From positions 2,654 through 41,877 of the forward strand of contig CAZYIM010000025.1 in the NCBI GenBank assembly GCA_964647565.1: 39,224 nucleotides of DNA. Direction: 5' to 3'. The position numbers and the translations under genes are program-made. The stretch comes from an uncultured Methanosarcinales archaeon. Its GTDB lineage: Archaea > Nanobdellota > Nanobdellia > Woesearchaeales > CAZYIM01. The notes below the pieces were generated by a model. That model ran no database searches. It was given only the letters and a program-made list of their open reading frames with translations, and was not told the origin of the DNA. This document shows, piece after piece, positions 1 to 39,224 of this stretch (positions within the stretch are counted from its first letter, which is position 1; each line of letters begins with the position of its first letter).

Positions 1-124
1 AAATTCTTGGAGTCTGATCACATAAAGGATGAGGACAGCCAGAATCTCCGGATACAACAATAACATTAAGAAATAATAAAATTATCGAACAAAAAAGTAT
101 GGAACATATTGTTTTGTATTTCAT
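1..124 (-). CDS. 5' part of a secreted protein, probably a further member of the dockerin/putative glycoside hydrolase array (truncated by window edge)
   Basis: Not in ORF track. Manual translation from ATG at 124: MKYKTICSILFCSIILLFLNVIVVSGDSGCPHPLCDQTPRI, open to base 1. Signal-peptide shape, and PRI matches the N-terminal YPRI/YPRL motif of the paralogs. Starts 7 nt after the preceding stop. Confidence 0.7.
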   Translation of the reverse strand, partial: MKYKTICSILFCSIILLFLNVIVVSGDSGCPHPLCDQTPRI

Positions 125-131
125 CTGAATT

Positions 132-2234
132 TTACAGTTTTCCCACAATTATTAGCAGATCGGATACATTCACTATACCATCACCATCCAGATCGTGCTC
201 TGATGTTCCAAAAGCCCTGACCAGCAACACAAGATCAAAAATATCGATCACATCGTCATCGTTTATATCTGCAGGATCATCATTATCGTTGCCATCCCCA
301 TTGCCAGTATCATCACCAGCACAACCAAGATGGGGTGTGCACAAAGTGGTCGGACATTCAGAAGTACTACATGTCCTTGTCTGCTGTACCATAGTGGAAG
401 GACAATCTCCACCACCACAGTCAGTATCTAATGTCCAGGAACCGCAATCAGTATCACAATTAACAGGAGTCTTGCATGTTCCCTTACAGCAGGTCGTTGG
501 ATAGCTGCAGTCAGAAGCAAAATAGTATATATTGCCTTCACAGGTCTGACCACTCTCACAACAGAAAGCACTCGAATCCCAATCAGAACAAGTTTTCCTC
601 TCTGGAGGCGGACCAACATCTCCTTCGCAGCTGTCTCCACTCATAGACCAGGAATTGAAATCATAAGTGCAGCTCTTTCCATGCTTTTGGACAGTCATCA
701 CATTATTGTTCCAGGTCACAATCGGACCATCAGAAGATACAGTCTCAATCCTTTTGACAGGCAGATTCAACACTGCAGAATCACTGGCACCAGAAGTGCT
801 GCCACTATCTCCAGATTTTGTAATCGTGACGCCCTTACTTGTAGTAAAGGACCCACTGCTCACTTGGGCATTTGCACTGACAGCATCCTTAAAAGCCTGG
901 AATGTTGGATAGTCCGCACCAATGACTGCTGCCTCTATAGCAGATACTTGTCCTGAAAGATAGATGGCAATCGCAGTATGGTCTTTTTTGTAGAAATGCC
1001 AGCCGCCATTGGAATCAGATTCATCAAATAGAGCAGCACCTTCATTCTCATCATACGCAGTCTGCGTACTTATATCAATGATGTGCAGGTTCGGCGCATA
1101 CTCTATCAACATGGCATTTTTGTATTGATAGCAGCCCCTGCCTATCTCCTGATAACATTCAGAATTAGAGCAACCTTCCTCAACAGTCGGCTTGTTGTCT
1201 ATCCACAATCTTATCAGCCCCTCTACGTCCATCATCGATGCCTGAAGAGAGCCACCCATAGTAAAATACTTGGTAACATATATCCATTTGCCGTCACCCC
1301 TTACATAGGTTGGATGGCCTGCAAGATTATTTTCCATATTAAAATGCCAATAGCTGTCTGGCTCATCATCCAGATTGCCGATATCAAATATCAAATCAGG
1401 CAAACGGTACGTACTGACCAAAGCAGTATAAAAGCGTCCCCTGCTGCTAAATGGCATGGAACCAATATCCCAATATATCCAGTGATAAATCTCAGGTCCT
1501 CCACTCCATATCGTACGGGCATAGGTCCTGCCTACATGGCCTCCATGCATATCCATACAGACATCAAGGACTGAATCCAATAAAATCAGATCGAGCATCA
1601 TCTTGGCTCTCTTTTTCATCTCAGGATCCTGTGCAAAATCATAAAGCGTGTAAAGCGAATCTACAAATGTCTTGGTATATTCTGAGTCCAGTTCACGAGT
1701 ATAGTCGCCTTCCTTGGCCAACTGATTGAAGGTGTCAAATAGCCAGCTCTTTGATTCGCTGGTAGATTCACCTCTCATTTCTGCTACAAGAAATCCTATA
1801 GTATGCAGCATCAACCTATTGTTCATAGTAAATCCTGAAATATCTGGTATCTTAAAATACTTCCAATTATTATTCATCCAATATAATTCGTCACTGACTT
1901 GATCAGGATATTGGAGATGTACACGAAGAAGATGTAACCTAGGAAGGAACCATCCCGCAGTCCACATGCCCTGGCCCCAGTCAGCAGGCCAATCTTTCTC
2001 AGGGATATTAGGATCAGGAGAACCATCATGTCCCCACTGTCTGATCTGGTAAGTGATGTACTCTTCTGTGTATTCATTCAGTGGATTCTCCAGATAAGCC
2101 CATATACCCAACTCATCAGAAAGTCCTTCTCCATAAGATACTATATACGCAGCTCTTTTCTCTTCAAACGTGGCAGCCATCACAGAACAAGATAGCAGGA
2201 TAAAAATGATACAGAAGATAACACCTCTTTTCAT
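132..2234 (-). CDS. Secreted protein: alpha-helical heparinase II/III- or polysaccharide lyase-like region (tentative), Cys-rich linker, C-terminal dockerin-like domain
   Basis: 703-aa ORF; start placed at MKRGV (2234) by similarity to sibling genes and TATA spacing. Signal peptide, motif ELDSEY...LYDFAQD...AKMMLDLIL, Cys-rich stretch, terminal DINDDDVIDIFDL...DLDGDGIVNVSDL. Confidence 0.65.
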   Translation of the reverse strand: MKRGVIFCIIFILLSCSVMAATFEEKRAAYIVSYGEGLSDELGIWAYLENPLNEYTEEYITYQIRQWGHDGSPDPNIPEKDWPADWGQGMWTAGWFLPRLHLLRVHLQYPDQVSDELYWMNNNWKYFKIPDISGFTMNNRLMLHTIGFLVAEMRGESTSESKSWLFDTFNQLAKEGDYTRELDSEYTKTFVDSLYTLYDFAQDPEMKKRAKMMLDLILLDSVLDVCMDMHGGHVGRTYARTIWSGGPEIYHWIYWDIGSMPFSSRGRFYTALVSTYRLPDLIFDIGNLDDEPDSYWHFNMENNLAGHPTYVRGDGKWIYVTKYFTMGGSLQASMMDVEGLIRLWIDNKPTVEEGCSNSECYQEIGRGCYQYKNAMLIEYAPNLHIIDISTQTAYDENEGAALFDESDSNGGWHFYKKDHTAIAIYLSGQVSAIEAAVIGADYPTFQAFKDAVSANAQVSSGSFTTSKGVTITKSGDSGSTSGASDSAVLNLPVKRIETVSSDGPIVTWNNNVMTVQKHGKSCTYDFNSWSMSGDSCEGDVGPPPERKTCSDWDSSAFCCESGQTCEGNIYYFASDCSYPTTCCKGTCKTPVNCDTDCGSWTLDTDCGGGDCPSTMVQQTRTCSTSECPTTLCTPHLGCAGDDTGNGDGNDNDDPADINDDDVIDIFDLVLLVRAFGTSEHDLDGDGIVNVSDLLIIVGKL

Positions 2235-2266
2235 AATAATCACTTATGAACTCCTAATTTAAATAA

Positions 2267-4174
2267 TTATAGTTTTTGAATGATCACAAGCAGATCCTGT
2301 ACATCAACAGTGCCGTCGCCAGTAAGGTCATACTCATAAGTGCCAAACGCCCTGACAAGCAAAACCAGGTCAAATATGTCAACAACTCGATCTTTATTAA
2401 GGTCAGCAACATTAAAATTATCACCACCATTTTCACCAGCGGTTTCATCTTGATATACAAATTTCATGCCATCAGCCTGCACAGTGCCGTCTGCCCCAGC
2501 AGCCTTTAGCTTGACATATCCGTCAGTGCCTTCATTGAAAGTAAAGGCGCCAAGTGAGTTCCACTTGCCATAATCCTTTGACTGGTCAATAGTTCCGGTC
2601 TCTATACCACCCGCATGCTTCAATTCATATGCAACATTTGATGCTTCCTGCTTGTCATCCAGATCTCCATGCCATTCAAAGACTTCATATTCACCTGCAA
2701 AACCTATAGTAGGTCTGTATATAGCTTGGTCAGAAGAACTCTTTGAGAATGCAACTGGAAACTGTTTAAGCATGAACCAGTCATATGGCTTGCAGTTGAA
2801 ACTCCATGTACTGTCTGCATCGCAGGTCTTCTCCCAATCCCCATTAAGCTCTGCAAGCTCTGACGCAGGCGAGGTTTCAGCCTCTCCATTGTCAATTATT
2901 ATGTCTGCGATTACTATCTGAGGAGTGTCTACAAGCAGGATAGAATCACCATATGCCCAATTAAAATCAGGGTGGGGCTTGCCCCATAAGGTTATCGAAT
3001 CAAACAATTCTCCATTATTATGTGCTGGATCCTGGCCACCTTGGAAACGGTGATAGGGTCCACCATAACCTGGAAGATCTTTTATGTCATCATCTGTGAT
3101 TGTCTTGTTCTCTCCTAATGGATTCATGATAAATGCGCCATGATCAAAGAACCTGACCCAGACACAGTCATAATCTCCTTTGCAAAATAGACCTTGAGGT
3201 GGTCCTTTTGGCCAACCAAAGTCCAAATCAAACTCATCATAATACTTGTTATAGTGATGCTCTCCGGCTCGATGCTCAGTAAAACTCATATACCCATCAC
3301 CCAGCATCATATATCCAAACAAATAACGCATGTCTTTAAAATCATTCTTGGACTCAGCTCGCATATCAGCCCAGAATATATGGGGTTCTGGAGCTGTCTC
3401 CATCCAGGGTTTGTATCTGTAACCATACATCCATCTGACACTAGTCGGGGATCTGCCTTTCTCAATCATGAGCCCGTTTGAATTCTCCCAGTTATGGTCG
3501 TGAAATATTCCTGAATTAATCAGAAATGCCTGGCCGTTCTTCTGTGCCTCTTCAAGAATAGGCCTTGCTGCCTTGGCTATGCCCGCCCTGAAGTGGTTCT
3601 TAAACCACAGCATCTTGGCGACATAACCCACAGCATCCAAGGGAATATGCTCATCATGATCATTCACTCCATTTCGATCAACATCTACAGGATTAATACC
3701 AAAAGGATGATCCCAAGCTCCCTGGCAGATAAAGCCATCCACTAAATCACCATCCCTTAACCTTTGAATGGTGTCCTGTGCAATATACTCATTGTATTTC
3801 TGACCAGTAAACTTGCCGCGGGTCGGCTCCTCACAAAAATCACTCAGATCTAGCATATTTCCGTAACCAGTCTCTACTTTATTTCCGTCAGGATCCTTGA
3901 GATACCATTCATCCGGAGCAGGATCATCAGTCATATGCCAAACATTCCAGTCTCTTGAGACAAAAAGAGCTGTTCTTGGATTAAGCTCACGTATTTTCTC
4001 AAGCCTGGCAGTCCCATATGTATGTACCAAATCAAACTGGGCATACCATTCTGCAGGTGCATGTCCAAAGTTGAAAAATGCAAGTCTGGGATATGAATGA
4101 TTAAAATCAAATGCCTGGCAAATAGGCAGGATTAAGAATATCATCAACAAAAGTAAAAAAATTTTTCTGTTCAT
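2267..4174 (-). CDS. Secreted putative glycoside hydrolase (GHL15-like TIM barrel) + golvesin/Xly CBM-like domain + dockerin-like domain
   Basis: Signal peptide; YPRL; DG...; NGLMIE; YYDEFDLDFGWP; VWVRFFDHG; IIIDN...GEYEVFEWH...DQ...GKWNSLG...ADGMKFV; terminal dockerin repeats. Start overlaps the upstream stop (ATGA at 4171-4174). Confidence 0.75.
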   Translation of the reverse strand: MNRKIFLLLLMIFLILPICQAFDFNHSYPRLAFFNFGHAPAEWYAQFDLVHTYGTARLEKIRELNPRTALFVSRDWNVWHMTDDPAPDEWYLKDPDGNKVETGYGNMLDLSDFCEEPTRGKFTGQKYNEYIAQDTIQRLRDGDLVDGFICQGAWDHPFGINPVDVDRNGVNDHDEHIPLDAVGYVAKMLWFKNHFRAGIAKAARPILEEAQKNGQAFLINSGIFHDHNWENSNGLMIEKGRSPTSVRWMYGYRYKPWMETAPEPHIFWADMRAESKNDFKDMRYLFGYMMLGDGYMSFTEHRAGEHHYNKYYDEFDLDFGWPKGPPQGLFCKGDYDCVWVRFFDHGAFIMNPLGENKTITDDDIKDLPGYGGPYHRFQGGQDPAHNNGELFDSITLWGKPHPDFNWAYGDSILLVDTPQIVIADIIIDNGEAETSPASELAELNGDWEKTCDADSTWSFNCKPYDWFMLKQFPVAFSKSSSDQAIYRPTIGFAGEYEVFEWHGDLDDKQEASNVAYELKHAGGIETGTIDQSKDYGKWNSLGAFTFNEGTDGYVKLKAAGADGTVQADGMKFVYQDETAGENGGDNFNVADLNKDRVVDIFDLVLLVRAFGTYEYDLTGDGTVDVQDLLVIIQKL

Positions 4175-6087
4175 AGTAGCTTTACAATAATAATAAGGTC
4201 TTTGACATTGACGGTACTGTCATTAGTTAGATCATGTCGAGAAGTGCCAAAAGATTGGATGAGGATAATCAAATCCTCTATGTCCACAACTCTATCAAGA
4301 TTCAGATCGCCAAATATTGGCTGTGGCGGCGGAGGCGAACCATCCTTAAATACAAACTTGACAGCATCAGCAACAACAACACCATCTGCACCTGATGCTA
4401 AAAGCCTGAGATGGCCAGATGTTCCCTTAGTGAAGTTGAAAGTGCCGAGCTTGTTCCACTTTCCATGATTCTGCCTCTGGTTGATGGTGCCTGTTTTTGT
4501 ACCTCCCACATGCTTGAGCTCATATCTTACATTAGTGGCCTCAATTGAATTCTGTGTGTTTCCATGCCATTCATATACATCATACTCTCCGGCAACTCCC
4601 ATGTTAGGAGTAAAGGTCGCTTGAGCGCTTCCTGGCGTTGCAGTTGCAAACTTGTGTACTCCAATCCAGGTTGCGTGGCTGACAACATAAGCATCCTGAC
4701 CCCAGTCTTCCTGAGTCCAACCACCTGTGAGCTCGACTACACTGGTTGAAGGACTGGTTCCATAGTCAACATTATCAATAATAATGTCAGCAACCACTGT
4801 CTTCTCTTCTTTAAGCAATATAATACCGTCACCAAAAAGATTGACAGGATCATCAGTTATGCCTTGTCCCCATAAGTTAACACTATCAAACGATGCACCA
4901 GTATTGAAGTCAGGGTCCTGGCTTCCTCTGAAGCGATAATATGGACCCGCATAGCCTGTCAGGGATTTTAAATCATCATCGCCAACAGTTACAGATTTGC
5001 CCTTGGCATTATGTATAGATACTCCATTGTCAAAGAACCTGATCCAGACACAATAGTTATAATAACCGACACGCTCGCATAAGATGCTCTGGCTGTCTGT
5101 TTTTGGATAACCCAGGTTCAGGTCAAACTCATCATACCATCTGAAAACATAGTGTTCTGTACCTGCGGCCTCCATATCAAAATATGCATTACCTAACATC
5201 GTAAATGTAAGCAGGAATCTTAACAATCTGAAGTTGTTCTTGGGATTGGCAGGAGCGTAGGTCTTATCATTATCCTCTGTTCCCTCAATCAAAGACATTG
5301 CAGGTTTTCTGCCATGCTCTATCCAGTAATCATATCTTTCTTTGGCATAGCTCCAGCCAGTCTGCATGCCACCCATGTGCTCTGCCATAAAACCATTGGT
5401 CTTGTCCAGGCCATAGGAGTGCAGGATACCTGAATTCATGACTATAATCTTATCCTCAGGTATCAAGTTTCTGAGATTACTGAGTATTATCTCCTGGCCG
5501 CCAGACCATTGCTCTTTAATCCAGTCTCTGCCATGCTGATCATTATCATTCTGCCCATCCCTGTCAAGATCAATATCACCCCTTGCATCACCCCAAAGAG
5601 TCTCCCAGGAACCCTGACTCATCACACCATCAAAGACAGTAAAGTCAACATAGGCTGCAAGCACTTCAGGAAAACGCTGGTTGAACTTTTTCCCGTCAAC
5701 GTCAGGACAAAAATTAGTGATATCCGCCAGAGTGCAGGAGCCACCACACATACCCACAGTACGGTTATCAGAATGACGGGCAAGCCATTGGTCTGGAAAG
5801 GGATCTATAAGGCTACCCTCGATCTCAAACTGTGCGCCTGTATCCCAGTCAGCAGACCACAAAATAATAGCATCTGGATTCAGGCTCTTGATATCCCTTG
5901 CCAGCTGGACATCAGAATGCGGCATGATGACCATGTCATAATCAGCATACCATTCTGTTACTGCACCTCCGAAGGTCTGCACGCCGATACGAGGATAGCT
6001 ATGACCCTTAACTGCATCCCAACTTCCAGCAGAGACCATATTCAGAAGAAAAGTGAATACTAATAAAAACAGGACACCTCTTTTCAT
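4171..6087 (-). CDS. Secreted putative glycoside hydrolase + golvesin/Xly CBM-like + dockerin-like domain (paralog)
   Basis: Same motif order as neighbours: YPRI, NGFMAE, WYDEFDLNLGYP, IIIDN, ADAVKFV, dockerin. Confidence 0.75.
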   Translation of the reverse strand: MKRGVLFLLVFTFLLNMVSAGSWDAVKGHSYPRIGVQTFGGAVTEWYADYDMVIMPHSDVQLARDIKSLNPDAIILWSADWDTGAQFEIEGSLIDPFPDQWLARHSDNRTVGMCGGSCTLADITNFCPDVDGKKFNQRFPEVLAAYVDFTVFDGVMSQGSWETLWGDARGDIDLDRDGQNDNDQHGRDWIKEQWSGGQEIILSNLRNLIPEDKIIVMNSGILHSYGLDKTNGFMAEHMGGMQTGWSYAKERYDYWIEHGRKPAMSLIEGTEDNDKTYAPANPKNNFRLLRFLLTFTMLGNAYFDMEAAGTEHYVFRWYDEFDLNLGYPKTDSQSILCERVGYYNYCVWIRFFDNGVSIHNAKGKSVTVGDDDLKSLTGYAGPYYRFRGSQDPDFNTGASFDSVNLWGQGITDDPVNLFGDGIILLKEEKTVVADIIIDNVDYGTSPSTSVVELTGGWTQEDWGQDAYVVSHATWIGVHKFATATPGSAQATFTPNMGVAGEYDVYEWHGNTQNSIEATNVRYELKHVGGTKTGTINQRQNHGKWNKLGTFNFTKGTSGHLRLLASGADGVVVADAVKFVFKDGSPPPPQPIFGDLNLDRVVDIEDLIILIQSFGTSRHDLTNDSTVNVKDLIIIVKLL

Positions 6088-6131
6088 ATAATCTTTTCTT
6101 AGAAGAACTAATATAAAAAATTATAGTTTTT
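6073..6131 (-). promoter_or_regulatory. Repeated junction module (stop, TATA box, TTCTT-N2-AAGAA palindrome, ATG); second copy at 8125-8183
   Basis: 57 of 59 nt identical between the two copies by manual alignment; TTTTTTATAT ends 23 nt before the ATG. Confidence 0.75.
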
Positions 6132-8139
6132 TAATAATGACCAAAATATCCTGGACATCAACAGCGCCATCTTCTGTCAAATCATACTGTGAAGTGCCAA
6201 AAGCCCTGACAAGCAAGACAAGATCCATAATATCAACAACACCATCCCGGTTCAGATCCCCAAGCAAGGACTGGGGAGGTGGAGTATCGGAAACACTGCC
6301 TGTATTGACAAACTTGATTGCATCTGCCACTATAAAACCATTGGTGTTACTAAGTTCCACAAATCCAGAAGTGCCTTTGTCAAAGTTATACTTTCCAAGG
6401 CTATTCCATTGCCCAGTATTATCCCTCTGATCAATGGTACCGGTTGCAGCCCCACTGGAATGATGTATCTCATAACCAATTGTAGTTGCCCCTGTCTTTT
6501 GAGGGTGCCATTCAAACACCTCATACTCACCTGCCAGACCAATCGAGGGCCTATATATAGCACTCGCCCCTGTATAAGAAGTGAATGCAATGTCGTGGGT
6601 GTTTCCAACTCTCTTATACTGGATCAGTCCAGGATTGTCACACCCCTCTGTCTTTGGGTTGTTGATCTCACATACCTGATCCCATATGTTCTCACCAACA
6701 TAAGAATATCTACAACCCCAAGTCCAAGGATCAGAACATTCATTGTAATCCTGGCAGCACTGCATATGCCAATCACCCTTTAGCTCGGCCATCTGGCTTC
6801 CAGCTGATGTGAATGCTCTGGTATGGTCAATTATAATATCTGTCACAATCTTCAAAGGCTGCTTAAGTAATATGAGTCCATCTCCAAAATGTCTCGAGGA
6901 AGTACCCTCATCCTGTTCTTTTCTTCCATGAAGATCAAAACTAGAAAATTCCTGTCCATTGTTAACAGAATAATCCTGCCCACCCTCGAAGTGATAGTAA
7001 GGACCATCATAACCCTGAAGACCTTGAAGCATTGAAATGCTTATCGTACGGGCTTCACCCTGAGGATTGGTTATTGCAACACCATTGTTGAAAAACCTCA
7101 CAAAAACTCCATTTGAAAGGCGCTGATAAACACCAGTTGGATAACCAAGATCAATCTCAAACTCATCATACCATTCATTATAATAATGATCCCTTATATC
7201 TTTTTGATCAGTCAAAGAATATCCTACTTCCTCACAATCAAAATACCCATCTCCCATCAAAGTCATTGTCAATAGGTATCTCATGTCCTTGAAATCATGT
7301 TTGTCAGTAATCAGGCCATTGATCAGAACCATGCTTGGCTCCTTCCTACTATTGACAACAGAGTTATACTTCTGTATAAATCCCTGCCCCCAATACCTAG
7401 GTACCGAAGCATATTCATCAATAAAACCATTTGCAATACCTGCTCCCCAGTCCTCTAAAGTACCGGTATTTATGAGTATGGGACGGTTGCCGAGGTTATT
7501 GTTCTCAAGAGCCTGCCTCATATTAGAGAGCAGTTTATCACATCCTGCCACAAAAGTCTGTTCAATCCAATCTCCACCATGCTGGTCCAAGTCGTTCTGA
7601 CCGTCCCTATCCAGATCCACATCCTGCGATCCAAACTGGTTGCCGCTTAATGCAATCAGATCTCCTGCATAACGATGAATGCCGTCAGTTGCCACACCAT
7701 CAACATAGTTAAAATCAAATGAATCAATATAGCTCTGCGCCAGCCATTCATTGAATTTCATGTTGCCATGAGCTGGACTGGGCCTACAGTAATCCGTCGG
7801 ATCAGCATAGTAGCCATCAGGATCATACAGCTTTATATGATCCTCATTGGATGTACGAAGACGCCATTCCTCTGGACAACCACCATAGAAATCATAGATA
7901 CGCCATTCCTTTGTACCCAGTATGATTGTATTAGGATTTATGGCCTTTATCTCTTGAGGAAGTGATGATGCAGCATTATCAAAACTTATATCCACCAAAT
8001 CATAACGCGCATATAATTCCGGTGTTGCACCACCCCATTGAAAGGATGCAATCCTTGGATAAGAGGGATTGTAATCAGTTGCCTGAACATAGAACACTAA
8101 TAATACAAATAGAAAAACTAACATGACACCTCTTTTCAT
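6121..8139 (-). CDS. Secreted putative glycoside hydrolase + golvesin/Xly CBM-like + dockerin-like domain (paralog)
   Basis: YPRI, DGVATDG, NGFIDE, WYDEFEIDLGYP, IIIDH, ADAIKFV, dockerin. Confidence 0.75.
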   Translation of the reverse strand: MKRGVMLVFLFVLLVFYVQATDYNPSYPRIASFQWGGATPELYARYDLVDISFDNAASSLPQEIKAINPNTIILGTKEWRIYDFYGGCPEEWRLRTSNEDHIKLYDPDGYYADPTDYCRPSPAHGNMKFNEWLAQSYIDSFDFNYVDGVATDGIHRYAGDLIALSGNQFGSQDVDLDRDGQNDLDQHGGDWIEQTFVAGCDKLLSNMRQALENNNLGNRPILINTGTLEDWGAGIANGFIDEYASVPRYWGQGFIQKYNSVVNSRKEPSMVLINGLITDKHDFKDMRYLLTMTLMGDGYFDCEEVGYSLTDQKDIRDHYYNEWYDEFEIDLGYPTGVYQRLSNGVFVRFFNNGVAITNPQGEARTISISMLQGLQGYDGPYYHFEGGQDYSVNNGQEFSSFDLHGRKEQDEGTSSRHFGDGLILLKQPLKIVTDIIIDHTRAFTSAGSQMAELKGDWHMQCCQDYNECSDPWTWGCRYSYVGENIWDQVCEINNPKTEGCDNPGLIQYKRVGNTHDIAFTSYTGASAIYRPSIGLAGEYEVFEWHPQKTGATTIGYEIHHSSGAATGTIDQRDNTGQWNSLGKYNFDKGTSGFVELSNTNGFIVADAIKFVNTGSVSDTPPPQSLLGDLNRDGVVDIMDLVLLVRAFGTSQYDLTEDGAVDVQDILVIIKKL

Positions 8140-8183
8140 ATATCCTTTTCTTAGAAGAACTAATATAAAAAATTATAGTTTTT
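8125..8183 (-). promoter_or_regulatory. Second copy of the repeated junction/promoter module
   Basis: Near-identical to 6073-6131. Confidence 0.75.
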
Positions 8184-10137
8184 GAATGATAATAAGTAAA
8201 TCCTGGACATCAACAGTACCATCACTAGTAAGATCATACTCAGAAGTGCCAAAAGCCCTAACCAACAACACAAGATCTAATATATCCACAACTCCATCCT
8301 CATTCAGATCAGCAGCAACAAAGCCGCTACCCTCATCATCTACATACACAAACTTAACAGCATCTGCAACCACAGCACCATTGGCACCTGAAGCTTTCAG
8401 TTTTACAAACCCGGTTGTTCCTTTTTCAAAACTGAAGATACCAAGCGAATTCCATTTACCCTGAATGGCGCTCTGATCAATCAATCCTGTTTCAACACCA
8501 TTTGCATGCTTCAACTCATACTCAACATTTGATGCTTCCTGTTTATCCTTAATATTTCCATGCCACTCAAAAACCTCATAATCCCCTGCTATGCTGATGG
8601 TCGGCCTAAAAACAGCATTTCCTGAATCCTCAGTTGTATAAGCTGTCAGGTAGAGTTTGTCCTTTAGATTCATAGCGCAATGAGCAACAGCATAGTGGCT
8701 ACCACCCTCGCATGAATGTTGCCAATTTCCAGAAAACTCTGCTTTCCTTGAAGCGGGGGATGTACCGCTGTTATGATCATCTATGATTATTTCTGAAACA
8801 ACTGTTTGAGGTATCTTTACCAACACAATACCATCACCACTTTTATAATCCAATTTATTTTCTTTAAAACTATAGCCTTTCAGATCAACAAAATTAAACA
8901 ATTCTCCATTATTGAAATCAGAATCCTGACCGCCTCTAAACCTATAGTATGGCCCATCATAGCCATCAAGTTCCTTCAACTGTTCATCAGTCACAGTCAC
9001 ATCATGGCCATTAGCATTCAGGATTGCAGCACCCTGATCAAAGAACCTTGCCCATATCTCACTCTGACCAATCCTCTGCATCTCAGAGGTCGGGCATCCT
9101 ACATCAAGATCATACTCATCATAGTATTTGTTGTGCAGGTGTTCATATCTTCCACCACCATCTATCAAGAGCAGCGGTTCATACTGGAAATAGAATCCCC
9201 ACATCATTGTCTGAGTCAGGCCATATCGGATATAGGGAAAAAACTCCCATTCAGGATTCGGATTGTCTGGATGGCCCCAGCTTGCCTGATACAGGAATAA
9301 GGAAATATGTGGTTGGGCTGTTCTCTTGATGTTATGATCCATATTTCGTCGCTTCCAGTCAAAATCATGATCGGGGCCTGAATATTCCCAAATCAATCCA
9401 TTAGGTACGGTGATGTCTGCTAACCCCCTAAACCCTGCACCAGTATTTATTATCATGTATTTATCAGGTCCAATCCGATCTCTGACATTCTGCATCAAAG
9501 TGATAACTCCATTATTCCAATGTTCAGTGACCCAGGGAATATGCGTATGGTACTCATCAAAAAAATCCTCAGTTGGATGTTCATCCCAGTCACTGACTCC
9601 ATTACGATTAATGTCAATGTTCTTGGGAGTGCGCCATTTCATGTGCTCACCTGCATAGAGACCATCAGTTGCAATCCCGTCATAAAGATCCATATTCATC
9701 TCATCAAACAAGAAATCAACAAAGAATTCATTGAATTTCTTTCCATCATATAAAGGACAGACATCAGCAAAATTGCCAGCCATCTGGCCTACTGCAGGAT
9801 TTAAACCAACATACCACCCATATGTTTCACCTTTTGATGTCATCAGCCTGTGAGGCTCAGGTATTTTTTCATTCATATGTGCAGCGGCATTCCAGTCCTC
9901 AGTCCCGATTATTTTTATTGCTGGATTCAACTGTTTGATCTTCTCTAGGTTTTCGCTATTGATAAGAGGCCTTCCACTTGGCCTACCTATAACTATGTCA
10001 AACCTGGACCACCATTCAACTGCGCCGCCAGGCCACTGGAAATTACTAATCCTCGGATAATGATGGCCACATTCTTGCGCAGAAATAATAGGTGTTAAAA
10101 CCAACAGGACCAAGAACAGCAAGATACACCTCTTCAT
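8173..10137 (-). CDS. Secreted putative glycoside hydrolase + golvesin/Xly CBM-like + dockerin-like domain (paralog)
   Basis: YPRI, DGIATDG, NGLIWE, YYDEYDLDVGCP, IIIDD, ADAVKFV, dockerin. Start placed at MKRCI (10137), 22 nt after TTTTTTATAT. Confidence 0.75.
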   Translation of the reverse strand: MKRCILLFLVLLVLTPIISAQECGHHYPRISNFQWPGGAVEWWSRFDIVIGRPSGRPLINSENLEKIKQLNPAIKIIGTEDWNAAAHMNEKIPEPHRLMTSKGETYGWYVGLNPAVGQMAGNFADVCPLYDGKKFNEFFVDFLFDEMNMDLYDGIATDGLYAGEHMKWRTPKNIDINRNGVSDWDEHPTEDFFDEYHTHIPWVTEHWNNGVITLMQNVRDRIGPDKYMIINTGAGFRGLADITVPNGLIWEYSGPDHDFDWKRRNMDHNIKRTAQPHISLFLYQASWGHPDNPNPEWEFFPYIRYGLTQTMMWGFYFQYEPLLLIDGGGRYEHLHNKYYDEYDLDVGCPTSEMQRIGQSEIWARFFDQGAAILNANGHDVTVTDEQLKELDGYDGPYYRFRGGQDSDFNNGELFNFVDLKGYSFKENKLDYKSGDGIVLVKIPQTVVSEIIIDDHNSGTSPASRKAEFSGNWQHSCEGGSHYAVAHCAMNLKDKLYLTAYTTEDSGNAVFRPTISIAGDYEVFEWHGNIKDKQEASNVEYELKHANGVETGLIDQSAIQGKWNSLGIFSFEKGTTGFVKLKASGANGAVVADAVKFVYVDDEGSGFVAADLNEDGVVDILDLVLLVRAFGTSEYDLTSDGTVDVQDLLIIIQKL

Positions 10138-10169
10138 ATAAGTGATATGAATAGAGCTCATATAAAAAA

Positions 10170-13085
10170 CTATAGATTGTTGATGACCACAAGTAAATCC
10201 TTGACATCAACAGTACCATCACCAGTAAGATCATGTTCCGATGTACCAAATGCTCGGATGACAAGGATTAGATCCTGGATATCAACAACACCATCTTTGC
10301 TTACATCTGCAATTTGGTCTTTACTCTTGATCAATATTGACGCGGCCCTTACAAAATAGCCTTGTGTTAATCCTCCTAAATTTGAATCAAACCTAAAACC
10401 GAGTGTGTTGCTTCCACTATCCAGGTTTGATAAGGGGATCTCATGACAAAATTCCATTTCGGTATTATCTCCTGTCACAGAGATAGGATTCCAACTGCCG
10501 AAATTTACCTTGAAACTCCCTTCTTGATCAGAGTCCACATCAAACACCTTGAACTTGATTATTGCAGATTCAACACTAGAAATTTCAATACCCCTAACAG
10601 TGCAAGTTCTTAATGTTCCGGGAGGTTGACTTACATTCAAGGGCATAGGGGTGCATGGAATGGTCCTATCATAAGATACACCTGTTGGACAATTGGTTGA
10701 AACATCTATACAAGTTCCTATTATGCAGCAGAGTTCACCATGATCAGATGAATTGATGAAACGGCCTCCAACACAACTCTGGCCAGATGAACATGGTTGA
10801 CCATTCTTAGAGGAGCAAGTACTATCTTCACCTCCACCATCCTGGCCACAATCAGAGATAGACACACTGAGTGATCCAGCATTATCTTTAGCAAAAGAGT
10901 CTGTGATATTAAACTTGAATTTTGCGTTCTTTCCAGGCAGATTCACAGAATATATGTGGTTCGCATTATATGCGCCCCAATCGATGTTAGCCCCATCAAT
11001 TGATAGGTCAAGATAGTGAGGAACAGGATGCACGTTTTCACCCTCACCTTTATGCCAACCCGGATGTCCATGGCTTGTCAATTCAGACCATTCAGCATCA
11101 GCAATGCCATCGGGCTGTGCAGGGAACCAGTATTGATAAGTACCTGATGCAGTTATCTTATAAGTTTTAGAACTCGAATAGGTTTTAGTGGTTTGGCCCC
11201 CCCTTCCATCTACATAGACCGTCACTTGCTCGAGTTGCAAACATTCCAAATCCCCTGTATTGGTATAGAGCTGGCTATGCGCGGTATTGAAATTATTATC
11301 AATTGCCAAGATCTTATACTGCAGATATTGATTAGGTATGACGCCAGAAAATGTGCTGCCTGTCGGAGTCATCTTAATATATTTTTGTATTCCGCCCTCT
11401 TTATATAATATATACGCATATTGTGCTCCTGAAATAGTTGATGTCACTGTCAGGGTTGTACCTGAAATCTGGCTTGTGACACTGGCAATACTAGGAGCTG
11501 TAAAGTCTGTCAATGCCAGGCTATCTTGCTGGGCATACTGGGCCCAAACATTATAATATTCAAAGATGTGATTGAATCTTGAATCGATGGTATCTCCGAT
11601 GATAACAATCAGATCACGACTAATAGTGCCGACCAGATGATGGTTGACCAATCCAGCTTCTTCTATTCCAGGAAGCTTTTTAAAATTATATCCCATCAAT
11701 CGTGCTCCGACTGCGTCAAGGGCAACCGGATCAATACTGGCCAGGGCTATCTTCATATCATAGGGATCGCTGCCTGCTGCATTCTTCTCATTGGCCACTA
11801 TTCCATCCAGAACATTGAAATATTTTCTTTGTTTGGTAGATCTTACACTACCTTGGGAATCTGCATAAAGAACTATCCTATTTAGATCCAATATGCTTCT
11901 CCAAAGCACGTCATTTCCAAAGGTGACATCATAAGATCCTCGAGCATCACCTTTCTTGTTATGGGGTATCCTGACAAAACCTGCATCACTGTTATCATAG
12001 GTAGAAGCCACTGTTATACCAACAAGATTCTTTAAGGCAAGAGTCACGATATTAGTCCAATGATTTTTCATCTTAGGCACATTGATGATCACATCTGAAT
12101 CCAGGACATACTCGCTTATTGCATACCAACCCATGGCTTGACCATTAGGATTGATCCCATATGAATCTGCTGTCTTGTAATACTGATGGTTGTATAATGT
12201 CACATCATAATAGCCCATATCATAATCAGTGTAACTTGAACCTGCAAAAGCACTGTTCTGGTCAAGGTTGATCCATCGCCATTTCTTATTAGTGCCCCTA
12301 TCGTTAAGATTCACAATCCTGATTTCGATATTGGCATGTTTTGTATCTAAAGCTTCGACCATCGCAACATATTTGGTATCCAGAAGATATTTCTCACCAT
12401 TGGTAAATCCAGGGCTACCATCGCCAACCCATATCTTAGTTGCACCTGCTGTAACCGCCATGTCTATCAAAGGCCTGACAACTGACGGATGACTATATGC
12501 CGCACCACTGGCAGCAACCATGTTAGGTTTTATAAGCACTGTATCGCCTTGGCTAATCAAGTCTGATAAAGGGTCTGATTGGGTTCCCAGTGCTGTCCCA
12601 ACAACCACATCCCATATAAAATAATACACAGGATTGTCTCTTGCATCATAAGGAGGAGTTGTGCCGTAGCTGACAGAAGCATCATAGTTAAAACTCACAA
12701 TCGGATCTTCTGGTGAGAGTGGATTAAGGCATATATATGCAGGAATAGTCCTGCTGCCCAAAACTCTCAACTGTTCTTGTTGGTAGTCTGAATAAAGCCT
12801 AAAAGAGCATATTAATAATATAGGTATAAGCAATATCAAGAAAAAAGTCAATGGTTTTCCTATCATGAAGCGCCAGATGTGTTTCCTTTTTTTGTAAATG
12901 ACAGCTGGAAGCAGTCCAAGAAAAGAGCTCATCTGGAATACCGCCGCCTTCTGGCAGGGATATGTTATTCTGGTGGGTCTTGGTATGACCCTAAACAAGA
13001 ACCAAGCCAGGCTCAAAATTGTAAATACAAGATAGCTATGCTTGAACTTTCCAAGAAAACCTAGTTTATTATGTTTCTTGCACAT
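10170..13085 (-). CDS. DUF362 domain protein with N-terminal membrane segments, Ig-like/lectin-like beta domains and C-terminal dockerin-like domain
   Basis: DUF362 motifs VLIKPNMV, SHPSVV, VGDGS, INVPKMKNH...TLALKNLVG, LDGI, DPVALDAVGARLMG; two N-terminal hydrophobic segments; terminal DVSKDGVVDIQDL...DLTGDGTVDVKDL. Confidence 0.8.
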   Translation of the reverse strand: MCKKHNKLGFLGKFKHSYLVFTILSLAWFLFRVIPRPTRITYPCQKAAVFQMSSFLGLLPAVIYKKRKHIWRFMIGKPLTFFLILLIPILLICSFRLYSDYQQEQLRVLGSRTIPAYICLNPLSPEDPIVSFNYDASVSYGTTPPYDARDNPVYYFIWDVVVGTALGTQSDPLSDLISQGDTVLIKPNMVAASGAAYSHPSVVRPLIDMAVTAGATKIWVGDGSPGFTNGEKYLLDTKYVAMVEALDTKHANIEIRIVNLNDRGTNKKWRWINLDQNSAFAGSSYTDYDMGYYDVTLYNHQYYKTADSYGINPNGQAMGWYAISEYVLDSDVIINVPKMKNHWTNIVTLALKNLVGITVASTYDNSDAGFVRIPHNKKGDARGSYDVTFGNDVLWRSILDLNRIVLYADSQGSVRSTKQRKYFNVLDGIVANEKNAAGSDPYDMKIALASIDPVALDAVGARLMGYNFKKLPGIEEAGLVNHHLVGTISRDLIVIIGDTIDSRFNHIFEYYNVWAQYAQQDSLALTDFTAPSIASVTSQISGTTLTVTSTISGAQYAYILYKEGGIQKYIKMTPTGSTFSGVIPNQYLQYKILAIDNNFNTAHSQLYTNTGDLECLQLEQVTVYVDGRGGQTTKTYSSSKTYKITASGTYQYWFPAQPDGIADAEWSELTSHGHPGWHKGEGENVHPVPHYLDLSIDGANIDWGAYNANHIYSVNLPGKNAKFKFNITDSFAKDNAGSLSVSISDCGQDGGGEDSTCSSKNGQPCSSGQSCVGGRFINSSDHGELCCIIGTCIDVSTNCPTGVSYDRTIPCTPMPLNVSQPPGTLRTCTVRGIEISSVESAIIKFKVFDVDSDQEGSFKVNFGSWNPISVTGDNTEMEFCHEIPLSNLDSGSNTLGFRFDSNLGGLTQGYFVRAASILIKSKDQIADVSKDGVVDIQDLILVIRAFGTSEHDLTGDGTVDVKDLLVVINNL

Positions 13086-13233
13086 TTTAGTTTTAAGGCA
13101 AGAGGTTTGAAAAAAGCGCTTTAAAACCTAACACCTCTTTTGATACTTTCTTCATATTACTTATATAAAAAGTTATGGATTGTCATCACTTCCAATAGAA
13201 AGCTTTTAAAACAAGGACAACTATAGGTGACTT

Positions 13234-13584
13234 ATGTCATATGATTATAAACAGGTCATCCTTGTTCGACAGGATCTGAAACTGCAGAAAGGCAAGATGT
13301 CAGCGCAGGTAGCCCATGCCAGTGTTGAAGCTGTGATGCGCAGTGATAAGGACAAGGTCAAAGAGTGGCGCAAGGAGGGCATGAAGAAGGTAGTGCTAAA
13401 GGTTGCAGATCTTAAGGAACTTCATAAGTTTAACCAGATGGCAAAAGATGCAGGGTTGACAACTGCCACCATCACAGACGCAGGCCATACAGCAGTGGCT
13501 CCTGGAACTATGACTTCCTGTGCAATTGGACCTGATAAAGAAGATGATATTGATGCGGTCACTGGCGACCTGCAGATGATTTAG
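13234..13584 (+). CDS. pth2: Peptidyl-tRNA hydrolase, Pth2 type
   Basis: KQVILVRQDLKLQKGKMSAQVAHA, KKVVLK, DAGHT, IGP motifs; GGTGA SD upstream. Confidence 0.95.
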   Translation: MSYDYKQVILVRQDLKLQKGKMSAQVAHASVEAVMRSDKDKVKEWRKEGMKKVVLKVADLKELHKFNQMAKDAGLTTATITDAGHTAVAPGTMTSCAIGPDKEDDIDAVTGDLQMI

Positions 13585-14626
13585 GCGTATTCAGTTTTTC
13601 TTCCTTTATGAGACTCTTATCCTTAGGTTCTTCATAAAGACGTGTTACCTCTGTACAGCTATTTGGATCTGTCCACCATAGAATACCATCGCTATATAGC
13701 TTGGTGGTGTAAAGACCCATACCGCCAAGCTGTTTGTGCTCTCCGTTCTTAGGTTTAAGAAGTTTCAAGACATTGCTCTTATCTAAGAATAATTGCAAGG
13801 GCATCACAACTTGATGTTTAACATTCCTATCTACAGTCACAACTTTTAAGTTCTGTGTCTTTTCAGTCTCATAGAATATAATGTGGAACTCCAAAGGCTC
13901 ATAGATACTTCCGTCATTGCCATGGTAAAAACTATTACGGTTATCTTCTCCTGTTGTGTACTCGATCCTGCCCACTTTTTCCTCAGTAAAACCTTTTTTT
14001 CTTGCGTCGCCACATATGTAATTCATTATCTGGTTAAAGTTAGTTTGAGCAGCTCCGTGAGTAAAATCCTTAAATTCTGCCTTAATGGCGTCCAGGTCTT
14101 TAATATAACCTCTTTGGGACATCTCAGTATATATAGATTCTTCATCTTCAGGAGTAAGTATTCTCTTCTCTCTTTTCAGTTCATGGATCTTATCAGCCAT
14201 AATAGAATAGAATTCATCAGACCATGGATGAATAGGGAATTTAAGCAGTTTCCTCTTTATTTTTTTAAAATATTTAGGGGTCGTCGATTTCTGTGAATCT
14301 TCATAGCTCCTCAATCCGCCCCGACCAATTAAGGATTTGAAGAATTTCTTGAACTTAAATTTCCTGATCTCTTTTTTAGCATGTTTTAGCTTGTCTGAAA
14401 GAATAGGCACATAATGTTCGTAATCAGGGAATTTGAAATACTTATATTTTGTGATATCTCCCTGCCCATCTTCACCCCATTGGTTTTCAGGAAGGTGTTT
14501 GATCTCTAGAAAAGCGACCTTTTCATCCTCATCACGCATAAGTACTGTAAACGGTGCGCCAGTCAATTCCTGTATCTCTTTAAGTCTCCCTTCCAAAGTC
14601 TCTTGTTCAGTATTGACTTCTTGCAT
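13559..14626 (-). CDS. Hypothetical protein
   Basis: Long ORF (382 aa from TTG 14707); start moved to ATG 14626 (MQEV), which has a TATA-like TTAATAAA about 25 nt upstream. 3' end overlaps pth2 convergently by 26 nt. Confidence 0.6.
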   Translation of the reverse strand: MQEVNTEQETLEGRLKEIQELTGAPFTVLMRDEDEKVAFLEIKHLPENQWGEDGQGDITKYKYFKFPDYEHYVPILSDKLKHAKKEIRKFKFKKFFKSLIGRGGLRSYEDSQKSTTPKYFKKIKRKLLKFPIHPWSDEFYSIMADKIHELKREKRILTPEDEESIYTEMSQRGYIKDLDAIKAEFKDFTHGAAQTNFNQIMNYICGDARKKGFTEEKVGRIEYTTGEDNRNSFYHGNDGSIYEPLEFHIIFYETEKTQNLKVVTVDRNVKHQVVMPLQLFLDKSNVLKLLKPKNGEHKQLGGMGLYTTKLYSDGILWWTDPNSCTEVTRLYEEPKDKSLIKEEKLNTPKSSAGRQ

Positions 14627-14788
14627 TTTAACTACTTTAAAGTGATTACTATTTATTAAGTTTTCGGTTTTTATGCCACATAAGCCCGCTAAAAAAAGAT
14701 CCTTCAATCATATAAACACATTATAAACTTCTTTTTATTTAAAATTTATTAAAAAGATTTATAAAAACCATTTAACCTATTTTTTCCC

Positions 14789-17647
14789 ATGGAACCAGAA
14801 AACAAATTAATCGAAGAAAGACTCAGAAAACTCAAGGAAATAAGAGAGATGGGAGTCAACCCGTATCCTTATTCATATAAACAAACACATCATGCTAAAG
14901 AAATCCTAGACAAGTTCGACAAAAAACTCAAAAAAGAGCAGACCACCAAGACCAAGGTCTCTGTTGCAGGCAGGATCATAACCCTTAGACGGATGGGAAG
15001 AGCTACTTTCATGCATCTCCAGGATGTGACAGGCAAGATCCAGCTATACTTAAGGGAAGATGATATCGGCAAAAAGAATTACAAATTCTTGAAAAAACTA
15101 GATATTGGCGATCATATCGGGGCAAAAGGCACTGTATTCAAGACAAAGACGGGCGAGACGTCTGTATATGTAAAGAAATGCAGTTTGTTATCCAAAACAT
15201 TAAGACCTTTGCCAGAGAAGTTCCACGGTCTTGCAGACCAGGAACTGAAGTATAGGATGAGGTATTTGGACCTTATTATAAACCAGGATGTCAAAGACAG
15301 GTTTATCATGCGGACCAAGGTCATCCAATATGTAAGGGAATTCCTAGACAAGCTCAATTTTATTGAAGTTGAAACCCCTGTCTTGCAGGTCATCTATGGA
15401 GGCACCAATGCAAAGCCTTTCAAGACTCACATCAATGCCTATAACATGCCTATGTACCTCAGGGTAGCACCAGAACTTTATCTGAAAAGACTGGTGGTTG
15501 GCGGCTTTGAAAGAGTGTATGAGATAGCAAGAAATTTTAGGAATGAGGGTGTTGACCAGACTCATAATCCTGAGTTCACAATGATCGAATGGTATGAAGC
15601 CTATGCCGACTACGATGTGATGATGGACCGAACAGAGGATATGTATAAGTTCATAGCCAAGAAACTCTTTGGCAAGGCAGAGATCGTAGTAGGCAAGAAA
15701 AAGATCAACCTGGCCAAGAAATGGCCGCGGATGCCCCTGGTTAAAGCCATCAAGAAATATGTTCATATCGATGTCATGAAAATGAGTGAGAAAGAACTTG
15801 CCCAATTCTGTGAAAAGAATGGTGTTGAAGTAAGAGATGGAACCAGCAAGGGCCAACTGATATTTGGAATATTTGACAAATTAGTATGTGATCATCTGAT
15901 CGATCCCATCTGGATAATAGACTATCCAAAAGAGGTCTCACCTCTTTCAAAGGTGCATAGGAAGGACGATTCCTTTGTAGAAAGATTCGAATGCTACATA
16001 GGCGGAAAAGAGATCGGTGATGGATGGTCAGAACTGATTGACCCGATAGGGCAAAGGCAAAGGTTTGAGCATGAGCAGGCAGAGATGCGGGCAGGCCAAG
16101 AGGATGCCCATCCAATGGATGAAGATTTCATCACCTGCCTCGAATATGGAATGCCTCCACTTGGAGGGATCGGCATAGGTATTGATCGATTAGTCATGCT
16201 TTTTACCAACCACTGGTCTATAAGGGATATCATGTTCTTCCCCATCATGAAACCTGAAGGCGGAGTGCAGACAAAAAATGATGCCAAACCAAAAGAATGT
16301 CTTTTCCTACTGGATGAAACTGTCAAGAAAAAATTTCCTGGCCTGAAAATAGGTGTTGCAGTAATCAAGGATGTCACAATAAAAAAAGAAGATAAAGAGC
16401 TTGAAAAAGAGAAAAAAAAGATAGTCAGCGAGATACAAAAGAAAGCAAAGGAACTGCTGAAAAGCTCAAAAAGCCTTAAGGCATATGAGGATCTATATAG
16501 AAAAACCGGTGTTGACTTCACCAAGAGGAAACCTTCTCCAACAGCTCTGCTAAAAAGGCTATCAGAAGGTAAGGATCTCTACAAGATCAACACCTTGGTT
16601 GATGTTGTCAATCTCTGTGTCATGAAGAACCAGATGTCAATGGGCGTCTTTAACTTCGACAAATTTAAACTGCCTGTTGTGCTGAGATTTGCCAAGAAAG
16701 GCGAGAAATTCCAGCCACTAGGAGAAAAGGAGTTCAAGGATCTTGATGAAGGTGAGATCATCTATGCAGACCAGGATATGGTTACTACCAGGGATTTAAA
16801 TTACCGGGATTGTGATAAATCCAAGATCACTGAAAAAGTCAAGAACATCATGTTCTTTGTAGACGGCACAGAAGCCAATACAGAAGAAGAGCTAAAAGAG
16901 ATCTTTGAAGATGCGATTGAACAGATAACAAGGTTTGTGGGCGGCACAGTTGAAAAGGTCATGTTCTCTTTTAAGAAAGCAGAAACTCCTAAGAAAAAAT
17001 CAGTCTCAAAGATGAAAACACATCCGATCTTCTGGGCTGATTTCTATGTTGGAGAGTTCGATGCCAAGGTTGTTAAGATTGAAGGCGACGAAGTAGTGCT
17101 TGACAAGACCTGTTTCTACGGAGAATCCGGCGGCCAGGCAGGAGACATCGGAACCCTGAACAAGATCAAAGTCATCAATACTCTCAACAATAAAAAAGAG
17201 ATAATCCATGTTTTAGCAAAGAAGCCAAGCTTCAAGACTGGTGACTCAGTGCATGGCAAGATAGACTGGGAAAAAAGGATCAACACCATGAGACTGCATT
17301 CAGCCAGCCATATAACAGAACATTTCCTGTTCAAGGAATTCGGAGAGCTGAAACGAATCGGCTCTGCTGTCAACGATGTCAAAGACAGGAGTGATTTTCT
17401 AAGTGATGAGAGTCTTGGCGGCGACAAGCTGAAAAAAGTTGAGGATGCCAGCAACAAATTCATAGCAGGCAAAAAGGATATCAAGATAATTGTTGATGAT
17501 GCAGGCTACAGGCTCTGGAAGTGTGAAGATATCGAAGACGGTTGTGGCGGAACTCACGTCAATAACACCAAAGAGATAGGCAAGATCAAGTTAAAGCGAG
17601 TCAACCTCGGCAAAGGCAAAGAACGGATTGAGACATATCTGTGTTGA
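14789..17647 (+). CDS. lysS: Class II lysyl-tRNA synthetase fused to a B3/4 domain and an AlaX-like editing domain
   Basis: LysRS-II motifs FIEVETP, YLRVAPELYLKRL, RNFRNEG...HNPEFT, YGMPPLGGIGIGIDRL; then B3/4 motifs PSPTALLKR, INTLVD, GEIIYAD; then AlaX motifs FYGESGGQ, HSASH, CGGTH. Confidence 0.92.
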   Translation: MEPENKLIEERLRKLKEIREMGVNPYPYSYKQTHHAKEILDKFDKKLKKEQTTKTKVSVAGRIITLRRMGRATFMHLQDVTGKIQLYLREDDIGKKNYKFLKKLDIGDHIGAKGTVFKTKTGETSVYVKKCSLLSKTLRPLPEKFHGLADQELKYRMRYLDLIINQDVKDRFIMRTKVIQYVREFLDKLNFIEVETPVLQVIYGGTNAKPFKTHINAYNMPMYLRVAPELYLKRLVVGGFERVYEIARNFRNEGVDQTHNPEFTMIEWYEAYADYDVMMDRTEDMYKFIAKKLFGKAEIVVGKKKINLAKKWPRMPLVKAIKKYVHIDVMKMSEKELAQFCEKNGVEVRDGTSKGQLIFGIFDKLVCDHLIDPIWIIDYPKEVSPLSKVHRKDDSFVERFECYIGGKEIGDGWSELIDPIGQRQRFEHEQAEMRAGQEDAHPMDEDFITCLEYGMPPLGGIGIGIDRLVMLFTNHWSIRDIMFFPIMKPEGGVQTKNDAKPKECLFLLDETVKKKFPGLKIGVAVIKDVTIKKEDKELEKEKKKIVSEIQKKAKELLKSSKSLKAYEDLYRKTGVDFTKRKPSPTALLKRLSEGKDLYKINTLVDVVNLCVMKNQMSMGVFNFDKFKLPVVLRFAKKGEKFQPLGEKEFKDLDEGEIIYADQDMVTTRDLNYRDCDKSKITEKVKNIMFFVDGTEANTEEELKEIFEDAIEQITRFVGGTVEKVMFSFKKAETPKKKSVSKMKTHPIFWADFYVGEFDAKVVKIEGDEVVLDKTCFYGESGGQAGDIGTLNKIKVINTLNNKKEIIHVLAKKPSFKTGDSVHGKIDWEKRINTMRLHSASHITEHFLFKEFGELKRIGSAVNDVKDRSDFLSDESLGGDKLKKVEDASNKFIAGKKDIKIIVDDAGYRLWKCEDIEDGCGGTHVNNTKEIGKIKLKRVNLGKGKERIETYLC

Positions 17648-17648
17648 A

Positions 17649-17972
17649 ATGGACAACTGCAATCAATGCGGTGTCTGCTGCAAACTCTTTGTTATAAATC
17701 TTAATGAAGAAGAATATCAATCAGGCAGATTTCAGACTGAATTTGAAGAGTTCGGACTTGTTGAATTCCTAGAAGCTGAATTGACTGGCGCAAACATATT
17801 AAAAAGAAGAAAAGATGGCAGTTGCATCTATCTAAAGGATACTAAATGTTCGATTCACCAAACAAGACCTCAAGTGTGCAGGGGATTCTTATGCAACTCA
17901 AAAAAAGAACAATTCCAAGACATGATAAGACAAATAAAGCTTGTGAAAAAGAAAAATGCGCAGAATAGGTAG
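17649..17972 (+). CDS. YkgJ/UPF0153 family cysteine-cluster protein
   Basis: CNQCGVCC, CIYL, CSIHQTRPQVCR; ATG 17649 sits 1 nt after the lysS stop. Confidence 0.85.
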   Translation: MDNCNQCGVCCKLFVINLNEEEYQSGRFQTEFEEFGLVEFLEAELTGANILKRRKDGSCIYLKDTKCSIHQTRPQVCRGFLCNSKKEQFQDMIRQIKLVKKKNAQNR

Positions 17973-18056
17973 TTACAAACATAAGGATTTTTTGTTCGGA
18001 TAGATTTATAAATAAATAGCACTTAAGTAACATAAAGAAAACATCTACTTAAAAAA

Positions 18057-18632
18057 ATGCTGGAAAAAGTCAAGAAATATGCAATCATTGCTGTCATCGC
18101 AATACTTTTCACATTATTCTCATTCAGCATTGTAGACATGGCAAGAGAAAAGCCAGATTATCTGGATTTTTGTACTGAAAGGCCGATGCCAGTTCCAAAA
18201 CCTCTTATGGAAAGAAACGTTTCGAATTGTCCAACGCCTCTTGAACCGACAAGCACTCAGATCGAAGAATGCAGAGCACAGGGCGGCAACATAGATTATG
18301 ATTATGATTCAAATGGTTGTGCGAGTGGTTTTGCCTGCAACACCTGCTATGCAAAGTTAGAAGAGGCAATGAAAGGCCATCGACTGCTCGGTTTCATCAT
18401 AACCAGCATCATGGCAGTCTTAGCCATAATCGCAGGGCTATACATAAGCTCCAAGAATGAGGTTGTAGAATCTGTCTTCTCAGGTATCTTAATCGGAGGC
18501 ATCATCACTCTTTTTGTTGGGACTATGAGCTACTTCAACGACATGGGACGGTTCATCAAACCATTCATCATTCTCGCAGAAATAGGAATTATCATCTGGA
18601 TTGCACTAAAGACCGCCAAAAAAAGAAAATAG
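18057..18632 (+). CDS. Membrane protein with Cys-rich extracellular loop
   Basis: One N-terminal and three C-terminal hydrophobic helices flanking a six-Cys loop. Confidence 0.75.
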   Translation: MLEKVKKYAIIAVIAILFTLFSFSIVDMAREKPDYLDFCTERPMPVPKPLMERNVSNCPTPLEPTSTQIEECRAQGGNIDYDYDSNGCASGFACNTCYAKLEEAMKGHRLLGFIITSIMAVLAIIAGLYISSKNEVVESVFSGILIGGIITLFVGTMSYFNDMGRFIKPFIILAEIGIIIWIALKTAKKRK

Positions 18633-18690
18633 TTCTAAAAAACAGATCATAGGGAAAAATTTTAATATAAACCTGTTTGCGTAATAATGA

Positions 18691-18873
18691 ATGGGAGGTA
18701 TAATAGGTTTTGTAAAAGACGTGTTCATAATCTATGTCTGCATCAGGCTTATGATGGTCTGGCTCTTTGGTGCTAAGTTCAGCACCAGTCTCGGAATGGC
18801 AATCCTTGCCCTGCTAATAGTATCTGTATTCTTCATGATGCAAAGAGTCGGAGTGATCCCTAAAGTAAAATAA
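18691..18873 (+). CDS. Small two-helix membrane protein
   Basis: 60-aa hydrophobic ORF with TATA-like TTTAATATA upstream. Confidence 0.6.
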   Translation: MGGIIGFVKDVFIIYVCIRLMMVWLFGAKFSTSLGMAILALLIVSVFFMMQRVGVIPKVK

Positions 18874-18891
18874 GAAAGCAGAGGAAAAATT

Positions 18892-19689
18892 TCATTTTTT
18901 TCTAAAATATCTTATAATCCCATAATCAGTTCTTTTCTTTTTTTGCTCTTCCAGATCTTTAGTCACTCTGTCGATTTGAGGATCCCTTGCAAACAAATTA
19001 CCCCTCGAGTAGTAATTATATGCCTCTGTCATCCTGCCTGTAAGACCTCCAGAGTATGAATTATTATTTGAAACAGTATGCACCTCATCTCTCCTGTTGT
19101 TGTAGTATGCAATCAAACCCTCTACTAGCAGATATAGGCTTATTTTTTCCCTGCCTTTATAGTTACAGGCGATTTCATTCATTGTCGCTACATCTTTAGG
19201 TCCTACTCGCAGTAATGTTGACTCAATCGGAGGAAGTTTTTTATTTTCGTTTATCAAGCTAGAGGTCCTTATTGCGGCCAATGCTGAAAGATGATATTTT
19301 TTCTTGACAGCCTTTATCCTCACGCAATCATCAGGCTGCGCAGACTCCCTGTAGAAAACATCATCTTGCCCAAAACAGGGCCATTTAAATTCCCAGTGCT
19401 TCATACAAGATATTGAGATATTGCCATCTTTTAGAGTTGACAGAATATTTCCATGCCCACTCCCATAAAACGACCATTGGGAGCTTGGATTCGGATAGTT
19501 CTCAACGAATTTGTTTACAACCGAAGATATGTCCTTATGGGACAACAGTCCTTCAATCTCTGGTTCAAGGTTAATATAAAAATTAAAACTCTCGTTTTCC
19601 TCAAATCCACCTTTGCGCTTTGTCCTTGCGAATGGCTTTACAACCAATTCAATTGCTTTTTTTGTGTGTTTTTCAGCTTCGTATTTCAT
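18892..19689 (-). CDS. Hypothetical protein
   Basis: 265-aa ORF filling the gap; TTATAAAA about 22 nt upstream on the minus strand. Confidence 0.65.
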   Translation of the reverse strand: MKYEAEKHTKKAIELVVKPFARTKRKGGFEENESFNFYINLEPEIEGLLSHKDISSVVNKFVENYPNPSSQWSFYGSGHGNILSTLKDGNISISCMKHWEFKWPCFGQDDVFYRESAQPDDCVRIKAVKKKYHLSALAAIRTSSLINENKKLPPIESTLLRVGPKDVATMNEIACNYKGREKISLYLLVEGLIAYYNNRRDEVHTVSNNNSYSGGLTGRMTEAYNYYSRGNLFARDPQIDRVTKDLEEQKKKRTDYGIIRYFRKK

Positions 19690-19726
19690 AATAAACAGCG
19701 AATCACAGGTGTTTTATAACAATTTG

Positions 19727-19744
19727 TGGTGTATTACTACACCA
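19727..19744. promoter_or_regulatory. Candidate operator palindrome TGGTGTA-N4-TACACCA between divergent TATA boxes
   Basis: Perfect 7-bp arms in the divergent intergenic region next to a TrmB gene. Confidence 0.5.
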
Positions 19745-19779
19745 AAAAATATATAAGAACATTCAACTTCCCAGGAGGT

Positions 19780-20508
19780 ATGGATTTGCAAAAGCTCAAA
19801 ACAATAGGCCTGACTGAAGGAGAGATCAAGGTATACTCTGTGCTGCTGTATCATGGATCATCCAACATAACAGTTATACACCAAAAAACAGGGCTTCAGA
19901 GGAGAGGTATTTATGACATCATTAACAGATTAATTGAGAAGGGAATAATATCTTATAGTGTTGAGAATAAGAAACGCTTGTTTAGTTGTACGCCACTCGA
20001 TAAGATTAAACAAAAAACCCAAAGCAGGATGGATGAACTAAAGGAACTGATGAATCTAGTCCCTCAATTGAAAGAATTAAAAGATTCTGTAATACCAGGC
20101 GTCAAATTTGAAACTTACAGAGGAAAAGAAGGCATGAAAGCCATCTTTGAGGAAATGCTTAACTATAAGGATATTTATGCAATAGCCGGCGGATTCAACA
20201 TAGTCAAGGAGCTGCCATATTTCTGGCCTAACTATAATAAAAGAAGAATAAAAAAGGGAGTCACCTGGCATAACCTTATACGGTGGGAACTAAAAGACAA
20301 GATTCCTGAAAAAAAACTAATGAAAATCAGAGTATTACCAAAGGATTTCAGTAAAAACCCAATTGTCATTGCAATCTACGGCAGCAAAGTCGTCCATCTT
20401 TATTGGCTCGAGGGCTTCTTTGCATTTATCCTTGATAGCCACCAGATGGCTGAAAACTATCTACAATATCATAAATTCTTATGGAACAACATAGCAGAAA
20501 GGATATAG
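19780..20508 (+). CDS. TrmB-family transcriptional regulator (wHTH + effector domain)
   Basis: LKTIGLTEGEIKVY...RRGIYDIINRLIEKGII; YRGKEGMK; IYGSKV. Start placed at ATG 19780 after GGAGG. Confidence 0.88.
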   Translation: MDLQKLKTIGLTEGEIKVYSVLLYHGSSNITVIHQKTGLQRRGIYDIINRLIEKGIISYSVENKKRLFSCTPLDKIKQKTQSRMDELKELMNLVPQLKELKDSVIPGVKFETYRGKEGMKAIFEEMLNYKDIYAIAGGFNIVKELPYFWPNYNKRRIKKGVTWHNLIRWELKDKIPEKKLMKIRVLPKDFSKNPIVIAIYGSKVVHLYWLEGFFAFILDSHQMAENYLQYHKFLWNNIAERI

Positions 20509-20542
20509 ATGTCCCAAACGGATAACCAATCCTAATCTAGTT

Positions 20543-21793
20543 TCACACAAACAAAAGCGCAGATATCAAACCTACCAATAGCACACTGATAAAAGGTAAG
20601 AGAATCTTTTTCTTGAATGCTTTTGAACCGAACATGACCACTATTCCGCCCTTGACTGCAGTGTTTACACATGCAGCAATGGTTATGGCAGTGACTGCAA
20701 CTTTATTGGTCACTTCTGTGCCTGCAAGCTGTGCCATGGATACAGTCACAGCATCAACATCTGCGAGCGCAGATATAATGGCGGCGCCATAGACTCCTAT
20801 AGAACCCAGATATATCTGTGCAGCCTTTGAGACAAACAGTATGATGGCAAAGAATATACCGAACTTAAGGGCCGGCCCTAAAGAGAATGGACTCTTTAAG
20901 TCAAGATCAGATGTTGGTGCCTTTGATTTTCTTGTCCAGAAATAAAGGGCGAACAAGAGGCCGACTGCAGCCATTGCAATCATGGGTACAAGAAGTGGTT
21001 TTAACAGAGCCTTGTTAAGGACAGCAACCTCGACTAACACCCTGATAAACATCATCGAAGATGCCAATAATATGCCAAAGACAAAGGGATTTGAGATCTG
21101 GCGGACCCTCTTACTCTGAGCAGACAAGCCCATTGCAACTGCTGTGCTGGACACAAAGCCACCCAGAAAGCTGGTGATGCCTATTCCCTTCTTGGTCCCG
21201 ACCATCTTCATAAGGACATATGCTGCAAAGCTAATGCCTGAAATGAAGACTATCATCAACCATATTATATAGGGATTCAAGACACTCAGTGGACCATAGG
21301 TTTTATTGGGCAGGAAAGGCAGGATAACAAAGGCAATTACTGCAAATTTGATTGTTGCCACAATATCTTCCCTAGATACCCTAGATGTAAACTTGTGAAG
21401 CCAACTCTTGGATGCAAGGATAAGAGTGATTATTATTGCCAATATAATCCCAAAGATCATCTCACCGTAGGCACAGAGCACACCCACAAAAAAGGCCATG
21501 AATATTGCTAACTCTGAAGTGCCACCTGGCTCTCTATGCTTTACTGAGATTATCCAATAACTGACAATAGTCAACACGCCTATGATAGAAAATGCAACTA
21601 CTAAAAATATCGATCCATATAATTGTGCAAAATAAGCAGATATGGCACCGTAAAGAGTTATGAACATGTACGTCCTAATGCCTGCAAAATATAATTTCTT
21701 ATTATGGAGCATCTTTCGCTCCCTATCTATACCCATCAATACTCCCAGAACAAGTGCAACCACAAACCTGAATAAGTATGCTGCTTCTATCAA
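20543..21793 (-). CDS. MgtC/SapB family membrane protein with DUF4010
   Basis: GIDRE, FAGIRT, GTSE, LPFLP, GGFVSSTA, ADVDA motifs; TTG start 21793 after GGGGTGA SD. Confidence 0.9.
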   Translation of the reverse strand: MIEAAYLFRFVVALVLGVLMGIDRERKMLHNKKLYFAGIRTYMFITLYGAISAYFAQLYGSIFLVVAFSIIGVLTIVSYWIISVKHREPGGTSELAIFMAFFVGVLCAYGEMIFGIILAIIITLILASKSWLHKFTSRVSREDIVATIKFAVIAFVILPFLPNKTYGPLSVLNPYIIWLMIVFISGISFAAYVLMKMVGTKKGIGITSFLGGFVSSTAVAMGLSAQSKRVRQISNPFVFGILLASSMMFIRVLVEVAVLNKALLKPLLVPMIAMAAVGLLFALYFWTRKSKAPTSDLDLKSPFSLGPALKFGIFFAIILFVSKAAQIYLGSIGVYGAAIISALADVDAVTVSMAQLAGTEVTNKVAVTAITIAACVNTAVKGGIVVMFGSKAFKKKILLPFISVLLVGLISALLFV

Positions 21794-21914
21794 ATGAATC
21801 ACCCCACTAATGTAATGTAAAAGATAACATAGTAAGGGATTTATAAAATTTTCTGAAAAAAAAAGATTTCTTGTCAAAACCTCGAAAAACTATTTAAAAA
21901 CTAAAAAAATTCGA

Positions 21915-23072
21915 ATGACAATGACAAAAAAACTACTGTTGAACTTTGTGTATTGCAATCCTGCAGGCCACGTAATCGAAGCTATCAAGTTTGCAAGGGG
22001 CTATTATGATGCAAATAAAGACTTAGAAGTGCATCTGTTACTAAATAAAAGAATGCCCTGCGAGATAGCCAGGGCCTGTGACTGGATCAAGAAAATCTAT
22101 GAAGTAGATGCTTTTAGATTCTATGAAAACGAAAATAGATCTCCTTTCTCTGAGAAGATTGCAAAGACATGGGACTTTGTTGTTACAGATGAAAGAGCTA
22201 TTAACTGTTATGGAATGGAACCTCCTCTAGCTGAGTTCCATAGAAAATTCAAGGATTATTTCAAAGCAAAGGAATGGAAAGGATATACAAATGCATGGTA
22301 TCATGGATTGCAGCCTGACTTTTTCAAGTACAAACCAGACTCAAAGGTCACACTCAAACTGCCAAAAGAAGCAACTGAGTATGCTAAAAGATACAATCAC
22401 AAAGGTGAAAAGATTTGCATCATGCTAGGCGGTTCTGCTTCAGCAGCTAAATACCCATCAATAAATGCATGGATAAAGATTATCGATGCAATTAACAACT
22501 CCTTTAAAAATCCGAAGATTTTTCTTACAGGTGTTAGAAAAAGTAATGCTGGCAGGACTTCAACAAGAGCATATGCTGATGAAGATATTCAAAAATTACT
22601 CAATAAATTTAAAAATTCTGTTGACTGCTACGATATAGGCTTATGGAACCAAGTGTCTCTGATGCAAAAATGTGATGTTTTTATTGCACCACACACAGGA
22701 TTTGCATTCCTAGCCCCTTGTGTTGGAACTCCCTGGCTTGCATTATCAGGAAATGAATGGCCAGAATTCCTGTTCAATAAGACACCGTTTTACTCTGTTC
22801 TTCCTGACTGCAGGAAATATCCTTGCTACAAGGGGATTAAAAAAACCTGCACAGACAGAAGAAAAAAAGGCAAGCAGGACATTTGCATGAGTGATGAACA
22901 GTTAAGCAGGAAAACCGATGAAATAATTAAAGGAATAAGGCTACTCCTGGACAAGTCATACAGTTATAATAAAGCAATGACTCTTCATTGTAAAAAGATA
23001 AGGAACTCGAACATTAATAAAAAAGACATATTCTCTTTTGACAGAGTTATAGAAAACACAATGAACAGCTAA
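21915..23072 (+). CDS. GT-B glycosyltransferase, family 9-like
   Basis: CDVFIAPHTGFAFLAPCVGTPWLAL resembles the GT9 C-terminal motif; GHVIE N-terminal motif. Confidence 0.7.
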   Translation: MTMTKKLLLNFVYCNPAGHVIEAIKFARGYYDANKDLEVHLLLNKRMPCEIARACDWIKKIYEVDAFRFYENENRSPFSEKIAKTWDFVVTDERAINCYGMEPPLAEFHRKFKDYFKAKEWKGYTNAWYHGLQPDFFKYKPDSKVTLKLPKEATEYAKRYNHKGEKICIMLGGSASAAKYPSINAWIKIIDAINNSFKNPKIFLTGVRKSNAGRTSTRAYADEDIQKLLNKFKNSVDCYDIGLWNQVSLMQKCDVFIAPHTGFAFLAPCVGTPWLALSGNEWPEFLFNKTPFYSVLPDCRKYPCYKGIKKTCTDRRKKGKQDICMSDEQLSRKTDEIIKGIRLLLDKSYSYNKAMTLHCKKIRNSNINKKDIFSFDRVIENTMNS

Positions 23073-23076
23073 CCAG

Positions 23077-23337
23077 TTATTTATCCTTTTTAATAATCAA
23101 ATTGTCAACAGAAACATCATTGATATACGTCATATTATTTGACTGAACACAACTTACCCTAAAATTAACATTCACATTCGATGATTGCAGATATTTTCTA
23201 TTAACAACGTGTATAGTTCCGTTGCTCTTAGAATCTATGCCAGGAAGATCTCCCTGCTCAATAAGGTATTTCTTGCCGTTGTAGCTAAGCCTGACACCCT
23301 TACCACAATAATACTCCAGACAGTTGATTTCCTTCAT
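23077..23337 (-). CDS. Small hypothetical protein
   Basis: 86-aa ORF with TTTATATA about 22 nt upstream of the ATG. Confidence 0.6.
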   Translation of the reverse strand: MKEINCLEYYCGKGVRLSYNGKKYLIEQGDLPGIDSKSNGTIHVVNRKYLQSSNVNVNFRVSCVQSNNMTYINDVSVDNLIIKKDK

Positions 23338-23379
23338 GAGAAAAAGAAATCAGAATAACTATATAAATCTGAGTTTTTT

Positions 23380-23506
23380 AAGGGCTTTGTAGAAAAAGTA
23401 CTACTCCACAAATTCTTTGCAGAATTTGCTACGCCTGACCAAGGCAAGAATGTTTACGCATTCATTGCCTGACTAGGCTCAGACGCTCTTTTTCTACAAA
23501 GCCTTT
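23380..23506. repeat. Structured intergenic element with 16-bp perfect terminal inverted repeats (MITE-like or ncRNA)
   Basis: GGCTTTGTAGAAAAAG (23383-23398) / CTTTTTCTACAAAGCC (23488-23503); internal hairpins 23409-23428 and 23433-23478. Confidence 0.65.
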
Positions 23507-23575
23507 TTTATGCTAAAAAAATTAAACAATGTCAAGACCACTTCAAATAAAATTAATGATTTCTACATTTTGTTG

Positions 23576-24253
23576 CTAATCCAACAATCTAATCAGCTTC
23601 AACAGTTCAATCGCTTTCCTAGGATTGCCTCTTCCAATTGGATAGTAACAGGGAATAACCTTATAGCAAGTATCACCTATATTACAATAATAGAATTCTA
23701 CTTTTCCTGTTTTCATAGCAGTTTCATAATATTCAGAAAGCTTGATCTTCTCATCAACCATTGCATTCAAGGGTATCAGGCCAAATGCAATTATGTATTT
23801 TGGTTTTATCAGTTCGACTTCTTTTTCAAATATCTTCCTGTAGAGCTCTATAAACCTCGCATTTGGAAGTGTTGCATCAAATCCTGTGTTTTTTACAATG
23901 TTGGTTAAGTAAATGCTTTGTTCTTCAAGGTGTTTTTTTACCTGCAATGTAAAATCTACTGACCAGTCTGTATTTGTCCTGATTTGATCAAGCAAGTTTT
24001 CATCTGTGAAAATACCTGCTTTTGCAAATTCAATCCAAGGTCTCTTTCTTCCAATAAAAGGAAACTTCGGACCACACCATCCTGGGTGAGAGCTTATGTT
24101 TCTCTTTGTTGGATTTATGAATACTATCATGAATTTTGGATTCTGCTCCTTGCCACCTCCAAGAATTGGAGAAAACTCATTATCAGGAAAATGTTTTTGA
24201 GTGAATTTATCTACATAGTCCCATAACCGGCTTAAATGTATAATTTTTTCCAT
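23576..24253 (-). CDS. Uracil-DNA glycosylase superfamily protein (atypical)
   Basis: PFIGR, IYLTNIVK, EVELIKPKYIIAFG, PCYYP follow the UDG family 4/5-like layout. Confidence 0.75.
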   Translation of the reverse strand: MEKIIHLSRLWDYVDKFTQKHFPDNEFSPILGGGKEQNPKFMIVFINPTKRNISSHPGWCGPKFPFIGRKRPWIEFAKAGIFTDENLLDQIRTNTDWSVDFTLQVKKHLEEQSIYLTNIVKNTGFDATLPNARFIELYRKIFEKEVELIKPKYIIAFGLIPLNAMVDEKIKLSEYYETAMKTGKVEFYYCNIGDTCYKVIPCYYPIGRGNPRKAIELLKLIRLLD

Positions 24254-24348
24254 TCAGAAAAAAAAATAAAATGGAAATATAAATCTATTGCAAAAAAGAA
24301 GTATTTTGAGTAAAAAATAGTATATTAAAGCCAAGGGTTCTTAACTAA

Positions 24349-25050
24349 TCACATCTTTTGCCAGTTAGCAAGAATATCTTCAAAATCCGAAGCTGTAAAA
24401 TCCAGCCAAAGCTTGTTGGTATAAGCTATCCTGGCGTTCTTAGCATCCCAAAGCAGGACACCTGAATATTTATTGTAAGACTCGATTATCAGCTCTGGCG
24501 GTGTAAAATAGGACGTGTACATGTTCTCCTTAAACGTCTCAAGATTTACATCGTCTGGCTTGATCTTTCCTAGAGCGACTTTCTTGGCAATTAGCCGAAC
24601 AGCACCAAGAATCTCTTCCTGACCATCGTATCCTACGCAAAAATTAATAAAATAATTGTCAAAGTCCTTGGTTACATCCATAAGATTTTTTATAGATGTA
24701 ACTAGCTCAGAATCAATATCATACCATTGGCCTATCACAAACACCCTGATCTTCTCAGTCGTTATCCGTTCATCCTTGGCGAGTTCATCAAATAGCTTGA
24801 TAGTTGTCTTTATCTCTTCAGGAGACCGGGTAGGCAATCTTATGGTCATGATGGGAAACTTATGCTTAATCTGCTTGTTGATCAGAAGGTTTATCTTTTC
24901 ACTATGCTTTTCAAGGGCTTCTGACATCTCTTTTTTATTAGTTACAGCCCATCGTTTAAGCTTGCCAGTACTGATGGCTATATGTATAGGTGTCTTCCTT
25001 TCCCCTGTCAGCAATTGCTTTTTTAAAGCAGAAATATCTGGAAAAACCAT
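24349..25050 (-). CDS. cis-prenyltransferase (UppS)-like protein, degenerate active site
   Basis: PIHIAI...KRWA, NFCVGYDGQEEI, PELII, LLWD, KLWLDF; lacks the DGN and RTSG..R motifs. Confidence 0.8.
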   Translation of the reverse strand: MVFPDISALKKQLLTGERKTPIHIAISTGKLKRWAVTNKKEMSEALEKHSEKINLLINKQIKHKFPIMTIRLPTRSPEEIKTTIKLFDELAKDERITTEKIRVFVIGQWYDIDSELVTSIKNLMDVTKDFDNYFINFCVGYDGQEEILGAVRLIAKKVALGKIKPDDVNLETFKENMYTSYFTPPELIIESYNKYSGVLLWDAKNARIAYTNKLWLDFTASDFEDILANWQKM

Positions 25051-25103
25051 TCAATCAAGTTATTAACAAAAATTTATAAATGTTTAGTTTTTTAAAGATT
25101 CCA

Positions 25104-25964
25104 ATGATAGTAATTAATATTATCACTGCGATCATCGCATTAGCCATTGGAACCTATACAGATCTTAAGACAAGAGAGGTGCCTGACTGGCTGAACTACT
25201 CGCTGATAGCCTTTTCATTTGGCTCAGCTATTATATACTCTCTTGTGAATTAAAGCTTTACGCCATTTCTTTATGCATTGGCAGGATTTGCAGTTTGCTT
25301 GATCCTTGCCCTGATTTTCTTTTATACAGGACAGTGGGGCGGCGGTGATGCTAAGATGCTTATGGGTCTTGGAGCTTTAATAGGCCTTAACTTCCATTCA
25401 AGGATTCCAGATCTGGTCGTCTTTATCTTCAACATAGTCTTTATCGGCGCCATCTATGGCATGATATGGTCTATTGTGCTGGGCATAATAAACAGAAAAG
25501 TATTTATAAAGGAGTTCAAGAAAAAGATTGGCACAAAAATGATGATCTGGATAAGGACTGTAATCCTTATTGTTTGCGTATTAGGTTTAATATCACTTTT
25601 CTTAGTACCCCTCCTTTACAAGTTCATCATATTTATATTCGTATTCCTGTTGTTCTTCATGTTCTACATCTGGATCTTCATCAAGAGCATCGAGAAGGTC
25701 AGCATGATCAAGATCATGCCTGTAGAGAAGGTCACAGAAGGTGACTGGATAGTGGATGATGTTGTGATCAACAAGAAAAGGATATGCGGACCTAAAGACC
25801 TGGGAATTTCCAAAGAACAGATTGCCACTCTCTTGAGCCTGAAAAAGAAGAAAAAGATATCCAAGATAAAGATAAAGGTTGGCATGCCCTTTGTTCCCAG
25901 CTTCCTGATATCCTATCTGGTGACGATTATCTTTGGAAACTGGCTTGTTCTTCTATTGTTCTAG
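25104..25964 (+). pseudogene. A24 (FlaK/PibD-like) prepilin peptidase interrupted by an in-frame TAA at 25251-25253
   Basis: ATG 25104 gives MIVINII...TYTDLKTREVPDW...LVN*SFTPFLYAL, continuing in frame into the tracked ORF with GGGDAK, VTEGDW and MPFVPSF. Confidence 0.8.
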
Positions 25965-25966
25965 AA

Positions 25967-26470
25967 TTAAGGTTTCTTAGCTTGACCTGGAATCACTTTA
26001 TGCTCAAATGCCATCATCATGCCACCTGTCTGAGGGATTGCAGCAGGAATATATTTCGGAGTAAAAATTCCATTCCTGACCCCATGAACATTGTTATTGA
26101 GAGCAAGACATCTAAAGTAAAGTGTCTTGATTGAACCGTCTTCTTCAAATTCCGCCAGCTTTTCTGCCACTTCAGGTTTTGACTTGTAGAGCTCTTCTGC
26201 TGCTTTTGTTAGCCTTGATTTAAGTAGAGGCAACAGATCATTATCATACTTCCCTGTTAAGGTCGTACATATAGAGACTAGCAATGCACTGGGAGCAGGC
26301 ACCCCGTCGTATTCAACATTCTTATCAACATATATTTTTTCTTGTGCATCCAACTCAAAGTCATCATTATCTTTTTCATTCCTTGTTCTTAAGTAAGGAA
26401 TCTCAACCTCGAACAAGAACTCCTCTATGCTGATCCCATTTCCAATTAAAAAACTACCACTTGCTGACAT
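25967..26470 (-). CDS. Hypothetical protein, tandem paralog 3
   Basis: GSFLIGNGISIEEF ... YFRCL ... KYIPAAI shared with two upstream genes. Confidence 0.75.
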   Translation of the reverse strand: MSASGSFLIGNGISIEEFLFEVEIPYLRTRNEKDNDDFELDAQEKIYVDKNVEYDGVPAPSALLVSICTTLTGKYDNDLLPLLKSRLTKAAEELYKSKPEVAEKLAEFEEDGSIKTLYFRCLALNNNVHGVRNGIFTPKYIPAAIPQTGGMMMAFEHKVIPGQAKKP

Positions 26471-26471
26471 T

Positions 26472-27008
26472 TTAATCTTGCCTCTCTGTTGCTGTCTTCA
26501 CAGTAAAATCCTCCACACAGGACCCAGATCGTCTCAAAGCCTCAGGAATATGTCTTTTGCAGAATATTAAGTACATGTCTTTAGCATCAGAAAAATTGTC
26601 ATAAAGTCCAAGGCATTTGGAATATGGAGCAACACTATTTTCCATAACCATACCATAATTTTTTTGAATATCAGGTCGTTTTGATCTGAGTTCTTTAACG
26701 GTTTTTTCCAAATGTTCATTAAAGTTTTTTAATAACCCAGGAGAATTCACTGTCCCAGGATCTCCATTTTCATATTCTGTCAGAATCAAAAGACTACTGC
26801 TTGCATCACCCTTCCCCAGTTCGATATTTGCATAAGCCATTGAAATATTTCTAATATAAAGATGTGTTTCTTGCGTTTTAGCAGAGTCATCTTCATCAGA
26901 TTTTTTATTAATTGTTTTACTATACTGAAGTTCGCCCTGTACATGTATAACAAATTCATCAATACTCGTATCCTGACCGATTAAAAATATGCCACCTGAT
27001 TTTCCCAT
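26472..27008 (-). CDS. Hypothetical protein, tandem paralog 2
   Basis: GIFLIGQDTSIDEF ... YSKCL ... KRHIPEAL; start placed at MGKS (27008) by alignment to paralogs (27017 possible). Confidence 0.72.
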   Translation of the reverse strand: MGKSGGIFLIGQDTSIDEFVIHVQGELQYSKTINKKSDEDDSAKTQETHLYIRNISMAYANIELGKGDASSSLLILTEYENGDPGTVNSPGLLKNFNEHLEKTVKELRSKRPDIQKNYGMVMENSVAPYSKCLGLYDNFSDAKDMYLIFCKRHIPEALRRSGSCVEDFTVKTATERQD

Positions 27009-27024
27009 TTTATTCATACCTTTT

Positions 27025-27552
27025 TTATTTTTTTGAAGGATCCACCTTGATTTGAAAATCCTCAATCATGCCTCTGGACTGCCTCAATGCCTCAGGAACA
27101 AATCTCTTGATATAAGAAAAATGGAGTCCTTTTACCTCATCATACTTGTTGCATATTTGCAGACATCTGCAATAGGCTTTAAAGTTTCCATCTTCATCAA
27201 AGCTTGCCATATTCTCTGCTAATTCAGAATCTTTCTCTTTTAGCTGCTGAATGGCAGAAACAAGCTGTTTTTTGAATAAGGATGTGTGTGTCAAACAATC
27301 CTCTAATGTATCATCTTCATTATCCTCTTGATTAAAATATTCACTCAAGATGATCAACCCAGTATTATATAGCTGCCCATCATATATGACATTATCAAAA
27401 GCCAAAGATGTTCTTTTAATCAAAAGAGACTCTGTCGTATCTTTTTTATCTGTGGCTAATTTTTTAAAAGATATCAGAGGATTAACAGCACTAAGAAAAT
27501 CTTCAATTGAAATGTCTTTTCCTATCAGGTAAATAGCCCCTGTGTGTTTCAT
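27025..27552 (-). CDS. Hypothetical protein, tandem paralog 1
   Basis: GAIYLIGKDISIEDF ... YCRCL ... KRFVPEAL; AGGAG SD upstream. Confidence 0.75.
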   Translation of the reverse strand: MKHTGAIYLIGKDISIEDFLSAVNPLISFKKLATDKKDTTESLLIKRTSLAFDNVIYDGQLYNTGLIILSEYFNQEDNEDDTLEDCLTHTSLFKKQLVSAIQQLKEKDSELAENMASFDEDGNFKAYCRCLQICNKYDEVKGLHFSYIKRFVPEALRQSRGMIEDFQIKVDPSKK

Positions 27553-27716
27553 AATTGTTAACTCCTTTAATAGAGGAGAGTAATCTAAGGCTATTAATAA
27601 AGATTTCTATCAATAACCACTAATAAGTGAACAAAAAACAGTAAATAAAGACATAAAATGGGTAGAAATACCGTATTTACTACTAATTAGTGGTTAAAAA
27701 ACGAAAGATTTAAATA

Positions 27717-27733
27717 GTAGTAAATCTTACTAC
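27717..27733. promoter_or_regulatory. Candidate RHH operator GTAGTAA-N3-TTACTAC between TATA box and start
   Basis: Perfect 7-bp arms directly after TTTAAATA (27709-27716); related copy ATTTACTACTA at 27675-27685. Confidence 0.5.
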
Positions 27734-27741
27734 AACGTAGC

Positions 27742-27894
27742 ATGAAAATAAAAGTCTCAGTCTCAATGGAAGAAGAACTTTTTGAAAAGGTCAAATTGCA
27801 AGCAAAAGATACCACTTTTCGTAATAAGAGCCACCTTATAGAGGTTGCTGTTGAATCCTTTTTAAAGAGGGTTGAAGATGGAAGAACTGCATAA
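27742..27894 (+). CDS. Ribbon-helix-helix (CopG/NikR-like) DNA-binding protein, 50 aa
   Basis: Not in ORF track. MKIKVSVSMEEELFEKVKLQAKDTTFRNKSHLIEVAVESFLKRVEDGRTA: alternating beta strand followed by the F-R-N-K-S-x-L-I-x-x-A-V helix pattern. Confidence 0.85.
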   Translation: MKIKVSVSMEEELFEKVKLQAKDTTFRNKSHLIEVAVESFLKRVEDGRTA

Positions 27895-30800
27895 GCTCGA
27901 AAATATTGCAACTATGCTAACCGGCATGTTTAGTAGTGATATTTCTAATCAGGAAACTCCTATTACAACTGCAGGCCAGACTTCTGAAGAGCTTCTAAAT
28001 GAGCTGAAGACGCTACAGGAAGAGACAGAACAAAGGGTTTCCAGTTTCGGACATAAGCTTAATCAATTAGAATTAATGTCTTACAAATCATTGGATGATG
28101 CTGCTGAATCTACAATACAAGAAGTTATGGACTTAATCTCTGATATTAACAAGTCCAAATACATAATCAAGAGTTCAGAACAAACAGCAGAAGAACTAAA
28201 AAACAAGATATCTGAAAAACAGCTTGAAGAATCTGGATTTAAGAATCAAGAAGAAGTTAAAAGTAAGAGTGACGAACTCTGGACTAAACGAAGAGGATTA
28301 AGAGATAAGTTTGCAGGAAAATACAGGTTCAAGAAAGATATCAGACTAATAGAGTCTGAAATCAATAAACTTAATAATCTTGAATATGCAGCACATAACT
28401 CAATCAGGATATCAAATCTTCATTATTCAGATGAAAACAAGTTTGAAGAGTTACAAGGCCAGGTCTTCAGCAAAATGGTAAGTGATTTGTTCTCAGAATA
28501 TAGATCCTTGTTGGCTAATACAATTCAACCAGAGAAAACTGAAGGAAAGCTAAAGCATGAAGTCCTAACGTCCGTAACAGAAGACTATATCACAAAAAAG
28601 TTTAAGCCTGAGATTGAAGAGAGTCTTGGACTTCCAAGCCCAGAACTAGTAGACAAAGCATTATCAATATTAAGGGAAGGTTTTAAGGATGGTATATATC
28701 ATGATCATAATGCTTCTGAAGAGGAGAAGAAAAGAAAACAATTGCTTAATGAAAAGCTACAATCGCTGCCCTACCAAATAAAAGATATTGTCCAATTCGG
28801 TATAACCCGGGGCGACAAGGTTGTAGATGATGCATTCGCAGAAATAGGATCCTTCATATCTCAAGCACCTTCAGAAAGTCAAAGATTAAAAATTCTCAAC
28901 TCATTCTCAAGATCTAGCAGGTTACTACTAAATGTGTTTGACAAGACAAACCTACCATATGAGATCAGCAATAAAAAATGGACGCTCCAAGAGAAAAAAG
29001 AGGATATTGAGGAATCATATTCACTCAAAGAAAAAAGAAAACAATTGATGAAGATAGATATGGAAAAATTCGATATCTTCAGAAATAATGATCTTGTCAA
29101 AGAAACATACAGCGTTGAGAATCTTGAAAAATTCAATCAGATGATTGGGGATGAAGCCATCAGCAGACTGTTGGTCACAACCGAACATACCAATGAATCA
29201 GTCAATCTCGGCCACAAGGCAATATGGTTCAAGGATGCAAAAGCTATTGCATATAACATATTGAACTTCTGGAGAGAGCCTGGACATTCTGGAGAGATGC
29301 CTTTTTTGAATATACACACAAATTCTCAATATACGCTCGGTGCCAAATATATAATGTCGCTGACAGAAGAACAGCTTAAAGCTGCTGAAAACCTAAATAT
29401 CCCTGGATTGATAGACATAATAAATCAAGTCAAAAACAATCCAAAGAAATTCACTCAGAATCAAATTAACCAAGGAGAGAAATGGGTTACCAATCCAGCA
29501 TATAACAAGATTGAACAGGGGCTTGGAAAGATGTGCGGTCATTTTCTTGAAAACGGTACTGAGGATGAAAACTATTTTTCAGTGAGTACGGCAACGAAGC
29601 TTGGATTCATGAGATATAAAAAAAATAATAGCAAGTTAAGGAATAACTTGATTGACACCCTGTCAGAGCGTATCGGCCTTGATGAAAATGTCAAGGCAAA
29701 CTTCAAGAAGCATTACAAGATATTTATGGATAATATCAACAGCAAAGCCAGGAATTCTCAGGATTTCAAGGACTATAAAGAAGACTTGGATATATACAGC
29801 GAATACTTCGATCAACTGGACGACTTATTGCCAAGATGCAATAATCCAAATAAGGTCAGGAAAGAAGCAGAGGCTATGCAAAACGATTCAAACTATATCT
29901 GGGAGGTCAAAGATCTTCCTATTCTTATCGATTATCTTGAAGCATTTGACTCAGATATCGTACAGCAATGTATGAAAAACAGGAAGTATAAGGATCTGTA
30001 CCATACTTTACTATGGAAGGTCAAGCAAAATATTTTCAGGGAGAGTATAGAAATAGACAATGTGAAAGATCATACAATAAAAGTATTTACAGACTTTAAT
30101 AACAGTATCAAAGTAACCAAGGACTTAATATCAAAACTACCCTCAAAGAAAATTTTAATATCTGAGTGGAACCGAAAGCTAGAAAGCATGGTCTATTCTA
30201 TGGACGTTGAGGAGGATACAAAACACATATCCACATATTACACCGCGTTGGGCGAGCTTAAGACTGCAGAAAGGTTTAATCAAAAGGATACTGGTTTTAA
30301 GAATAGTCTCGAATCTCTTGCAAACATAACATACGACCTCAGCGAACAGCTGGTCACACCCATCATAAGGGAGACCCTCAGAAGGGACGATCTTGCTGAT
30401 CAGATGGGCAGTATCCAGAACTATCTGAACACTTTGAAATGGTTCCCAGGATTTGTCAAGAAATGTGAGGAGATAAAAGATAACCCAAGAAGACTAATAG
30501 ACACAATCTATGAGCTGACATCAATGGGAAGTTCATCCCTTGAGCTGGTTGAAGCGGTTGAAGATGGTAAAATGGATATAGGTTCGATAGCCTCTACAAT
30601 CAAAAGACTAAAAAATGAGAACTTTAAGCCGACCAGCTATCTTGTCAAGAAACTCATAAAATCCGCAGACAAGTCAAGTACAATAGAAAGTTGGCTTGAG
30701 ATCACAGATACATTCGAGCAAGGCAAGTTTGATTCTAATGACGAACTTCATAGGAACTTAGAATATACAAGATTCAGAAGGATAGTCAATCATGAAAAAT

Positions 30801-31855
30801 TGAGGACACACCTGAAAAACCATTTCACATTTGACCAATATTTATCAATCTTCGAGAATCAACAGCCTGGTGAAGATCCTGTTATAGGAGACAAAGACAG
30901 GTTTGAGATAGAATGCGTTGCTGAGGAAGCAAAGGTCTTGAGGGATTATGTGCTTTCAATCAAGGAAAAAGCAGATCAGCTTGGAAGAGAAGTCTTTATC
31001 GTACCCAACCTTAGTTACGGTTATCTGCCGGTTTCCCCTCTTACTTATGAGCTAGAAGAAGCAGGCATCCAATCAATCATAGGAATAAAGGTCGGTTCAA
31101 CTGAGAGTCACAACAATAAAGAGATCATCAACAGCAGGCTCTTCAAGGGTTATAGGGGTAAGATAACAAACGATCAGCCTATCCTCATTGTTGTTGATGG
31201 AACCAAACACTTGTTAGCAAGAGACAATAATGATAAGGACGCAAGATATCCTGATGCTTACCAGGGTTACTTAAACCAGGTTATTGCAGCTAACGATGCT
31301 TTGGGATTTACAGATGAAGATTATGCAGCTGCTGGAAAGACTGAAGAAGATATGAGTAACCTAAGATTAACTCAGGAGTTCCAAAAATTGGTAGATGTCT
31401 ACAAGCATGTGCTTAAATCAGATGATCCTCAAAAAGAAAGAAAACCTTACCAGTTCGGCCTCTGGAACACAGCAGGAATGAATCTGATTATAAGGAACTA
31501 TCATCAGAAACTACTTGAAGTATCTAATCCTACAGCGCCTGAGGACATTGAAGGTCCTGCTCTTATCTATTGTAACGTCGGACTACTTGACAATCAGATA
31601 CCTGACGAGCTTAAACAAAAGTATGAAGGATTGACGCACCAACCTGCACACTTCGATGACAGCGGAAAGATCATAGATTTCGACTTCGGATTTGATAATT
31701 TCGGTGTAAGATACTTGAATACTTTGGAAACAGAAGTTATGAAGGCTTACGATGGAAAAGGGAAAAAATCACAGAACGGTGATCTGGTCTCCTCTTTCAT
31801 CAGATACATAGAGAACCAGCCTGAACAAGCGGTAGAATGTGACTACCATCAATAA
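27878..31855 (+). CDS. Large hypothetical protein (~1325 aa), coiled-coil/helical N-terminus, alpha/beta C-terminal domain
   Basis: Uninterrupted ORF; ATG 27878 follows GAGG and overlaps the RHH gene end. Confidence 0.8.
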   Translation: MEELHKLENIATMLTGMFSSDISNQETPITTAGQTSEELLNELKTLQEETEQRVSSFGHKLNQLELMSYKSLDDAAESTIQEVMDLISDINKSKYIIKSSEQTAEELKNKISEKQLEESGFKNQEEVKSKSDELWTKRRGLRDKFAGKYRFKKDIRLIESEINKLNNLEYAAHNSIRISNLHYSDENKFEELQGQVFSKMVSDLFSEYRSLLANTIQPEKTEGKLKHEVLTSVTEDYITKKFKPEIEESLGLPSPELVDKALSILREGFKDGIYHDHNASEEEKKRKQLLNEKLQSLPYQIKDIVQFGITRGDKVVDDAFAEIGSFISQAPSESQRLKILNSFSRSSRLLLNVFDKTNLPYEISNKKWTLQEKKEDIEESYSLKEKRKQLMKIDMEKFDIFRNNDLVKETYSVENLEKFNQMIGDEAISRLLVTTEHTNESVNLGHKAIWFKDAKAIAYNILNFWREPGHSGEMPFLNIHTNSQYTLGAKYIMSLTEEQLKAAENLNIPGLIDIINQVKNNPKKFTQNQINQGEKWVTNPAYNKIEQGLGKMCGHFLENGTEDENYFSVSTATKLGFMRYKKNNSKLRNNLIDTLSERIGLDENVKANFKKHYKIFMDNINSKARNSQDFKDYKEDLDIYSEYFDQLDDLLPRCNNPNKVRKEAEAMQNDSNYIWEVKDLPILIDYLEAFDSDIVQQCMKNRKYKDLYHTLLWKVKQNIFRESIEIDNVKDHTIKVFTDFNNSIKVTKDLISKLPSKKILISEWNRKLESMVYSMDVEEDTKHISTYYTALGELKTAERFNQKDTGFKNSLESLANITYDLSEQLVTPIIRETLRRDDLADQMGSIQNYLNTLKWFPGFVKKCEEIKDNPRRLIDTIYELTSMGSSSLELVEAVEDGKMDIGSIASTIKRLKNENFKPTSYLVKKLIKSADKSSTIESWLEITDTFEQGKFDSNDELHRNLEYTRFRRIVNHEKLRTHLKNHFTFDQYLSIFENQQPGEDPVIGDKDRFEIECVAEEAKVLRDYVLSIKEKADQLGREVFIVPNLSYGYLPVSPLTYELEEAGIQSIIGIKVGSTESHNNKEIINSRLFKGYRGKITNDQPILIVVDGTKHLLARDNNDKDARYPDAYQGYLNQVIAANDALGFTDEDYAAAGKTEEDMSNLRLTQEFQKLVDVYKHVLKSDDPQKERKPYQFGLWNTAGMNLIIRNYHQKLLEVSNPTAPEDIEGPALIYCNVGLLDNQIPDELKQKYEGLTHQPAHFDDSGKIIDFDFGFDNFGVRYLNTLETEVMKAYDGKGKKSQNGDLVSSFIRYIENQPEQAVECDYHQ

Positions 31856-31922
31856 ACCATAACCACTTCTCAGTCGTAATTAGCATAAGGTTTATATAAT
31901 AAGCTCTATTTCTAGGTAATAT

Positions 31923-32435
31923 ATGACCAATAAAACCACTGTTCAATTGCGGGGGATTGGGAATGTTAGTCAGTTCTATGCGGCCTGTGAGGGGTTTGAA
32001 AATGGGCCAGATTTTTTGGAATATTTTAAAAACGAGATAAAAGATAAGCCAAGATTCGAGGAATTATGCAAAACAGCAGATAACTGTTTTGTATATTCCG
32101 TCATGGCTAAAAACCATAAGAAACAAGTCATAAGGCTACAGTTGACCATGACCAAGCAAGCTGCAAAAGCAGAAGACGGATGGGCAGTGCCTATAGATGG
32201 GAAAAACTACCGCCTCGAATTCTACCTATTACCAAATCCTAAGGAGGATCCAGATGGCCCTACAGCAAGGTTCACATCACAAGATGATATTGGCAGGCCA
32301 GAACTTTCATTCAGTAATGGAACAATGCATATGAGGGCTGGAGATTTTCTGGACGCAATCCTAGACGCATATAATAATATTTTTCCAGATTCAGGTATCT
32401 TCAGAACACCGACAACTTATAAGCAAGAAAACTAA
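31923..32435 (+). CDS. Hypothetical protein
   Basis: 170-aa ORF with TTTATATA about 24 nt upstream. Confidence 0.7.
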   Translation: MTNKTTVQLRGIGNVSQFYAACEGFENGPDFLEYFKNEIKDKPRFEELCKTADNCFVYSVMAKNHKKQVIRLQLTMTKQAAKAEDGWAVPIDGKNYRLEFYLLPNPKEDPDGPTARFTSQDDIGRPELSFSNGTMHMRAGDFLDAILDAYNNIFPDSGIFRTPTTYKQEN

Positions 32436-32986
32436 GGCATCCTATCCAGCTGCTTAAGCAGATAATTCTCTTTTTCCTCACCAGTCGCCTCATCGACCTC
32501 AGGCTCAATCTTTTCAACAGGCGCTGCTTTTGTCGGTGTTGGTGCAGAACCCCCACCACCCCTATCATCCACAACTATATTATTGGTATACTTCTCTAAT
32601 TTCAACAAGGCAGTGGTCAACTCGTCCTCTGTAAGTTGTTTCGGAGGCCAATTCAGGTTGATATTGTCGTTCTCCCTTCGAGGAATTATATTTACAGAAA
32701 AATGGTTCTTTGACTGGCCAGCTGCAACACCATTCTGCACAAAGATGTTGGTTCCTGCTGCCTGTAGGCTTTCAAAGAGTACAGTAGATAACTTATTGGC
32801 AATTTGGAACATATAGCCTATAATATCATCAGGAACCTCTTCCATGATCGGATGATGCTGTGTTGGTGCAATTACAATATGGCCGATGCTGGTAGGCTCA
32901 TCGCTGAGCATGACTATAACCCTCTCGTTACCAAAGAGCAGCTTTTTGCTGCCTCCTTTCAACATATCACAAATCACACATCCCAT
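32432..32986 (-). CDS. HIT family protein, degenerate triad
   Basis: CVIC, GHIVIAPTQH, GTNIFVQNGVAAGQ, HFSVNIIPR. Confidence 0.85.
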   Translation of the reverse strand: MGCVICDMLKGGSKKLLFGNERVIVMLSDEPTSIGHIVIAPTQHHPIMEEVPDDIIGYMFQIANKLSTVLFESLQAAGTNIFVQNGVAAGQSKNHFSVNIIPRRENDNINLNWPPKQLTEDELTTALLKLEKYTNNIVVDDRGGGGSAPTPTKAAPVEKIEPEVDEATGEEKENYLLKQLDRMP

Positions 32987-33043
32987 TTTATTCAGCCAAA
33001 CATACTTAATAATTGTAAATTATTAGTCGTTCGACTAACTTAG

Positions 33044-34177
33044 TTAGCCAAACAAATTTGATATTGAATCAAGATCAGCACCCTGCCTGGGCGGCGGCGA
33101 TTCCTCATCATCGTCACCCACATCCTCATCCACAGAGGATTCATCCTGCGTTTCTGAATCATCCTCTTCTGCTTCAGCATCATCATCAGATTCCACAGAA
33201 TCATCAGGTTTAGGCTCGTCAGAAATTTCTTCCTCAGAAGATTCAGAACTCTCTTCAGGAGTTTCCTCAGGATCTTCGTCTTCATCAGGAACAACAGCCT
33301 CTGCATCAGATCTTTCTTCCTCAGGCGGCGCAGGAGCCTCTTTTATCTCCTCAGCCTGTTCTTCAGGAGATTCTTCTGCCCAGTCATCAGGATCTTTAGA
33401 TTCCCCTTGTTCCTCTTTATAACCTGCAGCCTCTTCAAGTGACTGGTCAGGTGCATCCTCCTCTGACACTTCTGATTCAACTTCTTTTTTAGGTGTACTT
33501 GCAGGTTCCTTAGTTTTAGCTTCAGGTTCACTCTTTTCATTTTCAGAAGTTTCTTCAGATTTTTCTTCTGACTTGTCAGAGTCTTGAGAAGTCTCAGATT
33601 TTTTCACAGCCCCTTTTTCAGCTTCTTTACCAGGCTTATCTTCTTTGGGGGCAACTGGAGCAGCCCCTTCAGCAGGCATCTCTTTGCCAAACACCTCTTT
33701 TAACTTTGGCAGAAGCCTTTGCTTAACCTTATCGACCTGTTCATCAGTGATGCTAAACTTGGGCATTTCCATTCCAATGCCATCACCCTCATTTCTCGGA
33801 ATCACATGTATCATGAAATGGGGAGCCTTTTGTCCTGCAATGGCCCCATTCGCAACAAATATGTTAGTGCCCTTGACGCCAAGACCAGAAAGACAAGCTT
33901 TTGAAAGTGCCTTAGAAACTGCAAAAAGGTGCCCGATAACATCATCAGGTATCTGCGGCATTATCTGATAATGGTCCTTAGGCAAAATAAGAATGTGCCC
34001 TTCAGTAGCAGGATTGATATCCAGGACGCAAAATGTCTTGGAATCCTCATAGACCTTTTTTGACGGAATCTCGCCCTTGATTATCTTACAAAAAATACAG
34101 TTCTGCTTCTGCAGTTCTGCAATCTGCTCAGGACTCATATTTTTAAGGTCTTCCTCACTCAACTGTTCACCAGGCAT
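33044..34177 (-). CDS. HIT family protein, degenerate triad, with long acidic low-complexity tail
   Basis: CIFCKII.GEIPS, LDINPATEGH, NGAIAGQKAPHFMIHVIPR; start placed at ATG 34177, about 23 nt after TTTAAAAA. Confidence 0.85.
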   Translation of the reverse strand: MPGEQLSEEDLKNMSPEQIAELQKQNCIFCKIIKGEIPSKKVYEDSKTFCVLDINPATEGHILILPKDHYQIMPQIPDDVIGHLFAVSKALSKACLSGLGVKGTNIFVANGAIAGQKAPHFMIHVIPRNEGDGIGMEMPKFSITDEQVDKVKQRLLPKLKEVFGKEMPAEGAAPVAPKEDKPGKEAEKGAVKKSETSQDSDKSEEKSEETSENEKSEPEAKTKEPASTPKKEVESEVSEEDAPDQSLEEAAGYKEEQGESKDPDDWAEESPEEQAEEIKEAPAPPEEERSDAEAVVPDEDEDPEETPEESSESSEEEISDEPKPDDSVESDDDAEAEEDDSETQDESSVDEDVGDDDEESPPPRQGADLDSISNLFG

Positions 34178-34226
34178 AAAGAATTGCTTAGAAAGGAAGT
34201 TTTTAAATTTTTGGTTTGTAAAAACA

Positions 34227-34556
34227 TCAATAATATCTTGCCTTCGCACCACCAAAGACAAGGACGTTATCCAGTGCCAGATCCCTTATATGCCAAGTTC
34301 TCTGCCGCCTATCTATCATAAATTCAATTAATTTCTTGCTTCTTTTCTCAGCTTCTGCTTTTTTAATTAGATTAGAATAATTTATTGCGTACCGAGTAAA
34401 CTGTTCTGTAATTCTTAACGAAGCCTGGAAATTAGAAGTGATTTCTTCATTCTTTAGTATTTTGATCGGATCCCTTGCATAAGCATAACTATCATCTACA
34501 GTAAACCGCCTGAGCCCAAGATCTTCTTCTCTAATACTATAAAAATCCGAGTTCAT
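34227..34556 (-). CDS. Hypothetical protein
   Basis: 109-aa ORF with TTTAATAA upstream. Confidence 0.55.
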   Translation of the reverse strand: MNSDFYSIREEDLGLRRFTVDDSYAYARDPIKILKNEEITSNFQASLRITEQFTRYAINYSNLIKKAEAEKRSKKLIEFMIDRRQRTWHIRDLALDNVLVFGGAKARYY

Positions 34557-34605
34557 AAAAAAAGAGAATCATAACGATTATTAAAATCTTTAGGTTGTTA
34601 GGAAT

Positions 34606-35247
34606 CTACCCCTTCTTCTCTTTCCTGCATTCCATATAAGAATATACAATCGGAACCCGGGCTGCAATTAGAATAGGAATCATTATCAATGTAAATGTAT
34701 ATTCCGGCCAGATTAAACCCAGCAATATAATAACACCAGCTCCCTTGAACAGTTTGCCTCCAAGTTTATGGGTTTTTTCCCACACCTCCTCACTACTGAG
34801 TGTCCACGGGGTCCTAATACCAATAAACCAGTTCATCTTAGCGTTCCCAATAAGAACTCCACAATAAAAGAATAAAACAGCAAGGCCGGGCACCATCATC
34901 TGTCCCATATCAAAGCGGTGTCCAAGGTTCCAGAATATTGTTAATAGATATATATAGAACATGAACAATGTGAAAATAATTATAAAACCATCATAATATT
35001 TCCTGAATTTATCGATGTTGGTCTTTAATGGATCAAATTTTGGCAGGAAGATAAAGAGCAATAAACACCCAGATAGTAAAATCGGCAGCAGGAATAATCC
35101 CCAAAACTTAGACATATGGCCATCAACCTCTCCTTGTGAGTTCCAGTGTGATGCAACCCTATCTGGAAACTGAGGATATAGATAAATGCTGATGACAAAA
35201 GATATCAAGATAAAGGCAACTGTAATCAACAGGGTTATTTTTTTCAT
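34606..35247 (-). CDS. SdpI/YhfL family membrane protein with DUF1648
   Basis: P..VASHWNSQGEVDG; NWFIGIRTPWTLSSEEVWEKTH; start placed at MKKITLL. Confidence 0.9.
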   Translation of the reverse strand: MKKITLLITVAFILISFVISIYLYPQFPDRVASHWNSQGEVDGHMSKFWGLFLLPILLSGCLLLFIFLPKFDPLKTNIDKFRKYYDGFIIIFTLFMFYIYLLTIFWNLGHRFDMGQMMVPGLAVLFFYCGVLIGNAKMNWFIGIRTPWTLSSEEVWEKTHKLGGKLFKGAGVIILLGLIWPEYTFTLIMIPILIAARVPIVYSYMECRKEKKG

Positions 35248-35341
35248 AATAAAAACTACATCAGAGTATATATAAATATTACGGCATCCAAATTGGTCCA
35301 TTTCGGAAAGATATAAAAACATCAACTTCTAAAGTAGAGTC

Positions 35342-35653
35342 ATGCGAGCAATAATCATAACAATTCTGTTAATCTGCCTGCTCATAATGGCTGGCTGCAA
35401 GGAAAAGCCACATACTGTCGTGGTAGATGATGTTAATGTGACCAATGATACCGAACCGATGCCCGCACAGATCGCCAATCCCGCATCTGTTAATTGCATC
35501 CAGAAAGGTTATGTTCTCAAGATCATGACAGATGATAGCCAAGACCAGTATGGTCTGTGCATCTTCCCTGACGAAACAGCCTGTGAAGAGTGGGCATTCT
35601 TCCGAGAGGAATGCGATGAGAGCAGCACCAATAGAGTACAGATAGAAACGTAA
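35342..35653 (+). CDS. DUF333 domain lipoprotein
   Basis: Lipobox MAGC; IANPASVNC...G.C.FPD...CEEWAFFREEC. Confidence 0.88.
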   Translation: MRAIIITILLICLLIMAGCKEKPHTVVVDDVNVTNDTEPMPAQIANPASVNCIQKGYVLKIMTDDSQDQYGLCIFPDETACEEWAFFREECDESSTNRVQIET

Positions 35654-35701
35654 TAATAGCTATTTTTTATGTTGTGAATGAATTTAGCCACCACAATCTC
35701 A

Positions 35702-35860
35702 CAGAATTAAAAAATCAATTCTGACGTCCTCAGAAAATAAAATTTTTTGGGACGCAAAGTAACGTTATACGTTACTAGTGTCATAAGGAAAGTAAAACTT
35801 TCCTGTGACGTCAGCAAACTTCGTTAACTTTGCGTTAGGATATGTAGTAGCATATCACAA
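35702..35860 (+). other. Multi-hairpin intergenic element (candidate ncRNA or palindromic repeat)
   Basis: Hairpins at 35702-35723, 35725-35754, 35758-35776, 35780-35809, 35839-35856. Confidence 0.55.
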
Positions 35861-35919
35861 ACTTTAAATATCATTTTCCATATATATCAAATCTGGTTGG
35901 ATTTAGGCATAGCAATAAG

Positions 35920-36231
35920 ATGATAAGGATAAAAAAATATAGGTCAGGAGACAAACCTTCTTTCTCAGATATTGCTAAATGGAAAATCGAAGTCTGGGAT
36001 AGTTGCCCAGTTAGGATTCCGGACAATAATCCTGCTGCAAAAGAGATAAGATATTCTTGCGGTTTTAATGGTCTTGATTGCATTTTTGAGAACTGTCCAA
36101 GACGAAAGGAAATAATGAAACAGCCGGTTGAAGCGCCTGAAGATAATGCAATTGAAGAGCTTTTGATGAAAAAAAAAGAGATCCAGAAACATCAAGAACA
36201 AGGAGCTGTATCTAATTCTACTACTAACTGA
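35920..36231 (+). CDS. Small hypothetical protein with four Cys
   Basis: 103-aa ORF, TATATAT about 33 nt upstream; CP...C....C....CP could bind metal. Confidence 0.55.
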   Translation: MIRIKKYRSGDKPSFSDIAKWKIEVWDSCPVRIPDNNPAAKEIRYSCGFNGLDCIFENCPRRKEIMKQPVEAPEDNAIEELLMKKKEIQKHQEQGAVSNSTTN

Positions 36232-36315
36232 TTACAAAATGTAATTACTTTAAAATAGAAAAATTTAAATATGACTAACTTCATAGAAGAATTTATAAGT
36301 TTATCAGGTGGTAAA

Positions 36316-37647
36316 ATGAAAAAAGTATGTGTGTTAGTTTTGGTGATAAGTTTACTTCTATTAGTGGCTGCATGTCAATACCAAGTGCCAACCTCCGAAG
36401 GCGAGGATGGCCCCGTAATAATTGTGGATGACGAATACGAAGAGGACACAGAGGATGAAAACGGGATAACAGGTGAGACTATCAAAGAGATAGAAGATGA
36501 ACCTGACGAAACAGAGGAAGAAACAAGTGAAGAAGATACAGAAGACGAAGAGACTGACGACGAAGAAGCAGAGGAAGAAGAAACAGATGACGATGAGCCA
36601 GAAGAAGAAATAGAAGATGAAGAGACTGGATTAGAAGATGATATTGATGAAACATCTGCCCTTTTCACCATCAAAGGTGTTGAAGGGGATCTAATGAATC
36701 TAGCTCCTCAGGCTGTAGATCCAGACGGAGATATGGTCGATTATGAATTCTCTGAGCCATTCAATAATGAAGGATTTTGGCAGACAAACATAGGAGATAA
36801 AGGCAAGTATCTTGTGACTGTCACAGCTTCAGATGGAGAACTGTCCACTACTGAAAATGTGCTTGTGATTATTGAAAAGGCTAATGTGGCGCCTAAGATC
36901 GAATGCCCTGAAGAGATCAATGTCAAAGAAGGGGACGAAGTGTTCCTTGATTGCAACATATTCGACGAAGAAGGTGATAATGTGGTTGTCCAATACAGTG
37001 GTTGGATGAACTCAGCTTCAAAAATAACTGATTTTGGTGATGCAGGAGAACATTCAGTTGTAATAGTTGCCTCAGACAACAAGAACAAGGCTACTGTAAC
37101 AATCATAGTCAACGTTGATAATGTGAACAGGGCCCCAGAATTGGATAGAATTCGTGATATCGAAGCAATGGAAGATGATATCATAACTTTAGAACCTGAA
37201 GCATCTGACCTGGATGAAGACGAACTTACCTTTACATTTCCAGAGCCATTTGATGATACAGGAGTCTGGAAGACTGAAATCGGAGATGCTGGCGTATATG
37301 AGATGTCTGTAGTTGTCAGTGATGGAACCTCGATAGATGAGGACGATTTTACCCTGACTATCAAGCAGAAGAATACAGCACCAGTATTAAAGGCGATCGC
37401 ACCGATTGTTGTTGAGGAAGGAGACCTGATTGAACTGCCTATAGACGCAGCAGATAGAGAAGGAGATGAACTGATCCTTACAGTTACAGGATGGATGTCA
37501 TCCTCCAAGTATCAAACCACCTTTGATGATGAGGGCGAGTATGATGTGACTGTATCTGTATCAGATGGCGAGTTCGTTGCAGTAGAAGATGTTGAGATAA
37601 CTGTACTAAACAAGAACAGGCCACCTATATTCCAGATACCAGGTTAA
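36316..37647 (+). CDS. Surface lipoprotein with acidic stalk and four Ig/cadherin-like repeats
   Basis: Lipobox VAAC after AGGTGG SD; D/E-rich tract; repeats N.AP...EGD...D.[DE]GD...V.V.[AV]SDG. Confidence 0.82.
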   Translation: MKKVCVLVLVISLLLLVAACQYQVPTSEGEDGPVIIVDDEYEEDTEDENGITGETIKEIEDEPDETEEETSEEDTEDEETDDEEAEEEETDDDEPEEEIEDEETGLEDDIDETSALFTIKGVEGDLMNLAPQAVDPDGDMVDYEFSEPFNNEGFWQTNIGDKGKYLVTVTASDGELSTTENVLVIIEKANVAPKIECPEEINVKEGDEVFLDCNIFDEEGDNVVVQYSGWMNSASKITDFGDAGEHSVVIVASDNKNKATVTIIVNVDNVNRAPELDRIRDIEAMEDDIITLEPEASDLDEDELTFTFPEPFDDTGVWKTEIGDAGVYEMSVVVSDGTSIDEDDFTLTIKQKNTAPVLKAIAPIVVEEGDLIELPIDAADREGDELILTVTGWMSSSKYQTTFDDEGEYDVTVSVSDGEFVAVEDVEITVLNKNRPPIFQIPG

Positions 37648-37662
37648 ACCAAAAAAACGTGA

Positions 37663-37688
37663 AAATGGCCTTGAAAACAAGGTCATTT
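37663..37688 (+). terminator. Hairpin followed by T-rich tract, possible terminator
   Basis: AAATGGCCTTG-AAAA-CAAGGTCATTT (one G.U pair), followed by TTTTTATTCTTATTTTATTTT. Confidence 0.4.
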
Positions 37689-37752
37689 CCGTAACCTTTT
37701 TATTCTTATTTTATTTTCTTTATCTTAAATTACGTTTCAGGGGGTTAAAAAC

Positions 37753-38133
37753 ATGAAAAGACTACTAGTATTAATAGGCATAATTAGCCTTTTGCTGCTG
37801 ATCACAGCCTGCAAACAGGATGCACCTGCCATGGGTGATGCTGTACTTATTGTAGACGGAGATGGCAGTAACCTGGTTGAAGATGTCAAAGATTTTGAGC
37901 TGCATCTGAAAGACGGCATTTTAGAACCTACAACCATTGTTGTCAACGAAGGGGATCATGTCAGATTGTTCTTGAAGAACACAGATGTTATTGTGTTCGA
38001 ATCTCTTCCATTCAATGTATTTATGAACATGAGACATGGAATGATCGAATTCGATGCAGACCAAAAAGGAGAGTTTGCCTTTTATTGCGCAGATTGCGAT
38101 GAAGGAAGAGACTCAGTCCTTAAGGTTATTTAA
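37753..38133 (+). CDS. Cupredoxin-like fold lipoprotein
   Basis: Lipobox ITAC; PTTIVVNEGDHVRL and EFDADQKGEFAFYC; no clear His ligands. Confidence 0.7.
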   Translation: MKRLLVLIGIISLLLLITACKQDAPAMGDAVLIVDGDGSNLVEDVKDFELHLKDGILEPTTIVVNEGDHVRLFLKNTDVIVFESLPFNVFMNMRHGMIEFDADQKGEFAFYCADCDEGRDSVLKVI

Positions 38134-38184
38134 TTTTTTTATTTTTATTTTTATTTTTTCTAGCTTCTTTAAAATAAACTGGTC

Positions 38185-39224
38185 TTAGAAGAATTTATTT
38201 AGATCTGTCTGTCTCTTACGGATGTAGTGCGGTTCAGGAAGATCAGGGACTTCGATATGGCCATTTAGCTCCAGTTCTCCATAAACCCCATCATAGCCAG
38301 GTTTAACGTTCAGTTCGGCTTTCCGATTCTTGATAATGGCATTTGCAATCTTTTCATCTGTAATGGCTTTCAGCTCTTCGAAGCTGGCATTCAATAAGAC
38401 ATCGTACTCTGATCTGAAGTGTTTCATTATCTTATTGTATTCACTCCATACCTTCTTGGTTGCCATTGTTGCACCTATAAGATTGGAAAGAATCTCAGAC
38501 AGCGGCAGCAATGTCTTGAAAGGTTTTGCAGTATCAGGCATCGAGCCTTGTGGTCTGTCTGCAAGGCTCTCCACTCTATTGAGTACACCGATAGTCAATG
38601 GCTTTTTGCATCTTGGACAGATGCCATTTAGCTGCCTGGTCTGTTTTGGTAAGATATGAACATCACAAGCCCTATGGCCATCGATATGATACTTCCCATA
38701 ATTAGGATCGACTTCTATGGTCTCAATCAGGCCTTCGCCAGTCCTCAAGGCCTTAAGCAGTTCCTTATAATTTAATCCAATGTCAAGGACAGTTGCTTCC
38801 CTGCCAAGCCTCCAAGGCCAATAGCTGTGCAGATCCGAACAAGAGATGAGATTGAACCGGTCAAGTTGACTAAGTCTCCAGTTCATGGCAGGATCACTGC
38901 TGAGACCTGTCTCCAGTGCATGTATAAATTTGCTCTGGTCTTTAAAGCATTCATGAACAGAATCAAATCCGGATTTGGAGCCAAAAAGGCTGAACCAGGG
39001 GGTCCAGATATGCGCAGGCACAACCTCAATGTCTTCAGATATTTTTCTGAGATCATATACCAAATCATGACAAGGAATCTTGAAAATGGGCCGGCCATCA
39101 TAGTCAATTCTTCCTTTGCTCTTGAAATATTCAGTGATCTGATCAACCACCTCCATTTTAGGAGCATTTATGACTTTTTGGACCTTCCTACCGTTGTTGG
39201 CTTGGGTATAGATAAGAGATATTT
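38185..39224 (-). CDS. Endonuclease Q family / PHP domain protein (5' end outside window)
   Basis: PAHIWTPWFS, ETGLSSDP, SDLHS, GREAT, GKYHIDGHRAC, CPRC, GVLNRV, PGYDGVYG; frame stays open to the window end (ISLIYTQ...). Confidence 0.9.
   Translation of the reverse strand, partial: ISLIYTQANNGRKVQKVINAPKMEVVDQITEYFKSKGRIDYDGRPIFKIPCHDLVYDLRKISEDIEVVPAHIWTPWFSLFGSKSGFDSVHECFKDQSKFIHALETGLSSDPAMNWRLSQLDRFNLISCSDLHSYWPWRLGREATVLDIGLNYKELLKALRTGEGLIETIEVDPNYGKYHIDGHRACDVHILPKQTRQLNGICPRCKKPLTIGVLNRVESLADRPQGSMPDTAKPFKTLLPLSEILSNLIGATMATKKVWSEYNKIMKHFRSEYDVLLNASFEELKAITDEKIANAIIKNRKAELNVKPGYDGVYGELELNGHIEVPDLPEPHYIRKRQTDLNKFF

Follow-up and report, generated by a model that had tools for sequence, protein, structure and literature searches.

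Cohesin–dockerin assembly is the textbook organisation of plant-fibre-degrading enzymes in some bacteria. In a dockerin, two segments stand in tandem, both made of an acidic 12-residue calcium loop and then a helix, and binding to a cohesin depends on calcium; for many non-cellulosomal dockerins a role as calcium-dependent stabilising ends has been proposed. A cellulosome in the strict sense has a many-cohesin scaffoldin with a cellulose-binding module, and cellulases or hemicellulases that bear dockerins. According to the available part of PMC9012536 (citing Peer 2009, Bayer 1999 and Haimovitz 2008), non-cellulosomal cohesin and dockerin proteins occur in Archaeoglobus fulgidus and ANME archaea, and some of the archaeal pairs have been verified to bind; in ANME, the dockerins are found mainly on substrate-binding proteins of transporters, and the archaea surveyed earlier had no enzyme-loaded scaffolds. 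For Patescibacteria (CPR), excerpts of two papers report expression of cohesin and dockerin genes in Shapirobacterales (PMC9123182) and an essential dockerin protein in a saccharibacterium (PMC10633639). A full-text literature search found no paper describing a cohesin–dockerin system in DPANN or Woesearchaeota.

Here we describe what is probably (rough probability 0.66) an enzyme-loaded, non-cellulosomal cohesin–dockerin display system in a DPANN-type archaeon, serving as a cell-surface enzyme kit. The window, a 39,224-nt stretch of contig C25, carries on its minus strand six consecutive co-oriented ORFs, each closed without a gap by one identical type of duplicated calcium-binding tail (45–46 residues, 6/6), as a preliminary description of the DNA had stated; the seventh gene that it saw beginning at the edge is also there:

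1–124, minus strand: 5′ end of the seventh tagged gene, encoding its signal peptide; the gene starts at 124 and runs off the edge, and the rest, outside the window on C25, makes it a transglutaminase-core protein
132–2243, minus strand: w1, 703 aa; signal peptide, helical toroid plus beta-sandwich core of an unnamed family, Cys-rich linker, dockerin; likely start, the ATG at 2234
132–269, minus strand: dockerin tail of w1, 45 codons plus stop
2267–4174, minus strand: w2, 635 aa; signal peptide, GHL15 TIM barrel, Golvesin_C binding module, dockerin
4171–6087, minus strand: w3, 638 aa; architecture as w2; GHL15 27.9 bits, Golvesin_C 82.4 bits, Dockerin_1 not listed
6088–6120, minus strand: 33-nt intergenic cassette that starts with a T/A-rich TATA-like run; near-identical copy at 8140–8172
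6121–8139, minus strand: w4, 672 aa; architecture as w2; GHL15 36 bits, Golvesin_C 81.2 bits, Dockerin_1 26.9 bits
8173–10161, minus strand: w5, 662 aa; of the w2–w4 family by BLASTP; Golvesin_C 74.1 bits, Dockerin_1 28.6 bits; likely start, the ATG at 10137
10170–13085, minus strand: w6, 971 aa; N-terminal membrane segments, DUF362 (102.3 bits), a module of ~225 aa, Dockerin_1 24.5 bits
2267–2404, 4171–4308, 6121–6258, 8173–8310 and 10170–10307, minus strand: dockerin tails of w2–w6

The six genes fall into three unrelated families, as proposed: four GHL15+Golvesin_C paralogues, one DUF362 protein and one protein without a Pfam family. Signal peptides had been read on five of them, and five do have a single N-terminal hydrophobic signal segment; w6, the DUF362 protein, has several hydrophobic segments in a hydropathy scan. 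Its ~225-aa module recurs in two GHL15 proteins on contig C47 (58–60% identity over 227–247 aa). Outside the window, the seventh gene scores 55.9 bits for Transglut_core (Pfam), its dockerin lies in a shifted frame, and a run of Ns occupies C25:2616–2653.

The tail had been taken for a dockerin, and its fold bears this out. A profile of the tails retrieved dockerins first among solved structures (2y3n_B, E = 1.4 × 10⁻⁹; 6kg9 aligned over its full length), the calcium-ligand positions are kept in 18/18 copies (D6, D10, D17, D31, D35 and D42 invariant; N8 and D14 near-invariant), and the AF2 model of w1 places two helices in its tail (668–676 and 693–702). The tail was modelled with a pLDDT of 91 in the complex run described below. 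The linker is short, as had been noted, and lacks 8 residues relative to that of 6kg9, a solved dockerin; it is not unusual, since three unrelated database proteins (P0140, P0144 and P0148) have dockerins in the same 45-residue format.

Further copies of the tag were found elsewhere in the genome. The profile built on the tails scored 72–91 bits on exactly 18 of 10,014 ORFs and 12.5 bits on the next, so the shared tail is no product of chance; the census of 18 tails and three cohesin modules had nothing intermediate. All 18 tails are at the extreme C-terminus, they lie in three arrays, each at a contig end, and every intact N-terminus among the tagged proteins (16/16) starts with a hydrophobic segment. 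Pfam Dockerin_1 (PF00404, gathering cut-off 22.9 bits) passed in 11 of 16 tagged proteins scanned, 8/10 outside the window and 3/6 within it, where two of the whole-protein scans fell below the cut-off and w3 was not listed. A six-frame genome search with Dockerin_1 (E ≤ 0.01) found 17 of the 18 tails and again missed that of w3, the most divergent of the six in the window (77–79 bits against the 18-copy profile).

Across the 18 copies, the 50-column alignment has nine invariant residues and a mean column identity of 72%. Within the window the tails are 56–87% identical to each other; the cores, by contrast, are 34–39% identical (the four GHL15+Golvesin_C paralogues, pairwise) or unrelated. 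Where two tails share a residue, they use the same codon in 48% of cases against 44% expected, which indicates that synonymous sites are saturated and that conservation acts on the protein. Because of this saturation we rejected recent gene conversion as the source of the similarity between tails.

The cores had been called glycan-active, and most of them are of such families. Pfam named GHL15, PL8, Chondroitinase_B, DUF362, Transglut_core and malectin on the tagged proteins, and a cellulase family on none of the 18. Among the cores are eight GHL15 TIM barrels, each with a xanthan-lyase-type binding module and GH168-fucanase-like by fold, together with two PL8 lyases, one chondroitinase-B-like protein and a new lyase-like family. 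The exceptions are DUF362 and the transglutaminase core, with one protein each; to our knowledge, neither is a known glycan enzyme. An atlas look-up of the DUF362 part returned DUF362 clusters only, at scores (0.77–0.79) below the trust level. The accessible part of PMC11770544 places DUF362 in the same Pfam clan as the LarA racemase family. Excerpts of PMC5742341 describe DUF362-CBM9-dockerin proteins in gut metagenomes, which like w6 join DUF362 to a dockerin and a putative binding module; those are bacterial, with CBM9, and have no known function either.

Two of the four window paralogues exceed the GHL15 cut-off (PF14885, 27 bits) at 27.9 and 36.0 bits, one reaches 23.5 and w5 is not listed. 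Foldseek matched the AF2 model of w2 (pLDDT 90) to GH168 endo-1,3-fucanases (E = 2 × 10⁻¹⁰ to 1 × 10⁻⁶; TM 0.54–0.60 on the target; 10–15% identity) and to 6f2p, and D313 and E314 are invariant in 62 sequences. The GHL15 cores are candidate GH168-like TIM barrels, with putative membership and activity. The w1 family has 99 relatives at E ≤ 1 × 10⁻¹⁰. Its AF2 model (pLDDT 78.8) best matched 1cb8 in Foldseek (E = 1.9 × 10⁻³), and in a second structural search, a comparison by fold only, polysaccharide lyases with an (alpha/alpha) toroid plus beta-sandwich (PL8, PL12 and PL17 type) filled most of the top 50 rows, at Z scores in the middling range (5.6–8.2) over 336–400 residues with an rmsd of 5–6 Å.

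The preliminary description saw no cohesin in the window; the genome has them. On contig C6, two adjacent cohesin genes stand immediately downstream of a further five tagged genes and are co-oriented with them, with Pfam Cohesin (PF00963, gathering cut-off 24.1 bits) scores of 65.7 and 49.2 bits. One encodes a 168-aa protein with a lipobox-like signal and a single cohesin. The other encodes an 876-aa type-I membrane protein that runs from a signal through cohesin, fn3, cohesin, a Cys-rich MopE-type stalk and a Pro-rich linker to one transmembrane helix and a Lys-rich cytoplasmic tail. Its second cohesin is weaker (18 bits in Pfam, under the cut-off), yet by alignment is homologous to the first (27% identity, E = 3 × 10⁻⁵). 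Sequence features and a hydropathy scan predict that both proteins are membrane-anchored. The closest solved relatives of these cohesins are ScaB cohesins of a cellulosome (3l8q, E = 8.2 × 10⁻¹⁴), and a search of 5.8 billion proteins for near-length relatives of the 168-aa protein returned, of 331 candidates, itself as the sole match. Beyond the cohesin genes, C6 encodes TrmB, a PEP-utilising domain and unknowns, none of them related; the contig's other genes amount to 76 kb. The window contig and C6 are not joined in the assembly; their link is one that we infer.

To model the pair, the 168-aa cohesin (one of the three modules) was combined with two calcium ions and the tail alignment. The models gave ipSAE values of 0.60, 0.62 and 0.60, against 0.24 for the best control, with at least 95% contact agreement between runs. 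Of 157 solved complexes 116 attain the ipSAE mark used, as against 2 of 215 mismatched pairs; at a value of 0.60 or under, only 18 of the 157 attain it, along with both of the mismatched pairs that passed. Cohesin–dockerin is moreover a textbook pair, so the pass may stem from likeness to solved structures. The structure prediction suggested at the outset thus passes and weakly supports binding of the tail to the cohesin.

A common tail on at least 18 secreted proteins, with matching membrane-anchored cohesins encoded in the same genome, makes surface display of an enzyme kit probable. This reading builds on domain content, the genome-wide census, adjacency of cohesin and tagged genes, selection on the tail at the protein level and separate ancestry of the cores; from these we infer the binding, its calcium dependence, the surface location, the substrates and the source of the polymer (host, biofilm or water). 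Each tagged protein opens with a signal peptide, continues with an enzyme or binding core, in some cases with a Cys-rich or Pro-rich linker behind it, and ends in one standard 45-residue dockerin; it would first be exported. Its dockerin would then fold around two calcium ions and plug into any of the genome's three cohesin modules, of which the 876-aa membrane protein would anchor two and the 168-aa lipoprotein-like protein one. The outcome would be an exchangeable kit of polysaccharide-cleaving enzymes on the cell surface. By core type (GH168-like barrels, PL8, chondroitinase-B-like and heparinase/chondroitinase-like folds), likely targets would be acidic or sulfated polysaccharides, not cellulose. 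With three cohesin modules for at least 18 dockerins, most enzymes could not be docked at once. The interpretation in the preliminary description, that one standard tag assembles different enzymes, is supported on the points checked that could have spoken against it, namely a cohesin partner in the genome, the fold of the tail and the families of the cores.

Compared with bacterial cellulosomes and the Ruminococcus bromii amylosome (as covered by the accessible part of PMC4611034), the system shares C-terminal dockerins with two calcium loops borne by the enzymes, cohesins on separate cell-anchored proteins, dockerins that far outnumber cohesins, and one tag on binding modules and several enzyme families. 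It differs in being archaeal, in having polysaccharide lyases and GHL15 barrels in place of cellulase families, in a largest cohesin protein of two modules instead of a long scaffoldin, in anchoring by a transmembrane helix and a lipobox-like signal and not by SLH domains or sortase, and in the shorter dockerin linker. Pfam found fn3 and MopE repeats but no carbohydrate-binding module on its cohesin proteins. 'Cellulosome-like', as the array had been called, fits the architecture only: no protein has more than two cohesins, the genome has three modules in all, and no cellulase family was named. With the archaeal proteins of PMC9012536, in the part available, it shares Pfam-type cohesin and dockerin modules; here, by contrast, there are at least 18 tails, mostly on polysaccharide-active cores, in tandem arrays beside cohesin genes. 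Modules known in archaea, but in that source not as an enzyme-loaded system, would here form a full parts list in an archaeon from a small-genome order, giving such archaea a concrete, testable route to feed on or attack complex acidic polysaccharides.

Parallels also exist in Patescibacteria, likewise organisms with small genomes and a probable life attached to surfaces, which have a few cohesins and carry dockerin tags on glycan-active proteins. Homologues of the GHL15+Golvesin_C and w1 cores there carry dockerin-like tails, and the same genomes encode small cohesin proteins (ORFs of 218–229 aa). These organisms are bacteria, however, their tail is longer, with a conserved Trp-Gly and Cys, and no 18-gene expansion was found in the genomes examined.

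Such homologues in small-genome Patescibacteria would also fit a different use of the complex, as would the speculation in an excerpt of PMC10633639 that proteins of this kind target host glycans: it may exist and yet attack or remodel a host envelope or capsule, not harvest free environmental polysaccharide. Two further observations lean that way, the transglutaminase-core (cysteine-protease-like) protein with the same tail and the size of the 40 same-order relatives searched (0.6–2.1 Mb), which is as in host-dependent archaea and agrees with the earlier label 'DPANN-like'. This assembly, at 2.68 Mb and 86.9% completeness, exceeds every same-order genome listed, which argues against extreme host dependence; the nearest core homologues belong to free-living polysaccharide degraders (KSB1, Cytophagia-labelled and Calditrichota MAGs), and no host is known. 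We regard a host-directed role as possible but unlikely.

Less likely still is that the tails, although true dockerins in fold, act independently of the genome's cohesins, either on another surface (host envelope, S-layer or glycan) or as calcium-dependent stabilising ends. Distribution in the order speaks for this: dockerins occur in 56 of 301 genomes (E ≤ 1 × 10⁻⁴), with the most in this one, and cohesins in 5 of 41 (E ≤ 1 × 10⁻⁵). Among the five most dockerin-rich same-order genomes checked, one had cohesin matches and four had none at E ≤ 0.001, so dockerins in the lineage often go without a detectable cohesin. There are, besides, just three cohesin modules for 18 tails, and according to proposals in the accessible parts of PMC10066038 and PMC10633639, dockerin proteins serve in adhesion in small-celled bacteria. 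Against it, the only cohesin genes of this genome directly follow tagged genes in the same orientation, the strong protein-level constraint across unrelated cores fits one shared partner, and the model, with the weak support noted above, places the tail on the cohesin well above controls.

That the arrays are bacterial DNA misbinned with or mis-joined to an archaeal genome (SSU rRNA 1405 bits; Pth2 equivalog) is very improbable: all GHL15 paralogues have bacterial nearest relatives and the arrays have 41–42% GC against a genome mean of 38.4%, but this offset is ~1.6 standard deviations of the contig spread, the window contig runs unbroken into 26 kb that encode TrmB and a Pth2 of archaeal type, which scores above the equivalog cut-off, C6 has TrmB in its other genes, a TATA-like run ~25–33 nt before start codons reads as archaeal promoter spacing, and other genomes of the order also have arrays of dockerin-tagged lyases.

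In a tree, the eight GHL15 genes are not each other's closest relatives, and each groups with different bacterial homologues, so that one tail sits on cores of separate ancestry. In-situ duplication as their source was rejected by this tree, with seven label changes, at least six of them forced by well-supported branches; 154 of 500 shuffles did as well as the observed label changes. The closest core homologues are in the KSB1, Cytophagia-labelled and Calditrichota MAGs named above. A more ambitious proposal, which we advance tentatively and hold to be rather doubtful, is a 'lyasome': a DPANN-type archaeon with a membrane-anchored cohesin platform and ~20 enzymes against acidic or sulfated polysaccharides, whose cores were acquired separately from different bacteria and refitted with the lineage's dockerin, promoter cassette and signal peptide. 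If so, tag grafting would have made a saccharolytic specialist of a small-genome archaeon, now with the largest genome in the order, and Patescibacteria would have arrived at this strategy in parallel. The 33-nt cassette has four matches in the genome at ≤7 mismatches, every one within the arrays; for these junctions, recent gene conversion is a possible source of the similarity.

The ends of C6 and C47 share an exact 55-nt overlap. Adjacency of the two contigs on this basis was rejected: the C47 edge gene is matched over all 627 of its residues, at 100% identity, by the database protein P0132, which extends for another 247 residues to a different dockerin of its own. The overlap thus falls within a Cys-rich module that is repeated, and the assembly lacks at least one further tagged gene end. 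The organism has at least 18 tagged proteins, probably 19 or more. For the gene split between C25 and C47, no full-length form was found; the four longer matches are 30–36% identical.

The GHL15 and w1 families are uncharacterised enzyme candidates for new glycan activities, and a compact 45-residue dockerin with a small cohesin may serve protein engineering. Related, differently built arrays are present in other genomes of the order. In one (G002), a dockerin protein is directly followed by a protein with CBM96, cohesin and MopE; in another (G163; 1.2 Mb, 99% complete), polysaccharide lyases with dockerins form a tandem array, and there are three matches to cohesin.

Six minus-strand genes in the first 13 kb of the window, with gaps of −4 to 33 nt between their ORFs, had been described as secreted glycan-active proteins sharing one dockerin tag for assembly on a common scaffold or S-layer. 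The present analysis confirms the observation and, at the genomic level, supports the interpretation: the genome is predicted to encode a non-cellulosomal, enzyme-loaded cohesin–dockerin display system, its binding, substrates and ecological role being predictions. The six genes are as follows.

132–2243, minus strand: w1, 703 aa, core of an unnamed family
2267–4174, minus strand: w2, 635 aa, GHL15 family
4171–6087, minus strand: w3, 638 aa, GHL15 family
6121–8139, minus strand: w4, 672 aa, GHL15 family
8173–10161, minus strand: w5, 662 aa, GHL15 family
10170–13085, minus strand: w6, 971 aa, DUF362 protein

The same C-terminal tail closed all six proteins (6/6), with zero insertions or deletions. 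Scanning every ORF of the genome with a loose pattern returned 17 tails, each 7 residues short of the stop, and an 18th in variant form lies on a PL8 gene. These 18 aligned gap-free, with 9 invariant columns and a mean column identity of 72%. Searched against the genome's 10,014 ORFs, their profile scored 72–91 bits on exactly these 18 and 12.5 bits on the next ORF, a gap for which chance cannot account. As proposed earlier, five of the six window proteins have a single N-terminal hydrophobic signal segment in a hydropathy scan; w6 has at least two hydrophobic segments.

Profile searches identify the tail as a dockerin. Pfam Dockerin_1 was above its cut-off in three of the six window proteins (two others were below it and w3 was not listed) and in 8 of 10 other tagged proteins scanned, and a six-frame genome search with the same model recovered 17 of the 18 tails. 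Against solved structures, the tail profile placed dockerins first (2y3n_B, 1.4e-9). The short linker noted in the preliminary description is real, the stretch between the two calcium loops being 8 residues shorter than in 6kg9 in a full-length alignment, but it is not unusual, as three unrelated database proteins (P0140, P0144 and P0148) have dockerins of the same 45-residue layout.

A genome search for cohesins found two adjacent genes on contig C6 that match Pfam Cohesin, co-oriented with and directly downstream of four complete and one partial tagged gene. One encodes a 168-aa protein with one cohesin (65.7 bits), closest among solved structures to cellulosomal ScaB cohesins (8.2e-14), and with a signal that ends in what we take to be a lipobox-like motif. 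The other encodes 876 aa and, as read from sequence and a hydropathy scan, comprises an N-terminal signal, a cohesin (49.2 bits), an fn3 domain, a second cohesin (18 bits, homologous to the first module at E 3e-5), MopE-type Cys-rich repeats, a Pro-rich stretch, one transmembrane helix and a Lys-rich tail of ~160 aa. Searching the assembly with a profile built from all three modules gave no further cohesin.

We modelled residues 30–168 of the 168-aa cohesin protein with two Ca ions and the tail alignment. The prediction was classed as weak support, with ipSAE values of 0.60, 0.62 and 0.60 against 0.24 for the best control; of 157 solved complexes, 116 attained the ipSAE mark, as did 2 of 215 mismatched pairs; at 0.60 or under, just 18 of the 157 did so, plus both mismatched pairs that passed. 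Model runs agreed in at least 95% of contacts (pLDDT 91 for the partner, 93 for the other chain). Because many cohesin–dockerin complexes have solved structures, the pass may stem from resemblance to these rather than from affinity of this pair.

The tagged cores are diverse: eight proteins combine GHL15 with Golvesin_C, three belong to the w1 family, two are PL8 (one with malectin), and one each has a chondroitinase-B-like beta-helix, a weak pectate-lyase signal (15 bits, below cut-off), DUF362 (w6), a transglutaminase core with a frame shift before the dockerin, and no family. For the Golvesin_C part, the match (4.3e-23) was to the C-terminal module of a Paenibacillus xanthan lyase of solved structure, 6f2p. 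When w2 was modelled with AF2 from 62 sequences, the result contained a TIM barrel (pLDDT 90, pTM 0.86), with GH168 endo-1,3-fucanases as the nearest solved folds (E 2e-10 to 1e-6, target TM 0.54–0.60). The w1 family is small, with 222 members at E ≤ 1e-3 and 99 at 1e-10 among 1.84 billion representatives. The model of w1 (pLDDT 78.8) has a helical domain followed by a beta-sandwich, and its best Foldseek match was chondroitinase AC (1.9e-3). In a second look (VIA), uronate lyases and dermatan-sulfate epimerase filled most of the top 50 rows, but at middling Z values (5.6–8.2), so the lyase-like fold is a lead, not proof. To our knowledge, DUF362 has no known function. Passages in the literature place DUF362 in the same Pfam clan as LarA racemases (PMC11770544) and describe DUF362 + CBM + dockerin fusions in gut metagenomes (PMC5742341). 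Separately, a 3050-aa ORF of a Saccharibacteria-labelled MAG (L109) matches the GHL15 family and ends in a segment like the w1 C-terminal core; this fusion hints that the two families act on the same substrate.

To place the GHL15+Golvesin_C proteins, we built an unrooted tree of 64 proteins (IQ-TREE quick, LG+G4, 594 columns) comprising the eight own copies, 55 of 60 complete relatives of ≤1000 aa and L040, a compared locus; L043, L064, L075, L104 and L106 were left out as near-duplicates. The own copies formed no group: the tree required 7 label changes, of which well-supported branches forced at least 6, and shuffling the labels gave as good a result in 154 of 500 cases. Only two own copies were sisters; each of the others neighboured different proteins from bacterial MAGs (KSB1, Cytophagia-labelled, Patescibacteria and others), most of which lack a dockerin. 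The tails, by contrast with these scattered cores, are alike, with identities of 56–87% within the window's set of six and a mean of 65% across the full 153 pairs, and identical tail residues used the same codon in 48% of cases against 44% expected. The tail is thus old, is kept by protein-level selection and sits on cores of separate ancestry. As the tree is unrooted, the direction of transfer is not established.

All 18 tails fall at the start of C25, which is the window's contig, throughout C47 or at the end of C6. Of two truncated genes, that at the beginning of C25 covers an N-terminal part (aligned to w1 132–227) and that at the end of C47 a C-terminal part (aligned to w1 256–703); by sequence the two fit one split gene, and a search for an overlap or full-length copy joining them found none. 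The C6 and C47 ends overlap by 55 nt inside a repeated Cys-rich module. The database protein P0132 matches the C47 edge gene over 627/627 residues before running on to a different dockerin; the number of tagged genes is therefore at least 19, and the contig order is not proven. Several tagged proteins carry the Cys-rich module as a linker between core and tail (end of L024 on C6, start of L025 on C47), as do homologues in two MAGs, one of Aenigmatarchaeota and one of Kuenenbacteria; this repeat is where the assembler broke the locus, leaving the 55-nt overlap. The seventh gene suspected at the window edge does start at window position 124 and runs out of the window. Just outside (L026, G000:C25:1-2800), it has a transglutaminase core and a dockerin in another reading frame, in overlapping ORFs (1175–2719 and 961–1221), with an N-run of 38 bases at C25:2616–2653; the frame shift is due to a break in the gene itself or to faulty assembly.

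Intergenic spacers open with a T/A-rich, TATA-like run and are mostly 31–33 nt long when likely start codons are used. Under established archaeal promoter geometry, each tagged gene would with such spacing have a promoter of its own and produce a leaderless mRNA. A 33-nt cassette recurs with 0–2 mismatches at three junctions (window 6088–6120 and 8140–8172, and G000:C47:13722-13754), and each copy is followed by start codons for proteins of different families that share their first residues, MKRGV. At ≤7 mismatches the genome holds 4 matches, all within arrays. The cassettes could serve as promoters of leaderless transcripts, or recombination could have homogenised the junctions.

The genome is archaeal by its SSU rRNA (1405 bits) and a Pth2 equivalog. 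Its assembly spans 2.68 Mb in 86 contigs (86.9% complete, 1.85% contamination); the 40 same-order genomes searched span 0.6–2.1 Mb. Dockerin_1 occurred at E ≤ 1e-4 in 56 of 301 same-order genomes (55 of 300 without G276, an unpublished genome), most often in this one (14 matches; next 11, 11 and 9). Cohesins were found at E ≤ 1e-5 in 5 of 41 genomes, and at E ≤ 0.001 in one of the five most dockerin-rich. Sequencing runs of the studies in which this DNA was best represented are labelled seawater metagenome.

Related arrangements occur elsewhere. In genome G002 a dockerin protein adjoins a CBM96+cohesin+MopE protein, and G163 (same order, 1.2 Mb, 99% complete) has tandem polysaccharide lyases (PF14099, PL14, beta-helix; L115, G163:C8:1-18000) with N-terminal or internal dockerins, unlike the C-terminal ones here. 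Two 0.9-Mb Patescibacteria-type genomes (L062, L086, L087; P0002) encode homologues of the GHL15 and w1 cores, with a dockerin-like tail of a different, longer form, and a small cohesin ORF each (218–229 aa). In both, GHL15 proteins end in a dockerin or dockerin-like tail, one reaching the Dockerin_1 cut-off. Passages of PMC9012536 report archaeal cohesin and dockerin modules, some of which bind, describe archaea surveyed earlier as without multi-cohesin scaffoldins, and note ANME proteins with up to five cohesins, dockerins there being mainly on transporter binding proteins; parts of PMC9123182, PMC10633639 and PMC10066038 place such modules in CPR bacteria and Omnitrophota. A full-text literature search, supplements aside, found no paper on a cohesin–dockerin system in DPANN or Woesearchaeota.

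Elsewhere in the window, 14789–17647 (plus strand) encodes a 952-aa protein in which a lysine--tRNA ligase of class II (NCBIfam, 685 bits) is fused to B3_4 and AlaXM-like alanyl-tRNA editing domains, the latter scoring 153 bits, under the model's cut-off. The neighbourhood of a 1327-aa ORF at 27872–31855 (plus strand), which has zero Pfam or NCBIfam matches, includes a prepilin-peptidase-like gene and several small ORFs of no family.

Follow-up and report, generated by a model that had tools for sequence, protein, structure and literature searches.

A class II lysyl-tRNA synthetase fused to CtdA-like B3/4 and AlaX-M domains in an uncultured marine archaeon, with a predicted role in tRNA-Lys proofreading

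Why would a lysyl-tRNA synthetase (LysRS) carry two different editing domains? Class II LysRS is described, in the parts of the literature available to us, as making Ser-, Thr- and Ala-tRNA-Lys with no post-transfer editing of its own (PMC4173786, PMC7373986). The same sources include reviews stating that LysRS mischarges tRNA, relies on pre-transfer editing only and lacks an editing domain. The pneumococcal enzyme makes Ala-, Thr- and Ser-tRNA-Lys (PMC4173786, in part), and ProXp-ST1/2 edit the Ser- and Thr-tRNAs produced by LysRS among other synthetases (PMC7373986, in part). We have analyzed a gene from an uncultured marine archaeon, known from a metagenome-assembled genome (MAG) that is 86.9% complete, in which a class II LysRS is followed by a B3/4 domain and an AlaX-M module. 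The gene lies in a stretch of 39,224 nucleotides, hereafter the window (Table 1).

The gene is a single uninterrupted reading frame that starts with ATG and codes for 952 amino acids plus a stop codon, with no internal stops. The earlier note had described one 952-aa frame holding all three parts, and this was borne out by the ORF and by the Pfam and NCBIfam matches. By inspection of the sequence, no Shine-Dalgarno motif is visible upstream of the ATG, so a leaderless archaeal mRNA would fit, and a candidate TATA-like box is found at a short distance.

That an assembly chimera or a sequencing artefact had fused adjacent genes is hardly credible. A near-identical 952-aa protein, with one change (I747S), is present in the public protein collection on a separate contig of 13,676 nt (the contig of the window has 41,877 nt). 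Logan contigs from four marine or seawater metagenome runs (two studies) match the gene with no differing letters and no indels, at a low depth of ~2-6 and from runs that may themselves be the source of the assembly. The identical domain order is also found in a distant protein (P0125, 35% identity), and numerous LysRS+AlaX and LysRS+B3/4 fusions are known from the protein collection. What would speak for a chimera is this low depth, the location of the former AlaX start methionine within a linker and the lack, among the Logan pieces listed, of any that bridges the B3/4 to AlaX junction (nt ~16976-17026). The earlier note had called for reads across both junctions: the one between LysRS and B3/4 is bridged by three Logan pieces (16157-16353, 16066-16279 and 16325-16534), while the second is left unbridged by the pieces listed. 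Misassembly was rejected on the basis of the near-identical protein on another contig, the clean Logan matches and P0125.

Table 1. Features of the fusion gene, in window coordinates
Feature	Position (nt)	Strand	Evidence
Candidate TATA-like box TTTATAAAAA	14758..14767	+	22-31 nt 5' of the ATG; read from sequence only
LysRS-II / B3/4 / AlaX-M fusion, whole gene	14789..17647	+	ORF, Pfam, NCBIfam, AlphaFold2
Class II LysRS module, aa 1-491	14789..16261	+	Pfam, NCBIfam PRK00484, TIGR00499
Linker 1, aa 492-502	16262..16294	+	pLDDT < 50, full-length model
CtdA-like B3/4 domain, aa 503-729	16295..16975	+	Pfam B3_4; CtdA 9f7e; Foldseek
NYRD motif of the B3/4 domain, aa 671-674	16799..16810	+	Sequence
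Linker 2, aa 730-746, containing Met742 (nt 17012-17014)	16976..17026	+	pLDDT < 50
AlaX-M type editing module, aa 747-952	17027..17644	+	2e1b alignment, both zinc motifs
HxxxH motif, aa 837-841	17297..17311	+	H837 and H841 align with 2e1b ligands
CxxxH motif, aa 919-923	17543..17557	+	C919 and H923 align with 2e1b ligands

The limits of the domains agree between methods. Pfam identified the OB anticodon-binding domain (tRNA_anti-codon, PF01336, aa 57-134, 1.3e-16), the catalytic core (tRNA-synt_2, PF00152, aa 150-487, 6.1e-88) and B3_4 (PF03483, aa 568-698, 1.8e-22, 80.2 bits against a cut-off of 29.3). They are followed by the C-terminal part of tRNA-synt_2c (aa 736-828, 6.1e-14) and tRNA_SAD (aa 911-948, 1.8e-8). 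The full-length AlphaFold2 model had a mean pLDDT of 88.2, all three modules being predicted to fold with high confidence, and values fell below 50 only in the two linkers. These dips place the boundaries within a few residues of those proposed before (~490, ~505-725 and 742), and Met742 and both zinc motifs are present exactly as the earlier note had claimed. The pTM of the full-length model was 0.54, so the arrangement of the domains in it is not reliable, and the predicted complex of LysRS (1-491) with B3/4 (503-729) scored 0.00.

The alignments indicate that the LysRS core is complete. The lysine--tRNA ligase model PRK00484 covers residues 5-490 over model positions 1-488 of 488 with 685 bits (cut-off 468), and TIGR00499 gave 618.9 bits (cut-off 427.6). 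Together with the OB domain and a core in which FRNE (250-253) and GIGIDR (462-467) fall in invariant alignment columns, this identifies the protein as a class II LysRS (LysS). No match to class I LysRS (PF01921) was found in the 86.9%-complete MAG, and the fusion gave the one LysRS-level match, being the sole LysRS found. Most archaea had been held to use the class I enzyme, which would make the gene an oddity. This did not hold among same-order relatives, 36 out of 60 of which have class II LysRS. No tRNA-Lys was present among the tRNAs detected in the MAG by ARAGORN (8, or 18 with introns allowed) or by Rfam RF00005 (10).

The fusion does not seem to replace an editing activity missing elsewhere. 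The AlaRS of the MAG, whose editing domain the earlier note had wanted checked, retains it with HxxxH and CxxxH, and the MAG also encodes a free-standing AlaX-M with 38% identity to the fused module. The intact AlaRS editing domain and the free AlaX-M mean that the fusion does not make up for a loss. Since the free copy is retained, the fused module is an extra paralogue and not the sole AlaX relocated. We also found an AlaX-like protein with DHHA1, a YbaK-like protein and a ThrRS with tRNA_SAD. On the AlaRS motifs, the free AlaX-M and these other editing proteins, loss of editing elsewhere was rejected as the cause of the fusion. In PheRS-beta, a B3/4-sized region has a weak Pfam match (18 bits against 29.3), which is compatible with either loss or retention of its editing domain.

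Concerning the B3/4 domain, its best solved relatives are the structures of CtdA, 9f7e (E 5.4e-6 by sequence) and 9mkl. The model of the domain (pLDDT 93.3) matched 9f7e in Foldseek with an E value of 1.4e-15 and TM scores of 0.76/0.81 over 235 columns. N608 and G619 align with Asn105 and Gly116, essential in CtdA, whose mutants N105A, G116H/W and Q173G are inactive (PMC12449066, in part). A Pfam score above gathering, the fold and these two equivalents place the domain in the CtdA-like branch of PF03483. The positions of the canavanine pocket are different: F621, T667, Y672 and D674 stand where CtdA has Glu118, Cys166, Trp171 and Gln/Glu173 (numbers transferred through one pairwise HMMER alignment). 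The domain is also part of a 952-aa chain and not a free protein of ~230 aa. Phe in place of Glu118, Asp in place of Gln173 and Tyr in place of Trp171 suggest that canavanine is not the substrate, and orthology with CtdA, that is to say canavanine editing, was rejected on these pocket differences. Our guess is an amino acid that resembles lysine, for instance a basic near-cognate one.

The same residues were compared in the C-terminal B3/4 domains of 40 class II and 22 class I LysRS fusions. The Asn105 position is Asn in 40/40 and 21/22, respectively, Gly116 is Gly in 36/40 and 17/22, Ser80 is Ser in 40/40 and 21/22, and Arg172 is Arg in 39/40 and 21/22. The altered pocket is just as constant: the Glu118 position is Phe or Tyr in 38 of the 40 class II and all 22 class I fusions, and position 173 is Asp in 40 and 21 of them. 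The B3/4 domains fused to ArgRS keep the pocket of CtdA (E118 in 8/9). Such conservation bears on the possibility that both added domains have lost hydrolysis and are tRNA handles, an extra binding surface for tRNA-Lys like EMAPII or tRNA_bind elsewhere. Both folds do bind tRNA acceptor ends, and a true tRNA_bind (PF01588) occupies the equivalent position in three other proteins (P0040, P0241 and P0277). However, residues essential for catalysis would not be expected to be conserved across the clade in a mere handle, nor HxxxH and CxxxH to be both intact, and we find this explanation quite improbable.

The main new result came from the phylogeny of the B3/4 domains: those located C-terminally in LysRS of class I and of class II, although these enzymes are unrelated, appear to form one intermixed clade. 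In a quick tree of 168 domains, a LysRS clade of 76 rows (SH-aLRT 99) contained 40 domains from class II LysRS, 22 from class I, 10 free or fragmentary and 4 others, with no member from ArgRS or TyrRS. In a more careful tree of 80 rows, the LysRS clade had 32 (16 class II, 14 class I and 2 free; UFBoot 89 / SH-aLRT 85), and mixed class I/class II subclades inside it reached 98/96 (the one with our protein) and 99/94. MetRS-fused (100/99) and PheRS-beta-fused (100/98) domains formed clades of their own, and the ArgRS-, TyrRS- and N-terminally fused forms were on the other side of the tree (100/95). Hence the per-domain phylogeny suggested in the earlier note did separate the LysRS B3/4 domains from those of other synthetases. 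The support of the LysRS clade in the careful tree is moderate (89/85). The B3/4 domain of P0125 fell outside the clade in the quick tree, on a long branch (1.54).

From this pattern we are inclined to think that the protein carries out post-transfer editing of mischarged tRNA-Lys, the case appearing stronger for B3/4 than for AlaX. A housekeeping class II LysRS would bear at its C-terminus, on flexible linkers, two deacylase modules predicted to be catalytically competent. Once LysRS had charged tRNA-Lys, the appended domains would sample the flexible CCA end or a nearby released tRNA, and the B3/4 module would hydrolyse the wrongly charged tRNA-Lys and spare Lys-tRNA-Lys. The AlaX-M module, probably a later capture by read-through into a once separate gene, would remove Ser or Gly esters, and its target may be mischarged tRNA-Lys (in cis), tRNA-Ala (in trans) or both. 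A wider version is possible, and we put it forward tentatively: in many uncultured archaea and bacteria, both LysRS classes would share a dedicated B3/4 editing lineage that has moved repeatedly between them, joined here by the chemically different AlaX-M, so that one chain would combine a synthetic site with two hydrolytic sieves on tRNA-Lys. The repeated transfer would then reflect recognition of some feature of the lysine/tRNA-Lys system. No synthetase is known in which two distinct hydrolytic editing domains serve the same tRNA.

A proofreading domain could in principle be turned towards the correct product. The protein would then control the supply of Lys-tRNA-Lys, hydrolysing it or lysyl esters outside translation, which resembles in spirit the LysRS fusions involved in lipid aminoacylation. 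LysRS is indeed found fused to partners outside translation, the match to the LysX model NF002821 is confined to the LysRS core, and the acidic Asp674, invariant in the clade (apart from one class I fusion), would be a good fit for a basic side chain such as that of lysine. Nevertheless, hydrolysis of the cognate product on the only LysRS of the cell would be a futile cycle, Pfam detected no membrane or transferase domain, and the relatives CtdA and AlaX reject the cognate products as substrates (PMC12449066, in part). Such a role is very improbable.

The AlaX-M module aligned with Pyrococcus horikoshii AlaX-M (2e1b) over chain residues 5-215 of 216 (E 3.7e-34) with the zinc motifs in register. 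The alignment is full-length, including the N-terminal barrel and the editing core with HxxxH and CxxxH, which identifies the module as AlaX-M, and its score of about 153.3-163.5 bits lies below the cut-off of 300 of the NCBIfam AlaXM equivalog (NF040865). Met742 falls close to where free-standing AlaX-M proteins begin (residue 5 of 2e1b matches T744), and the module is 50-56% identical to such proteins. Among fused modules, the closest to it belong to class I LysRS (P0124, 55%, and P0387, 56% identity). In a tree of 145 rows, the nine class II LysRS-fused AlaX domains needed four label changes, and the starred branches force at least three, so AlaX-M seems to have joined LysRS independently, at least three times. 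We looked for adjacent LysRS and AlaX-M genes as a precursor and saw none in the few genomes checked (in G022 some 6.6 kb separate the two, and in G010 and G020 they lie on different contigs). The PheRS-beta of a same-order relative (L035) also contains an inserted AlaX-M, and the module turns up in a second fragment (P0413). Given this insertion, its fusion to LysRS alone does not show action on tRNA-Lys. Both cases, and the likeness to free AlaX-M, indicate that AlaX-M fusion is not specific to LysRS.

These data speak for a rival interpretation, in which ordinary trans-editing factors are tethered to an abundant and essential LysRS without acting on tRNA-Lys. AlaX-M would work on Ser/Gly-tRNA-Ala and B3/4 on some other tRNA, the gain being co-expression, stability or co-localisation only. 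Beside the resemblance to free AlaX-M with its own Met742 kept, and its presence inside PheRS-beta, the low-confidence linkers give a beads-on-a-string model, B3/4 is found on six kinds of synthetase, and LysRS bears varied extra domains (HD in 55/120 proteins listed, DUF2000, tRNA_bind). A passive tether predicts something other than what the B3/4 tree shows, namely a LysRS lineage that is specific to its partner and common to two unrelated LysRS folds, while other synthetases have other B3/4 lineages with other pockets. The free AlaX-M kept beside the fused copy also argues against it. We regard such tethering as rather unlikely. The earlier note had left open tRNA-Lys proofreading or a trans-editing hub: the B3/4 lineage common to both LysRS classes favours tRNA-Lys, and the AlaX fusion, being non-specific, does not.

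Is this architecture unique? The earlier note had considered that it might be, which has to be abandoned. P0125, of 971 aa, has the three parts in the same order, and among the proteins listed it is the only one besides ours with B3/4 and AlaX on LysRS, so the three-part form appears rare and not unique. Two-part forms (LysRS with B3/4, AlaX, HD, DUF2000 or tRNA_bind) occur commonly among the DPANN archaea and the CPR bacteria, and LysRS+B3_4 accounts for 27/120 proteins listed. In the 60 same-order relatives, LysRS+B3/4 was found once (G020) and the three-part form never. One protein (P0121), used as a single query, gave no relative in the genome-contig search. The CtdA-like B3/4 is fused as well to MetRS, ArgRS, TyrRS and PheRS-beta, six synthetase kinds in all, and its presence on several of them points to fusion with synthetases as a general trait in these lineages.

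In the literature searched, where the phrase "B3/4" was not usable as a query, LysRS with two proofreading domains was undescribed. A 2026 paper in Nat Chem on deacylase-guided discovery contains nothing on LysRS. The CtdA papers contained no occurrence of LysRS or of fusions (PMC10018355, PMC12449066; supplements of the latter may list some fused forms), and the fusion kit went unmentioned in them and in the available portions of PMC7373986 and PMC11580382 (aaRS reviews, database paper). DPANN and CPR seem to build LysRS, MetRS, ArgRS, TyrRS and PheRS-beta from a kit of modules, comprising B3/4, AlaX-M, HD, DUF2000 and tRNA_bind. If B3/4 edits tRNA-Lys, it would fill a gap in translational quality control and hint at an unnamed lysine-like antimetabolite that these small scavenging cells have to keep out. 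A single B3/4 lineage on class I and class II LysRS amounts to a "Rosetta stone" argument, and the hypothesis is testable with recombinant protein.

Several known systems resemble parts of this protein. CtdA, the canavanyl-tRNA-Arg deacylase (9f7e, 9mkl; PMC10018355, PMC12449066), shares with the B3/4 domain the fold of the whole domain (TM 0.76/0.81) and the residues Asn105, Gly116, Ser80, Leu84, Asn170 and Arg172, and differs in the pocket (E118 to F, C166 to T, W171 to Y, Q173 to D and I189 to F). It is free-standing and serves the arginine system, whereas our domain is fused and has LysRS as partner. The B3/4 of PheRS beta, which hydrolyses Tyr-tRNA-Phe, has PF03483 and the fold in common with ours and acts in cis on the product of its own synthetase, as proposed here. 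The likeness is weaker (Foldseek TMq 0.45-0.58; 2cxi E 1.8e-5 over 42 residues), and that domain lies within the beta subunit while ours is a C-terminal addition of the CtdA-like branch. AlaX-M PH0108 (2e1b) and the AlaRS editing domain share with our module the N-terminal barrel, the glycine-rich motif, HxxxH and CxxxH. Ours sits fused behind LysRS-B3/4 and scores 163.5 against the equivalog cut-off of 300. ProXp-ST1/ST2 and MurM are reported to act in trans and to remove Ser/Thr- or Ala-tRNA-Lys (PMC7373986, PMC4173786, both in part). They address the same published problem as we propose for our protein, the mischarging of tRNA-Lys by a class II LysRS that has no post-transfer editing of its own. 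Their folds, YbaK/INS-like and Fem transferase, are unrelated to our domains, and they are free-standing, bacterial and demonstrated by experiment, while the editing described here is predicted. Finally, LysX (MprF-LysRS) and the LysRS-HD, LysRS-DUF2000 and LysRS-tRNA_bind proteins of CPR and DPANN use, like ours, the class II LysRS core as a platform, with partner domains and presumed roles that differ from those of the protein described here.

Every detail that the earlier note had named in this gene, the internal Met742 and the HxxxH and CxxxH motifs, was found in a single open reading frame, whose parts are listed in the table. The AlaXM model of NCBIfam was matched below its cut-off (153 vs 300 bits). 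In the whole-chain AlphaFold2 model (29 aligned relatives, mean pLDDT 88.2) only two stretches fell below 50, so that the protein is predicted to consist of three well-folded modules and two short flexible linkers; with a pTM of 0.54, the model leaves the mutual arrangement of the modules unpredicted.

Coordinates of the LysRS fusion gene, its parts, its neighbors and loci of other contigs and genomes
Feature	Location	Strand	Description
LysRS fusion gene	window 14789-17647	+	ATG start, 952 aa, zero internal stops (ORF listing)
Lysine--tRNA ligase	aa 5-490		NCBIfam, 685 bits, curated cut-off 468
OB anticodon-binding domain	aa 57-134		Pfam
Class II catalytic core	aa 150-487		Pfam, E 6.1e-88
First linker	aa 492-502		pLDDT <50
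B3_4	aa 568-698		Pfam, E 1.8e-22, 80.2 bits, cut-off 29.3
Second linker	aa 730-746		pLDDT <50
AlaRS model, C-terminal part	aa 736-828		Pfam
Met742	nt 17012
HxxxH	aa 837-841
tRNA_SAD	aa 911-948		Pfam
CxxxH	aa 919-923
Strain polymorphism I747S	window 17027-17029		window vs P0001; just past second linker, beside unitig breaks of four runs
Three adjacent large proteins	window 6121-13085	-	672, 662 and 971 aa, each with C-terminal dockerin type I
Pth2 peptidyl-tRNA hydrolase	window 13234-13584	+	1.2 kb upstream of fusion, same strand
Unassigned 382-aa ORF		-	between Pth2 and fusion genes
ThrRS-like, complete	C48:328-2400	-	691-aa frame
ThrRS-like, partial	C79:3789-4730	+	ends at edge of 4.7-kb contig
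'tRNA-Stop (tta)'	G000:C63:5341-5423 (locus L015 1501-1584)	+	ARAGORN, 84 nt
PheRS-beta with AlaX-M-like module	L035:721-3126	+	G051 contig C29, same order, 802 aa; module between B1 and B3/4
PheRS-beta	L045:1162-3483	+	G207, 774 aa; extra C-terminal CtdA-like B3/4 beyond normal layout
PheRS-beta	L046:1255-3540	+	G141, 762 aa; extra C-terminal CtdA-like B3/4 beyond normal layout

The same unbroken frame is given by a second assembly, since the public 952-aa protein P0001, with I747S as its one difference, lies on a separate contig of 13,676 nt (that of the window has 41,877 nt). The earlier note had proposed to confirm that reads span both junctions. Four marine or seawater metagenome runs (two studies) contain 65-89% of the sampled words, and their Logan contigs show no other letters and no indels on the stretch. 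They bridge the junction between LysRS and B3/4. At the second one, none of the listed pieces bridges nt ~16976-17026: they stop at 16965/16969 and resume at 17029/17046, adjoining the polymorphism. As these runs are perhaps themselves the source of the assembly, the support that they lend to continuity is weak. Independent support that the fusion is real comes from the sequence of P0125 (971 aa), which has the same three-part order and 35% identity over the appended half. The original observation is confirmed: the fusion is real and made of known domain families.

We searched for LysRS-like proteins of 523-1666 aa (7912 passed E <= 0.001) and counted the domains of the best 120. B3_4 was found on 27, AlaX-type domains on seven, DUF2000 or tRNA_bind on some, and an HD domain on 55, for which the source names given were mostly CPR bacteria; B3_4 and AlaX came together in our protein alone. 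HD lies at the C-terminal end of these class II LysRS proteins (e.g. P0013, P0022, P0056, P0070) and is also found along with B3/4 (P0005, P0020, P0027, P0059, P0269), while P0024 and P0033 combine AlaX and DUF2000. One HD family hydrolyses Ap4A, a product of LysRS. Searching with the appended half (residues 496-952; 489 proteins passed) added, among the best 120 matches, P0125 as a second three-part protein, class I LysRS with the same domains (B3_4 in P0126 and P0131, AlaX in P0124) and ArgRS proteins with B3_4. With B3/4 as the query, exhaustive searching of 1.84 billion representatives by HMMER gave 2007 matches at E <= 0.001 (734 at <= 1e-10, 52 at <= 1e-30). Among the best 150, 97 had at most 260 aa and 53 were longer, and by Pfam the latter were class I LysRS (14), class II LysRS (13), B3_4 only (13), ArgRS (6), Anticodon_2+B3_4 pieces resembling class I LysRS ends (4), TyrRS (1), B3_4+DUF2000 (1) and B3_4+tRNA_bind (1).

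Closer to the host, a match at E <= 1e-8 was present in 44 of the 401 genomes of the phylum sample, including G000 (the MAG holding the window) and the unpublished G350, which enters into none of the other results given here. Ten long frames were retrieved from the sample: seven MetRS-B3/4-tRNA_bind, two PheRS-beta with an extra C-terminal B3/4 and one B3/4-class I LysRS. Seven same-order genomes encode MetRS proteins of 911-1008 aa that carry a CtdA-like B3/4 between the anticodon-binding domain and the C-terminal tRNA_bind (by Pfam for L037, L042 and L043; by phmmer only for L038-L041). We also analyzed 60 same-order genomes, one per family; class II LysRS was present in 36 and LysRS with B3/4 in one (G020, 729 aa). 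The architecture search indicates that the three-part form is rare: there were two examples (our protein and P0125) among the matches listed, and none in the 60 same-order relatives or the ten phylum-sample frames.

Per-domain phylogeny, also suggested before, was carried out with separate trees for B3/4 (168 and 80 rows) and AlaX (145 rows). For the quick B3/4 tree, 184 matching proteins supplied 167 stretches in which 170 or more query residues were covered; P0125 was added by hand. A 76-row clade with SH-aLRT 99 contained 40 class II LysRS, 22 class I LysRS, 10 free-sized or fragment and 4 other domains, with no ArgRS or TyrRS domains inside. The two LysRS classes were thoroughly intermixed in it, their labels requiring 19 and 16 changes. 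The careful tree combined a random subsample with the ten domains derived from loci and omitted two long branches, P0125 and P0378. Its LysRS clade had 32 rows (16 from class II LysRS, 14 from class I and 2 free; UFBoot 89 / SH-aLRT 85), with strongly supported mixed subclades, one (98/96) joining our domain to two of class I and three others of class II, another (99/94) comprising 10 class II and 8 class I. A 100/95 branch separated the LysRS clade from ArgRS, TyrRS and N-terminally fused LysRS domains. MetRS-fused domains formed one clade (100/99), and so did the PheRS-beta C-terminal ones (100/98), within a group of free-standing proteins. The B3/4 of P0125 was placed among free-standing proteins in the quick tree, on a long branch (1.54), which may indicate a separate origin of the second triple or a misplacement. 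Among the matches listed, our LysRS core was closest to the LysRS-HD proteins P0013, P0022 and P0025 (59-64% identity over the core) and the B3/4 to those of P0003 (66%) and P0123 (60%); judged from sequence, core and B3/4 seem to have separate histories.

The AlaX-M module can be aligned from end to end with 2e1b, the AlaX-M of P. horikoshii (E 3.7e-34); the two zinc motifs and the glycine-rich motif are present. When residues 740-952 were searched against shorter proteins (174 passed), the best 120 were mostly free-standing (~210-235 aa, 40-53% identity); among these matches the best was P0387, a class I LysRS-AlaX fragment (56%), and P0413 (426 aa) was a PheRS-beta piece with AlaX. Of 238 matching proteins, 160 covered at least 150 query residues, and 15 of 27 AlaRS rows were randomly dropped to give the 145-row tree. 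There, the nine class II LysRS-fused AlaX domains needed four label changes, at least three of them forced by starred branches; ours grouped with the class I LysRS-fused P0124 (SH-aLRT 92, not starred). The PheRS-beta subunit L035, whose AlaX-M-like module has 43% identity to residues 726-951, would hold two different editing folds. P0003, the closest LysRS-B3/4 protein, terminates in KVFYSFEEK, and our protein continues from KVMFSFKK for ~11 residues to Met742, which fits the loss of a stop codon capturing a downstream AlaX-M gene. LysRS and AlaX-M genes side by side were not seen in the few relatives checked.

The window lies on contig C25 of a MAG of 2.68 Mb and 86 contigs (completeness 86.9%, contamination 1.85%). 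Features that point to an archaeal host include Pth2, the archaeal-type PheRS-beta and AlaRS, and the genome sizes of the relatives (0.6-2.1 Mb). No class I LysRS was found in this 86.9%-complete MAG and there was only one class II LysRS-level match; to judge from the MAG, the fusion is the LysRS of the cell. The other editing equipment is not reduced. Of the two synthetases that the earlier note wanted examined, AlaRS (848-aa frame) retains HxxxH/CxxxH, and the layout of PheRS-beta is normal for archaea, with only a weak B3_4 match (18 bits). In addition, contig C2 encodes a free AlaX-M (38% identity to that of the fusion), C5 encodes an AlaX-like DHHA1 protein and a 163-aa YbaK/ProX-type protein, and tRNA_SAD is present on ThrRS. 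Two differing ThrRS-like sequences were found, and the MAG exceeds in size all 60 same-order relatives (0.6-2.1 Mb), which may reflect some admixture or real duplication. Rfam tRNA matches numbered only 10 in the whole MAG, and the ARAGORN 'tRNA-Stop (tta)' is probably a miscalled intron-bearing or otherwise unusual tRNA. The dockerin proteins of the window carry Golvesin_C in two cases, a GHL15 glycosyl-hydrolase-like domain in one and DUF362 in one; dockerins are unusual for an archaeal MAG.

We found no description of LysRS with appended B3/4 or AlaX in the literature searched (main texts, mostly outside subscription journals, with the phrase 'B3/4' unsearchable). LysRS, lysyl, fused and fusion have zero occurrences in the CtdA papers (PMC12449066, bioRxiv 10.1101/2024.11.30.626143, PMC10018355), and no such LysRS was found in PMC5424206, PMC7373986 and PMC13149037. 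In the passages of AARS Online (PMC11580382) covered here, AlaX-type domains appear solely as proteins of their own or as portions of AlaRS and ThrRS. As far as searched, the wider pattern of editing modules fused to both LysRS classes and other synthetases is undescribed.

According to the literature, LysRS edits homocysteine, homoserine and ornithine pre-transfer only, and bacterial ProXp-ST1/2 clear in trans the Ser/Thr-tRNAs made by LysRS among others (PMC7373986). Given this gap, the appended B3/4 and AlaX-M would, on the simplest reading, provide the post-transfer sieve that LysRS otherwise lacks. For B3/4, the case is built on conserved catalytic residues, a partner-specific pocket and one lineage common to two LysRS folds that are unrelated and share nothing but lysine and tRNA-Lys. 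The case for AlaX-M is weaker, because its sequence is that of an ordinary AlaX-M and such a module also occurs within PheRS-beta; in its favor are the several recruitments to LysRS and the separate free copy kept in G000. It may act on Ser/Gly-tRNA-Lys, tRNA-Ala or both.

Residues at CtdA pocket positions in fused B3/4 domains (N-terminal fusions P0357, P0381 and P0049, out-of-clade fragments P0277 and P0334, and P0125 left out)
CtdA position	Class II LysRS (n=40)	Class I LysRS (n=22)	ArgRS (n=9)
105	N 40	N 21	N 8
116	G 36	G 17	G 9
118	F 35, Y 3	F 15, Y 7	E 8
171	Y 39	Y 18	W 6
173	D 40	D 21	Q 5, E 3

Among solved structures, the closest in sequence to our B3/4 was the free-standing canavanyl-tRNA-Arg deacylase CtdA (9f7e, E 5.4e-6), followed by P. 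horikoshii PheRS-beta and the second CtdA, 9mkl. In a Foldseek comparison, the isolated domain model (pLDDT 93.3) matched 9f7e with E 1.4e-15 and TM 0.76/0.81 across 235 columns; PheRS-beta chains reached a TMq of 0.45-0.58. ArgRS with an N-terminal B3/4 (P0133, P0145, P0262 with two copies, P0309, P0360, P0361, P0370) keeps the CtdA pocket (E118 in 8/9) and looks like canavanine editing built in; one TyrRS, P0384, likewise has an N-terminal B3/4. In the sequences compared, the pocket residues go with the partner synthetase, and the invariant Asp at position 173 leads us to guess at a basic side chain as substrate. We mapped onto our protein, by HMMER alignment, the residues defined by mutagenesis in the CtdA study (PMC12449066). 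Ser80, Leu84, Asn105 (N608), Gly116 (G619), Asn170 and Arg172 are retained, and five positions are changed (Glu118 to Phe, Cys166 to Thr, Trp171 to Tyr, Gln173 to Asp, Ile189 to Phe), so that the domain is a predicted CtdA-type deacylase, yet not a canavanine-specific CtdA.
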